A stretch of DNA of 45,162 nucleotides. Origin: Flavobacteriales bacterium (GTDB taxonomy: Bacteria > Bacteroidota > Bacteroidia > UBA10329). The position numbers and the translations under genes are program-made. Positions 1 to 45,162 of the stretch are shown in pieces (position 1 is the first letter of the stretch; every line of letters starts with the position of its first letter). Location: assembly GCA_049608805.1 (NCBI GenBank), contig JBMYXX010000001.1:1-45162 (forward strand), given 5' to 3'. The notes under the pieces were generated by a model, which worked only from the letters and a program-made list of their open reading frames with translations, was not told the origin of the DNA and searched no databases.

Positions 1-55
1 AAAATTCCAAACATCAAATCAATTTGAACTTGGATAAGTACATTACGGCTTCAAA

Positions 56-2035
56 TTGCAAGACGCGCTTCACATAAAATCGAATTCAGGAATTAGAGGT
101 CGGGTTTTTATTGCCGCTTGCCTTGTCATTTTCTTGCATGTTCTAGGTGTCATTTTTCCCGAGAAAATGTGGGGCGTGCATTTCCTTTCTTTTTTGTCGG
201 GATGGCTTATGCTCGGTTTTTTGGCGATAAGCGTTTTAGGTCTGGTGTTGATTTGGTCTGCAGACTGGGATGGGGATGTGTTTAATTCTAGTACAGAAAA
301 GGATTTAGTTTGGAGCAGAATGCGATGGATTTTTCCGCTTTTGGCAGGAGCGTTTACCAACCTAACTCCCATTATTAGGGATGTGTACGGTGACTCCTAT
401 TTCATTGCCCAAGAATTGGAAGTTATGGTGCAAGAGTGGACACCAGAAATGACTGCTTCGGCCTTGGCTTATAATCCGTTAGACCCAAAAGAAGGAGTAG
501 CAACTTTCTATAACATAGCTAGTTTTTTAGGGTTTGTTTTTCAGGTCGAATCAGCCACTGCTGTAAGATATTTTCAGGTTTTGTTAGTGATGGTTTTTAA
601 CGGATTGTGGTTAAGCCTGATTACAAAATGTTGTTCGAAGCTCTCATCTCGTTTAGCACTTGGGGTTATCGGATTGCTGGTGCCAATTGGGCTGGTGTTT
701 CATCAGCATTATGAAACCTACGCCCTTCCGTTAACCATGTTTATGGGTTTTGTTTTACTGCTCAAACATTTCTATCAAAAACAAACCATTGGGGTTTTGC
801 TAGCGCTTCTTGGCTATCTCTTGGTAGGGCTAAAGTTTCACATCTCGTTTTGGCTGTTGTTTCCCGCAATAATTTTGGCGGCTCTTAATTTCATGAGTCA
901 AAAAGTCGCGGTTGTAACTAAGCTTCTAAAGCCTAGAAACACCTTCTTATTTATGGTTCTGCCAGGCTTAGTTCTTATTGCCACTGTTTATGCTCTTCAT
1001 GGTAGCATTAACGGAACAAGATTGGCTCCGCCAGATAACCTTTATGACGCATTGTTTGTACCTATTTTTCCGTTGGAAGGCGCGCCATATAACAGGTACA
1101 GTCTGTTTGGTTTGCCACATGTGCTAGACTATTTGCAAATTTCGTTCACCTGGGGGCCGGCATGTTGGTTTGTGCTAATTGTTGGCCTTTTCTCTGGGTT
1201 TTGGCGTAAGAATGCTGCGGCTTATAGCCTGAATTTGATGGTCTGTTTTGTGGCAATGATAGCGTGGTTCTTTATTCTTAACCCGTTGTTGGGAATGTCG
1301 GCAGATTGGGACCTTTTTGCCTTTCCTGCTGTTATTTTAATGGGGTTAACGGCCCAGGTTTTTGGCGCATTAGAAAACAAACCGTGGGTTAAAAAACTGG
1401 GAGCTACGGCCATTTGTTTGGCCCTGCTTAATGTTCCGGTTTACTTGGTTAATGCTAATAGCACTATGCTGGCCAGCAGATATGAGGCTTTGTTTAAAAA
1501 CGACTTTAAGCACTTTTGGATTGGTTCAAGTACATTTTTCGAGGCAGCTACAGAATTAGAACTCAACCCGCAATTAAAGCTTCAAAACCAGGTTGGAATT
1601 ACAGCAGAGTTAGAGCAGTACGCTATTGAAAATAATGATGTGGAGTACGCGGAAATTTTAAGACAAACGGCTATTACATATGGTAATCTTGGGAATCTAT
1701 CTTCCGCATTAGAATTTCACCAAAAGGCCGCTTTATATGGGCCTAACCTTAAAAAGAATGTGGTTGATTTGGTAGTGGTGAACTTTAAGTTGAATCAGCC
1801 CCAAAACGCATTACAGTACTTAGATAAGTTGGTTGCTGGCGGATATCCATCCAAACGAAAAGCTGTGCTTATGGCTGTGCATGTTTCTGTTGCTGCTAGA
1901 GATTACGAGCGAGCAAAGTTTTACTGCGGCTCTTACTTACAGCATATTCAGGAAGATGCTTTTCTACTAAAAGTGTACAATACGCTTAATTCTGAGCAGC
2001 CTTCGGAGGCCGCTAAGCTGTTTGCCGGTTCGTAG
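56..2035 (+). CDS. Polytopic membrane protein with C-terminal TPR repeats (paralogue 1 of 3; GT-C-like architecture suspected)
   Basis: 659-aa ORF. The first ~460 aa contain many hydrophobic segments, followed by TPR-like helical repeats (e.g. YAEILRQTAITYGNLGNLSSALEFHQKAALYGPN). It shares the motifs FPxxxWGxH, YGD, HxETYA and NPLLGMSADWDLFAFPA with ORFs 2038..4164 and 11559..13529. The track start is TTG, so the true start is uncertain. Confidence 0.65.
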   Translation: MQDALHIKSNSGIRGRVFIAACLVIFLHVLGVIFPEKMWGVHFLSFLSGWLMLGFLAISVLGLVLIWSADWDGDVFNSSTEKDLVWSRMRWIFPLLAGAFTNLTPIIRDVYGDSYFIAQELEVMVQEWTPEMTASALAYNPLDPKEGVATFYNIASFLGFVFQVESATAVRYFQVLLVMVFNGLWLSLITKCCSKLSSRLALGVIGLLVPIGLVFHQHYETYALPLTMFMGFVLLLKHFYQKQTIGVLLALLGYLLVGLKFHISFWLLFPAIILAALNFMSQKVAVVTKLLKPRNTFLFMVLPGLVLIATVYALHGSINGTRLAPPDNLYDALFVPIFPLEGAPYNRYSLFGLPHVLDYLQISFTWGPACWFVLIVGLFSGFWRKNAAAYSLNLMVCFVAMIAWFFILNPLLGMSADWDLFAFPAVILMGLTAQVFGALENKPWVKKLGATAICLALLNVPVYLVNANSTMLASRYEALFKNDFKHFWIGSSTFFEAATELELNPQLKLQNQVGITAELEQYAIENNDVEYAEILRQTAITYGNLGNLSSALEFHQKAALYGPNLKKNVVDLVVVNFKLNQPQNALQYLDKLVAGGYPSKRKAVLMAVHVSVAARDYERAKFYCGSYLQHIQEDAFLLKVYNTLNSEQPSEAAKLFAGS

Positions 2036-2037
2036 AG

Positions 2038-4164
2038 TTACAGCCTGAAAATCTTCACCAATTCCTCAATTCTATCGTTGTTTTGTAAACGAGTATGAAT
2101 AGTGTTGATGGTCTTATCATCTGGGTACAGACTAACATAAGACAATGCGTATTCTTTGGCCGCTTCATAATTGCCAGATTCTAACGCGCAGTTAATTCCA
2201 ATTCTCAGTGCTTTTTTGTCGCTAGGATAGCTGTTTTCAATCAAGAAGTCGGCTTGAACTAGTGCAGCCGGATAGTCTTCTAAAACGAAGTAAGTTTCCA
2301 TTAGGTAAAGCGCAAAAATGGGGTTGTCTGGATGGTCTTCTCTAACGTTTTCAAAGAATGTGCGCGCCATTGGATAGTCTCTCACTTTACGTAACAGATT
2401 TAGCCCTTCCTTTTCAATACGTTCGGCACTCCAACCCTTAGAGCCCTCGTTGTTTACCACCGACAAACGAGTGGTCGATTCTGAAAGCAAATCGGCAATT
2501 ACTGTAGAGTTTGGATTGTAAATCACCGCTTCTTCTAGCCGTTCTTTTGCTTTTTCGTATTCCTTAGTTACTGTTAAAAAGTAGTAGCCATCGTCCATTA
2601 GTAGATTGGCATACATGGGGTCTTTTCTTGGAACAGAAATAGGCCTTAAATCATCTAAAATGGCCTGCTTACGCGATAGGTAAGAGCTCATGTTGTCTGG
2701 AATGCCAAGTGCGGTAATTATTACTCTGCTAGAATGCAGGTAATAGGTTCGGTACATTCTTTTTCCAACCGCTTCTAGCCGGTTAGATAATGGTAATGCC
2801 GTTGCATTTACAATAAAGAACGGGCTTGCAATAAGGAGCAATGCCAACGTGCTGGGTATTAGATAGGAAGGCAGTTGTTTCGTTTCAATTTGCGCCACCA
2901 ACACTACAATAAGAGTAAGTAATGCAGGTGCAGGAAATGAAAACAAATCCCAATCCATTGGCATGGAAACCAATGGGTTAACCATAAATAAAAGGGCAGA
3001 GAAAAGAAGAACTGTGGTTGCTAGGCATATTACCACCGGGCTAGCTAAGTCTAGTTTGTTTCTGAATAAAAGCGGTAAGCTAAGTAGCAGTAACCAAGCT
3101 GCCGAAGACCAAGAAAAAATGACATTCACAAAATCTAGAATATGATTCCAACCCAATAAGTTGTAATTGTTAAGCGGATATTCTGGAGATAAAATAGGGA
3201 GAAACAGACGGTCAATGTCTTTTACATCATCTAAAAATCGTGGATCGTTGTAATCCTTTAAAACAAAGAAGTAGAGCACTGCGCCAACAAGAAAGATAGG
3301 GGCAACAAACCATAGTTGAGACGTTCGGTATGTAATGTTGCTTCCACTTTTTTTATGCTTGTAAAATTGAACTAGGCTGAGTATCCAAGCTGGGAAAAGA
3401 AGCAGACAAAAAGGGTGTAATCGAGCACTAATTAGCAAGAGAACAAGGAGAACGGATAAAAGAAGACCGCTTTTCCTTTTGTGTTGAATTACCAACAAAA
3501 CCAACCACGATATCAGCATAAAGAAAACAGGGGCGTAGGTTTCGTTATGGCCGTAAAATATCTGCGTAAATGGCGCAAAAAGTCCGGCTACCATCATTAA
3601 AAGTTGCCATTTATAGTTGGTTAGATAATAACGAACAAAGCCAATCCATACTATGGCGTAACCTAATCCAAAGAGTAAACCGGCCCACTTAAAAACCTCC
3701 TGGTAGGTGTAGTTGTTAGAGTAGGCTATTAATCCATATATGTAAAGGATTGTCTTTCTACCCATTGAAGGCAAAAAGCTTGCTGAGAACAATTCTTGAT
3801 AAAACTTTTCTGGCAGTTTTGATGGTACGGTTTCTAGTCTGCCTCGGTATTGAAAAGCGTCTCCGTACTCATCTAGTAGTATAGGGAATGAGTGGTACAG
3901 TGCCACAACAATGAAGAGTAGCAACGGTAACCAGAGTAGTTTTGCTTCTCCATCTTTTGTAGAAAAAAGCCTCTCCAGTTTTACTGGAATTTTTACCTGT
4001 TTAGGAAAAATTAGCAGCGTACCAGCAAGCGCCAGAAGTACAACTTTTAAAACACCTGGGGCAAAATAGATGTAGTGGAAACCCCAGAGGCTTTCAGGTA
4101 TAAGGAAAGCTAATAGATACAGTGCAAACAGCGCGGCACCAATTAATCTAGGAGTTGCAATCAC
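2038..4164 (-). CDS. Polytopic membrane protein with C-terminal TPR repeats (paralogue 2 of 3)
   Basis: 708-aa ORF with a GTG start. Same architecture and motifs as paralogue 1 (LLDEYGDAFQY, GHNETYAPV, NPLVSMPMDWDLFSFPAP). The C-terminal TPR-like region includes YEKAKERLEEAVIYNPN and YPAALVQADFLIENSYPSD. It is convergent with the previous gene, with the stop codons only 2 bp apart. Confidence 0.65.
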   Translation of the reverse strand: MIATPRLIGAALFALYLLAFLIPESLWGFHYIYFAPGVLKVVLLALAGTLLIFPKQVKIPVKLERLFSTKDGEAKLLWLPLLLFIVVALYHSFPILLDEYGDAFQYRGRLETVPSKLPEKFYQELFSASFLPSMGRKTILYIYGLIAYSNNYTYQEVFKWAGLLFGLGYAIVWIGFVRYYLTNYKWQLLMMVAGLFAPFTQIFYGHNETYAPVFFMLISWLVLLVIQHKRKSGLLLSVLLVLLLISARLHPFCLLLFPAWILSLVQFYKHKKSGSNITYRTSQLWFVAPIFLVGAVLYFFVLKDYNDPRFLDDVKDIDRLFLPILSPEYPLNNYNLLGWNHILDFVNVIFSWSSAAWLLLLSLPLLFRNKLDLASPVVICLATTVLLFSALLFMVNPLVSMPMDWDLFSFPAPALLTLIVVLVAQIETKQLPSYLIPSTLALLLIASPFFIVNATALPLSNRLEAVGKRMYRTYYLHSSRVIITALGIPDNMSSYLSRKQAILDDLRPISVPRKDPMYANLLMDDGYYFLTVTKEYEKAKERLEEAVIYNPNSTVIADLLSESTTRLSVVNNEGSKGWSAERIEKEGLNLLRKVRDYPMARTFFENVREDHPDNPIFALYLMETYFVLEDYPAALVQADFLIENSYPSDKKALRIGINCALESGNYEAAKEYALSYVSLYPDDKTINTIHTRLQNNDRIEELVKIFRL

Positions 4165-4307
4165 AGATAAATGAGCTTGTGATGGTTTATGGAATTTTAA
4201 TGACCGATAGTAAGCGGCCTAGTCAAAAGTAATTGAATTACAAGAACAAATTGCTGGTGATTAGGTGATGTTATTCGCTAATTTCGGTGTTCTCAAAACA
4301 CTTATTT

Positions 4308-6281
4308 ATGAGCACATTTAAGCGGTTTTTAGCGGTTGTTATGCTGGTTTGTTGCAGCATTAACCTGAAAGCGCAAGACACGTCTGCCGCCACTGTGTGG
4401 ATGGAAGCAATGCTGGAGGCCATCAAGAATGAGGAAGGCAGACCAACTATTCATGCTCGCAACTTGTTTCATGCATCTGTTGTTTTGTACGATGCTTGGG
4501 CTGTTTATGACCAAACAGCCGAAACCTATTTGTTAGGTAAAACGGTACATGGTATTCATTCCCCGTTTGATGGCCGTTGGGAACTAAAGGGTATGAACCT
4601 AGACAGTGCTAGGAACGTTACCGTGAACTATGCTATTTACAGGTTCCTGTGGAATAGATTTAATCAGTATTCGAGTAAGAATAGAACAATTATACCGTTT
4701 GATGATTTGTTCGATAAGCTTGGTTTTGATCGCAATTTTCGGTCTCAAGATTATTCATCAGGTTCGCCAGCCGCATTAGGAAATTACATTGCCCAATGCA
4801 TGATTAACTACTCGGTACAAGACGGTTCTAATGAAGATGATCAACACCAAATTCGCCATTATGAACCAATAAATAGGCCCATTAAGCCGCATAAACCCGG
4901 TACAAATAGAATTGGAGACCCTAACAGATGGCAGCCTATAGCTGTTAGAGAGTACATTGATAAGCGCGGGTTTGAACCAGACCTGCTGGAATGGAATGTG
5001 AATGTTCTTGTTTTGAATGAAGATGTTTTCTTAAGTCCAGAGTGGGGAGCGGTAAATCCATTTTCGTTGAATAAGGATGAGGCCGTGGTTAACCAACGCG
5101 AAGGGTTTGATTACATCGTTTACAATGACCCAGGGAATCCACCTTACATCAATTTGGAGTTAGACTCTCTTGACGAAGCCTCAGAGCAATATAAATGGGG
5201 CTTTTTGCTCGTAGCATTGTGGTCATCGCATCATGCGCCCACAGATTCGGTAATGATTGATATTTCGCCAGGGGCAATTGGGCCAGTAGAAAAACTGCCT
5301 ACTTCGTATTCTGATTACCCGCAGCTTTTTGATTTAGAAAATGGTGGAATTAGAACCACTGGGCATAAGATTAATCCCTATACCCAAAAGCCATACAAGG
5401 CAAACATTGTTCCACGGGGAGATTACAGTAGGGTTATTGCCGAGTATTGGGTTGATGGAGTAAACACTTACACGCCTCCTGGTCATTGGGTTAAGCTACT
5501 GCATGATGTAAGCTATCATCGCACCTGCCATAAAAAATGGAAGGGAGAAGGGGAGGTTTTGAGCCAGCTCGAATGGGACGTTAAGGCGCATTTGGTTATG
5601 GCCGGAGCTTTACACGATGCAGCTATTGCAGCTTGGGGTGCCAAGGGCTGGTACGATTACGTAAGGCCTATTTCGGCAATTAGATTGATGGCAGAAAAGG
5701 GACAATGCTCAGATAAGTCTTTGCCAAACTATCATCCGGCAGGATTGCCAATTATTGAAGGGAAAATAGAATTGGTTACAAAATCGGATTCACTTGCTGG
5801 GCCAAATGGAGAGAACGTTGGTAAAATGAAAATGATGAGTTGGCGAGGGCCAGATGAGGTGCAGAATCAGCTCATAGACCAAGCTGGTGTTGGATGGGTT
5901 TTAGTTGAAAATTGGTGGCCGTACCAACGCTATTCGTTTGTAACGCCTCCGTTTGCTGGTTATATCTCAGGGCATTCTACGTTCTCAATTGCAGCCGCTG
6001 ATGTGCTAACAACAATTACTGGAGACCCATTTTTTCCTGAAGGGCTAGCGGAATTTACAGCTAAAAAGAACGAATTCCTGATTTTTGAGGAGGGCCCCAG
6101 CCAAGATATTACACTGCAGTGGGCAACTTATAGAGAAGCGGCCGAAGAAACGTGTTTGTCAAGAATTTGGGGTGGGATACATCCACCCGCAGATGATATT
6201 CAAGGAAGAATTGTAGGAGAAAAAATTGCTAAGTCGGCAACTAAAAAAGCTGAGGAGTACTTTGAAGGAACGGCAAAATAA
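4308..6281 (+). CDS. Secreted vanadium-dependent-haloperoxidase-like / PAP2-superfamily protein
   Basis: Signal peptide MSTFKRFLAVVMLVCCSINLKAQ from ATG 4308 (the ORF track starts at GTG 4287). The complete tripartite PAP2/V-HPO motif is present: K-x6-RP (KGWYDYVRP), SGH (GYISGHSTF) and R-x5-H-x3-D (SRIWGGIHPPADD). The large helical N-terminal region is typical of the haloperoxidase-like branch. Confidence 0.75.
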   Translation: MSTFKRFLAVVMLVCCSINLKAQDTSAATVWMEAMLEAIKNEEGRPTIHARNLFHASVVLYDAWAVYDQTAETYLLGKTVHGIHSPFDGRWELKGMNLDSARNVTVNYAIYRFLWNRFNQYSSKNRTIIPFDDLFDKLGFDRNFRSQDYSSGSPAALGNYIAQCMINYSVQDGSNEDDQHQIRHYEPINRPIKPHKPGTNRIGDPNRWQPIAVREYIDKRGFEPDLLEWNVNVLVLNEDVFLSPEWGAVNPFSLNKDEAVVNQREGFDYIVYNDPGNPPYINLELDSLDEASEQYKWGFLLVALWSSHHAPTDSVMIDISPGAIGPVEKLPTSYSDYPQLFDLENGGIRTTGHKINPYTQKPYKANIVPRGDYSRVIAEYWVDGVNTYTPPGHWVKLLHDVSYHRTCHKKWKGEGEVLSQLEWDVKAHLVMAGALHDAAIAAWGAKGWYDYVRPISAIRLMAEKGQCSDKSLPNYHPAGLPIIEGKIELVTKSDSLAGPNGENVGKMKMMSWRGPDEVQNQLIDQAGVGWVLVENWWPYQRYSFVTPPFAGYISGHSTFSIAAADVLTTITGDPFFPEGLAEFTAKKNEFLIFEEGPSQDITLQWATYREAAEETCLSRIWGGIHPPADDIQGRIVGEKIAKSATKKAEEYFEGTAK

Positions 6282-6287
6282 GTAGGA

Positions 6288-6737
6288 CTAGGGTTTACGA
6301 TAATCAATCCTCTCCAATTGGTCTAGAACTTGGTCTGTTTCCAATTTTCCTTCTAAGGAATAGAGTTCATCTCCTTTTTTCCATCCAACAAACATCATGG
6401 CCGGAAACTCTGTGTGTCTGAGCTGCTTGGAAAATGAAATTCCAATGTCTGAAGTGCTTTGAGCAGAAACACAAATGAACCGGTCTTTCATTTGATTTGC
6501 TATAGCGCGATTAGCGAATACGGTGTCTCTGTAGTAGGAGGTGAGAGCCTCATTTTCGTCCTCCCAAATGAAAAAGAAAAAGTCTTTCTTATTCTGAATA
6601 GCACGCTGGTTTAGTTCTGCAAGCGTTCCCTTCTGGAACATTTTATTCTGCTTACTCTGTGCCTGTGCAGCAAAGCACGATACAGCAACAAGAGTTGAGA
6701 TTACAGCTAAAAACCGAAGGCTACTTATCATGACCAC
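6288..6737 (-). CDS. Secreted thioredoxin-fold-like protein lacking the CxxC motif
   Basis: Signal peptide (M)ISSLRFLAVISTLVAVSCFAAQAQ. ATG at 6731 is an alternative to the GTG at 6737. The layout resembles thioredoxin/DUF255-type proteins (KKDFFFFIWEDENEALTSYYRDTVF...EFPAMMFVGWKKGDELYSLEG), but the position expected to hold CxxC reads WEDENE. Confidence 0.5.
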   Translation of the reverse strand: MVMISSLRFLAVISTLVAVSCFAAQAQSKQNKMFQKGTLAELNQRAIQNKKDFFFFIWEDENEALTSYYRDTVFANRAIANQMKDRFICVSAQSTSDIGISFSKQLRHTEFPAMMFVGWKKGDELYSLEGKLETDQVLDQLERIDYRKP

Positions 6738-6765
6738 CGGGAATTACAATACTTAGGCCAAACAA

Positions 6766-8598
6766 TTACTTGCTTTGGCTAAAGCCAGAGGCTGCAGTAT
6801 TTGTGTTTACCTGAGCACGTAGTGCATCCATTTCGGACTTAACGCTGTTTAAAGAAGCCTCATAACGTTCAAGCAAAGCTTGTTGGTTATTAATAATTGC
6901 TTGCTGGTCTTCAACTTTTTGGCTTAGCTCCTGCGTAGCCTTTACCAACGGCACTACAAATTCGGCATATCTAATTCCGTAAGCACCATCAGCATTTGCG
7001 GGAGCATCAACTCCGCTGAAATCAAACCCACTGTTGTTAGCAGCTGTTTCAACTTCTTGAGCAATGAATCCTGTAAAACGTACACCGTTCTTGCTGTTAG
7101 CAGCATGTCTCAAACCTTCAGGAATTATTCTTCCGTAAAAGGCCTCTATGGCATCAACATTATAATTGTATGTAACGGGTCTTAGTTTGTTTACAAAGTC
7201 AAGACCAACAACATTCTCTTCAATAGCAGACTTAAATCGTTTGTCAGAAGAGGCAGTCCAGTTAACATAACCACCAATGGTTTGTGTGGCCGAGTTACCA
7301 ATCATTACCGAGTTAGAGGCAGTTGTTGCAGCATTATATCCGATGGCAGTAGAATTACCCCAATTAGCAATAGCGTTAGCCCCAACTGCCACAGCATAAG
7401 CAGAATCAACATCGGCCGCATGACCAATACCAACTGAATACTGCTCCTCTACATTTGTGGTGTAACCCATTGCAATAGAGTTTGCAGAATATGTACTACA
7501 TGATGCACCAAACGCAATAGAATAGTTTCCGTTGATGTAAGCGTTAGCTCCGAATGCCATACCTCTGTTGTATCGCGCATCAGCGTCATACCCAAAAGCA
7601 ATGGCTCTTGTACCATCGGTGTAAGTATAATTACCAAAAGACATACAACCATTTGCCTGTGCCCAGGCGTAGTAACCAAAAGCAGCAGCATCATTGTCCT
7701 CTATAGAAATGTCTGCACCAACAAAAGTGTTTCTATAGGCTGTATTGTCTCCACTAAAGTCCGCGTATGCTCCAACACCAGTGTTGTAGTTTCCTTCTCG
7801 GTTTGTATATCCACAGAAAGAACCAACGTACGTATTGTACCATGCTTGTGTTGAGTTATTGGTTCTGTTGTTGTCGTACCCAGCATAGGCGCCAACAAAC
7901 GTTACAAAACTCGCATACTCACTACCAGCGCCAGAACCTGCTCCTAGGTAAGTGTTGTAATCTCCAGTTGAGTTGTCAATACCCGCAGAATCTCCTAGCG
8001 CTGTATTGTGGTGTCCATCACGGTTATCGTAACCAGCTTCGCTACCTACAAAGCAGTTTCTATAACCGGTTGTATTGGTACGCCCAGCAGTAGAACCAAT
8101 AAAGGTGTTATCACTTGCTGTTGTGTTGTTGTAACCTGCATCCTCACCAATAAAGGTTAAGTCATCGCCTGTGGTGTTGTATAGTCCACACTCCTCTCCG
8201 ATAAAGACTACATCAGAACCCGTGGTATTGTTATAACCAGCGTAAGTCCCAATAAAAGTTCCATCTGTGTCGGTATTCTTATATCCAGCGTTGTCTCCAA
8301 CACCAGTATTGTCTTGCCCTGTTGAATTTGTAAAACCTGCGTGCTCACCAATCCAAGTGTTTTGTTGACCCGAAGTGTTGTTGTACCCAGCGTTTCTGCC
8401 AAAGAAAGCATTTTGGCTTCCAGACGATGTACGGTGGCCGGCAGAATCACCAAAAGCAACGTTATAATCACCAGAGGTAATGCTGTTTAGCGCTCCAGAA
8501 CCCTGAGATTCATTAAGGGTTTGGGCAACAGCCATTTGCATTACCGAACCACTTAGGAAAATGGTACTTATTGAAATGAGTAATTTTTTCATTTTCAT
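6766..8598 (-). CDS. Tail-fibre-domain / YadA-head-like repeat protein with C-terminal S74 intramolecular-chaperone domain and coiled coil
   Basis: Signal peptide MKMKKLLISISTIFLSGSVMQMAVAQ. About 12 degenerate repeats of the type G.NAGYNNTTG.DNTFIG are followed by Hep_Hag-like repeats (RAIAFGYDA, RGMAFGANA, YSIAFGAS, NSIAMGYT, YSVGIGHA, YAVAVGANA, NSTAIGYNA, NSVMIGNSA). The SDKRFKSAIE...LRPVTYNY motif (nt 6931-7254) is typical of the endosialidase-type auto-cleaving chaperone. The C-terminus is a heptad-like tail (QELSQKVEDQQAIINNQQALLERYEASL). Confidence 0.7.
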   Translation of the reverse strand: MKMKKLLISISTIFLSGSVMQMAVAQTLNESQGSGALNSITSGDYNVAFGDSAGHRTSSGSQNAFFGRNAGYNNTSGQQNTWIGEHAGFTNSTGQDNTGVGDNAGYKNTDTDGTFIGTYAGYNNTTGSDVVFIGEECGLYNTTGDDLTFIGEDAGYNNTTASDNTFIGSTAGRTNTTGYRNCFVGSEAGYDNRDGHHNTALGDSAGIDNSTGDYNTYLGAGSGAGSEYASFVTFVGAYAGYDNNRTNNSTQAWYNTYVGSFCGYTNREGNYNTGVGAYADFSGDNTAYRNTFVGADISIEDNDAAAFGYYAWAQANGCMSFGNYTYTDGTRAIAFGYDADARYNRGMAFGANAYINGNYSIAFGASCSTYSANSIAMGYTTNVEEQYSVGIGHAADVDSAYAVAVGANAIANWGNSTAIGYNAATTASNSVMIGNSATQTIGGYVNWTASSDKRFKSAIEENVVGLDFVNKLRPVTYNYNVDAIEAFYGRIIPEGLRHAANSKNGVRFTGFIAQEVETAANNSGFDFSGVDAPANADGAYGIRYAEFVVPLVKATQELSQKVEDQQAIINNQQALLERYEASLNSVKSEMDALRAQVNTNTAASGFSQSK

Positions 8599-8623
8599 TT
8601 TACTTCTTAGGTAATAAGCTCAA

Positions 8624-11452
8624 TTAGTCTGCGCGTACGCAGCGTACTTTTTTCTTTAGGTTGAAAGGATCCTCCGCATCAGAGGTTCCGCTTTTATCAA
8701 TATCAATCGCACCATCTGTCATCCTAACAGCATAGTAATCAGTACCGTTGGCAGCGGTGCTACTCCAGTAGAGATAGTTTCCCACCTGGTCTAAGCCCCC
8801 AATCAAATAAGATTGTAACTGAACTGCCTTGAGTTCAGATAGGGTTGGTAGTCTCCAATCACTGTATCCATAAGCGTTGAATGAAGCACACGATGCTCCT
8901 GTTCCGTTGTTGGCCCATGCCCAGTATGTTCCGTTGGAAGTTCCATTATCATCAATATCGCTCGGGTAAACATAAAGTTGTTCTCCTTTGTGCCAGATTT
9001 TTACCACGGCAGCGGTGTCTTGTTCGTTAAGCTCCGCTGGATCAATCCATGTACCATTGCCATCTCCGTCAGACTGCAATACAAAACCGTCACTAGCACC
9101 AGTAGTAATTTTCACATCATCCGTTTCAAGACCATCTTCAATCAATACTCCAGATCCTCCCGCAAACCTTCCGCTGTAACCTGCGCCCGAGAAAACTTGT
9201 CCATAAATAGCATCAGCTCCATTCTGCGCTTGCGCGTGGATGGCATCATAAGAAGCAGCATCAGCTGCTGTAAATATTCCGTTCGACCCTGAATAACCCT
9301 TGGCGTAAATTGCAGCAGGTGTGCCTAGGAAACCCGATACAAATCCATTTGATGTTACTGCTAGTCCTATTCCATTGCCTGTATTCTCAATTAGTCCTGC
9401 ATAGTCAAAAGTAGTGCCAGAACCCGTTACCTTCAGACCTCTGGCTGCTCCGGCAACAACGTCAAATAGAGCTCCTGGAGATGTAGTACCGATTCCAACA
9501 TTTCCAGTGTTGTCAATAATCATGGCTTCGGCACCGTCAACATCAAATCGAATCATATCCTCATCAGAAGATTCTTCCACTTGAATTTTAGTATCACCAT
9601 CAGCATCAGAAATGCTTGATGTGTCGAGGTCAATCCAATCTATACCTGTTCCGGTACTAGATAGAACCTGACCAGCAGAACCTGCGTCCTCGCTATTGTC
9701 GTAAACCGCGCCAGCTACCCTGAATGTGCCATCGACTTCCAGCTTATAATCTGGGAATATTGAGCCAATTCCGACATTACCAGCATTGTCAATCCTAAAA
9801 CGAGTACCGAAATTATCCTCATCGGTAATGCTAAGCGCTCCATTTGGACTAGACTGAATTCTGAAACCACCATTTGTATTAGTCGGAATAAGGTTTATCC
9901 TAGCACCTCCAGTTTCATCATTATTGTAAACAGTTAGGCTAGTCCCAACCTCACCGTCTGCACCTTCAATTAAAGCATTTCCGCCATTAACATGAAGACG
10001 TTCTGTTGGAGACGTAGTACCTATTCCAATATTAGTTGCATCATTATAAATAAGACTGCTTGCTTCCCAAGTGGTTCCGTTATTTCTAAGCGTTTGACCA
10101 GAAGTTCCAGCAACAAGTGGACCTGTTGCACCTGTTGCACCTGTCGCACCAGTTGCTCCGTCAACTCCGTTCGTGCCATTAGTACCGTTATTTCCTGCTG
10201 GACCTGTCGGACCAATTGGTCCTTGGGCTCCGACTGAACCGGACGGGTCAATCCAATCAGTACCAGTTGTTGTTGAAGAAAGTACTTGTCCAGCCGTTCC
10301 AGCATCTCCGCTAGAGTCCATGTAGCGACCTGTTACGCTGACATCTCCTTTTACATCTAGCTCATAAGCTGGTGCAGAAGTACCAATACCAACCTTGGCG
10401 TTGTTTCCAAGCACAACAGAACTGTCTTGAGTTACCTGTGCATTTGCACCAATAGCAGTAGCATTGGTGAGTCCGACTGTTCCATCTGCATGTGAACCAA
10501 TGTAAGTATTGAGAGAACCTGTGGTATTGCTCTGCCCAGCATATTTACCAATAAAGGTGTTCTGACTACCTGTTGTGTTCTCAGTACCTGCTAACCAACC
10601 GATAAAGGAGTTCTGATTTCCTGCAGTGTTATTGAATCCAGTTCTACCTCCAATAAATGCGTTTTGATTTCCGGTCGTATTTAACCTTCCTGCGGTTGGC
10701 CCGATAAAAGTATTCTTGGCTCCGGTTGTGTTCTTAAAACCGGCATTGTATCCAATAAACGCGTTTTGGTCACCTGTGCTTACTGCTCCAGCATTTTGCC
10801 CAATATGAATGTTTCGAGTGCCATCCATGTTTAGTGCGTTGGCGCTACCAATTTTGATATCGCTGCTAACAGGTAAAACCAACTGCCCACTTTGATTAAA
10901 CCGTCCTGCTTCCGTTCCATTTGTTTTGAACACAAGGTCTTGTGCGTCTGAAGTTCCAATGAAATTAACGGCATCGTTTGTTCCTGTATTACCGTTAATG
11001 GTCCAATCATTAGGGTCGTTTCTACTATTATCCTCAGAATCCGAACTACCGCTACGTTCAGCATAGAATGCATATGGAACCGTAAGTAACTGGCTTGTTC
11101 CCATCTCTTCAAAACGCCCGATATTATCTATGTCCATCAGTACCTTTAAATAATATGCTGCTGAACCCCAATCGATGCTTTCCATACTGCCTTCAACCGA
11201 TTCTCCTGTTCCAATCTGCAGGTTCATCAGCCCCAGTCTGTTGGTGGTAACCACATGTTCTTCAGCAAATACAGGACGGTCCATGTCATCACTGTTTACT
11301 ATAATAATCTGTAGCGCTACCTCTTTACTGGCTATTACCGTACCATCTGCCGTTCTAGCAACGGCTTGGTAGTTCATCTTCTGTGGAACACCCTGAGCAA
11401 ACAATGCTGTTGACCCAAGTATGCAAACGATGGTAAGTAGAATATGCCTCAT
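8624..11452 (-). CDS. Mosaic secreted fibre protein: tail-fibre-like NTxIG repeats, collagen-like GXY tract, C-terminal DUF1566 (Lcl-like) domain
   Basis: Signal peptide MRHILLTIVCILGSTALFAQ. Repeats include NAFIGYNAGFKNTTGAKNTFIGPTAGRLNTTGNQNAFIG. A run of 13 GXY triplets follows (GAQGPIGPTGPAGNNGTNGTNGVDGATGATGATGATGPL). A module is duplicated: AGTAGQVLSSTTTGTDWID and AGSAGQVLSSTGTGIDWID. The C-terminus (YGYSDWRLPTLSELKAV...YWSSTA) is typical of DUF1566. Confidence 0.7.
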   Translation of the reverse strand: MRHILLTIVCILGSTALFAQGVPQKMNYQAVARTADGTVIASKEVALQIIIVNSDDMDRPVFAEEHVVTTNRLGLMNLQIGTGESVEGSMESIDWGSAAYYLKVLMDIDNIGRFEEMGTSQLLTVPYAFYAERSGSSDSEDNSRNDPNDWTINGNTGTNDAVNFIGTSDAQDLVFKTNGTEAGRFNQSGQLVLPVSSDIKIGSANALNMDGTRNIHIGQNAGAVSTGDQNAFIGYNAGFKNTTGAKNTFIGPTAGRLNTTGNQNAFIGGRTGFNNTAGNQNSFIGWLAGTENTTGSQNTFIGKYAGQSNTTGSLNTYIGSHADGTVGLTNATAIGANAQVTQDSSVVLGNNAKVGIGTSAPAYELDVKGDVSVTGRYMDSSGDAGTAGQVLSSTTTGTDWIDPSGSVGAQGPIGPTGPAGNNGTNGTNGVDGATGATGATGATGPLVAGTSGQTLRNNGTTWEASSLIYNDATNIGIGTTSPTERLHVNGGNALIEGADGEVGTSLTVYNNDETGGARINLIPTNTNGGFRIQSSPNGALSITDEDNFGTRFRIDNAGNVGIGSIFPDYKLEVDGTFRVAGAVYDNSEDAGSAGQVLSSTGTGIDWIDLDTSSISDADGDTKIQVEESSDEDMIRFDVDGAEAMIIDNTGNVGIGTTSPGALFDVVAGAARGLKVTGSGTTFDYAGLIENTGNGIGLAVTSNGFVSGFLGTPAAIYAKGYSGSNGIFTAADAASYDAIHAQAQNGADAIYGQVFSGAGYSGRFAGGSGVLIEDGLETDDVKITTGASDGFVLQSDGDGNGTWIDPAELNEQDTAAVVKIWHKGEQLYVYPSDIDDNGTSNGTYWAWANNGTGASCASFNAYGYSDWRLPTLSELKAVQLQSYLIGGLDQVGNYLYWSSTAANGTDYYAVRMTDGAIDIDKSGTSDAEDPFNLKKKVRCVRAD
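10115..10231 (-). repeat. Collagen-like GXY coding tract containing four tandem 9-bp units (GAT x4)
   Basis: The plus strand at 10122-10157 reads cctgttgca cctgttgca cctgtcgca ccagttgct. On the minus strand this encodes G-A-T four times within 13 uninterrupted Gly-X-Y triplets. Confidence 0.85.
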
Positions 11453-11486
11453 TCTCGAAAAAGTTTAATTGTGTACGAATGTAATG

Positions 11487-11508
11487 GAAACTGACGGACA
11501 TCAGTTTC
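11487..11508 (-). terminator. Weak hairpin between the membrane/TPR gene and the 942-aa fibre gene
   Basis: gaaactga-cggaca-tcagtttc: an 8-bp stem and 6-nt loop with no clear U-tract. It could be a partial terminator or a processing site within the 106-bp gap. Confidence 0.25.
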
Positions 11509-11558
11509 TACGGAGTACCTTTTTCTGTGGAACTCGCCCAATTTGGTAATTGCGGCTA

Positions 11559-13529
11559 TTAGTAGGAGGTTTTATGGGTTAACTGAGGTGCGGAAAACAA
11601 AAATTTCAATTGGGGAAGGTTGTTTGCCCCCATAATCCTTGTTTGAACCTCGGAAACAAGAGGATCTGACCATTTTTTGGAGTAGAGTTGAGAATACCTG
11701 AGAGCTTCTTGAAACTTATCTGCTTCTAATGCGCAGTGAATGGCCATCTTGATTGCCTTTTCTTCCGTTGGATGTTTTAACTCAACCAGTTGGGTGCTAT
11801 AGAGAAATGCATCGTCCATTTTACCATTTAGGAAACTTAGCTCCATTAATGTAATGTGGTTGTTTCCGTTTGTGGGGTCGTAAAGCATGGCTTCTTTCAT
11901 AACATTGGTAGCCACGTCAAATCTGTTTTTTGTTCGGTACCAGTACTTTGCTTGGCTGCGCAGTAGTTCTGAGTACTCTCTATCTACCCCAACCACAGCA
12001 TTTGGTCTCATCACATTTACAAGACTATCGTGTTTGTCAAAAATTTCTTGCGGAGTAAGTTGGATGATGGAGTCTGACCTTTCAATGATGTTCATCGTCC
12101 ATTCGTAATAGGAATCGTGTACATGAATGGCAACAGATTCTAGTCTGTCTGAAATGGCTGGCTTTGAACCGTGTAGCCATAAAAAAGAACTGCCTAAGAT
12201 TGCAATTAGCAGAGAAGGTGGGATTATGCGTGCCTGGCTATTTGGTTTTATAGATTCTACGGCAAGAACAGCCAATATGAGTATAAACGGAGCCGGAAGA
12301 CTAAACAAGTCCCAATCCATTGGCATAGAAAGAAGCGGATTGATGGCGAATAATAAAGCAGAAAGAAGGGTTACTGGTACGGCAATAAGGATTGTTTCCG
12401 GTTGGCATGCAAAGCTTTTAGCCTTACCCAAAACGAGCCCGCTAAGCAGTATGAAGATTGCCGCTGGCGACCAAATTAAAGCCACATTGAAAAAATCCCA
12501 AATGTGATTAAAGCTGAATAGATTGTACTTGTTTAACGGGGCCTGAGGAGAAAGTAATGGTAGAAAAAGGTGGTCATACTGCATACTCGCTTGTTGCAAG
12601 CTTCTGTCGTCCAGGTGGTCTTTGAAAACCAAAAAGTAAAGAAACAGTCCTGCTATTAAAATGGGTGTAAAAACATACTTGGTTATGTTAACCCAGCCTA
12701 GTTTGGGTAGTAGTTGAGGCCGAAATTTTATGGCGACAAGAAAGATGGTGTTTGGCACTAAAAGCAGCGCAATTGGGTGCGCCTTTATGCACAGTAGGTT
12801 AATAATGGGGAGGATAAGAACCCATTTCCGAGATTTTTGCTCGAGGGAAACAATGTTTGCAATGCCAAATACCAGGAACAAAAACAGGGCTGGAGCATAG
12901 ATTTCTGCTCTTCCAAAAAAGCTAAGTAGAAAAGGAGCCGTAAGCCCAACAACACTTAGCCAAACAACTAGCGTGATGTTTTTAACTCGTCTAGAAATGA
13001 AGTAAATCCATACAAAGGAGAAAGCAATGCCGAAGACTAAATCTATCAGCCTGAACGCTTGACCTATGGAAATTCTAAAATAGTTAGAGACAACACTTAC
13101 CGCAGCTTCCATGGTTTTTTGTCCGGACCACGCATCAAGGCTAAATCCAAACAAAATATCCCAAGTTTTTTGTCCAATTAATGCAATTTTTGGAAGGTTT
13201 TTTTCAAACAAAACGGCATCTCCGTAAGGGTCGTATGCTACTGGAAAATACCAGGTTACAATACCAAAAAGACCTGCGCCAAGTGCGGATAAGAGTAAGG
13301 TTGGTGGTTGCCCATTGCTGGCAAGGTTGAGGCTCTTTGCAGGAAACAAAAAGGCCGCGCCAGCCAAAAGAAACAAGGTGAGTTTTTGTGGGAAGGTGAG
13401 AAAGTATAACTGGTGTGAACCCCAAAATTCAACAGGAAACAGCATCCCAATTAGAAACAGTCCTATAAATCCGATTGCTAGAACGGAACTAAGTTTATTT
13501 CCCAATTTGGTAGGTGCTATATCTGTCAT
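11559..13529 (-). CDS. Polytopic membrane protein with C-terminal TPR repeats (paralogue 3 of 3)
   Basis: 656-aa ORF with an ATG start. Motifs: FPVEFWGSHQLYF, AYDPYGDAVLF, GRAEIYAPA, NPLLSMPMDWDLFSLPAP. The C-terminal TPR-like helices include FDVATNVMKEAMLYDPTN and FQEALRYSQLYSKKWSD. It lies directly upstream of the two fibre genes on the same strand. Confidence 0.65.
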   Translation of the reverse strand: MTDIAPTKLGNKLSSVLAIGFIGLFLIGMLFPVEFWGSHQLYFLTFPQKLTLFLLAGAAFLFPAKSLNLASNGQPPTLLLSALGAGLFGIVTWYFPVAYDPYGDAVLFEKNLPKIALIGQKTWDILFGFSLDAWSGQKTMEAAVSVVSNYFRISIGQAFRLIDLVFGIAFSFVWIYFISRRVKNITLVVWLSVVGLTAPFLLSFFGRAEIYAPALFLFLVFGIANIVSLEQKSRKWVLILPIINLLCIKAHPIALLLVPNTIFLVAIKFRPQLLPKLGWVNITKYVFTPILIAGLFLYFLVFKDHLDDRSLQQASMQYDHLFLPLLSPQAPLNKYNLFSFNHIWDFFNVALIWSPAAIFILLSGLVLGKAKSFACQPETILIAVPVTLLSALLFAINPLLSMPMDWDLFSLPAPFILILAVLAVESIKPNSQARIIPPSLLIAILGSSFLWLHGSKPAISDRLESVAIHVHDSYYEWTMNIIERSDSIIQLTPQEIFDKHDSLVNVMRPNAVVGVDREYSELLRSQAKYWYRTKNRFDVATNVMKEAMLYDPTNGNNHITLMELSFLNGKMDDAFLYSTQLVELKHPTEEKAIKMAIHCALEADKFQEALRYSQLYSKKWSDPLVSEVQTRIMGANNLPQLKFLFSAPQLTHKTSY

Positions 13530-13629
13530 AAAATTTTACCCAATCTACACGGCTAAATTAGGCAAGCGTGCTGCATTAATTCACAACAGCTTTTATTTAT
13601 TGGTTTCATTTCGGAGGTTTGCCGTAACC

Positions 13630-14784
13630 ATGTCTAGAGCAAAAAAGGTTACGGCCTATATCCTATTGGTTTTCATTTTTCAGGAGGTGTTTTTTCGTTT
13701 AGCATTTCCGCTTCCCGAGCTAACTAATTTTGATAGATCATCTTTTGTCCTAAAGGTCAATCAAACTGGTGGTTTTGTGAGGAACAAGGGGTTTGAATGG
13801 TGGTCATTGCCAGACACTTCTGCATCATTTGGGATAGAGTACAATATGTATGGGTTTAGAGGTGCAGAATGGCAAGTGAAAAAGAAGAAAGGCCAGCAAC
13901 GAATAATGTTTGTTGGAGATAGTTTTACAGAGGGCATAATGGCCGCTGAAAATCAGACTTTCCCGTCCTATTTTAAGAAGGCTTCTAGCTCAACCCCTGT
14001 TGAAGTAATGAATGCGGGAATGCTTGGCGTTGGACTGCCAGAATACTTGCAGTTTATTGCTGATGCGGTTCCAATCTTCCGTCCTAATGTGGTGTTTTTA
14101 GTGCTGTATGCGAATGATTTTGTTAGCACCGAGATTGAAATCCCTGCTTATAACCTAGCGGAGGAATATCGGGATTTTACCCAACCAAGATTGCTAGAGC
14201 TATTGAATGCTTATAAGGAAGGAAACCCTGTTCCTTTCAGGAAACCATTGGTGTCGAATAGGATATTGCCTGATGTAGAAGACCCTAAATTTCCTTTTAC
14301 TGGAAAGCTAGATGAAATGTACTTACACGCGGACTCAACCCTCGTTAAGCACATGTTGAAAGCTGATTTTAACCCGTACAAGCTAAATCAGATGTTTAGG
14401 CTTGAACGCTCCTTAAGCACGCCTGCAAACTTTTTGGTTCCGTTAGATTTTTTCAGATACTATTCCGAGAAATACGAGTTTGAACCAATCGTTGTTTACA
14501 TCCCTTCTCGTAATCAGGTAACAGATTATTACCTTCAATACGACTATCGTTCTAGCCTCAAGTTTAATCACGAAATCTCATTTACAGACCCAATCTATAA
14601 CCGCAACCAGTTACTGTTAGCCGAGACATGTAAACGTATTGGTCTTGAGTATCACGATTTAACCAACACTATTACCGAGCAGGAACAGGCAGGTAATCAT
14701 TTGTATTGGAATTACGATGATCACATGAGAGCCAGAGGATATAAATTGATTGGTGAAGAACTACACCGAAGGTTTAGTGAGTGA
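13630..14784 (+). CDS. Membrane-anchored SGNH/GDSL-family hydrolase (esterase/acyltransferase-like)
   Basis: The start is placed at ATG 13630 (MSRAKKVTAYILLVFIFQEVFF = N-terminal TM anchor). The longer track ORF from 13315 runs antisense through the neighbouring gene. Block I reads IMFVGDSFTEG, and a block V-like DxxH reads YDDHMRARGYKLIGEEL. Confidence 0.7.
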   Translation: MSRAKKVTAYILLVFIFQEVFFRLAFPLPELTNFDRSSFVLKVNQTGGFVRNKGFEWWSLPDTSASFGIEYNMYGFRGAEWQVKKKKGQQRIMFVGDSFTEGIMAAENQTFPSYFKKASSSTPVEVMNAGMLGVGLPEYLQFIADAVPIFRPNVVFLVLYANDFVSTEIEIPAYNLAEEYRDFTQPRLLELLNAYKEGNPVPFRKPLVSNRILPDVEDPKFPFTGKLDEMYLHADSTLVKHMLKADFNPYKLNQMFRLERSLSTPANFLVPLDFFRYYSEKYEFEPIVVYIPSRNQVTDYYLQYDYRSSLKFNHEISFTDPIYNRNQLLLAETCKRIGLEYHDLTNTITEQEQAGNHLYWNYDDHMRARGYKLIGEELHRRFSE

Positions 14785-14971
14785 CTTTAATAATAATCAG
14801 TTCCTTGCTGTTTTTTGTAAATCAAAACCTACCTAGGTGGCGATAAAAATTGACCAGCAATAAGCGCTTTTCGAAAACTTGCATAAACAATTCAGTTTCT
14901 TTTTATTTTAAGAGATTGTCGTAAAATGATGTCTGATATTGAGTTGGATGGCCGACCTTTGACAGCGTATA

Positions 14972-15967
14972 ATGCTAGTCAACGCAGGTATATTTAAGAA
15001 GATGTTTCAACTGGGAAAAGTCCGTGGACTTTATTCTCAGGAGAAGATAAACTCTCTTACAAAAGAACTTTCTGAACACGAGGATATGCTACCGGTTTTT
15101 GTGGCTTACGAAGTGTTTAATCCAGTAATTGAAAGTGAAGATTGGGAGACTATTGGAACTGAATTAGGAAGTCAGATGACGCCATTGAACCTAGGCGTTC
15201 TTGGTTATTATTTGCATGCCTGCGATGATCTGTTTACAGCTTATCAGGCGTTAGTCAGATATCAAGCTTTGCTGAGCGATGTTGCCAATTTTCATGTAGA
15301 AACTAAGCGAGATGAGGTTCATTGGTACCTGATTACGCCAATGGCTTATGGATTTTTGGATGAAAGGATGACCAAAGTGGTGAGCGATTTGAGTATGGCC
15401 TACCGTCATAGAACATTAGAAATTTTGGTTGGCAGGAGCTTAACGCCTGTTAGCATTGAATTTGTTTATCCAGACAACAACCCATCTTGGGTAAAGGGAC
15501 AAGAGAAATTTTTTGGCTGTCCAGCAACGTTTGGCAAGAAGTACAACAAGATAATTTACAAAGCTAGGGACGTAACGGAGCTCATTCCGAGCAGAAGCCA
15601 AGCTGTTTGCAGACAACTTGAACCGCTTTTAAATAAAAGAGTTGAAGAGTTGTTTGGGAATCGGAACCAGACACAATTGGTAGAACGTCTTATTAGAACC
15701 AATATGGGATTGATGACCTGTACGCTCGAAAGTATTTCCTTCAAGCTTAACATGTCGGCCAGAAACCTACAGCGAAAGTTGCAATTGGAAGGCACAAAGT
15801 TTCAGACTATTCTAGAAGACCTGCAGAAGGAAATGGCCATTTCTATGAAGAAAAAAGGCATGGCAGCTAAACAAATTGCAGACCATTTAGGCTACCGCGA
15901 AACGAACTCTTTCTTAAGGGCATTTAAACGCTGGTTTGGGAAAAGCTTCAGCGCGTATTCTGATTAA
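14972..15967 (+). CDS. AraC-family transcriptional regulator
   Basis: C-terminal double HTH typical of AraC/XylS (ISFKLNMSARNLQRKLQLEGTKFQTILEDLQKEMA...IADHLGYRETNSFLRAFKRWFGKSFSAY). The N-terminal ~220 aa resemble the arabinose-binding-like effector domain of this subfamily. Confidence 0.8.
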   Translation: MLVNAGIFKKMFQLGKVRGLYSQEKINSLTKELSEHEDMLPVFVAYEVFNPVIESEDWETIGTELGSQMTPLNLGVLGYYLHACDDLFTAYQALVRYQALLSDVANFHVETKRDEVHWYLITPMAYGFLDERMTKVVSDLSMAYRHRTLEILVGRSLTPVSIEFVYPDNNPSWVKGQEKFFGCPATFGKKYNKIIYKARDVTELIPSRSQAVCRQLEPLLNKRVEELFGNRNQTQLVERLIRTNMGLMTCTLESISFKLNMSARNLQRKLQLEGTKFQTILEDLQKEMAISMKKKGMAAKQIADHLGYRETNSFLRAFKRWFGKSFSAYSD

Positions 15968-16002
15968 GTAGGTTAAACCGACTCCTAGCAGTTAAGAACG
16001 AT

Positions 16003-17601
16003 TTAGCAAGAAAATACCTCTGCTACTCCGTATCTTCTAGAATCTCCGCTGGCTTCTAATTGGTCTTGTTTTCCTTTGAAAATAGAATGTACGCCACCAA
16101 AGAATAACGATTCATAATCCCATTCTTTTTGTTGCTCAAACCCCGAAGTATCAAGCGCTGCACCTTTTTCAAAATGAAGCACATTTTCTTGCACATGAAC
16201 CCGTGCTTTCTGAGTGGCATCTTCTAGACTCAAACCTTCTTCAAACAAAGCCTTAAGTACCTGAGCAATCATAAACGGAATTCTACCAGCTCCACCAGAA
16301 CCTCCAGAATAAAGAAACTTATTCTCATTATCTAAAACCATGGTTGGGGTCATCATGGAGTTTAGTCGTACGTTTTCTTTCCAAGAATGAAATCCGTCAG
16401 GCAATAAGAACGATTCGCCCATCATGTTATTCATTTGCATGTTGGTGCCTGGGATAAAGTAGCCGCTTCCTTCTCCAATAGAAGTGGTGAAACTCACCGC
16501 ATTTCCCCATTTATCAACCACATTAAAATGGCTGGTCCCTTTTGTTGATGTGTCTTTTCCTTGAAGCTGAAATCCTAGTTCTGGGTGGAGTGTTTCAAGT
16601 CGTTTAGAAATCTGATGTGGGTGTTGGTATTGGGTTTTTACCTGATTGATTGTCTTCACCCAATCGCCATTATAAATCTCTAGATACCCGAAGATTAAAG
16701 CCATAATTGCTCCGCCTAAACTAGGGCCATTAGGTAAATAGAGGTGGTTGTTTTGCCACGGAATACTAAGCGGATTGCGCCAAACGGCATTGTAATTCTC
16801 AAAGTCGGCCCTGCGTAAATAGCCACCTTTTTGTTTGCTGTCTTCACTAATTATTCTCCCAATTTCTCCCTTGTAAAAACCAGTTTCTCCTTCGTCTTTC
16901 AAAAAATTAAGGAAGTCTCCAAAAAGTGGCAAATGAAGCAGGTCTCCTTCCGTTTTTCGTTCATCTCCATTGAAGAAAATGTCCTTCACCGTTGGGTCAA
17001 TTCTAAAGATAACCTCAAGCAATTCTAAGTCGATACTCTGAAACGTGTTAAGAACCACTCCTGACTTTGCCAAGTCCATTGCAGGCGCCAGCAATTCTGC
17101 CATTGGCATACTGCCAAACTTCCTATGCATTTCATACAATCCAGCAATGGTTCCGGGCGTTGCCGATGATGCCAGTCCAACGTGAAAAGTCTCTACTTCA
17201 ATTCCAAAATTGACTTCAATCGGATAGAAATCACGGTTTTCTAGCTTGGGCTTGTTTCTAGGCGTTTGAGCAAAGAAATCTAGCATTAATGGAGTTTCAC
17301 CAGCCTTGTGGCAAAGAGCAAAACCACCTGCTCCTGCCGATGCCATGCAAGGTTCGGTAATAAACATGGCAATCGCGCCAGCAATACTTGCGTCAAAAGC
17401 ATTTCCGCCTGCAAGAAGAATTTCTTTACAGACATCTAAAGTCGTTTCATGGCCTGCGGAAATGGCGCTATGTGAATTCGCGTTTTGCAAGCTGACGAAT
17501 TTACTGCTTAAACAGCATTTCTTTAAAGTCTTAGGTTGCCAGATTATCAAATGCGTTGGCTGGCAATCTTGTAGGTTTTTAGGAAAGAACCGAATGCACA
17601 T
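16003..17601 (-). CDS. ggt: Gamma-glutamyltransferase family protein
   Basis: The autoprocessing/catalytic Thr context is KGTSHFNVVDKWGNAVSFTTSIG. N-terminal region: GGNAFDASIAGAIAMFITEPCMASAGAGGF. C-terminal region: GGSGGAGRIPFMIAQV. No signal peptide is evident. The start is uncertain (ATG 17601, or an internal TTG near 17500). Confidence 0.8.
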   Translation of the reverse strand: MCIRFFPKNLQDCQPTHLIIWQPKTLKKCCLSSKFVSLQNANSHSAISAGHETTLDVCKEILLAGGNAFDASIAGAIAMFITEPCMASAGAGGFALCHKAGETPLMLDFFAQTPRNKPKLENRDFYPIEVNFGIEVETFHVGLASSATPGTIAGLYEMHRKFGSMPMAELLAPAMDLAKSGVVLNTFQSIDLELLEVIFRIDPTVKDIFFNGDERKTEGDLLHLPLFGDFLNFLKDEGETGFYKGEIGRIISEDSKQKGGYLRRADFENYNAVWRNPLSIPWQNNHLYLPNGPSLGGAIMALIFGYLEIYNGDWVKTINQVKTQYQHPHQISKRLETLHPELGFQLQGKDTSTKGTSHFNVVDKWGNAVSFTTSIGEGSGYFIPGTNMQMNNMMGESFLLPDGFHSWKENVRLNSMMTPTMVLDNENKFLYSGGSGGAGRIPFMIAQVLKALFEEGLSLEDATQKARVHVQENVLHFEKGAALDTSGFEQQKEWDYESLFFGGVHSIFKGKQDQLEASGDSRRYGVAEVFSC

Positions 17602-17642
17602 TTCAGAATTAGGATTAAAATCTTTCGTGCTTTCTTTATCGC

Positions 17643-20483
17643 GTGAAGTTTCTGTGGTTTATTCTGTTTTTGCCTTTAGGTGTTTTTGCCCAGCAACCAT
17701 CGTATTATTCGATTGGCGAAAGAGAGCTAGAAGGTGAGCATATCTATGATATTCATCAAACCGCAAATGGTGATTATTGGATAGCTACAAATAGTGGCCT
17801 AATTAAGTTTGATGGTTACACTTTTGAAAGGCAGAAATGCGAGGATATTCTAACGCCTTCATTATTTGATTTAATCGAAGATCAAGACGGCAATATTTTC
17901 TGTTTCAACCTAGCGGGGCAAATATTCAAGGTGCAAGATGGGCTCTGCGAACCTTATTACTCCATTCCTGATTCACTTCTTTCAGCCCAGCTTGACATTG
18001 AAATTGACAACCAAAACCAGCTTCTTATTCTGGCGGCTAAGGTGATTACGTTAGATTCGAATAAGGTTGCAACCGTTCTTCCTGTGGTAGGCGAGGCAAA
18101 CTCTTCTTATCTCGGAACACTTGCTAAAATGGCTGATGGCGCTGTTTGGGGCTCGCCAACTCCAGACGGTCAATTATTGGTTTGGAAAGACGGAAAACAA
18201 ACCGCGAAGAAAATAGAAAGATTATCCGAAAAGGAGTTTGACCCGTACCATTTTATACCTTTTGGAAGTCACGTTTTGCTTAATCCGGCAGGGTCATCGA
18301 GTTTATTAAGGTTAAGCGAAAATCGGGCATTACCAATTGATGTTCAGGGTTGGTTTGGGCCTAGCCAAAACACTCGCGTTTATGAAACAGGGCGGCATTT
18401 ATGGTTCGTAGGCGGCACTACAGGCGCATACCGTGTAAACGAAAACTTAGAATGCATTGATAAAAATGGTCCGATTTTCCCGAACACTTTTATATCAGCC
18501 ACATATGTAGATCAAGAGAAAAACACGCTGATTGGAACTTTCGGAAATGGCATTCTAGTAATTCCAGATGGTGAGGCAACTGATTTGATTGGCTTGCCTG
18601 AGGATGAGAAAGTGGTTTCAATAACTTCCAACGGACTAGACGCTCTTTACTTCGGAACGCAAAACGGCAACATTTATAGCCGTAAAAATGAGAGAGTAGA
18701 ATTAATCCATCAAAGTCGAAAGAGAACTATTGAAAACCTGTTTTACCTAGACGATGAGAGCCTCATTTTTGCCGATGTAAAAGGGGTTAAACTCGATTTG
18801 AAAACAGGTAATACTAAGCCCATTTTTCTAGGCTCGTTAAAAGATGTTTTTCAACGAGATAACGGAGATTATTTACTTGCATCAAACCATGGCGCCACAG
18901 TGTTCTCTAATCAGGGGGATAGCTTAGAGCGTGTAAACGGGCTTAGTCTTAGAATGCATGGCATAGGAGAGGTGGCCGGTACAGCAACGATTTACGCGTG
19001 CTCATCAAAAGGTCTAATTCAGCTTAAGAATGGCAAGCCATCATTCATGCTAATGAATGGTAAACCAATTATTGCAAGAGATATTACAGTAAATGGAGAC
19101 CGTGTTTATCTGGCCACAGATGCAACTGGAATTGCAGTGATTGAAGGAGATTCACTTATTGAGAACTGGGACGAAAACAGTGGTTTGATTTCTAACCGTG
19201 TTCGTCAAGTTGAGTTTGCGGACGGGAGATTGTTTGCGGCCACCAATAAGGGCATTCAAGTCTTGAATTCTGACGGCAAAGTCCTAAAAACAATCACAAG
19301 ATCTGAAGGACTTTATGCTGAAAATATTCAGCATTTTGAGGTGGTGAAAGATGTGCTTTGGGTGGTTCATAACCATGGCGTTCAGGCTATTCCTCTAAAC
19401 CAAGACAATTCGGGAACATTTCAAACCACGCTACAACTGGCAAGAGTAACCGTTAACGATTCGGTTGTTTCTCCTTCTAACAAGGGCCGATTTACGCATT
19501 CCGAAAATAGCTTTCGGTTTATTCTGCAATCAAGAACGCTGAGGCATCAGACCGAGATAACCTACCAATTCAAACTCAGTGGGGCAGATGATAGTTGGCA
19601 GTCGTCAACCTATCACCAAAACGAAATTGAATATCGTTCTCTTGCTCCTGGCAAGTATTTGTTCGAAGCAAAAGCCAGTTGCAGAGGCGAAGAGAGTGAG
19701 TTGGTTAAGTACAGTTTTATCGTCTCACCACCTTTTTATCAAGCTTGGTGGTTTATACTTGGAGTAGCCCTGTTTGCTGTCGGAGTTATCAGTTTTATTT
19801 ATCGGAGAAGGCTAATTGCTCAGCAAACCCAATCTCGGCAACTGAACGAGTTGAACGCTTCAAAACTCACAGCCATTCAGTCTCAAATGAACCCACATTT
19901 CATCTTCAATGCGCTTAATTCTATTCAGGATTTGGTGCTGAAAGGAGATGTGACAAACTCGTACACATACATTACCAAGTTTGCCGATTTAGTAAGGAGA
20001 ACACTCAGTTATTCGGATAAAGATTTTATCGATTTTGAGAACGAACTAAAGCTTATTGAGCTGTATCTCACGTTAGAAAAACTTCGTTTTAAAACCAATT
20101 TTGAATTTACGATTGATGCAGAAGGCGTGGAAGACATTCAACTTCCTCCAATGCTTGTTCAGCCATTTATTGAGAATGCCCTCGTACACGGATTACTACA
20201 CTTAGAAGGAGATAAAAAGCTTGACTTAAAATTTGAGTTGAAGGAAAATCTCGTTTGTACGATTACAGATAATGGAGTAGGTAGAGAAAAAGCGCGCGAG
20301 ATCAAAGAACGCCAACGAGCAAGTCATGAGTCGTTTTCGGTTAATGCCATTCGCAAGCGGTTCGAAATTCTCCAACGAAACTTTGGTGGCAAACTTGGTT
20401 TTACAACCGAAGACTTGATGGAAGATGGCGTTGCTAAAGGAACTCGCGTTAAGCTTGTTATTCCTGTTAGGCGCAAATTTTAA
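17643..20483 (+). CDS. Sensor histidine kinase: periplasmic beta-propeller repeats + Y_Y_Y domain + TM + LytS/YehU-type kinase core
   Basis: GTG start with signal peptide MKFLWFILFLPLGVFAQ. Two-component-regulator propeller-like repeats are present (WIATNSGLIKFDG etc.). Y_Y_Y-like segment: ITYQFKLSGADDSWQSSTYHQNEIEYRSLAPGKYLFEAKA. TM segment: WWFILGVALFAVGVISFIY. The kinase signature NPHFIFNALNSIQ is followed by an ATPase lid (ENALVHGL...DNGVG). Confidence 0.85.
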   Translation: MKFLWFILFLPLGVFAQQPSYYSIGERELEGEHIYDIHQTANGDYWIATNSGLIKFDGYTFERQKCEDILTPSLFDLIEDQDGNIFCFNLAGQIFKVQDGLCEPYYSIPDSLLSAQLDIEIDNQNQLLILAAKVITLDSNKVATVLPVVGEANSSYLGTLAKMADGAVWGSPTPDGQLLVWKDGKQTAKKIERLSEKEFDPYHFIPFGSHVLLNPAGSSSLLRLSENRALPIDVQGWFGPSQNTRVYETGRHLWFVGGTTGAYRVNENLECIDKNGPIFPNTFISATYVDQEKNTLIGTFGNGILVIPDGEATDLIGLPEDEKVVSITSNGLDALYFGTQNGNIYSRKNERVELIHQSRKRTIENLFYLDDESLIFADVKGVKLDLKTGNTKPIFLGSLKDVFQRDNGDYLLASNHGATVFSNQGDSLERVNGLSLRMHGIGEVAGTATIYACSSKGLIQLKNGKPSFMLMNGKPIIARDITVNGDRVYLATDATGIAVIEGDSLIENWDENSGLISNRVRQVEFADGRLFAATNKGIQVLNSDGKVLKTITRSEGLYAENIQHFEVVKDVLWVVHNHGVQAIPLNQDNSGTFQTTLQLARVTVNDSVVSPSNKGRFTHSENSFRFILQSRTLRHQTEITYQFKLSGADDSWQSSTYHQNEIEYRSLAPGKYLFEAKASCRGEESELVKYSFIVSPPFYQAWWFILGVALFAVGVISFIYRRRLIAQQTQSRQLNELNASKLTAIQSQMNPHFIFNALNSIQDLVLKGDVTNSYTYITKFADLVRRTLSYSDKDFIDFENELKLIELYLTLEKLRFKTNFEFTIDAEGVEDIQLPPMLVQPFIENALVHGLLHLEGDKKLDLKFELKENLVCTITDNGVGREKAREIKERQRASHESFSVNAIRKRFEILQRNFGGKLGFTTEDLMEDGVAKGTRVKLVIPVRRKF

Positions 20484-20484
20484 A

Positions 20485-20517
20485 AGACCTACTAGGTTTT
20501 CAAAACCTAGTAGGTCT
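20485..20517 (+). terminator. Perfect hairpin immediately after the kinase stop codon (terminator/attenuator candidate)
   Basis: The sequence agacctactaggtttt-c-aaaacctagtaggtct is a perfect 33-nt palindrome starting 2 nt after TAA (20481-20483). No downstream T-tract. Confidence 0.4.
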
Positions 20518-20598
20518 AGGTGAGCCATTCCTAAACCAAACCGAGTTGTTTATGAAAACAACCCGCTTGCTTACGCGGATGTAATTACATTAGCCACA

Positions 20599-21348
20599 AT
20601 GGATACTGGGTTTACCGCAATAATTGTTGATGACGAGCAAAGCGCAAGAGATATTCTTGCAAATCTGCTGGCGCGATTTTGTCCAGCTGTGGAAGTTTTG
20701 GGAGCCTATTCAAATGTGCCAGATGCGGTTGAAGCAATCAAAGAATTAAAGCCACAAGTTGCCTTCCTCGATATAGAAATGCCCAATTATTCCGGCTTCG
20801 AAATCGTTGATTTCTTTCAGGAAGTTGATTTCGAAATGGTGTTCATTACGGCTTATGATAAGTATGCAATTAAAGCCTTTGAAGTGTCTGCGGTAGATTA
20901 TCTGCTAAAACCAATTGAAATTGAGCGCTTACAACAAGCAGTTGAGAAATTGGCAAAACGAGTAGGGCAGAGCAGGGAAGAAAACCACAAGCTTTTGGCG
21001 GAAAGTTTAAAGTCAGATTTGGTGTCTAAAATTGCCATTTCGGTAAAAGGTTATCAGACCATTGTTAATGTAAATGAGATTGTGGCAATAGAAGCCAGCG
21101 AATCTTATAGCAACATCAGGTTAGCAAACGGCACAATCCATTTAGTGAGTAAAAATCTCAAGCATTTTGAGAATTTACTGGCCGATAATTCCAATTTCTT
21201 CAGGTCTCACAAATCATGGATTGTAAACTTGGATATGCTCGAAAAGTACAATCGCTCCAAGGGAGAAATTGATTTGAAATCTGAAGTAATTGCCAAGCTT
21301 TCCAAGTATCGAAAGGAAGCGTTTGAGGCCGCCTTAGAACTGAAATAA
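20599..21348 (+). CDS. LytTR-family two-component response regulator
   Basis: Receiver domain (IIVDDEQSARD...VAFLDIEMPNYSGFEIV...VFITAYDKYAIKAFEVSAVDYLLKP) plus a C-terminal LytTR DNA-binding domain (ISVKGYQTIVNVNEIVAIEASESYSNIRLANGTIHLVSKNLKHFENLL..FFRSHKSWIVNL). Confidence 0.9.
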   Translation: MDTGFTAIIVDDEQSARDILANLLARFCPAVEVLGAYSNVPDAVEAIKELKPQVAFLDIEMPNYSGFEIVDFFQEVDFEMVFITAYDKYAIKAFEVSAVDYLLKPIEIERLQQAVEKLAKRVGQSREENHKLLAESLKSDLVSKIAISVKGYQTIVNVNEIVAIEASESYSNIRLANGTIHLVSKNLKHFENLLADNSNFFRSHKSWIVNLDMLEKYNRSKGEIDLKSEVIAKLSKYRKEAFEAALELK

Positions 21349-21350
21349 CG

Positions 21351-21400
21351 TCCGTTAATCCTTAAAAACAGTCTGTTAATGAAATCGATTGTCCGTTGCT
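21351..21400 (+). promoter_or_regulatory. Three direct repeats matching the LytTR-regulator binding consensus
   Basis: TCCGTTAAT (21351-21359), TCTGTTAAT (21372-21380) and TCCGTTGCT (21392-21400), with spacers of 12 and 11 bp. The published LytTR consensus is [TA][AC][CA]GTTN[AG][TG] as direct repeats with 12-13 bp spacers. Box 1 matches it perfectly. Boxes 2 and 3 each have one mismatch. Confidence 0.5.
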
Positions 21401-21409
21401 GAAGGATAA

Positions 21410-21440
21410 TTGAATGAGCCTTCATCGTTCCTGAAGTTTG
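21410..21440 (+). promoter_or_regulatory. Possible Bacteroidota-type promoter (-33 TTG / -7 TAnnTTTG-like) for the adhesin gene
   Basis: TTG at 21410-21412, then a 20-nt gap, then GAAGTTTG at 21433-21440 (5 of 6 fixed positions of TAnnTTTG). The element ends 28 nt before ATG 21469. A 7-bp inverted repeat tttgtag-ttcacac-ctacaaa (21437-21457) overlaps it. Confidence 0.3.
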
Positions 21441-21468
21441 TAGTTCACACCTACAAATAGACATTCAT

Positions 21469-24400
21469 ATGAAGAAGGTTTTTTACATCATTACAGCAAT
21501 TCTCTTCACGGTTTTTGCAAACGAGACTACCGCTCAGGAAACAATTGTTTCCATTGGAACCGGAACCGGAACAAGCAACGGGCCCCCGGCAAGACCAAAT
21601 TCCGAAAGCTACGGTCAAACGTTGTATTACCCCGGCCAAGTGGGACAGGCTGGCTATATCACCAAACTCGCATACAAGAGATATGATACGCAAGCGTACA
21701 CTAACGCTATGCATTGGACGGTGTACTTAGGGAACACCACTCAGACTAGCTTTTTCGGGTCTCTTAATTATGATGATATGATACCAGTTGGAAACCTCAC
21801 ACAGGTTTTTGATGGAAACGTTGAGGTAACCAGTACTGAGATAATCGTGAGTTTTGATACCCCGTTTTACTATGATGGCGTAAATCAGTTGGTTGTAGCA
21901 GTGAATGAGTTAACACTTGGTAAGCACCACTCTTATTTGAAGGCTACGGCTTACGGTACGGCAACCAATGCTCCTGCGAAAGCGGCTATTAATTTGAGCA
22001 CATTTGCATCGGTAAACGCAAGTAGTCCGCTGGCTTCTTCAGACCAAATGTCTGCCACCGCACAGCAGGCCAATGTCGATATAACATTTTCAACATGTCT
22101 TTGGCCTTCTGCTATTACAGCTACAAATCCGGGTACAACTACCATGGAGATTGGTTGGACAGCAAGCGCGCTTAACGAATCGGCTTGGCAAGTAGAAGCC
22201 GTACCAACAGGCGAGGCTCAGGGAACAGGAACTGTCCAATCAGCGGGAACAAACCCGTACACGTTTACTGGCTTAGACCATAGTACAGTCTATGATTTTT
22301 ATGTGCGTTCAGATTGTGGTTCCAGCGAATATTCAGAGTGGAAATATTACGCAACAGGAACAACCGCATGCGGTATTAACACTTGCTTCGAAGAAGATTT
22401 CGACTCATACAATCACTTAGATGAGCCAAGATGTTTCACAACAGTTAGCCCTGCTGTAACGGGTGCGGCTGTTGGTAATCCAGGCTCTTTGGTTCTGCAT
22501 ATTGGAGGGTTCGGAGATACTTACACATCACTCCCAGAATTTGCTTCGCTTAACGGAGGGTTACTCACATTTAAAGGAAGAAGCAATGGCGGAGCTCCGT
22601 ATAATCAGATTAATGTAGGAACATCTTCTGACCCAACGAACACAGCAACATTTACACCTTTTCAGGCAATTGCAATGGGAACTGCTTGGGCTGATTATAC
22701 TGTTGATTTTAGCACGTACGCAGGAACGGATAAGTACATTACTGTTCAATATTTAAATGGTGTAAACGGTAACACGTTTGTTTATCTTGATGAAATCACG
22801 TTTGATGGAAACGGTGTGTGCGTTTTCAATAAAACTTTTGTAGATAAAGACGCTACCGCAGGAAACAACGATGGAACCTCTTGGGCAGATGCCTACACCG
22901 ATTTACAAGACGCTCTAACCAATCATAACGGAAATGATATTTGGGTTGCCGAAGGAACGTATAAGCCAGATGCGTCTAACCGAGCCGCTACATTCAGCAT
23001 CCCTTCTGGAGCTAAAATTTATGGTGGCTTTGCAGGTACGGAAACAGCGATAAATCAGCGTATTGCTGGTTCAAACACTACGATTTTAAGTGGCGATTTA
23101 AGTGGAAACGACAACGGAACTCTTTTGCCAACAGAAGCTACGCGACAGGATAATTCTTATCACGTAGTTACACTTAAAGGAGATGTTCAAAATGTGGTTT
23201 TGGATGGTTTTACAATAGCCGATGGAAACGCCAACGGACCAATCGACAATAGTTGTAGTACTGCCGCGGCAAGCAGGGTTTACCATGCCAGAGGCGCGGC
23301 TATTTACGCTAATCCTTATGTTATTAATCAGGTTAATTCTGCCGATGTTTCAAATTGCATCTTTGAGAATCATACAGCAACCGAAGTATCGGTTTACTAC
23401 GCTTTCGCACCTTGCGGAGTAACCAACGTAACCTTCGATTTCGACTTTGACCGATGCATTACCAGAAATAATTTCTGCGGCACGCTTTCAAGCTATTTGT
23501 TCAGCGCCTCTGGCGGATACGGAATTGTAAGTCAAGGTTCAGTTACCAACTCGTTGTTTCACGATAATGAGACGACCGCTTCTTTGGGTTCTGTCTTCTA
23601 TTTAGTGACGAGTACAGCCAATGGCGGAACTCATACTGCTTTAAACATCGACATTAACGGAAATACATTCGCGAATAATGTTTCGGGCGATGGTTCAACT
23701 TTCTACACAATCCGATCTCAATCAAGCATATTCAAGAACAACATTGTTTGGGGGAATGGTTCAACTTCACCTTTCAACGCAAGTCCAACTCCTGTAATTA
23801 GTTCAAGCCTAATTGAAGGCGGAATTAGCAGTTCTTTAAATGTAGATCCTAGTTTCTCTGACCCGAACAATGACGATTTCTCCTTGGATTGTAATTCGCC
23901 TGCTATCAATTTTGGAGATGGAACGGGTATTAGTCCAACATCTTTAGACTTAGCTGGTAATCCACGTTTCAATGGCGATTTAGACCTTGGAGCTTATGAA
24001 TATGATGCAACCTTTTCAGCTTCGGCAACAGAAAGCTCCGTGTGTCAAGGAGACCCAGTAACGTTTAGCGCATCAGGAGTAACCAACATTTCTTGGACTG
24101 GCGGAGTTTCAGATGGTGTGCCATTTTATCCAACATCAACCGATACGTACACAGTTACCGGAACAGATGGAAACGGATGCGTAAGCACCAGAAGTTTGGT
24201 TGTTTCTGTAGATGCCTCTGTTGCGGACGATAATGTAACTGCTCCAACCGAAGTGTGTTCAGGCACATCCGCAACGATTAGCATTGCTAGTTCAACAAGT
24301 GGAGCAACGTATTACTTGCGTGATGATTCAAACAACTCAATTGTTGATGGCCCAACAGCGGGTACTGGAAGTGCTCTGTCATTCTCAACAGGAAACTTAA

Positions 24401-26802
24401 CGTCAAGCAAAACATTCAATGTATTTGCAGAAGGCTCAGCGGTTGTTACACAAGAAGGAGCCTTGGAATTTGATGGCGCTAACGACTACGTTTTAGCACC
24501 AAAACCGTCTGGTTTCGCATACAATTCGGCATATACTGTTGAAGGTTGGGTAAAGACACCAAACCCGGGAGCATCTGGTGGATATCAATCTATCTTTTTT
24601 GCAGGTACAACTGCCGCGAGTGATCTCGAAATGTACGTACAGCAAGGGTCCAATGCTTTTGTGGTTGTACACAATAGAGGAAATGGCGGAACGCTTCAAG
24701 GAGCAACTTTCTCAGTTCCACCAAACAACACTTGGTTCCATTTGGCCGTAGTCTATAATGGTTCTACAGTTACCGCATACTTTGATGGTGTTTCTCAAGG
24801 AGCAATCGCTATGGCTACGCCAGTTGTTTCTAGCGGAGCGCAAATCAACTTTGGATATATGCAAAGCAGTGCATTTGACCCGGCTTGGGGCTCTAAAAAC
24901 ATGTCTGGTTCTTTGGATGATTTTAGATTATGGAGCATAGCCAAAGCCGCTGGAGACATTGCTTCAGGAATGGGTAATTGTGTTGCAGGAACAGAAACAG
25001 GACTTGAAGCATACTATAATTTCGAAGAAGGAACAGGAACAACACTAACCGATTTGGCAAATGGAAACAACGGAACGCTAACCAATATGGATAATGCTGA
25101 TTGGGTTTCAACAGGTTCTGTTTCTTGTGCTGGCGCTGGTTGCGATTTTGAACTTTCGCAGACAGTTACAATCAACGTAACTACTGGCTACAACTTAACC
25201 GAAACAGCAAGTGTTTGTAGTGGCGAAAGCTTCACATTCCCTGATGGAAGCTCGCAAACCATTACTTCTCAGACTGTACACACAAGTAACCTAACAACAG
25301 TTGTTGCCGGTTGCGATAGCATAATCGAAACAACGGTAAACGTGAATCCTAGCTATGACTTAACGGAGACAGCAAGTGTTTGTAGTGGAGAGAATTACAC
25401 CTTCCCTGATGGAAGTTCTCAAACAATCACGTCTCAAACGGTTTACACAAGCAATCTAACAACCGTAGTAGCTGGATGCGATAGTATAATTGAAACTACC
25501 GTAAACGTTAACCCGACTTACGATTTAATGGAAACAGCGGCTGTTTGTGCTGGTTCTTCCTACACATTCCCTGATGGGAGCTCTCAAACAATTACTTCTC
25601 AAACGGTTCATACAAGCAACTTGCAAACAGTAGGTTTTTCATGCGATAGCATCATTGAAACAACGGTTAATGTTGCGCCAGAATACAACCTCACCGAAAC
25701 GATTGGTCTTTGCAGTGGAGCAGACTTCACTTTTCCTGATGGAACAATGCAAACCAACCTTACGGCAGGTGTGGTACATACCAGCAGTCTAACCACGGTT
25801 GGTTTTGGTTGCGATAGTATTATCGAAACCACAATTACCATTACGTCTGCGTTCAATGTCAGTGAAAGCGCAACTGTTTGTGGCGGAAGTAGCTATACAT
25901 TCCCTGATGGTACGGTGCAGAACAACATCACTTCGCAAGTGGTGTATTCGAGTACGTTAAGTGCGGTCAGCATTCCATGCGATAGTATTGTAGAGACTAC
26001 TGTGAATATTGCTCCCGATTACGATTTGACTGAAACCACTTCGGCTTGTATGGGAGAAAGCTACACCTTCCCTGACGGAAGTTCGCAGACCATTACGTCT
26101 CAAACGGTTTACACAAGTAACCTCGCAACGGTAGGTTTTGGTTGCGATAGTATTATTGAAACCACCGTTAATGTAAACCCTAGCTACGACCTGACTGAAA
26201 CCGAAACCGTGTGTTTCGATGGTAGTTTCACGTTCCCTGATGGAACTACTCAGAACAACATCACTTCTCAGGTAGTTTATACGAGTAACCTGGTTACAGT
26301 GGGTACACAGTGCGACAGCATCATTGAAACAACAGTGAATGTGACGACTGTTGATGCCTCTACATCGCAAAACGGTAATACGCTAACCGCCACAGAAACT
26401 GGTGCTGATTACCAATGGGTTGATTGCGATAATGGAAATGCAGCTTTAGCTGGAGAAGAAAACCAAGATTTCACACCAACATCTAGCGGTAATTATGCTG
26501 TTGAAGTAACCGTAAACGGATGTACCGAAACTTCAAGTTGCACAAACATGGTTGTAACAGGAATTCGTGAATCTGTGAACTCAGATATCAAAGTTTATCC
26601 AGTACCAGCAAGAGATGTGTTGTTCGTGAATTCGGGTAACACAATCACCGAATTGGCTGTTCTTTCTGCCAATGGTTCGCTGATTAAATTGGAGTCTCAG
26701 AACCAAAAACAGATTGATGTTTCTGGCTTGGCAAAAGGAGTTTATCTTCTTCGAGTAGTAACCGAGAAAGGTGTTTCTTACACACGATTCATCAAGCAAT
26801 AA
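21469..26802 (+). CDS. Giant T9SS-secreted adhesin-like protein (FN3-like, right-handed beta-helix, Ig-like, LamG, 7 Cys-pair repeats, T9SS CTD)
   Basis: Signal peptide MKKVFYIITAILFTVFANETTAQ. FN3-like segment: TTMEIGWTAS...YDFYVRSDCG. Beta-helix preamble: DATAGNNDGTSWADAYTDLQDAL..IWVAEGTYKP. LamG-type segment: ALEFDGANDYVLAP...WFHLAVVYNGSTVTAYFDG...LDDFRLWS. Seven 55-aa repeats follow. C-terminal sorting domain: KVYPVPARDVLFV...GVYLLRVVTEKG. Confidence 0.85.
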   Translation: MKKVFYIITAILFTVFANETTAQETIVSIGTGTGTSNGPPARPNSESYGQTLYYPGQVGQAGYITKLAYKRYDTQAYTNAMHWTVYLGNTTQTSFFGSLNYDDMIPVGNLTQVFDGNVEVTSTEIIVSFDTPFYYDGVNQLVVAVNELTLGKHHSYLKATAYGTATNAPAKAAINLSTFASVNASSPLASSDQMSATAQQANVDITFSTCLWPSAITATNPGTTTMEIGWTASALNESAWQVEAVPTGEAQGTGTVQSAGTNPYTFTGLDHSTVYDFYVRSDCGSSEYSEWKYYATGTTACGINTCFEEDFDSYNHLDEPRCFTTVSPAVTGAAVGNPGSLVLHIGGFGDTYTSLPEFASLNGGLLTFKGRSNGGAPYNQINVGTSSDPTNTATFTPFQAIAMGTAWADYTVDFSTYAGTDKYITVQYLNGVNGNTFVYLDEITFDGNGVCVFNKTFVDKDATAGNNDGTSWADAYTDLQDALTNHNGNDIWVAEGTYKPDASNRAATFSIPSGAKIYGGFAGTETAINQRIAGSNTTILSGDLSGNDNGTLLPTEATRQDNSYHVVTLKGDVQNVVLDGFTIADGNANGPIDNSCSTAAASRVYHARGAAIYANPYVINQVNSADVSNCIFENHTATEVSVYYAFAPCGVTNVTFDFDFDRCITRNNFCGTLSSYLFSASGGYGIVSQGSVTNSLFHDNETTASLGSVFYLVTSTANGGTHTALNIDINGNTFANNVSGDGSTFYTIRSQSSIFKNNIVWGNGSTSPFNASPTPVISSSLIEGGISSSLNVDPSFSDPNNDDFSLDCNSPAINFGDGTGISPTSLDLAGNPRFNGDLDLGAYEYDATFSASATESSVCQGDPVTFSASGVTNISWTGGVSDGVPFYPTSTDTYTVTGTDGNGCVSTRSLVVSVDASVADDNVTAPTEVCSGTSATISIASSTSGATYYLRDDSNNSIVDGPTAGTGSALSFSTGNLTSSKTFNVFAEGSAVVTQEGALEFDGANDYVLAPKPSGFAYNSAYTVEGWVKTPNPGASGGYQSIFFAGTTAASDLEMYVQQGSNAFVVVHNRGNGGTLQGATFSVPPNNTWFHLAVVYNGSTVTAYFDGVSQGAIAMATPVVSSGAQINFGYMQSSAFDPAWGSKNMSGSLDDFRLWSIAKAAGDIASGMGNCVAGTETGLEAYYNFEEGTGTTLTDLANGNNGTLTNMDNADWVSTGSVSCAGAGCDFELSQTVTINVTTGYNLTETASVCSGESFTFPDGSSQTITSQTVHTSNLTTVVAGCDSIIETTVNVNPSYDLTETASVCSGENYTFPDGSSQTITSQTVYTSNLTTVVAGCDSIIETTVNVNPTYDLMETAAVCAGSSYTFPDGSSQTITSQTVHTSNLQTVGFSCDSIIETTVNVAPEYNLTETIGLCSGADFTFPDGTMQTNLTAGVVHTSSLTTVGFGCDSIIETTITITSAFNVSESATVCGGSSYTFPDGTVQNNITSQVVYSSTLSAVSIPCDSIVETTVNIAPDYDLTETTSACMGESYTFPDGSSQTITSQTVYTSNLATVGFGCDSIIETTVNVNPSYDLTETETVCFDGSFTFPDGTTQNNITSQVVYTSNLVTVGTQCDSIIETTVNVTTVDASTSQNGNTLTATETGADYQWVDCDNGNAALAGEENQDFTPTSSGNYAVEVTVNGCTETSSCTNMVVTGIRESVNSDIKVYPVPARDVLFVNSGNTITELAVLSANGSLIKLESQNQKQIDVSGLAKGVYLLRVVTEKGVSYTRFIKQ
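25189..26343 (+). repeat. Seven tandem 165-bp (55-aa) coding repeats with two conserved Cys each
   Basis: Unit consensus: Y(N/D)LTET..VC.G..(F/Y)TFPDG(S/T).Q..TSQ.V(H/Y)TS.L.TVG..CDSIIETTVNV.P. Unit borders are at 25189, 25354, 25519, 25684, 25849, 26014 and 26179. All units are in frame. Confidence 0.9.
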
Positions 26803-26824
26803 ACCAGCAATTGGAGATGAATTG

Positions 26825-26852
26825 AAGGGCGGCCAATTGGCCGCCCTTTTTT
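26825..26852. terminator. Bidirectional rho-independent terminator between convergent giant genes
   Basis: aagggcggcc-aatt-ggccgccctt followed by tttttt. This is a GC-rich 10-bp stem, A-rich on the 5' side and T-rich on the 3' side. It sits in the 61-bp gap between the stops at 26802 and 26864. Confidence 0.85.
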
Positions 26853-26863
26853 GTTGCTAATGT

Positions 26864-29800
26864 TTACTGTTTGGTTTTAATCACCTTTTTGAACAGAATA
26901 TCTGTACCAGAAAACACCTGAATGTAATAAATGCCACTGGCCCATTCCGTTGTGTTTAGCGTAGCAGATTGTGCTGTAAACTCTCTGTCAATAAGCGTTT
27001 TTCCACCCATGTCCATCACCTTTAAACGTTCAATGTTCTTCTCAGAATAAACGCTTAGCTGATTGTTAAATGGATTAGGCTGAATTGAGAAATTATTGGT
27101 CAATTCTTGAATGCCAACTGCAATCCATTCAAAACCTTCAGATATAGAAGCACAACCGTTTTCATCCGTTATCTCCACCGAATAACTTCCAGTAGCTATC
27201 GGTGTTAAACTCATTTGATTTTCACCATTAATTGGCAAGCCGTTTAAGTACCATTGGTAGGTTGCGGCCGTGGTTGAAGTAAGCTGAGAACCGTCTAGCG
27301 TAATTTCTGGCTGACTAGCCGTATTTACATCAACAGTAATTTGGCCTGTAGCGTCACCACATACGTTAGAAGCGGTTACCGAATATGTGGTTTCAACTGT
27401 TGGATTGACCAAGATGTCAGCGGTAGTTTCTCCGCCAGGCGACCATAAATAAGATTCAACATCTGTTGCTTCTGTAGTAATTGAAACCGACCCTCCATCA
27501 CAGACAGAATTTTCACCTGCAACGCTCACCGTTGGATTTGGGTTGATGGTTGCAATCACCTCGGTTCTGGCGGTGGAGCAACCTTCTTTTTGAACTTCCC
27601 AATCGTAGAAAAAGTAGTAGAAATCGTTACCAGCTGTGCTGGATGTAATGGATAGTAAACCAGGAATGTTGTAAGGGTAATCTGGCCCAGAATTGTTGCG
27701 ATAAAGGTTTGGTCCAGCAGAAGTGCCGAGTTGTAAATTCGTTCCTGTTGGAAGGTTGAAATTGAGTTCAACTCTACTTTCTCCATCAGGAATGTTTACC
27801 GTGGCATTTTCAATTACTGTCCCGGTAGCATCGCGTAATTCAATGGTTCGGTTTCCTGCACCCTCAGCATATACTTTTACTGAAACCAAGGTTACTGGCT
27901 CGTAGCAATCAAACAACAAACTTTGAACGTTATTGAAGGCACTTCCCGTTCCAAAATTATTGTCTGGTGCGCCTCCAAATTGTGGCGCTGGGGCAATTTC
28001 GCATTCCACAAAATAGGATGTGGTTGTGCTGATGGATGGTGTAGTAAAATTGGTTCCCGTATTCACTAACGTTCCGTTTGTGGCAGTATTAAACCAGTTC
28101 AAATCTCCATCGCCAGAGGCGGATAATACCACAGAACCTGTCCCGCACCTTGACGCACCCTGAACAGTAGGACTCGTTCCAATATTGGCAACAACAGGAG
28201 TTCTTTCAGAAATGCAACCAGGTGTTGTAATCTGCCAATCGTAGAAGAAATAGTAGAAATCGTTGCCCGCACTACTGCTAGTTATTGAAACCACATTTGG
28301 CACCGTATAAGGATAACTCGGGCTGTCGTTATTTCTAAATAAATCTGGGTCAGGAGTTGTGCCAAGTTGGTAATCCGTTCCTGGTTGTACCGTGAAGTTT
28401 AGCGTAACGATTTGTTCTCCGTCAGGAATATTTACAGTTGCAGACTGAAGCACATTTCCTGCATTGTCTTTTAGTAAAATGGTTCTGTTTCCTTCGCCTT
28501 GCGCGTAAACTTTAACTGTATTCAGCGTAAATGCTTCAAAACAATCAAACACCAGATGTTGGTCTCCCTGAAAGTTGTCTCCTCCACCAAATGTATTGTC
28601 TGCTGGGCCAACGTTATAAGGTGCAGGAAGCACGGCATCTTCGACATAATAAGTTGTAGTGTTTGGAAGGTTTGGCGTGTTAAAAGTTGGTCCCGTTGCT
28701 AAGGCATTTCCGCCTGTTTGCTCAGAATACCATTGCAATGTTCCTTGGCCACTGGCCGATAAATTCACAGAACCCGCAGAACATAAAAAGCCGTCTGAAG
28801 CAGGAGGCCCGTCAGGTTTGTTTACAGCTATGTAGTTGGTTTGTGAAATCACATCGCTACCATAATTATTGCTTGCCGTAAGCGAAACGGTGTAGGTTCC
28901 TTCACTTGCGTAAGTATGGGTTGGATTTTGGTCTGTGGAGGTGTTTCCATCACCAAAATTCCACAACCAACCAGTTGCTCCATTAATGGATAAATCTGAA
29001 AAGCTCACCAGCCCACTGCATGAAATTGTTGGGCCACCAACAAAATTCGCTGTTGGGGCAGAGGTAGGCTGCTCGCACTCCCACGTTAAGGCAAACCCAG
29101 ATTCACTTACCATAATATCTGAAGTTTGCCTGATGGTAATTGCGCCTCCGGTTGATGTAACTGTTCCGCCATTTGGCAGCGCAAAACCATCGTATTGCCC
29201 AATCAACGGACTTGCGGTAGTTGGGCCATCATAGAGGTAGATGTAGTCGTAGGTTTCTTCATAGCCAAACGAACTAAAATTGAGCGTTACCGATGTTGCT
29301 CCAACAGGAGAAATGGTGGTGGTAACATCTGTGTTATCAGCATAATTGCTGCTTGGACCACCGCTATCGTAAAGCGTACCTGTGCACCAAGTAAGCGTTT
29401 GAGAACCGTTAGTTGGCATTAATCCCGTACACGGATTGTTGGGGTTGATGCTCACAAAATCAACAATAGAATCTGTTTCGGTTCCGCAATTTCCGCCATC
29501 TACAAAAAGTGAAACGGTGTAGTTACCAAAACTGGTGTAGGTGTGAGAAGGATGTACGTCTGTGCTTGTTTGCCCATCGCCAAAACTCCAGAGATAAGAA
29601 GAGCCATTGTTACTTTGGTTATCAAAGTTTACGGTAAACGGAGCCTCGCAGGCAACGTTAATGTCCGCAGAAAAATCAGCGCTAACAGTTGGGTTAAACT
29701 CATCTCCAACACCAACCGCATACCAAGCATCTGTACATGCAATTACCTGCGGAGAACATCCGCCAAACAAATCAATTGCCGATTGGATGGCGTAAAAACG

Positions 29801-31357
29801 AGCATCATCATACTCAGATGTTTGGCCGAGGTAAACGGTCAAGTTTCGGTAGGCAATGGCCTGCGCATCGGCCAAGCCAATTCCGGTTACGTTGTACGTG
29901 TTACCAATATCGTTGGTGCCATTTTCGCCTTCTACCAAAATGTAAAACCACTTGTTCTGAACACCACTGTTTATGTGCACACCACCGTTATCTCCCGCTC
30001 CGGTAAACCAATTTGTGCCTTGGTAAGTGTCTGGGTCGCCAAACTGATTTGGGTTGCTCATCGAGCGCAGTGTGCCAACATCTTCGCCCATAAGCCAATC
30101 TCCAGAACTCGGATTGGCAATAAACTCTACTGCTGCGCCAAAAATATCTGAGAACGATTCGTTAAGCGCTCCCGGCTCATCTTGATACACAAGATTGGCT
30201 GCGTTTTCTGTTACGCCATGACTCATTTCGTGGCCGCAAATATCCAAGGCAGTAAGCGGGTTTCCATTGCCGTCACCGTAGGTCATTCTCAGCCCATCCC
30301 AAAACGCATTAAAATAGTTTTGGTCAAAGTGGATGTAGCTGTTAATCTGCATGTTATTGTTGTCAATTCCGTTGCGGCCATGCTGATTTAGAAAGTAATC
30401 GTAGGTCATTTCGGCACCCCAATGTGCATCTGTTGCGTATTGGTCAAACGTGGCGTTTGCATTATTCCAGTTGTTATCGTTGTCGGTAAAATCTACCGCA
30501 TTTCCGTAGTCGGTGCCTTCGTTCATGTCAAAGGTTCGAACACCATTTCCGCGTCCTGCTTCGCGAAGTCGAAACCCACCATTGTTACTATCTGTGGTTA
30601 TGGTTTGCGTGCCGCTGTAACCAGTTTGAGCCGTTCCTGGCACATCTGCCGAACAAATTCGATCATTCTGAAAAAGTACACTTCCAGTTTCTGCATCTAC
30701 AAAAACCTCATACCGCCCAACTGGTTTGTGTGCGTATATGTCAAACTTGTAGGCAAGCCTAAATGCTTCTGGTTTGGAGAATTCAAAAGTTGGGTCGATA
30801 TAGACCAAATTGGCCTTTGGGAAATAGGTGGCGTCTGGGTTTTCTGTTTCCCATTTTAGATGGTTTTCTTCGCCAGAAAGTTCCCATTTGTAGGATGCTG
30901 CGCCAACGTGGTTTTTGGCCAATTCAAGCGCAGAAAGCTCATCTAAACCAACGGTTTTAGACGGAATGTTTACTGGGATTCTCCCGTTTAAAGAAGTAAC
31001 CAAATCGTTTGAGCCATGGGCAAAAGCAAAAGCACCGTAAACCTCAATTCCGTTCTTGGTTATCTGATAGCGCTGGTGCTGAAAACCCAACTTATCGGTT
31101 TCATGTCGTAAGAGTTTGAGCTGAATTCCATCGCCAAGATTGAATGCTTTTTTTGCCCAATCGGGGAATTTGGATGATGGAAACTGAGCCGATTCTTTCA
31201 GCTTCACAAAACTGGGAATTGTAGCCCCGGGCTCCATTCTAACCATCTCGCTTGCGGCCAAAATATTTTTGTTTGGATTGTGTGGAGCCGTTTGGCCAAA
31301 AACGACTGGCAAAAGCAAGGAAAATAATGGGAGAAGTATGAATAAGCGTCTTAACAT
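26864..31357 (-). CDS. T9SS-secreted thermolysin-family (M4) zinc metalloprotease with PKD, CUB-like and duplicated beta-sandwich modules
   Basis: Signal peptide MLRRLFILLPLFSLLLPVVFGQ, with an FTP/PepSY-like propeptide. The HEMSH zinc motif lies at nt 30218-30232. GALNESFSD provides the third ligand, and GGVHINSGV is a thermolysin hallmark. Two PKD domains are present (FGDGQTSTDVHPSHTYTSFGNYTVSL and FGDGNTSTDQNPTHTYASEGTYTVSL). T9SS CTD: FSIQPNPFNNQLSVYS...GIYYIQV. Confidence 0.9.
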   Translation of the reverse strand: MLRRLFILLPLFSLLLPVVFGQTAPHNPNKNILAASEMVRMEPGATIPSFVKLKESAQFPSSKFPDWAKKAFNLGDGIQLKLLRHETDKLGFQHQRYQITKNGIEVYGAFAFAHGSNDLVTSLNGRIPVNIPSKTVGLDELSALELAKNHVGAASYKWELSGEENHLKWETENPDATYFPKANLVYIDPTFEFSKPEAFRLAYKFDIYAHKPVGRYEVFVDAETGSVLFQNDRICSADVPGTAQTGYSGTQTITTDSNNGGFRLREAGRGNGVRTFDMNEGTDYGNAVDFTDNDNNWNNANATFDQYATDAHWGAEMTYDYFLNQHGRNGIDNNNMQINSYIHFDQNYFNAFWDGLRMTYGDGNGNPLTALDICGHEMSHGVTENAANLVYQDEPGALNESFSDIFGAAVEFIANPSSGDWLMGEDVGTLRSMSNPNQFGDPDTYQGTNWFTGAGDNGGVHINSGVQNKWFYILVEGENGTNDIGNTYNVTGIGLADAQAIAYRNLTVYLGQTSEYDDARFYAIQSAIDLFGGCSPQVIACTDAWYAVGVGDEFNPTVSADFSADINVACEAPFTVNFDNQSNNGSSYLWSFGDGQTSTDVHPSHTYTSFGNYTVSLFVDGGNCGTETDSIVDFVSINPNNPCTGLMPTNGSQTLTWCTGTLYDSGGPSSNYADNTDVTTTISPVGATSVTLNFSSFGYEETYDYIYLYDGPTTASPLIGQYDGFALPNGGTVTSTGGAITIRQTSDIMVSESGFALTWECEQPTSAPTANFVGGPTISCSGLVSFSDLSINGATGWLWNFGDGNTSTDQNPTHTYASEGTYTVSLTASNNYGSDVISQTNYIAVNKPDGPPASDGFLCSAGSVNLSASGQGTLQWYSEQTGGNALATGPTFNTPNLPNTTTYYVEDAVLPAPYNVGPADNTFGGGDNFQGDQHLVFDCFEAFTLNTVKVYAQGEGNRTILLKDNAGNVLQSATVNIPDGEQIVTLNFTVQPGTDYQLGTTPDPDLFRNNDSPSYPYTVPNVVSITSSSAGNDFYYFFYDWQITTPGCISERTPVVANIGTSPTVQGASRCGTGSVVLSASGDGDLNWFNTATNGTLVNTGTNFTTPSISTTTSYFVECEIAPAPQFGGAPDNNFGTGSAFNNVQSLLFDCYEPVTLVSVKVYAEGAGNRTIELRDATGTVIENATVNIPDGESRVELNFNLPTGTNLQLGTSAGPNLYRNNSGPDYPYNIPGLLSITSSTAGNDFYYFFYDWEVQKEGCSTARTEVIATINPNPTVSVAGENSVCDGGSVSITTEATDVESYLWSPGGETTADILVNPTVETTYSVTASNVCGDATGQITVDVNTASQPEITLDGSQLTSTTAATYQWYLNGLPINGENQMSLTPIATGSYSVEITDENGCASISEGFEWIAVGIQELTNNFSIQPNPFNNQLSVYSEKNIERLKVMDMGGKTLIDREFTAQSATLNTTEWASGIYYIQVFSGTDILFKKVIKTKQ
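27542..28807 (-). repeat. Tandem internal duplication (~210 aa x2) within the M4 protease gene
   Basis: Residues ~851-1060 and ~1061-1272 share the motifs LSASG.G.L.W, TT.Y(Y/F)VE, FDC(F/Y)E, VKVYA.G.GNRTI.L.D, ATVNIPDGE and ITSS.AGNDFYYFFYDW. Confidence 0.8.
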
Positions 31358-31474
31358 TAATATGTTCTGAGTTCGAATGCTGTAAGATTACAACTTACGT
31401 GTGTTTATGTTCGTCAGGTTTTTGTCTAACCATCGATTTATCAACCTGATTACCTTTGGGCAACTTCAACCAAC

Positions 31475-32530
31475 ATGTCTAGCTACAAACGCGAGTTAAA
31501 ACCGGCACCAAATCAACTCTACGGAGAAAGCGGATTTGAGTTCGGCTCTTTCGATAAACCGATTCAGAACCCAAACCTGATTGATGCACAACGACCTTAT
31601 AAGCTGCCGCTGCCCAGAGGATTAAAATGGATGCAGCTGCGCGAATGGCAGGCATTTCAGATGAGTAACGGAACCCATTTTGTGATGGTGGCCATTTACA
31701 ACGCCAAGAAAATATCGTTGGTTCAGTTTATCGTTTACGATATCATCAACAACAAGAAATACCGCTACGAGAAGAAGGTGGCGCCTTGGTCGCTTGATGT
31801 TGCTACCGGGTTATTCGAAACAGAATCGAGCTATTTGAGCAAGAACTTTTCGCTTGTTGCTAAGCACGATTTGAACAAAAACTCATTGGAGCTCACCGCA
31901 TCAATCCGCAATCAGAAAGACTTGCCAGATGTTGAGGCAAAATTTACTGCTACGCATGATGTAAAGCGTTACGAACCAATGGTGGTTTGCATGCCGTTTT
32001 CGAAGAAGCGAGCCATGTATTCGCATAAATGTTTGATGCCGCTTTCTGGTAGCATTCAGTTTGGGAAAGACGTAATTCCGTTCCCAGAAAAGATTAGTCA
32101 ACTCATACTAGACGACCACAAAGGTTATTATCCGTACCCAACTATTTATGATTGGGGAACCGGAATTGGCCGCGATTCTGAAGGAAAACTCATCGGCTTT
32201 AACCTTACCGATAATCAGGTTCTAGACCACGAAACGAACAACGAAAATTGTTTGTGGCACGATGGCAAATTGAGTGTGCTTCCGCCTATCAAATTCAAAC
32301 GGCCAGAAGGCTACAAAGGCACGTGGTTTGTCAAGGATAATTACGGGAAAGTTGACCTAGAATTCCGACCAGTAATTCATACTGCGGTAGATGTAAATGC
32401 GCTCATTCTAAGAAGCAAATACCAAGGTCCGTACGGATTCTTCAATGGTTTTATTAAAAACCGAGATGGAGAAAAAGTGGAGATAAAAGAACTCTTTGGG
32501 ATGGGAGAAGATTTCTACCTGAGAGCATAA
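31475..32530 (+). CDS. DUF2804-like protein (no signal peptide)
   Basis: 351 aa. The pattern recalled for the DUF2804 family is present: an N-terminal KLPLPRGLKWMQLREWQAFQMSNGTHFVMVAIYNAKKISLVQFIVYD segment and a C-terminal YQGPYGFFNGFIKNRDGEKVEIKELFGMGEDFYLRA segment. The assignment is from memory, not from a search. Confidence 0.55.
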   Translation: MSSYKRELKPAPNQLYGESGFEFGSFDKPIQNPNLIDAQRPYKLPLPRGLKWMQLREWQAFQMSNGTHFVMVAIYNAKKISLVQFIVYDIINNKKYRYEKKVAPWSLDVATGLFETESSYLSKNFSLVAKHDLNKNSLELTASIRNQKDLPDVEAKFTATHDVKRYEPMVVCMPFSKKRAMYSHKCLMPLSGSIQFGKDVIPFPEKISQLILDDHKGYYPYPTIYDWGTGIGRDSEGKLIGFNLTDNQVLDHETNNENCLWHDGKLSVLPPIKFKRPEGYKGTWFVKDNYGKVDLEFRPVIHTAVDVNALILRSKYQGPYGFFNGFIKNRDGEKVEIKELFGMGEDFYLRA

Positions 32531-33624
32531 TGGCATCGTTGGTAAACAACATATTAGACAAGCTACTTTCTGTGGCTTGGCGGCTGTTGGATTTGCCGAT
32601 TTACGCCCTCATAATGCTTGCGGCATTGTTGTTTTTGCCTACTCTTTTTTTGTGGGTAAAACTGGTGCGTAAAAAGAGCCAAGTTGGTTTTAAAACTATG
32701 GTGTTTGCTTTGCTCGGATTGGTAATTCCGATGGCGCTTATTGTTGATTTTAAGTTGAAGTCTCATCAATCGGAAGTGGAGATTCTGAGCCAGAAATACA
32801 TGAACGCTTTAAATGCTGAAACGGCTCTCGTTCCGGCTGAAAAAATCATCTCACCAACTTCAAAAACGTACTTAGATGGCTACATGGATAGCCTCAAAGT
32901 TTGGGAACGTTCTATTCATGAAGCCATCACGCTAGTAACGTTTAAAAAGGAGGCGCCAAAAGCATCGTTTTTTCTGGCTGTAGTTGATTTAACCTACCCT
33001 GGGCTAGAGCCAAAAATCACTTCAGAATACACAGAGTTAAAAACACTAACCAGCAATTTCGCGAAAGCAAATGATTGCATATTGGCCGTAAACGGAGAGG
33101 CTGGAGATGGTATTTTTCAGAATTCTGGTTATGGAGAATGGGTAGGAAATTGGGTTTCTGATGGGAATGCAATTACGCTTTTAGATACAGATCAGCGCCC
33201 ATTTCTTTCGTTTGATAAGTACAATAAAGCCACATATTCTCCAGAAAATGAAGTTGTAAAAGAGTACACGGAGAAGATGTACAACACTATTTGGGGGCGT
33301 TGGGATTTGTTGGTTAATGGTGAATTTCCTGAGTTTGAAAACCAGCGTGTTTACGCGCAATGCGTGATGGGAATTGATGAGCCGGGAGACAAACTTTACC
33401 TGCTAATTGTTGATGGAAAAAGGCAGGAATACAGCCAAGGTTTGAACTTTGAAGAATGTGCTAGACTGCTTAAAGAATTGGGCTGCTATAATGCCATGGC
33501 TTGCGATCAGGGCGGCTCGGTTTGCATGTATGTAGAACCGATGAAAGGTATTGTTAATCGCCCAGCGGATAATGATGGTGATGAGCGCGTGGTTTACACT
33601 CATTTTGGAATTAAGGTACCATGA
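32530..33624 (+). CDS. Membrane-anchored phosphodiester glycosidase (NAGPA / DUF2233) family protein
   Basis: Two N-terminal TM segments (IYALIMLAALLFLPTLFLWVKLV and MVFALLGLVIPMALIVDF). NAGPA-type core: CILAVNGEAGD...LYLLIVDGKRQEYSQGLNFEECARLLKELGCYNAMACDQGGSVCMY. The start codon overlaps the upstream stop (TAATG at 32528-32532). Confidence 0.75.
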   Translation: MASLVNNILDKLLSVAWRLLDLPIYALIMLAALLFLPTLFLWVKLVRKKSQVGFKTMVFALLGLVIPMALIVDFKLKSHQSEVEILSQKYMNALNAETALVPAEKIISPTSKTYLDGYMDSLKVWERSIHEAITLVTFKKEAPKASFFLAVVDLTYPGLEPKITSEYTELKTLTSNFAKANDCILAVNGEAGDGIFQNSGYGEWVGNWVSDGNAITLLDTDQRPFLSFDKYNKATYSPENEVVKEYTEKMYNTIWGRWDLLVNGEFPEFENQRVYAQCVMGIDEPGDKLYLLIVDGKRQEYSQGLNFEECARLLKELGCYNAMACDQGGSVCMYVEPMKGIVNRPADNDGDERVVYTHFGIKVP

Positions 33625-35015
33625 AAAACAAGCTGTTTTTAGCTCTAGGAGCTGCGTTACTTCTTTCCGCTTGCGATACAGAATTGCGAGAGATTATTGT
33701 TTCTGGCGAAGCGTTAGAGTTTAAAACTGACTCAACTTTTGATGTTGAATATTTGGTGTCGCGAATGCCGATTGTAATGCTTGAAACGGACGGTCGAGAG
33801 ATTCTAGATGAACCTAGAATTATTGCCAAAATGGGAATTGTTGACAACGGTAAAGAACGCTATAACGGAAACTGGAATAAGTACACGGATTTTGAGGGAA
33901 AGGTGAGCATTGAAAGACGCGGTTTTACTTCTCAGAACTTCCCAAAATTGCAATATGCGTTTGAGACTATTGGAGAAGACAGTCTTCCGGAAAACGTTGA
34001 GTTACTGGGTTTTCCGATGGAGAACGATTGGATTTTGCATGCACCATACAGCGATAAATCTCTGATTAGAAATGTGCTGATTTACAACTGGTGGGAAGAG
34101 TTGGGCCACTATGCTTCGCGAACCAAGTTTTGCGAACTATTGCTCAATGGCGAGTACCGAGGCGTATATATTTTAATGGAGCAAATTAAATGGGATAAAG
34201 GCCGCGTTGACATTACCAAAATTGATTTAGACGATAACGCTGGCGATTCTCTAACGGGCGGTTACATCATTAAAATTGACAAGCCAATTGGTGGCGATGG
34301 CGAGTATGATTGGACAACATCTATCGACACATTTCAAAATGTAAAAACAAATGTTTCATTTCAGTATGACTATCCAAATGACGATGAAATTACCGATACG
34401 CAAGCCGATTATATTCAGTCTTACATCAGAGATTTGGAAACAGAATTGGCAGGAGAAACATTTAGTGAAGAAGAAGGGTTTCGGGAATACTTGGACGTAA
34501 ATTCCTTCATAGATTTCTTCATTATTCAGGAATTAGCGCATAATGTAGATGGTTACCGAAGTAGCACTTATCTCCATAAAAAGCGTGATTCCGAAGGAGG
34601 AAAACTGTTTGCTGGGCCCGTTTGGGATTTCAATCTAGCGCTTGGAAACACAACAGGTTGCGATGGCGAAAAAACCGAAGGCTGGGCACTTGACCATCCA
34701 TGCGACCCAACTGTAATTCCGTTTTGGTGGAAGAGAATGAACCAAGATTCTGTTTACAAAAGCCAATTGGTAAACCGTTGGTTTGAATTGCGGAAAGATG
34801 TTTTGAGCAATGAAGATTTACTGAAAGACATTGACGGCCAAGTTGCCGAATTAGGTCATTCGGTTGGTAGAAACTTTACCCGTTGGCCTATTCTTGGAAC
34901 TAAGGTTTGGCCCAACTATTTTGTTGGAGAAACCCACCAGCAAGAGATTGAATACTTGAAAAATTGGCTACTCAAAAGAGTGACTTGGATTGACCAAAAC
35001 ATAGAAAAACTCTAG
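33621..35015 (+). CDS. CotH kinase-family lipoprotein
   Basis: Lipobox MKNKLFLALGAALLLSAC. CotH hallmarks: NDWILHAPYSDKSLIRNVLIYNWW, NGEYRGVYILMEQIKWDKGRVD, DGYRSSTYLHKKRD and GPVWDFNLALGN. The ATGA overlap with the upstream stop lies at 33621-33624. Confidence 0.8.
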   Translation: MKNKLFLALGAALLLSACDTELREIIVSGEALEFKTDSTFDVEYLVSRMPIVMLETDGREILDEPRIIAKMGIVDNGKERYNGNWNKYTDFEGKVSIERRGFTSQNFPKLQYAFETIGEDSLPENVELLGFPMENDWILHAPYSDKSLIRNVLIYNWWEELGHYASRTKFCELLLNGEYRGVYILMEQIKWDKGRVDITKIDLDDNAGDSLTGGYIIKIDKPIGGDGEYDWTTSIDTFQNVKTNVSFQYDYPNDDEITDTQADYIQSYIRDLETELAGETFSEEEGFREYLDVNSFIDFFIIQELAHNVDGYRSSTYLHKKRDSEGGKLFAGPVWDFNLALGNTTGCDGEKTEGWALDHPCDPTVIPFWWKRMNQDSVYKSQLVNRWFELRKDVLSNEDLLKDIDGQVAELGHSVGRNFTRWPILGTKVWPNYFVGETHQQEIEYLKNWLLKRVTWIDQNIEKL

Positions 35016-35064
35016 CGCAACGGTTTAGTAATTTCATGGCTTCCAAAATGTTAACCACTTCAAT

Positions 35065-37713
35065 TTGAATCGACTTTTACTTTTTCTCGTTTTATCAGTT
35101 TTCAGCATTAACGTTTTTGGCCAGGTAGATCATTGGGAAACCGTGGTTTACGACAGTTCAGAATGGAATTATATTGTTCCAACCGAAGCAGTTCCAACAA
35201 CTTGGGTAGAGCCAACTTTCGATGATTCTTCTTGGGATACAGGTCAAGGTGGTTTTGGCTACGGAGACGGAGACGATAACACTAATGCGGTAGGCAGGTC
35301 GGTGTTTGTTCGGCACACATTTAACATTTCAAACCTCTCAGATATTCAACAGATTTATCTGCATGTTGACCATGATGATGGCTACGCAGCTTATTTAAAT
35401 GGGCACGAAATTGCGAGAGATAACCTCGGAACAATTGGAGTGCCAACGCCTTACGATGAGTTTACGCCAGCCGAGCGAGAAGCAATCATTTATGCGGGCG
35501 GAGCTCCTGCGGCTGTAGAAATTTCGGTTTCAAGTTTGGTTGACGGAAACAACACGCTGGCCATTCAGGTGCATAACAGAACAGCAGGGTCTTCAGACCT
35601 TACTTGCCGTCCGTTTTTAACCATCGGCACCAGTTCTACAGACGTAGTTTATGGCCCAACGCCAACTTGGTTTAACCCGCCAACACCGCTGGTTTCGCAC
35701 TTGCCAATTGTAGTGTTAAACACACTCGGACAGACCATTCCTGATGACCCAAGAATTGTAATTGAGATGGGAATTATTGATAATGGCGAGGGAAATATGA
35801 ACTCAGAAGCTGACCCATTCAATGATTACAATGGACTGATAAATATTGAGCGCAGAGGGTCAAGCTCGCAAAGCTTTCCTAAGAAGCAGTACGCACTAGA
35901 AACTCAAGATTCTGAAGACAATTCCTTAGACGTTTCGTTGTTGGGTTTACCAACAGAAAACGATTGGATTTTGCACGCTCCGTACAGCGATAAAACCCTA
36001 ATGCGCAATTACCTCACTTATAATTGGTGGCGAGACATGGGTTGGTACACCACCAAAACCAAATATTGCGAGGTAATTCTTAACGGTCAATACCAAGGCG
36101 TTTACATTTTAATGGAACAGATAAAATGGGACAACGACCGAGTGGATGTTGAGAAAATGGACATGGACGACAATGTCGGAGATTCTCTAACTGGCGGTTA
36201 TATTTTTAAGGTCGATAAAACCACAGGTAGCGGCCAGTATGATTGGGAGTCTCATGTAGATGAGTTTCAGGGAGCGACAAAATTGACACTTTTTCAGTAC
36301 GATTACCCGAATAGAGATGCCATTACTCACCAGCAAGAAAACTACCTGCAGCAGTTTGTTTACGATTGGGAGCAAGCCCTAATTGAGCCAACTTACACCA
36401 ATGCAGAAACAGGTTACAGAAAGTATGCTGATGTCAATTCTTTCATCGATTTTTTCATCCTGCAAGAGCTCACTAAAAATGTTGATGGTTACCGACTTTC
36501 TACGTACCTCAATAAACAGCGCGATTCGCGTGGTGGCAAGCTTCAGGTAGGTCCAGCATGGGATTTTAACATTGCCCTAGGAAATGCAGATTACTGCGAT
36601 GGCGGAGAAACTGAAGGTTGGGCGCTAGAGTTCGTTTGCGACCCTAAGATTATTCCTTTTTGGTGGGAAAGAATGAATCAGGACCCAGTTTACTGGAACC
36701 AATTGCAATGCCGTTGGGCGGAGTTGCGCTCAGGTCTTTTGAGTTGGGAAAGCATCAACAGCCAGATAGATGAAAACGTAGGTCTTTTAGGAGATGCCAC
36801 AGGCAGGAATTTTGACCAATGGAACATTCTGGGCACACAAATTTGGCCAAACAATTACGTGGGCGGAACGTACACTGCCGAGATATTTTATCTCAAACAA
36901 TGGCTGGGAAACCGGATTGCATGGTTAGATGCAAACATTGGTTCACCAACGTCAGATTGCGCTTCAAGTTATTCTGATGAAATCACCATTTCGGAAATTA
37001 ACTACAACTCGCACGATACCATTGCAACAGACGATTGGTTTGAACTCCAGAACCTAACATCAGAAGCAATTGACCTTTCATTCTGGACGGTTTATGATGG
37101 CAATGAGTTTAACACATATACCTTCCCAATGGGAACTCAGATTCTGCCAGATAGCTTCTTGGTTGTAACAGAAAACGATGCTGATTTTGCCGCAGTAAAT
37201 GCAGCTGTAACCAACCGAATTGGTTCGTTTAATTGGGGAATTGGCAACGGAGGAGATGAAATAACCATCCGAGATTTCAATAATGATTTTGTGGTTTCTG
37301 TAGATTTTGATGACGATGCTCCTTGGCCAACCGCGCCAGATGGCAACAGCCAAACATTAGAAAAATGGGATTGGGCAACCAACCTAAACGACCCCGCAAG
37401 TTGGCACGAAGGCTGCCCAGGTGGTTCGCCCGGAAGAGCGTTTACTTATTGCGTTTATGTTAGTGTAAATGAAGTCGAAACGAGTTCAGTTTCTATTTAT
37501 CCAAATCCGGCAAAAGACATGGTTTGGGTTGCTTTAAGCCAACCGTCAACCGTTTCTGTTTACAGTGTTTCTGGGCAGAAATTGCTTTCTGAAAAACTGC
37601 AAGATGGAAGAAGTCAAATCAATGTTTCAGACCTCTCAGCGGGTCTTTATTTGGTTGAGATTAGTGCCGAAAACAGCAACCAACGTATTACCCAAAAGTT
37701 AATTATTGAATGA
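35065..37713 (+). CDS. CotH kinase-family protein with N-terminal galactose-binding-like domain, lamin-tail domain and T9SS CTD
   Basis: TTG start with signal peptide (M)NRLLLFLVLSVFSINVFGQ. The CotH core is paralogous to the previous gene (NDWILHAPYSDKTLMRNYLTYNWW, NGQYQGVYILMEQIKWDNDRVD, GPAWDFNIALGN). LTD-like segment: ITISEINYNSHDTIATDDWFELQNLTSEAIDLSFWTVYDG. CTD: SIYPNPAKDMVWVAL...GLYLVEI. Confidence 0.8.
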   Translation: MNRLLLFLVLSVFSINVFGQVDHWETVVYDSSEWNYIVPTEAVPTTWVEPTFDDSSWDTGQGGFGYGDGDDNTNAVGRSVFVRHTFNISNLSDIQQIYLHVDHDDGYAAYLNGHEIARDNLGTIGVPTPYDEFTPAEREAIIYAGGAPAAVEISVSSLVDGNNTLAIQVHNRTAGSSDLTCRPFLTIGTSSTDVVYGPTPTWFNPPTPLVSHLPIVVLNTLGQTIPDDPRIVIEMGIIDNGEGNMNSEADPFNDYNGLINIERRGSSSQSFPKKQYALETQDSEDNSLDVSLLGLPTENDWILHAPYSDKTLMRNYLTYNWWRDMGWYTTKTKYCEVILNGQYQGVYILMEQIKWDNDRVDVEKMDMDDNVGDSLTGGYIFKVDKTTGSGQYDWESHVDEFQGATKLTLFQYDYPNRDAITHQQENYLQQFVYDWEQALIEPTYTNAETGYRKYADVNSFIDFFILQELTKNVDGYRLSTYLNKQRDSRGGKLQVGPAWDFNIALGNADYCDGGETEGWALEFVCDPKIIPFWWERMNQDPVYWNQLQCRWAELRSGLLSWESINSQIDENVGLLGDATGRNFDQWNILGTQIWPNNYVGGTYTAEIFYLKQWLGNRIAWLDANIGSPTSDCASSYSDEITISEINYNSHDTIATDDWFELQNLTSEAIDLSFWTVYDGNEFNTYTFPMGTQILPDSFLVVTENDADFAAVNAAVTNRIGSFNWGIGNGGDEITIRDFNNDFVVSVDFDDDAPWPTAPDGNSQTLEKWDWATNLNDPASWHEGCPGGSPGRAFTYCVYVSVNEVETSSVSIYPNPAKDMVWVALSQPSTVSVYSVSGQKLLSEKLQDGRSQINVSDLSAGLYLVEISAENSNQRITQKLIIE

Positions 37714-37793
37714 GCGGTTTATGATTGAAAACGAATCCATCAATTCAATAATTTTGTTCATCAAATCAAACAGATTGCCACAGCGCGCCTAAA

Positions 37794-38660
37794 ATGTCTT
37801 GGACTAATTACCACAGCCACACAAATTACTGTGACGGCACCAACACTCCCGAAGATTACATCAGAAAAGCTCTAGAACTTGAAATGCCTGTTTACGGCTT
37901 TTCATCTCATGCGCCTGTTCCTTTTTTCGATTGCAAATGGGCCATGAAAATGGACGATTTAGAAAGCTATTGCGAAGAGATTTATCGGCTTAAAAAGAAG
38001 TATGAAGAGCGCATAGAAATCTTACTTGGTTTAGAGGTAGATTATATTCCAGAGAAGATGGGGCCAACGGCCGATTTTCTTCAAACCGCAGGTTTAGATT
38101 ATACCGTTGGTTCGGTGCATTTTGTAGATGCATTTACGGGCGGAAAAGGCTGGGAAATTGACGGAACGTTAGATGTTTTCAAGAAAGGATTGCACGAAAT
38201 ATTTAAAGGAGATGTGAAGGCTGCCGTATGCCGTTATTACGAGCTAACGCGAGAAATGGTGGAGGAAGATTGTCCGGATATTATTGGACATCTAGACAAG
38301 ATTAAAATGCAGAATCTGCGTGCCGATTTTTTCAAAGAAGATGAAAAATGGTACCGAGATGAGGTGATGCAAACCTTAGAAGTAATTGCTAAAAAAGACG
38401 CAATTATGGAGGTGAATACGCGCGGATTGTACAAGAAACGAGCAAACGAAACTTACCCAAGTAAATGGGTTTTGGAAGAAGCGCTAAAGCTTGATATCGC
38501 AGTTCAGATTAATAGCGATGGGCACGTGCCAACCGAAATCCTTGGTGAGTTTGAAACTGCTGCCGAGCTATTGCTAGATGTTGGTTATGACAGTGCTGTT
38601 ATCCTCATTGATGGCGAATGGGCCGAAGTTGGCCTGACCAAAGATGGCTACGAAATCTGA
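37794..38660 (+). CDS. PHP-family histidinol-phosphatase (HisJ-type)
   Basis: N-terminal NYHSHTNYCDGT metal-binding motif. Later motifs GSVHFVD, IIGHLDKIK and INSDGH are typical of HisJ/PHP phosphoesterases. Confidence 0.75.
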   Translation: MSWTNYHSHTNYCDGTNTPEDYIRKALELEMPVYGFSSHAPVPFFDCKWAMKMDDLESYCEEIYRLKKKYEERIEILLGLEVDYIPEKMGPTADFLQTAGLDYTVGSVHFVDAFTGGKGWEIDGTLDVFKKGLHEIFKGDVKAAVCRYYELTREMVEEDCPDIIGHLDKIKMQNLRADFFKEDEKWYRDEVMQTLEVIAKKDAIMEVNTRGLYKKRANETYPSKWVLEEALKLDIAVQINSDGHVPTEILGEFETAAELLLDVGYDSAVILIDGEWAEVGLTKDGYEI

Positions 38661-38679
38661 TTTCAGGTTGTAGATCGTC

Positions 38680-38700
38680 ATGCTGAACTTGTTTCAGCAT
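38680..38700 (+). terminator. Hairpin downstream of the PHP phosphatase gene
   Basis: atgctgaa-cttgt-ttcagcat: an 8-bp stem, 20 nt after the stop at 38660. Confidence 0.35.
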
Positions 38701-38715
38701 CTATTCTATTAGACC

Positions 38716-38737
38716 CTGTTCCGATAGCCATCGGAAC
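38716..38737 (-). terminator. Hairpin downstream of pdxH
   Basis: tgttccgat-agcc-atcggaaca: a 9-bp stem ending 5 nt from the pdxH stop (38742-38744). It lies in the convergent gap. Confidence 0.4.
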
Positions 38738-38741
38738 AAGT

Positions 38742-39398
38742 TCAGGGTGACAATTGCTCAATTTTCCAACTACTTCCGTCTTTCGAGTAAACAAACCTGT
38801 CGTGCAAACGGCTTGGGCGACCTTGCCAGAATTCGACACGTGTTGGTTTGACTGAATAGCCACCCCAATGTGGAGGACGCGGAACATCAATACCTTCAAA
38901 CTTGGTTTTAGCAGCATCAAGGTTTTTTTGAAGCTCTTCCTTTCCTGTAATTGACTGGCTTTGTGCCGATGCCCAAGCACCTAATTGGCTTTCGCGTGGG
39001 CGTTTACTCCAGTATAAATCAGACACCTCTTCGGAGGCTTTCACAACTGTGCCTTCAATACGAATCTGCCGTTCTAATTCCGTCCAATGAAAGTTGAGTG
39101 CCGCATTTGGGTTAGCCTCAATCTCCTTGCCTTTGTGGCTATTGTAATTGGTGTAAAACACAAAACCACCAGCCTCTACATCTCGCCAATACACGATGCG
39201 TGATGACGGCTTTCCATCAAGCCCAACAGTAGAAATACACATGGCGTATGGATCTAGAATTTGGGCATTTACCGCTTCTTCCATCCAACTAGCAAATTGC
39301 TCCATTGGATTATCATTTAGCAACTCACGTGTAAGCGGTTTGGCGGCAAAATCTCGCCTAACGCTGTTTATATAATTACGGACTTCTTCTAGGCTCAT
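38742..39398 (-). CDS. pdxH: Pyridoxamine 5'-phosphate oxidase
   Basis: The full length matches the PdxH pattern: RIVYWRDVEAGGFVFYTNYNSHKGKEIEANPNAALNFHWTELERQIRIEG, WSKRPRESQLGAWASAQS, PPHWGGY..P..VEFWQGRPSRLHDR. Confidence 0.95.
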   Translation of the reverse strand: MSLEEVRNYINSVRRDFAAKPLTRELLNDNPMEQFASWMEEAVNAQILDPYAMCISTVGLDGKPSSRIVYWRDVEAGGFVFYTNYNSHKGKEIEANPNAALNFHWTELERQIRIEGTVVKASEEVSDLYWSKRPRESQLGAWASAQSQSITGKEELQKNLDAAKTKFEGIDVPRPPHWGGYSVKPTRVEFWQGRPSRLHDRFVYSKDGSSWKIEQLSP

Positions 39399-39411
39399 TT
39401 CAAGTCTTTAG

Positions 39412-40464
39412 TTAAGGAGCAAATAACAAATTGTTCAGGGTTTGATTTCGAAGTAACCTTTCCTTTCTGTTGTTTACACCTTCCTTAGCTGCGAGCGCAT
39501 ATGCCTCAGGAATATTTTCTTCAAAAGCAGTCAGCTTTCGTTTGACTTCTTCTTTTCCAATAAGCGATAATCTATCAATATTGTTATAGAAGAGCACTAC
39601 CAAAGTAAAAAAATTGGCCTTGTTATACCAGTAACTGGTCTTTTTGAGCCTGAGACTTAGATAGAAAAGAGCTACCTCTTCTAAACCGTCAACGATGTCA
39701 TCCTTATTTTCAACCTCTTCAGAATATTCATCCAATAGATTATCCTTAATGTTTCGATTGAAAATACCACGTTCAACGGTCGCAATGATGTTTAGAACGA
39801 ACATCAGATGAACCATTCTTGAGATTTCATAATTGGTGAAGATTGGTTGCTCAAGAATAAGCTCTCTAAAAGAATCGCAGTCTATTTCCTTAGCCCAAGT
39901 CTTAAATTCTGGTGGTATGTTGGGGTTACGTTTTTTCGATTCCTCCGAATCAAAGTCGACAATTCCAGATAGCAGTTTAGCCAAAAGCATAAGTTCAGAC
40001 GCTGCATATTCGGTAGCAAGTTTTTCAATCTTTGTTAAACTGTAAAAAGTTCTATTAAGTCTTTGGAATATTTCAACTATATCAGGGTTGTCACTTTCCA
40101 TATCAAGCTCAATCAATGCAATCTCATATTTCAAGAAGTCTTCCCTTTCCTCTTTTGACAAATCCTTGTAGTGTTTCCCGTCAACCTTGAATTCATTACT
40201 TATATATTCCACAATAGAGTTCATTCGTTGTTGACCATCAACGACAACTGAGGTTGTTGTAAGTTCATCTGGGTTAAGTTCCCCTTTTGCTAGGAAAATT
40301 TGAGGGAACGGGTATCCTAGCAATATCGTTTTAATAAAGTCTATTTTGTGTATTGTTCGCCAGACAAGGTTCCGCTGAAAGTGGGGGGAAATAATCAGTT
40401 TTTCTCTTCTTATTTCTCCAATTAAATCTACCAATTGCCTAGAACGAATGTTGTATTTTATCAT
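39412..40464 (-). CDS. DUF262 (ParB/GmrS-like NTP-binding) domain protein without recognisable nuclease partner domain
   Basis: The N-terminus carries FQRNLVW, VVDGQQR (nt 40225-40239) and IFQRLN. The C-terminal ~200 aa are helical, with no H-N-H/DUF1524-type motif seen. The start overlaps the upstream stop by 4 nt. Confidence 0.7.
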   Translation of the reverse strand: MIKYNIRSRQLVDLIGEIRREKLIISPHFQRNLVWRTIHKIDFIKTILLGYPFPQIFLAKGELNPDELTTTSVVVDGQQRMNSIVEYISNEFKVDGKHYKDLSKEEREDFLKYEIALIELDMESDNPDIVEIFQRLNRTFYSLTKIEKLATEYAASELMLLAKLLSGIVDFDSEESKKRNPNIPPEFKTWAKEIDCDSFRELILEQPIFTNYEISRMVHLMFVLNIIATVERGIFNRNIKDNLLDEYSEEVENKDDIVDGLEEVALFYLSLRLKKTSYWYNKANFFTLVVLFYNNIDRLSLIGKEEVKRKLTAFEENIPEAYALAAKEGVNNRKERLLRNQTLNNLLFAP

Positions 40465-41072
40465 TTTAAATCCTTGTAAAGTTCAATGTTGTTTGACTGT
40501 TTAAACTCGAAGTAGAACGAACTCAAGTAAATTCCGGCATTGATCGATTTAAACAATTCGAAATGTGGTTCTGAAAGTTTATTGAAGAAGTTGAACCACT
40601 TCTTCTTAGCGTTTCCTGAGGGCATAAGGTCGGGACGAAAAATTCCTTTGGACAAATACTTTCTGTAAATAGGAAAATGTTCATCCCCATCCTTAGTTCT
40701 TCCGAAACTTGCAAGGTTGCTGAACCCCCTTGTTTCTCTGAAAACCATTTCCGTATAGTTGATGAACAAGTCTTTGTCCACTATCGCAATATCTAAATCC
40801 GATTCTCCTTCAATAAACCCCCTGTTTTTATAATAACTGTATCCAGTTTTAGCTGAACCTGCTACTTGAACAGCGGTAATTGGAACGTTGAAAAAGCTTG
40901 CAATTTTGTTTTGAATATCAAACTGAATTTCTGGCTTTCCATCAAAAACTTTGGTCGGAAAAGACAGGTATATTTTTCTTGCTACAATTTCATTTCTGAA
41001 TCCGTCAGCCAGTCCTTTGTCAATTCCTTCGTTGTACATCTTGTTTTCCGGGAGCCAAGTTAGCCAATTCAA
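40461..41072 (-). CDS. Small pol-beta-superfamily nucleotidyltransferase-like protein
   Basis: The signature hG[GS]...[DE]h[DE]h is present as VAGSAKTG-x15-SDLDIAIV (nt 40791-40859). The track start is TTG 41072. An in-frame ATG at 41039 (MYNEGIDKG...) is an alternative. Confidence 0.55.
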   Translation of the reverse strand: MNWLTWLPENKMYNEGIDKGLADGFRNEIVARKIYLSFPTKVFDGKPEIQFDIQNKIASFFNVPITAVQVAGSAKTGYSYYKNRGFIEGESDLDIAIVDKDLFINYTEMVFRETRGFSNLASFGRTKDGDEHFPIYRKYLSKGIFRPDLMPSGNAKKKWFNFFNKLSEPHFELFKSINAGIYLSSFYFEFKQSNNIELYKDLK

Positions 41073-41097
41073 TATTCCATAGGTTTGAAACTTTCAA

Positions 41098-42336
41098 ATG
41101 AACGAACAAAAACTCCTCATCATCGGCACCGTTTTCCCAGAACCGAATTCTTCGGCTGCGGGAACACGAATGTTGCAGCTAATTGAGTTGTTTCAAAAGC
41201 AAGGTTGTGAAGTCACGTTTGCAAGTGCTGCGGCAGATAGTGAGTTTGCAGTTAATCTTTCTTCGATTGGGGTAAAGCAAGTTTCGGTTAAGATGAACTG
41301 CTCGTCTTTTGATGAATTTGTCAAAGAACTCAATCCGCTGATTGTGCTCTTCGACCGTTTTATGACCGAAGAACAGTTTGGTTGGCGTGTGGCTGATTAT
41401 TGCCCAAATGCTCTACGTGTTTTAGACACAGAAGACTTGCATTGTCTACGCCATGCCCGACATCAGGCACTAAAGGAAAAACGAGCATTTGTTCAGTTAG
41501 ATTTGTTGAACGAACACGCTAAACGAGAGATTGCCAGCATTTATCGTTGTGATGTTTCGCTCATTATTTCTGAGTACGAAATGGAATTACTAAAGACGGT
41601 TTTTAAAGTAGATGAAGCTTTACTTCATTATTTGCCTTTTATGCTTGAAACCATTTCAGAATCTGACCAAAAAGCATGGTTGAACTTTGAAGAAAAACAG
41701 CATTTCGCCACAATTGGCAATTTCCTTCACCCACCAAATTGGGATGCGGTTCAACACCTCAAATCAGACATTTGGCCGCTGATTAGAAAACAACTTCCCG
41801 AAGCTGAAATCCATGTTTATGGTGCCTACACGCAGGATAAACACCGCCAGTTGCATTCCGAAAAAGAAGGCTTTCTCATTCTTGGTAGAGCTGAAAATGC
41901 CAAGGCAGTTATTGGCAAAGCGAAAGTGCTTTTAGCGCCTTTGCGTTTTGGAGCTGGACTAAAAGGCAAATTGGTAGAAGCTATGCAATGCGGTACGCCA
42001 AGCGTTACCACAAAACTGGGAGCGGAAGCCATGCCCGGAAACCTGTCTTGGAGTGGGAAAGTAGCTGATTCTCCAGAGGATTTCGCGCAAGCAGCTGTTA
42101 AGCTTTACGCAGACAAACCTGCTTGGGAATCGGCTCAATTAAATGGTGTTGAAATTATCAACGAAATCTATCCGAAGGAAAAACTGGGAACGGAATTCAT
42201 CCAACGGATTGAAGAATTACAATCCAACTTGGAAAGCCATCGAACCCAGAACTTTATTGGCTTCATGCTTATGCATCATAGTATGCGCAGCACGGAGTTT
42301 ATGAGTAGGTGGATTGAGTTGAAAAACTCAATGTGA
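41098..42336 (+). CDS. GT-B fold glycosyltransferase (GT4/GT1-like)
   Basis: N-terminal Rossmann start: KLLIIGTVFPEPNSSAAGTRMLQLI. The C-terminal donor-binding region VLLAPLRFGAGLKGKLVEAMQCGTPSVTT is typical of retaining GT-B enzymes. Confidence 0.7.
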   Translation: MNEQKLLIIGTVFPEPNSSAAGTRMLQLIELFQKQGCEVTFASAAADSEFAVNLSSIGVKQVSVKMNCSSFDEFVKELNPLIVLFDRFMTEEQFGWRVADYCPNALRVLDTEDLHCLRHARHQALKEKRAFVQLDLLNEHAKREIASIYRCDVSLIISEYEMELLKTVFKVDEALLHYLPFMLETISESDQKAWLNFEEKQHFATIGNFLHPPNWDAVQHLKSDIWPLIRKQLPEAEIHVYGAYTQDKHRQLHSEKEGFLILGRAENAKAVIGKAKVLLAPLRFGAGLKGKLVEAMQCGTPSVTTKLGAEAMPGNLSWSGKVADSPEDFAQAAVKLYADKPAWESAQLNGVEIINEIYPKEKLGTEFIQRIEELQSNLESHRTQNFIGFMLMHHSMRSTEFMSRWIELKNSM

Positions 42337-42433
42337 ATTTTCCATCGGTGTTAGGGGCGCGCCAAAATATTTATTCGGTAATTCCCTTTGATAGTCGTTT
42401 ATTGTGGTATTATCATTCAAACTGTTCTAAGAA

Positions 42434-44314
42434 ATGACAAAACAATTTCTCTGTCTGGCAGGCTTTCTTGCTTTGCCGTTTTTAACCTTCGCTCAAGTTA
42501 ATCCAGTACAATTAGGAAGGGCATCAAATGCCTTTAGTGCTATTAGAAACAATCAAAACCAAGTGGTTGCGCATAGTGCAAGTCAAACTGTGGCGTTTAT
42601 ACACCGACAAGATGTTACTATCTGGGGTGGAGGTTCTGCCGAAAGCGGTAAGTTAAGAGTAGACATGTCTACAGATGGCGGAACTACTTTTTCAAACGAT
42701 CAAGGACCGTTAAATCAGGTTTATTTGCAAACGAGCAGGTACCCGCAAATTGTTATTCACGGAGACGATTCTAATCCGTTCGCGAATGAAAAGGTATGGG
42801 CCGCACCTACATATGGCGGCAGCACTTGGTCCGGAATAGCTAACGGGGTATCTGACTCACCAAGTTCATCTACTGAGAATTATTCGTTTCAAGGCGTGGG
42901 CACTTATCTACCAGGTGGTCTTTGCCAAGGCTTACCGGGCGAGTATTGGATGGCTGATAGAGATTATAATGGTTTGGCACTTGAAGATACGGTGCGCGTG
43001 TTAAAAGGAACTTACAACTCTAATACTGCTGATGTTGACTGGGATGTTCACAAAGAGATTGAATTGCCAACCTCTCTTTCTTACGATGGTTTTTCTCGTG
43101 TTTTAGACCCAAATATGGCCTTCTCGCCAGATGGTCAAACGGGCTGGGTAGCAATGTTGGGAGATTTAGTTGGAGGGTCAGACTCAACGTATAATCCGAT
43201 ACTCATTAAAAGTACAGATGCCGGAGCTACTTGGGAAAACCCAATTGAGGTCGATTTAAGAACAGCTACGTTTACAAGTGGAGGAACACTTGCTGAAGAA
43301 TTACAGGAGCTATGGATAGATGCAAACCTAAACCCGGCCTCAACCGGCAGGCCAACTTGTTCGTTTGAGTTTGATATTGTTGTTGACGCTACTGGTGCAC
43401 CACATCTATTTACCATTGTGGGCTCGGCTGCGACTACCATAAGCCCCGTGCAAGCATATAGCTATAATAGCGGGCTCGCAAAGCTTGCTGTTGATATAAC
43501 AACAGTAGATGGCGGACAAACTTGGAGCCTGCACAAAGTTTCTCCAGTCTATACGTTTAGAGGTCAGTTTGGAACTCCCGATAATGATGATGGTAGTTTA
43601 ATGTCAATGGATAATTACCCACAAGTTTCAAGAAGTTCAGATGGCTCCCACATATTCTATAGCTGGGTTGACAGCGATACTGCTGAATTCACAGGAGCGC
43701 AATTGGGAGTCGGTTTTGGAGAGGTAGATAATTTGGCACCCAACCTTCGAATTGCTGGAAAAAGAATATCTGATGGGTACGTAAGTTGTCCTAAATGGAT
43801 AACACAAGGTGATTTGATTTGGGATGGGAAAGCCCTTTGGCCAACGATGGCTCCTGAGGTTCTTGTTGATTATAGCGGGGCTGAGGCGCTATACAAATTG
43901 CCTATTGTCGCTACAGAGATGATAACAAATGTCCAGTCAGAACCTTGTCTATTTTGGTATTTTGGAAATGATGCCACAATTACCGAATCAGACTTTTGGG
44001 GAGAAGCTGAATGGGTCAATACAGATGATTGCTTTAGCAACCCAACTGTTTCTGTCAGCAATAACGAAGGGCAGGAGGAATTGGCTCTTTACCCTGTTCC
44101 CGCTTCCGATGCTGTCCAGTTAAAAGGTTTGAACTCAACTACGCAGTACACTCTAGAATTGGTCAATCAGCTTGGCCAAATTGTTTGGACCGAATCAGTC
44201 CATGACCAAAATCAGGGTAGGGTCGATGTTGCAAAATTCCAAAACGGATATTATAACCTGAGAGTAATCTCAGATACTGGAATGCAGATTAAGCGATTAG
44301 TGATAAGTAAATAG
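42434..44314 (+). CDS. T9SS-secreted BNR/Asp-box beta-propeller protein
   Basis: Signal peptide MTKQFLCLAGFLALPFLTFAQ. Four Asp-box-like motifs: STDGGTTFS, STDAGATWEN, TVDGGQTWS and SSDGSHIFYSW. CTD: LALYPVPASDAVQLKGL...GYYNLRVIS. No FRIP sialidase motif was seen. Confidence 0.7.
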   Translation: MTKQFLCLAGFLALPFLTFAQVNPVQLGRASNAFSAIRNNQNQVVAHSASQTVAFIHRQDVTIWGGGSAESGKLRVDMSTDGGTTFSNDQGPLNQVYLQTSRYPQIVIHGDDSNPFANEKVWAAPTYGGSTWSGIANGVSDSPSSSTENYSFQGVGTYLPGGLCQGLPGEYWMADRDYNGLALEDTVRVLKGTYNSNTADVDWDVHKEIELPTSLSYDGFSRVLDPNMAFSPDGQTGWVAMLGDLVGGSDSTYNPILIKSTDAGATWENPIEVDLRTATFTSGGTLAEELQELWIDANLNPASTGRPTCSFEFDIVVDATGAPHLFTIVGSAATTISPVQAYSYNSGLAKLAVDITTVDGGQTWSLHKVSPVYTFRGQFGTPDNDDGSLMSMDNYPQVSRSSDGSHIFYSWVDSDTAEFTGAQLGVGFGEVDNLAPNLRIAGKRISDGYVSCPKWITQGDLIWDGKALWPTMAPEVLVDYSGAEALYKLPIVATEMITNVQSEPCLFWYFGNDATITESDFWGEAEWVNTDDCFSNPTVSVSNNEGQEELALYPVPASDAVQLKGLNSTTQYTLELVNQLGQIVWTESVHDQNQGRVDVAKFQNGYYNLRVISDTGMQIKRLVISK

Positions 44315-44330
44315 AAATTTACCGTGAACA

Positions 44331-44373
44331 AAAACAAAAGCGAGTTCCGAATTTCGGAACTCGCTTTTGTTTT
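44331..44373. terminator. Bidirectional rho-independent terminator
   Basis: aaaacaaaagcgagttccg-aattt-cggaactcgcttttgtttt: a long perfect palindrome with A/T-rich arms on both sides. It lies between the convergent stops at 44314 and 44374. Confidence 0.85.
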
Positions 44374-45042
44374 TTAATAGAAAACCGCCATTTCATCCAA
44401 ACCTTTTCGGCCTAAAACAGGCACTTCTGCGTCATCAGTTGGATAGCCAACAGGAATAAGTAAAAATGGTTTTTCGTTGGCTGGTCTTTCCAAAACCTTG
44501 GTAAGAAAATTCATTGGGCTTGGCGTGTGGGTAAGCGCAACTAAACCTGCATTATGAATAGCTGCAAGAAGAAACCCGGTAGCTAAACCAACGCTTTCGG
44601 TAGCGTAGTAGTTGTTCTTCTTTTCGCCATCAACCAACTCGTAAGAGCGTTTCATTACAACAATTATCCAAGGAGCAATTTCGAGAAATGGCTTGATGTG
44701 ATCGGTGCCAAACGGCTCTAAATCCTTGAGCCAGCGGTCGGTCATTCGGCCATGGTAATTCTCGTATTCCTCTTTTTCAGCCGCTTTGCGAATTTTGGAT
44801 TTGATATCAGCCGAACTAATGGCGCAGAACGTCCAAGGTTGTTGGTGCGCGCCAGATGGGGCGGTGGAAGCGGTTTTAATGATGTTTTCAATTACCTCTT
44901 TCGGAACGGCTTTGTCTGTAAAAGACCTGAGCGACCTACGCTTGTCCATGTAGTCGAAAAACTCGCCTGAGCGTTTGACTGTTTCTTCCTCAGAAAAACG
45001 TTGCGGTTCGTAAGGTTTAAATCCTTGATTGCTATCACTCAT
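44374..45042 (-). CDS. Iodotyrosine-deiodinase-type (halotyrosine dehalogenase) flavin nitroreductase
   Basis: The start is placed at ATG 45042 (MSDSNQGFKPYEP...). The longer track ORF to 45156 adds a Cys-rich non-homologous leader. End-to-end similarity to animal IYD as I recall it: RRSLRSF, TAPSGAHQQPWTF, YENYHGRMTDRWLKDLEPFGTDHIKPFLEIAPWIIVV, YYATESVGLATGFLLAAIHNAGLVALTHTP, ERPANEKPFLLIPVGYP. The E-x3-Y-x20-K substrate triad is present (nt 44692-44769). Confidence 0.8.
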   Translation of the reverse strand: MSDSNQGFKPYEPQRFSEEETVKRSGEFFDYMDKRRSLRSFTDKAVPKEVIENIIKTASTAPSGAHQQPWTFCAISSADIKSKIRKAAEKEEYENYHGRMTDRWLKDLEPFGTDHIKPFLEIAPWIIVVMKRSYELVDGEKKNNYYATESVGLATGFLLAAIHNAGLVALTHTPSPMNFLTKVLERPANEKPFLLIPVGYPTDDAEVPVLGRKGLDEMAVFY

Positions 45043-45162
45043 GATTGGTCGTTTGAAAGATGAAGCTAGTATAAAGATTCCTATACATTTGCCGCAAATA
45101 CGACATGATGAAATTCGGAACAAAAGCAGTACACGCAGGCGTTGAGCCAGACCCAACTACAG

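Follow-up and report, generated by a model that had tools for sequence, protein, structure and literature searches.

Do four closely spaced genes on the + strand of the window (the whole stretch of Flavobacteriales DNA that we analyzed, 45,162 nucleotides) encode a single pathway, as the first-pass annotation had proposed? The genes encode P1, a DUF2804 protein of 351 aa (31475-32530; Pfam PF10974, 8.5e-44); P2, an NAGPA/DUF2233-type phosphodiester glycosidase of 364 aa (32530-33624; Pfam PF09992, 3.4e-19); P3, a CotH kinase-fold lipoprotein of 464 aa (33621-35015; Pfam CotH, PF08757, 3.5e-62); and P4, a T9SS-secreted multidomain CotH of 882 aa with a TTG start (35065-37713; Pfam and NCBIfam). 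Reading the sequence directly, we found the three junctions as annotated: the P1 stop and the P2 start share 1 nt in a TAATG (gcaTAATGgca, 32528-32532), the P2 stop and the P3 start overlap by 4 nt in an ATGA (accATGAaaa, 33621-33624), and a 49-bp gap separates P3 from P4 (35016-35064). The four family assignments (DUF2804, NAGPA, CotH and CotH+LTD+Por_Secre_tail) agree with the Pfam matches, and the predicted locations of P1 to P4 do run from the cytoplasm to the cell exterior. The gene order and overlaps are also present in L001, L008 and L009 (four related genomes including the window), and the position of the TAATG junction is identical in these three. Our leading, if tentative, reading is that the locus would be a two-layer composite with an NAGPA-CotH cassette acting on a phosphodiester-linked glycoconjugate, and not a four-step pathway.

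Only the middle pair, a P2-type NAGPA and an exported CotH, recurs across bacterial phyla. We counted neighbors at 80 loci carrying the P2-type NAGPA family (one genome per species) and found an exported CotH at most 300 bp from the NAGPA at 21/80 loci, with a 22nd at 910 bp. An exported GDPD/DUF4996 protein adjoins the NAGPA at 19/80 loci, instead of or alongside CotH, and both adjoin it at 7/80. CotH fills 21/160 adjacent gene slots as compared to 5 of ~980 other flanking genes (odds ratio 29, Fisher p 1e-14, with loci counted regardless of phylogeny). These adjacency counts are phylogenetically non-independent, which weighs against our leading reading. The pair is spread over Bacteroidota, Kiritimatiellia and Planctomycetota in six arrangements, which differ in whether CotH lies upstream or downstream, is on the same or the opposite strand, and is short or long, and the NAGPA-adjacent CotHs form at least three separate clades in an NJ tree. 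Direct overlap of NAGPA and CotH is also found in unrelated lineages (for example L004/L038, L035, L036 and L042). Nearly all adjacent CotHs (the exceptions are L075 and L085) and most adjacent GDPDs start with a lipobox or signal peptide. The Pfam neighbor census returned only CotH, GDPD/DUF4996 and LysM as recurrent function-related partners, and there were no SusC/D, TonB or phosphate-uptake genes among the recurrent neighbors. At 47/80 NAGPA loci there was no CotH and no GDPD within 10 kb, and a search for an NAGPA-CotH fusion protein found none; both points count against our leading reading. The conserved unit is the pair of NAGPA and exported CotH, which the first-pass annotation had not singled out. 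Its remark that no functional description of the gene set was known still holds: in the literature searched, we found no published function for the enzyme pair or the gene set.

P2 is predicted to be an inner-membrane-anchored NAGPA-type phosphodiester glycosidase with a periplasmic catalytic domain. Its AF2 model (pLDDT 90.8) has an N-terminal amphipathic helix (residues 2-20), a pair of long helices (24-49 and 54-95), which comprise a TM hairpin (~22-72) and a stalk helix to 95, and a catalytic domain (120-364). The loop between the long helices, RKKSQVGFK, is strongly positive, and therefore the catalytic domain should face the periplasm. Foldseek matched the model to 3OHG (E 1.3e-17, TM 0.72, 20% identity) and to vertebrate NAGPA (E 3e-16 to 1e-13). 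The closest solved structure, 3OHG, is the DUF2233 protein BACOVA_00430 from Bacteroides ovatus, likewise a member of the Bacteroidota; however, only residues 164-275 of its 285-residue chain align significantly to the P2-family profile, so 3OHG has no counterpart of the amphipathic helix and TM hairpin of P2. We found no report of a physiological substrate of BACOVA_00430 in the literature searched. In human NAGPA, for which the chemistry and D286A data have been described, the active-site motif DGGGS is invariant and contains the catalytic D286 (PMC13474241). The counterpart in P2, from the translation and a profile alignment, is DQGGS (D326-Q-G-G-S330; 33505-33519, + strand); the P2-family profile reads MaCDqGGSs opposite LDGGGST in 3OHG and LDGGGSA in zebrafish NAGPA, and the catalytic Asp of the human motif is kept. 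We counted the difference between DQGGS and DGGGS against our leading reading. Across 96 homologues, D326, G328, G329 and S330 are invariant, as are N6, D10, P23, D73 and further catalytic-domain motifs, and the family has invariant polar residues within the TM hairpin and next to it. P2-type proteins form a small family with a sharp boundary, 80 clusters at E <= 1e-30 as compared to 2363 NAGPA-domain clusters at E <= 1e-3.

The N-terminus of P3, MKNKLFLALGAALLLSAC, includes the lipobox LLSA-C18, which is kept in all four orthologues. P4 starts with (TTG)NRLLLFLVLSVFSINVFGQ, and the TTG start is common to the orthologues in L008 and L009. On the + strand, P4 encodes a signal peptide, an unassigned N-terminal beta domain (35125-35679), a CotH domain (35845-36927), an LTD (36967-37296) and a type-A T9SS CTD (37495-37707), with matches to CotH (6.5e-58), LTD (9.1e-13) and Por_Secre_tail (2.8e-14) in Pfam and to TIGR04183 (2.3e-14) in NCBIfam. 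The N-terminal domain has only 26 homologues, every one of them on CotH/LTD proteins or truncated contigs. The two CotH cores, described earlier as paralogues, are indeed 58% identical over 418 aa (E = 5e-177), and the NJ tree places the P3 clade as sister to the P4 clade, nested within T9SS-type CotHs. P3, the partner of P2, arose via duplication of the P4-type CotH core.

Conservation of the CotH catalytic residues, which had been singled out for comparison with Bacillus, is evident in both proteins. P3 D310 (catalytic; 34548-34550, + strand) and D336 (metal-binding; 34626-34628, + strand), like P4 D474 and D500, align with B. cereus D224 and D247, equivalent to B. subtilis D228 (catalytic) and D251 (metal-binding), which are essential (PMC7821199). 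Both aspartates are invariant in 16/16 aligned CotHs (P3 and P4 of the window and 14 from NAGPA loci elsewhere). P3 and P4 share PF08757 with Bacillus CotH (B. cereus 5JD9/5JDA), and a profile built from NAGPA-adjacent CotHs aligns with almost the full length of 5JD9 (E 3.3e-31). However, P3 and P4 have low identity to Bacillus CotH (phmmer E 0.003) and read WDFN where it reads WDYD, and the lysine-bearing strand is K-L in P3 as compared to K-K in Bacillus and K-K or K-H in most CotHs; the K-L counts against our leading reading. The substrates of Bacillus CotH are the coat proteins CotB and CotG, and it works in the mother-cell cytoplasm, where ATP is present, whereas P3 (a lipoprotein) and P4 (T9SS cargo) are exported in a Gram-negative non-sporeformer with no CotB/CotG context. 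We know of no ATP pool in the periplasm or at the cell exterior that could serve a kinase-fold enzyme, so an exported CotH has no obvious phosphoryl donor, a further point against our leading reading.

An alternative that we consider unlikely is scavenging, in which NAGPA, CotH, GDPD and the secreted CotH-LTD protein would degrade foreign phosphodiester polymers (candidates are teichoic acids including the GlcNAc-1-P-MurNAc linkage unit, phosphoglycans and eDNA-associated material) to phosphate and sugars, with P4 active extracellularly and P2/P3 processing imported fragments within the periplasm. Hydrolases make up two of the three recurrent partners, the neighboring GDPD/DUF4996 proteins are GlpQ-like, several of them carry a peptidoglycan-binding LysM domain, and T9SS-secreted P4 adjoins a secreted M4 protease. 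Teichoic acids are degraded by GlpQ and PhoD under phosphate starvation, LTD is typical of surface phosphoesterases, and some ShfP-type enzymes carry a fused NAGPA domain (PMC11488536). The GlpQ, PhoD and ShfP surface phosphoesterases, which act on teichoic acids and of which many are LTD-fused, are likewise exported enzymes on phosphodiester polymers; a GlpQ-like GDPD is the second recurrent neighbor of the P2 family, and P4 carries an LTD. In contrast to this locus, those systems are Gram-positive and consist of hydrolases only, with no CotH component. SusC/SusD, TonB receptors, the phosphatases PhoA/PhoX/PhoD and Pst genes are absent both from the recurrent neighbors in the census and from the window, and the genes flanking NAGPA include housekeeping purK and gcpE and no PUL-type uptake genes. 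The tethering of NAGPA to the inner membrane via a conserved hairpin also argues against scavenging, as does a kinase-fold enzyme with no obvious catabolic role.

The pathway proposed earlier, in which a phosphorylated or phosphodiester-linked product would be handed from the cytoplasm (DUF2804) via the membrane (NAGPA) to the surface (the two CotHs), is improbable. The single strand, the tight or overlapping junctions that four related genomes share and the series of predicted locations are in its favor, but we found that the four-gene order is confined to the window's own clade, where NAGPA is at least 72% identical. One close relative, L175, is syntenic on both sides of the locus (identity to the window: DUF2804 77%, P4 71%, PHP 91%, PNPOx 86% and GT1 78%) yet lacks exactly P2 and P3, and the two middle genes are also missing from L090. 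In relatives, DUF2804 and P4 are bracketed by the same M4 protease gene on one side and PHP/PNPOx genes on the other, and P4 is resident at the locus. DUF2804 adjoins a P2-type NAGPA in 2/80 species, and neither NAGPA nor DUF2804 was found near the CotH in any of 80 metagenomic relatives of P3/P4 type (0/80), which are mostly CotH plus CTD. Because of these results, the synteny expected of a set of four fails in relatives and the four-gene reading is already weakened; the phosphodiester theme of the earlier proposal stands, but four tightly coupled genes as a single pathway do not.

P1 is probably a resident neighbor outside the conserved module. Its N-terminus has no hydrophobic stretch, and its AF2 model (pLDDT 93) predicts a cytoplasmic all-beta AttH/CrtC-like double barrel, a fold that Foldseek (probability 1.0, E 3e-8 to 1e-5) finds in the fungal Diels-Alderases CghA, Fsa2 and Phm7, kievitone hydratase, NE1406 AttH (2ICH) and 25-phosphosteroid lyase. 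With TM of only 0.4-0.56 and identity of 9-12%, the similarity is at the level of the fold, and no catalytic residues are transferable to DUF2804. AttH/CrtC-like double-barrel enzymes bind hydrophobic small molecules. Such binding fits the genes around DUF2804 homologues at 52-66% identity, which are unrelated to this locus and mostly lipid-related, and the membership of DUF2804 in the P. aeruginosa GliR glycerolipid regulon (PMC8151288). DUF2804 is far more conserved than the other three proteins (mean column identity 61% vs 39%) and is found in many phyla having no such cluster. It occurs without NAGPA in L175, L090, L172 and L173, in each of which a T9SS CotH is its direct or near neighbor, in more than one arrangement; these make up 4/8 of the loci sampled beyond the window's clade, so DUF2804 may be linked to the secreted CotH, a point in favor of the four-gene reading and against ours.

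That NAGPA and CotH are functionally unrelated and share an operon in some lineages by chance or history, with CotHs that may be non-catalytic adhesins or structural proteins, is very improbable: the 47/80 NAGPA loci with no CotH nearby, the lack of fusion proteins and the Mucorales CotH proteins best known in the literature as surface ligands would fit it, but the pair is enriched ~29-fold over the flanking background, it occurs in six arrangements in three phyla, with CotHs from at least three clades, the catalytic and metal-binding aspartates are invariant in the 16 aligned CotHs, and the window's lineage turned a secreted-type CotH into a lipoprotein like the partners elsewhere.

In the two-layer composite that we favor, the resident layer would be the cytoplasmic DUF2804 protein and the T9SS-secreted CotH-LTD enzyme P4, and the second layer would be the two-gene cassette of P2 and P3 between them. 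P2 and P3 are probably translationally coupled because the P3 start overlaps the P2 stop. Close relatives have or lack the cassette as a whole, and an exported GlpQ-like GDPD/DUF4996(/LysM) phosphodiesterase often accompanies it or takes its place; in the window's lineage, the partner CotH would be a P4-type duplicate that swapped its T9SS architecture for a lipid anchor. P2 and P3 would have a single phosphodiester-linked glycoconjugate as their shared extracytoplasmic target. P2 would cleave the glycosidic bond of a sugar-1-phosphate diester and expose a phosphomonoester, as NAGPA does on GlcNAc-1-P-6-Man, and the CotH enzyme would catalyze phosphoryl transfer on that molecule or on a protein associated with it.

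The vertebrate mannose-6-phosphate cover-uncover pathway consists of GlcNAc-1-phosphotransferase and the uncovering enzyme NAGPA. P2 has the fold of vertebrate NAGPA (TM 0.6-0.7 normalized by target length, E down to 3e-16), keeps its catalytic Asp and is likewise paired with a phosphotransfer-type enzyme; its model, like human NAGPA, is membrane-tethered with a stalk that keeps the catalytic domain off the membrane (PMC13474241). However, human NAGPA is anchored by a C-terminal TM helix with an EGF stalk and P2 by an N-terminal TM hairpin, and P2 is partnered by a kinase-fold CotH where the vertebrate pathway has a Stealth/GNPT phosphotransferase; no Stealth-type protein came up when the large ORFs of the window were scanned against Pfam. 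In Gram-positive Pel loci, with the accessory genes cotH - polyphosphate polymerase - DUF4956 - DUF4832, a non-sporeformer CotH homologue is likewise linked through its genomic context to the chemistry of extracellular polysaccharide and phosphate (PMC7112168). In contrast, the partners there are a VTC-like polyphosphate polymerase, DUF4956 and DUF4832, in other phyla with another envelope type, and no Pel-type partner is among the recurrent NAGPA-locus neighbors of the census or the scanned window genes.

GlpQ-type GDPDs and LTD-bearing surface phosphoesterases have teichoic-acid-like phosphodiester polymers as substrates (PMC11488536). For the cassette, the substrate that we prefer would be an endogenous envelope component undergoing turnover or remodeling on the periplasmic side of the inner membrane, and P4 would carry out a CotH step on extracellular anionic polymers, held via its LTD. 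The function that we consider most likely would be the processing of phosphodiester-linked glycoconjugates outside the cytoplasm.

We found that the four genes lie on the forward strand with the overlaps and the gap that the first-pass annotation had described. P1 (DUF2804, 31475–32530; ORF call and Pfam match, 8.5e-44) overlaps P2 (NAGPA, 32530–33624; 3.4e-19) at gcaTAATGgca (32528–32532, + strand), P2 overlaps P3 (the CotH lipoprotein, 33621–35015; 3.5e-62) at accATGAaaa (33621–33624, + strand), and 49 bp separate P3 from P4 (35065–37713; CotH 6.5e-58, LTD 9.1e-13, Por_Secre_tail 2.8e-14, TIGR04183 2.3e-14). These Pfam matches uphold all four family assignments, and the proposed series of locations also stands: P1 lacks an export signal, P2 carries membrane helices, P3 a lipobox, and P4 a signal peptide and a C-terminal sorting domain (CTD). 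NCBIfam holds no model for P1, P2 or P3, and Pfam returned nothing significant in the N-terminal region of P2, the N-terminus of P3 or the N-terminal domain of P4, for which there are only 26 homologues. Across 31200–38900, scans for sigma-70 promoters (17 hits as compared to 14.3 in shuffled controls) and for terminators (11 as compared to 7.8) stayed near control level and do not mark the ends of the operon; Bacteroidota promoters are of another type.

P2 matches PF09992 at 70 bits (cut-off 25), and its AF2 model (pLDDT 90.8) has the three-subdomain alpha/beta fold of NAGPA and DUF2233, a domain that was reportedly defined in a 2013 JBC study. In Foldseek searches, the model is closest to 3OHG (E 1.3e-17, TM 0.72), with vertebrate NAGPA at TM 0.6–0.7. 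The model also shows a stalk, an amphipathic helix and a hairpin of two long hydrophobic helices; the hairpin is conserved, with invariant N6, D10, P23 and D73, and its loop carries five positive charges, which by the positive-inside rule would place the catalytic domain on the periplasmic side. Human NAGPA has an invariant DGGGS motif with catalytic D286 (PMC13474241). The P2 counterpart is D326-Q-G-G-S330, with Gln in place of Gly at the second residue; D326, G328, G329 and S330 are invariant in 96 P2 homologues and Q327 is present in at least 90%. P2 is a predicted phosphodiester glycosidase; hydrolysis of a GlcNAc-alpha-1-phosphodiester, as in NAGPA, would be its candidate reaction. Proteins of the P2 type form a small family with a sharp boundary (80 clusters at E ≤ 1e-30). 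Long N-terminal extensions in some members were considered as CotH fusions and rejected, as Pfam finds only NAGPA in these proteins; the extensions are probably mis-called starts in high-GC genomes.

Both P3 (211 bits) and P4 (197 bits) belong to the CotH kinase family (PF08757, cut-off 23.8), and the paralogy noted on first reading is borne out by 58% identity between their CotH cores over 418 residues. The CotH profile matches B. cereus CotH (5JD9) with E 3.3e-31. Mutation of B. subtilis D228 (catalytic) or D251 (metal-binding) inactivates the kinase (PMC7821199). The equivalent B. cereus residues D224 and D247 have the same spacing of 23 residues, and in the profile alignment they fall on D310/D336 of P3 and D474/D500 of P4. 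Both aspartates are invariant in 16 of 16 aligned CotHs (P3, P4 and 14 from NAGPA loci elsewhere), so the pair is conserved and P3 and P4 are no obvious pseudokinases. The N-lobe strand in which the ATP-binding lysine would lie reads EKKSY in B. cereus and aligns with PKLQY in P3 and PKKQY in P4; P3 has K-L at this point, whereas most CotHs have K-K or K-H. The CotH active site is said to have been defined in a 2016 PNAS study.

In contrast to Bacillus CotH, P3 and P4 are predicted to be exported, as a lipoprotein and as T9SS cargo, respectively, and their kinase activity is putative. The lipobox of P3 (LLLSA-C18, pattern [LVI][ASTVI][GAS]C at the end of the signal peptide) is kept in the orthologues at L001, L008 and L009, homologous loci from the window's own clade. 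The signal peptide of P4, read from the translation, lies behind a TTG start that its orthologues share, and the sorting domain spans residues 811–881 (TIGR04183 2.3e-14, PF18962 2.8e-14). With a signal-like N-terminus and this CTD, P4 has the features of T9SS type-A cargo and is predicted to be secreted.

With aligned P2 homologues as query, a scan of a single genome for each species gave 80 NAGPA loci, distributed over Bacteroidota, Planctomycetota, Verrucomicrobiota, Kiritimatiellia and Poribacteria, and we ran profile searches on every ORF in them. Single-sequence phmmer with P3 and P4 detected CotH in 14 loci, and we used an iterated profile instead, which detected it in 29. CotH lies within 300 bp of NAGPA in 21 of the 80 loci and at 910 bp in one more; a GDPD/DUF4996 gene, identified by Pfam, adjoins NAGPA in 19 of 80, and both do so in 7 of 80. 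DUF2804 adjoins NAGPA in 2 of 80 loci, L008 and L009, both of the window's own clade, and the profile searches found none of the three families in 47 of 80. CotH occupies 21 of 160 slots adjoining NAGPA as compared to 5 of approximately 980 other flanking genes (odds ratio 29, p 1e-14, with flanking DNA as background and a statistic that ignores phylogeny). Six arrangements of the NAGPA-CotH pair occur, which differ in the side of NAGPA on which CotH lies (upstream or downstream), in its strand (same or opposite) and in its length (short or long); the two genes overlap directly, as in the window, in L004/L038, L035, L036 and L042. The adjacent CotHs are nearly all of exported type, with a lipobox in most short forms (L030 is an exception) and a signal peptide in long forms; those of L075 and L085 have neither. 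Most GDPD neighbours are exported and several carry LysM. A Pfam census of approximately 180 genes neighbouring NAGPA gave no other recurrent function-related partner.

The second recurrent neighbour, GDPD+DUF4996, is found in L006 (9127–10332) and beside the NAGPA gene in L045–L061 and L070–L085, and CotH, NAGPA and GDPD form a same-strand trio in L006, L013, L021 and L070. In CotH-less Crocinitomicaceae/Fluviicola loci (L017, L019, L022, L023, L025, L028, L031–L033 and L039), the same-strand gene immediately upstream of NAGPA encodes a 320–340-aa SRPBCC-type protein (Polyketide_cyc2 + GyrI-like), which may serve as a partner that binds lipids or small molecules.

Further searches started from CotH and from DUF2804. 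A metagenome scan for P3/P4-type CotH gave 80 loci at 41–53% identity, most of them CotH with a T9SS CTD, and NAGPA, DUF2804 and GDPD were absent from the flanks of all 80. DUF2804 is much more conserved than its neighbours, with 45–60% identity in Chitinophagales, Desulfobacterales, Chloroflexi and a stramenopile. Among nine loci sampled for DUF2804 context, L001 keeps the four-gene order; in L175 (DUF2804 78% identical) and L090 (70%), DUF2804 is followed by CotH/LTD/CTD; in L172 (61%), a divergent LTD/CotH/CTD gene stands beside DUF2804-START; in L173 (59%), a YegS-type lipid kinase gene separates DUF2804 from a CotH/CTD gene at a distance of 2.6 kb; and L171, L088, L174 and L089 (66–52%) have no CotH. 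L175 is decisive. It is syntenic with the window on both sides (DUF2804 77%, P4 71%, PHP 91%, PNPOx 86%, GT1 gene 78%) and lacks exactly P2 and P3, with 98 bp from DUF2804 to the P4 orthologue. Thus, the NAGPA-CotH lipoprotein pair behaves as a two-gene cassette. In the loci scanned, order and co-occurrence of all four genes do not extend beyond the immediate clade; outside it, only the NAGPA-CotH pair recurs.

A neighbour-joining (NJ) tree of CotH domains, computed on a subsample of sequences, places the P3 clade (window, L001, L008, L009) as sister to that of P4 (these four genomes and L175), both nested within the T9SS-type CotH radiation. NAGPA-adjacent CotHs of other lineages fall in at least two additional, distant clades, with 15–24% identity to P3. 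By this topology, P3 is a duplicate of a secreted CotH that gained its lipoprotein signal in this lineage, in keeping with the lipoprotein partners elsewhere. Such paralogous replacement of the NAGPA partner argues that the pairing is under selection and is more than mere inheritance.

P1 matches PF10974 over its full length (150 bits, cut-off 26.9; profile positions 37–336 of 339), and its model (pLDDT 93) has an AttH/CrtC-like double beta-barrel fold. Foldseek matches are 25-phosphosteroid lyase, kievitone hydratase, fungal Diels-Alderases and NE1406 AttH (E 3e-8 to 1e-5, TM 0.4–0.56). DUF2804 belongs to the GliR glycerolipid regulon of P. aeruginosa (PMC8151288). Beyond the window's clade it sits amid lipid-related genes (L088, L089, L171, L172, L173), which encode START, fatty-acid desaturase, patatin, YegS/DAGK lipid kinase, and acyl-CoA dehydrogenase with ketoacyl synthases and LolA. 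Taken together, the modelled fold, these neighbours and the regulon suggest that P1 is a cytoplasmic enzyme acting on a hydrophobic substrate. We considered that DUF2804 is wholly unrelated to the cluster, a view softened by T9SS CotH genes beside or near it in L090, L172, L173 and L175, within a family-level clade. No single explanation covers both patterns, the proximity to lipid genes and that to T9SS CotH genes.

The surrounding region is dense in T9SS cargo genes. Besides P4, these encode a 1777-aa Laminin_G_3/fn3 protein (21469–26802), a 1497-aa M4 thermolysin-PKD-CUB protease (26864–31357, – strand) and a 626-aa protein with a CTD hit only (42434–44314). The protease gene is divergent from the cluster, and its position upstream of DUF2804 is conserved in L001, L008 and L009. 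The gene directly downstream of P4 (37794–38660) encodes a member of the HisJ histidinol-phosphatase family with a PHP domain (TIGR01856, 6e-51), 87–91% identical in relatives with or without the NAGPA-CotH cassette; L001 has two genes inserted between it and P4, for a HAD hydrolase and an HD-domain protein. At 39412–41072 (– strand), two overlapping low-GC genes (GC 0.36–0.40) encode a 350-aa GmrSD_N/DUF262 protein (Pfam 5e-21, PADLOC NsnA 4e-22) and a 203-aa protein that matches no family; syntenic L008 and L175 have neither gene between PNPOx and GT1, and the pair looks like an inserted defence-type islet. A 664-aa protein (4287–6281) carries DUF6851 together with signatures of PAP2-type acid phosphatase/haloperoxidase and of the vanadium chloroperoxidase second helical bundle. 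The TTG-start ORF at 13315–14784 overlaps the opposite-strand ORF 11559–13529 (–) by approximately 215 nt, and its true start is probably further downstream.

These data show that the locus is a mosaic, whose conserved unit is a periplasm-facing NAGPA with an exported CotH, often joined by an exported GlpQ-like GDPD. The arrangement seen on first reading is confirmed, and its interpretation is supported in part; the reading of all four genes as one pathway is not supported. NAGPA, CotH and GDPD may share a single phosphodiester-linked glycoconjugate as an extracytoplasmic substrate: NAGPA would take the cap off a sugar-1-phosphate diester, and phosphoryl transfer would fall to CotH. For an exported kinase fold, the phosphoryl donor is the main gap in this account. 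As the substrate we prefer a constituent of the cell's own envelope because the P2 membrane hairpin is conserved with its four invariant residues, proteins of the P2 type form a small, sharply bounded family, housekeeping genes are found among its flanking genes, some partners carry LysM, and uptake genes are absent nearby. A serious rival is scavenging of foreign teichoic-acid-like polymers, for which GlpQ, PhoD and ShfP are precedents (PMC11488536); our Pfam census of NAGPA neighbours contained no SusC/D, TonB, phosphatase or Pst genes.

Far less probable, and in our judgement improbable, is an ATP-independent two-step periplasmic phosphorylation, in which CotH would cover an envelope glycan or protein with sugar-1-phosphate from a lipid-linked diphospho-sugar, e.g. 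undecaprenyl-PP-GlcNAc, or another non-ATP donor, and membrane-tethered NAGPA would uncover it by taking off the sugar cap to leave a phosphomonoester. If true, bacteria would have their own version of the cover-uncover logic known from eukaryotic mannose-6-phosphate, built on another transferase fold, and exported CotH 'kinases' working without ATP would be explained. In the mannose-6-phosphate system, a Stealth/GNPT-type sugar-1-phosphotransferase acts upstream of NAGPA; Pfam scans of the large ORFs in the window (three of which have no Pfam hit) gave no such enzyme, and there was none among the recurrent neighbours of the 80 NAGPA loci.

In our literature searches, no paper connected CotH to T9SS, to NAGPA or to phosphodiester glycosidase. 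What comes closest is the group of accessory genes with cotH and polyphosphate polymerase in Gram-positive Pel loci (PMC7112168). Taken singly, the components are typical of families already known; as an extracytoplasmic module, NAGPA-CotH(-GDPD) is undescribed. To our knowledge, Bacteroidota, cellulolytic Firmicutes and fungi have exported CotH proteins in abundance, with no known substrate for them, and the same holds for the physiological substrate of bacterial NAGPA/DUF2233 proteins. Exported CotHs raise the question of how a kinase fold can function beyond the cytoplasm. An operon-like block of four genes can combine resident genes with a mobile cassette of two, and tight coupling alone is no proof of a single pathway. 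The recurrent, modular association of NAGPA with CotH, and with a GlpQ-like phosphodiesterase at some loci, gives these families a joint, testable hypothesis, namely that they share a phosphodiester-linked envelope glycoconjugate.

What the first reader, a model, noticed from the sequence alone, without database searches (positions are those of the whole stretch)
39412..41072. Overlapping nucleotidyltransferase + DUF262 gene pair in a low-GC pocket: candidate uncharacterised defence or toxin-antitoxin-like module
Seen in the sequence:
- Two minus-strand ORFs overlap by 4 nt (ATGA at 40461-40464), which implies translational coupling.
- The upstream 203-aa ORF carries the pol-beta NTase signature VAGSAKTG...GESDLDIAIV.
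- The downstream 350-aa ORF has the DUF262 hallmarks FQRNLVW, VVDGQQR and IFQRLN. Its C-terminal ~200 aa are helical and show no DUF1524/His-Me nuclease motif.
- My hand GC counts on single 60-nt lines give about 33-38% inside the pair, against about 42% in the GT gene and about 55% in pdxH.
- The pair is wedged 13 bp upstream of the pdxH start and 25-58 bp from the divergent glycosyltransferase start.

Established knowledge: DUF262 is a ParB-like NTP-binding module known from GmrSD type IV restriction, SspE and BrxU, where it is fused to a nuclease. Small pol-beta NTases act as MNT/AbiEii-type toxin-antitoxin components or as SMODS/CD-NTase signal synthases.

Inference: an NTase paired with a nuclease-less DUF262 protein is not a named system that I recognise. 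The NTase could modify or signal to the ParB-like NTPase, or the reverse.
Basis: partly seen in the sequence, partly recalled or inferred. Interest (0 to 1): 0.75.

Follow-up and report, generated by a model that had tools for sequence, protein, structure and literature searches.

The report
Unnamed DUF262 two-gene defence-like cassette
Two overlapping genes, a ParB-like DNA-sensing NTPase and an orphan protein carrying only the motif of a nucleotidyltransferase, form a conserved mobile cassette found across many bacterial phyla in a spot where relatives keep restriction enzymes and toxins, so it is probably an undescribed anti-phage or toxin-antitoxin-like system.

Summary
Two minus-strand genes overlap by ATGA: A at 40461-41039 (192 aa, start ATG 41039 rather than TTG 41072) and B at 39412-40464 (350 aa).

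- **B** is a nuclease-less DUF262 protein. It matches PADLOC's Menshen NsnA model over its full length, but the Menshen partners NsnB and NsnC are absent.
- **A** has no Pfam or NCBIfam family and no significant structural neighbour. Its only universally conserved residues are the GS...SDxD signature. Pol-beta nucleotidyltransferase (NTase) families recur as sub-threshold hits, but profile-profile and fold tests are not significant, so "NTase" remains a motif-level call.
- **The pair is one unit.** B follows A in 39 of 42 genome loci across many phyla. Stop and start overlap in 29 of 36 loci. The two proteins co-evolve (r = 0.80). No third gene is conserved.
- **It is an insertion.** The closest relatives have an empty pdxH-GT site, and other relatives carry Mrr, Fic or PIN genes there. 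One copy sits between CI and integrase in a prophage.
- **It is unnamed.** I found no named system with this composition.

Verdict: a credible new DUF262-based defence or toxin-antitoxin-like cassette. Its mechanism is unresolved.

The parts
40461..41039 (-). Gene A: a 192-aa orphan protein with a Pol-beta-NTase-like GS...SDxD signature. The mechanical ORF extends to TTG 41072.
   Evidence: ORF. Homologues and the NCBI model start at ATG 41039. The family has 616 representatives at 50% identity. AF2 model pLDDT 96.7. No Pfam or NCBIfam hit.
40791..40859 (-). Codons G61-D83 of A: GSAKTGYSYYKNRGFIEGESDLD, the only segment conserved across the whole family.
   Evidence: G61, S62, G66, S68, S80, D81 and D83 are 96-100% conserved in 150 diverse representatives. 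All weak NTase-family hits map to this segment.
40461..40464 (-). ATGA stop/start overlap between A and B (translational coupling).
   Evidence: Sequence. Overlap is conserved: 29 of 36 loci overlap, and the largest gap is 8 nt.
39412..40464 (-). Gene B: a 350-aa NsnA-like protein (ParB-DUF262 plus a helical C-terminal ParBDB-type domain) with no nuclease domain.
   Evidence: Pfam GmrSD_N 5e-21. PADLOC NsnA 4.2e-22 over residues 2-345. Foldseek top hit is BrxU, followed by ParB-N, Noc, KorB and sulfiredoxin (Srx).
40009..40428 (-). DUF262 (ParB/Srx-fold NTPase) domain of B, residues 13-152, with intact QR (Q30 R31), DGQQR (76-80; nt 40225-40239) and FxxxN (F133...N137) motifs.
   Evidence: for the domain. 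Invariant columns in 47 homologues. Motif definitions from PMC12137116.
39415..40008 (-). All-helical C-terminal domain of B (residues 153-350), equivalent to NsnA-C/ParBDB. It has many invariant polar residues: E213, R216, R237, K254, N281, K282, N284, E328, N331, R336, R339.
   Evidence: Full-length NsnA HMM alignment. DSSP of the model. Invariant columns. Domain concept from PMC12065111.
39399..41097 (.). The interval between the pdxH start and the GT start that holds the cassette. It is 65-68 bp long in the closest relatives (empty site).
   Evidence: No target-site duplication or terminal repeats were found.

Best explanation
**What it is.** A self-contained, horizontally mobile two-gene cassette of the DUF262 defence class, so far unnamed.

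**Shown**
- A and B are always adjacent, co-oriented and translationally coupled, and they co-evolve.
- No third gene is conserved.
- The cassette occupies a chromosomal hotspot that in relatives is either empty or holds Mrr, Fic or PIN genes.
- B has the ParB-DUF262 NTPase motifs plus the NsnA-type helical DNA-binding domain, and it has no nuclease.

**Inferred mechanism**
1. As in GmrSD, BrxU, SspE, Dazbog and Menshen, B is the sensor and NTP-driven switch. It binds DNA, probably modified or foreign DNA.
2. A forms a complex with B and is the only other candidate catalytic component.
3. When B is triggered, A uses its GS...DxD metal and nucleotide site to transfer a nucleotide onto a macromolecule, most plausibly tRNA/RNA or DNA ends. 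This arrests infection in the manner of AbiEii/MenT.

**Not established.** The direction of control (B licenses A, or A modifies B) and the NTase chemistry itself are both unproven.
For: **Synteny**
- 39 of 42 genome loci from Bacteroidota, Gamma- and Betaproteobacteria, Desulfobacterota, Bacillota, Acidobacteriota and Ignavibacteriota have B directly after A.
- The reverse check holds in 3 of 3 B homologues.
- No third conserved family was found.
- Junctions overlap in 29 of 36 loci. Mirror-tree r = 0.80, Mantel 0/2000.

**Protein B**
- GmrSD_N 5e-21, and NsnA 4e-22 over the full length.
- QR, DGQQR and FxxxN motifs are invariant.
- BrxU and ParB are the best fold matches.

**Protein A**
- GS...SDxD is 96-100% conserved over 150 diverse representatives.
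- The three most recurrent weak Pfam hits are MdcG (10 members), Polbeta (7) and NTP_transf_2 (6).
- The only PDB sequence hit is the MNT protein HI0073.
- PADLOC's CBASS cyclase model hits the same segment.

**Genomic context**
- The site is empty in L061 and L060. The same site carries Mrr, Fic, PIN or T5orf172 cargo in L049-L059.
- In L132 the pair lies between CI and integrase in a P2/186-like prophage.
- Recurrent neighbours are C5-MTase/Vsr/MvaI-BcnI, HNH_2, integrases, PIN and MNT-HEPN.
Against: - There are no experimental data.
- A is not demonstrably an NTase.
  - The window protein has no family hit.
  - Foldseek E >= 0.9 against the PDB, with TM <= 0.26 to NTases, despite pLDDT 96.7.
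  - hhalign against a verified MNT family aligns only 19-22 columns, at 7-10% probability.
  - The putative third carboxylate, D137, is only 58% conserved family-wide.
- A is upstream of B, which is the antitoxin position in MNT-HEPN and AbiE-type modules.
- A has no homologue in 72,556 plasmids or 50,697 phage records, and only one in 2.9 million viral contigs. That is unusual for a defence system.
- Many loci are flanked only by housekeeping genes.
- GC3 is not foreign.
Confidence: 0.45

Rival explanations
1. Type VII toxin-antitoxin-like logic. A is an MNT-like enzyme that covalently nucleotidylates B, as MntA does to HepT or as MdcG/CitX modify a protein serine. This holds B inactive. B is then the effector, for example through runaway (d)NTP hydrolysis or DNA clamping, once A's activity lapses during infection.
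For: - The gene order (NTase first) and the 4-nt overlap mirror MNT-HEPN modules.
- A's weak hits are to protein-modifying or minimal NTases: MdcG, Polbeta, and HI0073/MNT.
- B is slightly more conserved than A (mean distance 0.475 against 0.541).
- No nuclease or other effector is ever linked.
Against: - B has no recognised toxic domain, and it aligns full-length to NsnA, which is proposed to be a sensor (PMC12065111).
- Homology of A to MNT is not significant.
- I did not identify an acceptor residue.
Confidence: 0.2
2. The pair is only the sensor half of a system whose nuclease acts in trans or is optional. That would make it a split GmrS/GmrD-like type IV restriction system, in which A is an adaptor or regulator rather than an enzyme and a separate His-Me (HNH_2) or other nuclease does the cutting.
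For: - Homologous ~260-aa HNH_2 endonucleases lie within 1-3 genes of the pair in five independent loci: L004, L007, L039, L047/48 and L134.
- Every characterised DUF262 system has a nuclease or RNase effector (PMC10952713, PMC12065111).
- A's enzymatic nature is unproven.
Against: - HNH_2 is absent from about 90% of loci, including this window, and it occurs on either strand.
- The near-absolute conservation of GS...SDxD in A argues for a catalytic or ligand-binding site rather than a passive adaptor.
Confidence: 0.12
3. Not an immune system. On this reading the pair is a DndB-like or ParB-like regulatory or DNA-metabolism pair, for example a transcriptional or epigenetic regulator with a small accessory enzyme, that merely hitch-hikes in variable regions.
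For: - Many loci sit next to housekeeping genes such as PolA, GyrB, a tRNA synthetase and glycoside hydrolases.
- The pair is absent from plasmids and phages.
- GC3 is host-like.
- DndB, a relative of the DUF262/ParBDB architecture, is a regulator (PMC12065111).
Against: - The distribution is patchy and rare: 42 of 185,579 species genomes, spread across unrelated phyla.
- Empty sites exist in close relatives, and the alternative cargo at the same site is Mrr, Fic or PIN.
- One copy occupies the lysogeny-operon position in a prophage.
- R-M, HNH, TA and integrase genes are enriched nearby.
Confidence: 0.1

Closest known systems
Menshen (NsnABC), component NsnA
   Same: B has the same two-domain architecture, ParB-DUF262 plus the helical ParBDB domain. 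It aligns over residues 2-345 to the PADLOC NsnA model (4.2e-22).
   Different: There is no NsnB ABC-ATPase and no NsnC inPIN-nuclease, either here or in any of about 40 related loci. The constant partner is instead an upstream 192-aa orphan protein.
Dazbog (DzbAB)
   Same: Both are two-gene systems with one nuclease-less DUF262 protein and one small partner of unknown function. [quoted passage not shown] The pair here is recurrently next to C5-methylase and Vsr genes.
   Different: In Dazbog the DUF262 gene comes first, whereas here it comes second. Neither A nor B hits the PADLOC Dzb models at E<=1, while B hits NsnA strongly.
GmrSD / BrxU / SspE type IV restriction enzymes
   Same: The DUF262 NTPase fold has intact QR, DGQQR and FxxxN motifs, and BrxU is the best structural match (probability 1.0). 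At the same chromosomal site, relatives carry a different type IV enzyme, Mrr.
   Different: There is no DUF1524 His-Me nuclease. There is no sequence-level match to any solved GmrSD-family structure. The system is two proteins rather than one chain.
MNT-HEPN (MntA-HepT) type VII toxin-antitoxin modules
   Same: A small protein carrying the GS...DxD signature is encoded first and overlaps its partner gene by 4 nt. The only PDB sequence hit of the A profile is the MNT protein HI0073.
   Different: The partner is a DUF262 protein, not a HEPN RNase. A is about twice the size of an MNT, with 17 residues rather than about 9 between GS and SDxD. Profile-profile similarity is not significant.
PD-T4-2
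   Same: It is a DUF262-containing system without DUF1524. B hits PD-T4-2_A at 2.6e-13.
   Different: That hit covers only residues 8-91, the core DUF262 region. A does not hit PD-T4-2_B.

Membership tests
Menshen (NsnABC) | NsnA-type protein: ParB-DUF262 plus the ParBDB C-terminal domain | tested here: met
   PADLOC NsnA 4.2e-22, residues 2-345 against profile positions 44-377 of 385. Pfam GmrSD_N 5e-21.
Menshen (NsnABC) | Adjacent NsnB ABC-ATPase (AAA_15 + DUF3696) | tested here: not met
   The neighbours are pdxH and a glycosyltransferase. No third conserved gene family was found in 40 loci. No ABC-ATPase appears among the recurrent neighbour families.
Menshen (NsnABC) | NsnC effector (inPIN plus a nuclease) downstream | tested here: not met
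   Same evidence as for NsnB. The gene downstream of B here is pdxH, 13 nt away.
GmrSD-family type IV restriction (GmrSD/BrxU/SspE) | N-terminal DUF262 with QR, DGQQR and FxxxN NTPase motifs | tested here: met
   Q30 R31, D76-R80, and F133...N137 are invariant in 47 homologues. BrxU is the top fold hit.
GmrSD-family type IV restriction (GmrSD/BrxU/SspE) | C-terminal DUF1524 His-Me finger nuclease | tested here: not met
   Pfam at E<=1 reports only GmrSD_N. The C-terminal half is all-helical.
Dazbog (DzbAB) | Matches to the DzbA and DzbB family models | tested here: not met
   No Dzb model appears among the PADLOC hits at E<=1 for either protein.
Dazbog (DzbAB) | Gene order: DUF262 gene first, partner second | tested here: not met
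   Here, and in 39 related loci, the DUF262 gene is second. Dazbog's order is given in bioRxiv 10.1101/2022.08.27.505566.
Pol-beta superfamily nucleotidyltransferase (MNT / NTP_transf_2 / Polbeta clan) | hG[GS] ... [DE]h[DE]h signature on a strand-helix / strand pair | tested here: met
   VAGS(61-62) sits at a strand-to-helix junction and SDLDIAIV (80-87) lies on the next long strand of the AF2 model. These residues are 96-100% conserved in 150 representatives.
Pol-beta superfamily nucleotidyltransferase (MNT / NTP_transf_2 / Polbeta clan) | Family-model match above the curated threshold | tested here: not met
   The window protein has no Pfam or NCBIfam hit. The best score in the whole family is MdcG at 24.3 bits, against a cut-off of 26.5. 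Sub-threshold hits do recur: MdcG 10, Polbeta 7 and NTP_transf_2 6 of 150 members.
Pol-beta superfamily nucleotidyltransferase (MNT / NTP_transf_2 / Polbeta clan) | Structural similarity to solved NTase folds | tested here: inconclusive
   Foldseek against the PDB finds no match with E<=0.001. NTases (TUT7, Pol lambda and mu, DncV, GLD-2, GrpB, Pla1) appear in the weak tail at E 1-4 with TM <= 0.26. BFVD gives nothing significant.
Pol-beta superfamily nucleotidyltransferase (MNT / NTP_transf_2 / Polbeta clan) | Profile-profile homology to a verified minimal NTase family | tested here: inconclusive
   hhalign of A4 and A1 against MNT alignment A6 (verified by PDB 1wot at 2e-6 and by Pfam Polbeta + NTP_transf_2) aligns 19-22 columns at the SDLD strand, with probability 7-10% and P = 0.003-0.005.
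Pol-beta superfamily nucleotidyltransferase (MNT / NTP_transf_2 / Polbeta clan) | Third catalytic carboxylate on a following strand | tested here: inconclusive
   D137 (RPDLMP) is nearly invariant among close homologues but only 58% conserved among diverse representatives.
CBASS (CD-NTase + effector) | CD-NTase/SMODS cyclase with a linked effector (Cap) gene | tested here: not met
   The PADLOC Cyclase hit is only 12 bits (E = 0.018) over 39 residues. No effector gene is conserved next to the pair.
MNT-HEPN type VII TA | HEPN RNase toxin partner | tested here: not met
   The partner is DUF262/ParBDB. B has no HEPN hit in Pfam or PADLOC.
AbiE (AbiEi/AbiEii) | AbiEii (DUF1814) NTase toxin and AbiEi antitoxin models | tested here: not met
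   Neither protein gives an AbiE hit in Pfam or PADLOC at E<=1.

The most novel reading that the evidence does not exclude
A nuclease-free immune or exclusion mechanism. An orphan-fold enzyme (A) with a convergent or extremely divergent GS...DxD nucleotide-transfer site either makes a nucleotide ligand for, or covalently nucleotidylates, a ParB-type NTP-switch protein (B). B then clamps onto and silences modified or foreign DNA, like the ParB and KorB sliding clamps, instead of cutting it. That would be a new effector logic for DUF262 systems and a new NTase-like fold family.
Probability: 0.1. Interest if true: 0.85.

Novelty: new variant of a known kind. Interest (0 to 1): 0.58.

Why it matters
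- DUF262 proteins are recurring sensors of modified DNA in bacterial immunity, but how the nuclease-less ones (Menshen, Dazbog, PD-T4-2) deliver an effect is unknown.
- This cassette is the most minimal version so far: an NsnA-like sensor plus one 192-aa partner, conserved at about 50% identity from Bacteroidota to Proteobacteria and Bacillota. That makes it a tractable model for what a DUF262 NTP switch does without a nuclease.
- Protein A is a large family (616 representatives at 50% identity) with no Pfam model and no structural neighbour in the libraries available here. It carries a strictly conserved candidate active site that is easy to mutate.
- The pdxH-GT hotspot, with Mrr, Fic or PIN as alternative cargo, is a clean natural example of cassette swapping in marine Flavobacteriales.

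Tried and rejected
**Classifications rejected**
- Menshen: NsnB and NsnC are absent.
- GmrSD: no DUF1524 domain.
- Dazbog and PD-T4-2: the gene order is opposite, or there are no model hits.
- CBASS and AbiE: no real hits and no linked effector.
- WonAB, GrwAB, HEC-05 and HEC-06: read and excluded on domain content.

**Attempts to prove A is an NTase**
- Pfam and NCBIfam on the window protein: no hits.
- Per-member Pfam tallies on 56 and on 150 members: sub-threshold hits only.
- PDB profile searches: only HI0073, at E = 1.1.
- Foldseek against the PDB and BFVD: nothing significant.
- hhalign against a verified MNT alignment: a local match of about 20 columns.

**Mobility and carriage**
- No target-site duplication or terminal inverted repeats at the insertion.
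- No tRNA genes in the window.
- No A homologue in the plasmid or phage collections.

**Other dead ends**
- The long A-domain proteins (about 345 aa) have a C-terminal extension with no Pfam match and no DUF262 neighbour.
- The look-up of encoding contigs failed for two NCBI-only proteins.
- No supplementary files are held for the Menshen paper.
- The sigma-70 promoter scan is at background level and is not informative for Bacteroidota.
Full report
**1. Observation**

The window appears to be a 45-kb contig of a Flavobacteriales MAG: the identical proteins are recorded on a contig of exactly this length and named that way.
- Two minus-strand ORFs lie at 40461..41072 and 39412..40464 and share an ATGA stop/start at 40461-40464.
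- Homologues of the upstream protein, and the NCBI model, begin at MYNEG... The true start is therefore ATG 41039, giving 192 aa rather than 203. I call this protein A and the 350-aa protein B.
- The pair is 36.4% GC against 42.5% for the window, and it is the lowest-GC stretch of its length in the window.
- pdxH is 45.5% GC, not about 55%.
- GC3 of A (0.394) and B (0.356) lies within the host range (0.394 +/- 0.033). The GC dip is therefore driven by amino-acid composition and is weak evidence for recent transfer.

**2. Protein B**

- Pfam finds GmrSD_N/DUF262 on residues 13-152 (5e-21) and nothing else at E<=1.
- PADLOC aligns B end to end with NsnA, the first component of the Menshen system: 4.2e-22, residues 2-345 against profile positions 44-377 of 385.
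- According to PMC12065111, NsnA is a ParB-DUF262 NTPase plus a helical 'ParBDB' DNA-binding domain that is also present in GmrSD, SspE and DndB.
- The QR, DGQQR and FxxxN motifs are invariant in 47 homologues, as are many polar residues of the C-terminal domain.
- The AF2 model (pLDDT 83) best matches BrxU (probability 1.0), followed by ParB-N, Noc, KorB and sulfiredoxin.
- No solved structure matches at the sequence level.
- B is therefore an NsnA-like, nuclease-less DUF262 protein.

**3. Protein A**

*Family and structure*
- The window protein has no Pfam or NCBIfam hit.
- The family is large: 294 clusters at 90% identity, and 616 representatives at 50% identity in an exhaustive search.
- Nearly all members are stand-alone proteins of 190-200 aa.
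- The AF2 model is very confident (pLDDT 96.7), yet Foldseek finds nothing significant in the PDB or BFVD.
- Pol-beta-type NTases populate the weak tail of the PDB search (TUT7, Pol lambda and mu, DncV, GLD-2, GrpB, Pla1), but with TM <= 0.26.

*Conservation*
- Across 150 diverse representatives, the only positions conserved at 96-100% are G61, S62, G66, S68, S80, D81 and D83.
- In the model, GS sits at a strand-to-helix junction and SDLDIAIV lies on the next long strand. That is the classic NTase arrangement.

*Weak sequence similarity*
- A per-member Pfam tally gives MdcG (10 members), Polbeta (7) and NTP_transf_2 (6) as the three most recurrent weak hits. All three are NTase-fold families.
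- The best of these hits is 24.3 bits, against a cut-off of 26.5.
- The only PDB sequence hit of the family profile is the MNT protein HI0073, at E = 1.1.

*Formal homology test*
- I built an alignment of a verified MNT family (PDB 1wot at 2e-6; Pfam Polbeta + NTP_transf_2).
- hhalign aligned only 19-22 columns, in register at the SDLD strand, with probability 7-10%.
- The candidate third carboxylate, D137, is only 58% conserved family-wide.

*Conclusion*
A carries an NTase-like signature, but its membership of the superfamily is not established. I estimate about two chances in three that it is a highly divergent Pol-beta-type NTase.

**4. The pair is one unit**

- A scan of one genome per species (185,579 species) found 42 loci.
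- These come from Bacteroidota, Ignavibacteriota, Gamma- and Betaproteobacteria, Desulfobacterota, Bacillota and Acidobacteriota, plus a short contig binned as Heimdallarchaeota.
- In 39 of the 42 loci, B follows A directly on the same strand. The exceptions are a contig end, a truncated A, and a decayed copy.
- All three B homologues that I checked in the reverse direction have an overlapping ORF of about 200 aa, without any Pfam domain, directly upstream.
- Stop and start overlap in 29 of 36 loci (-4 in 16 loci, -1 in 11). The largest gap is 8 nt.
- The A and B distance matrices correlate at r = 0.80 (Mantel 0/2000).
- Clustering of all neighbouring ORFs found no third conserved family. The system is therefore not Menshen, which requires NsnB and NsnC.

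**5. It is an insertion in a defence/TA hotspot**

- I searched metagenomes with the flanking glycosyltransferase.
- In the closest relatives, L061 (GT 90% and pdxH 84% identical) and L060, pdxH and GT are divergent neighbours only 65-68 bp apart.
- Other relatives carry different low-GC cargo at exactly this site (L054 and L059 by protein-sequence similarity to scanned neighbours):

| Cargo | Loci |
|---|---|
| Mrr type IV restriction enzyme | L049, L052, L054 |
| Fic/DOC | L049, L055 |
| PIN toxin | L057, L058, L059 |
| T5orf172/MUG113 | L058 |

- There are no target-site duplications or terminal repeats.
- The stop codon of B lies 13 nt from the pdxH start, so the cassette has displaced the native upstream region of pdxH.

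**6. Wider context**

- Neighbours in other genomes are heterogeneous. The pair is often wedged beside core genes such as PolA, GyrB and a tRNA synthetase.
- Some neighbours recur: C5-cytosine methylases in six loci by ORF clustering, five confirmed by Pfam (P about 1e-7 to 1e-9 against background), together with Vsr and an MvaI/BcnI enzyme; homologous HNH_2 endonucleases in five loci; integrases; PIN modules; and an MNT-HEPN-like pair.
- A has no homologue in 72,556 plasmids or 50,697 phage records.
- Only one of 2.9 million viral contigs carries the pair. There it lies between the CI repressor and the integrase of a P2/186-like prophage, co-oriented with both. That is the lysogeny-expressed position typical of prophage defence cargo.

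**7. Mechanism**

*Shown:* the anatomy, linkage, mobility and context described above.

*Inferred:*
- By analogy with every characterised DUF262 protein (PMC10952713, PMC12065111, PMC12137116), B is an NTP-driven sensor of DNA, probably modified DNA.
- A is the only other component, and it has a strictly conserved candidate metal and nucleotide site.
- My preferred reading (about 0.45) is that B senses and A executes a nucleotide transfer that arrests infection.

*Rivals:*
- A type VII-TA-like arrangement in which A nucleotidylates B (0.2). The gene order and A's weak affinities to MNT and MdcG favour this reading. B's lack of a toxic domain counts against it.
- A sensor pair that works with a nuclease in trans, such as the recurrent HNH_2 (0.12).
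- A non-immune regulatory role (0.1).

**8. Novelty**

- Neither PADLOC v2 nor the literature I could search names a system with this composition. I searched on DUF262, NTase, Dazbog, PD-T4-2, the Pfam accession and ParBDB.
- Newer DefenseFinder or PADLOC releases and AlphaFold DB could not be queried.
- I rate the pair as a new variant of a known kind: a DUF262-based defence module with a new, orphan partner.
- It is of moderate-to-good interest. It is minimal, widespread across phyla, and directly testable.

Noticed in passing
window 39399-41097; L049, L052, L054, L055, L057-L061: The pdxH-GT intergenic gap is a cargo-swapping hotspot in this Flavobacteriales lineage. It is empty (65-68 bp) in L060 and L061. 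It holds Mrr in L049, L052 and L054, Fic in L049 and L055, PIN in L057-L059, and T5orf172/MUG113 in L058. All of this cargo is lower in GC than its flanks.
   Followed up: yes
L004:338-1111, L007:12030-12809, L039:2246-3022, L047:3253-4047, L134:5248-6021: HNH_2 (His-Me finger) endonucleases of about 260 aa, three of them mutually homologous by BLAST clustering, lie within 1-3 genes of the A-B pair in five independent loci from different phyla, on either strand. They could be an optional nuclease partner or simply co-travelling island genes.
   Followed up: partly
L004, L018, L019, L028, L029, L040 (within 2 genes of the pair): C5-cytosine DNA methylases flank the pair far more often than expected. 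Vsr accompanies them in L019, L028 and L040, and an MvaI/BcnI enzyme in L019. In L018 and L040 the methylase is co-oriented and 9-22 nt from the pair. This is notable because Dazbog, another two-gene DUF262 system, is triggered by phage C5 methylation.
   Followed up: partly
L132:1371-5662: The single viral-collection hit places the pair between a CI repressor and an integrase of a P2/186-like prophage. It is co-oriented with both, and a CII/CP76 regulator is divergent upstream.
   Followed up: partly
P0343, P0363, P0380, P0383, P0386; L129:4051-5073: A minority of A-domain proteins are about 340-348 aa long. Four of the five share a conserved C-terminal extension of about 150 aa with no Pfam match, and the one whose flanks could be read (P0343) has no DUF262 gene next to it. 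The A domain can therefore work with a different module.
   Followed up: partly
window 38742-39414: The pdxH start is only 13 nt downstream of the B stop codon, with no terminator-like site between them. After the insertion, pdxH is probably read through from the cassette or from a promoter inside the 3' end of B.
   Followed up: no
L037:8503-9193: A textbook minimal NTase (MNT; PDB 1wot at 2e-6) followed by a HEPN-like ORF sits about 1 kb upstream of the A-B pair in a Sulfuricella MAG. This is another toxin-antitoxin neighbour.
   Followed up: partly
L010 (2.6-kb contig), L041:9965-10417, L042:6789-7529: L010 carries an intact pair but is a very short contig binned as Heimdallarchaeota, so it may be a binning contaminant. 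L041 has a truncated A (150 aa) followed by FecR and no B. L042 (Photorhabdus cinerea) has only fragments of both genes, so it is a decayed copy.
   Followed up: no
window 35065-37713 and 42434-44314: The large flanking ORFs (882 and 626 aa) end in sequences that look like type IX secretion C-terminal sorting domains. This fits a Bacteroidota host and is unrelated to the finding.
   Followed up: no
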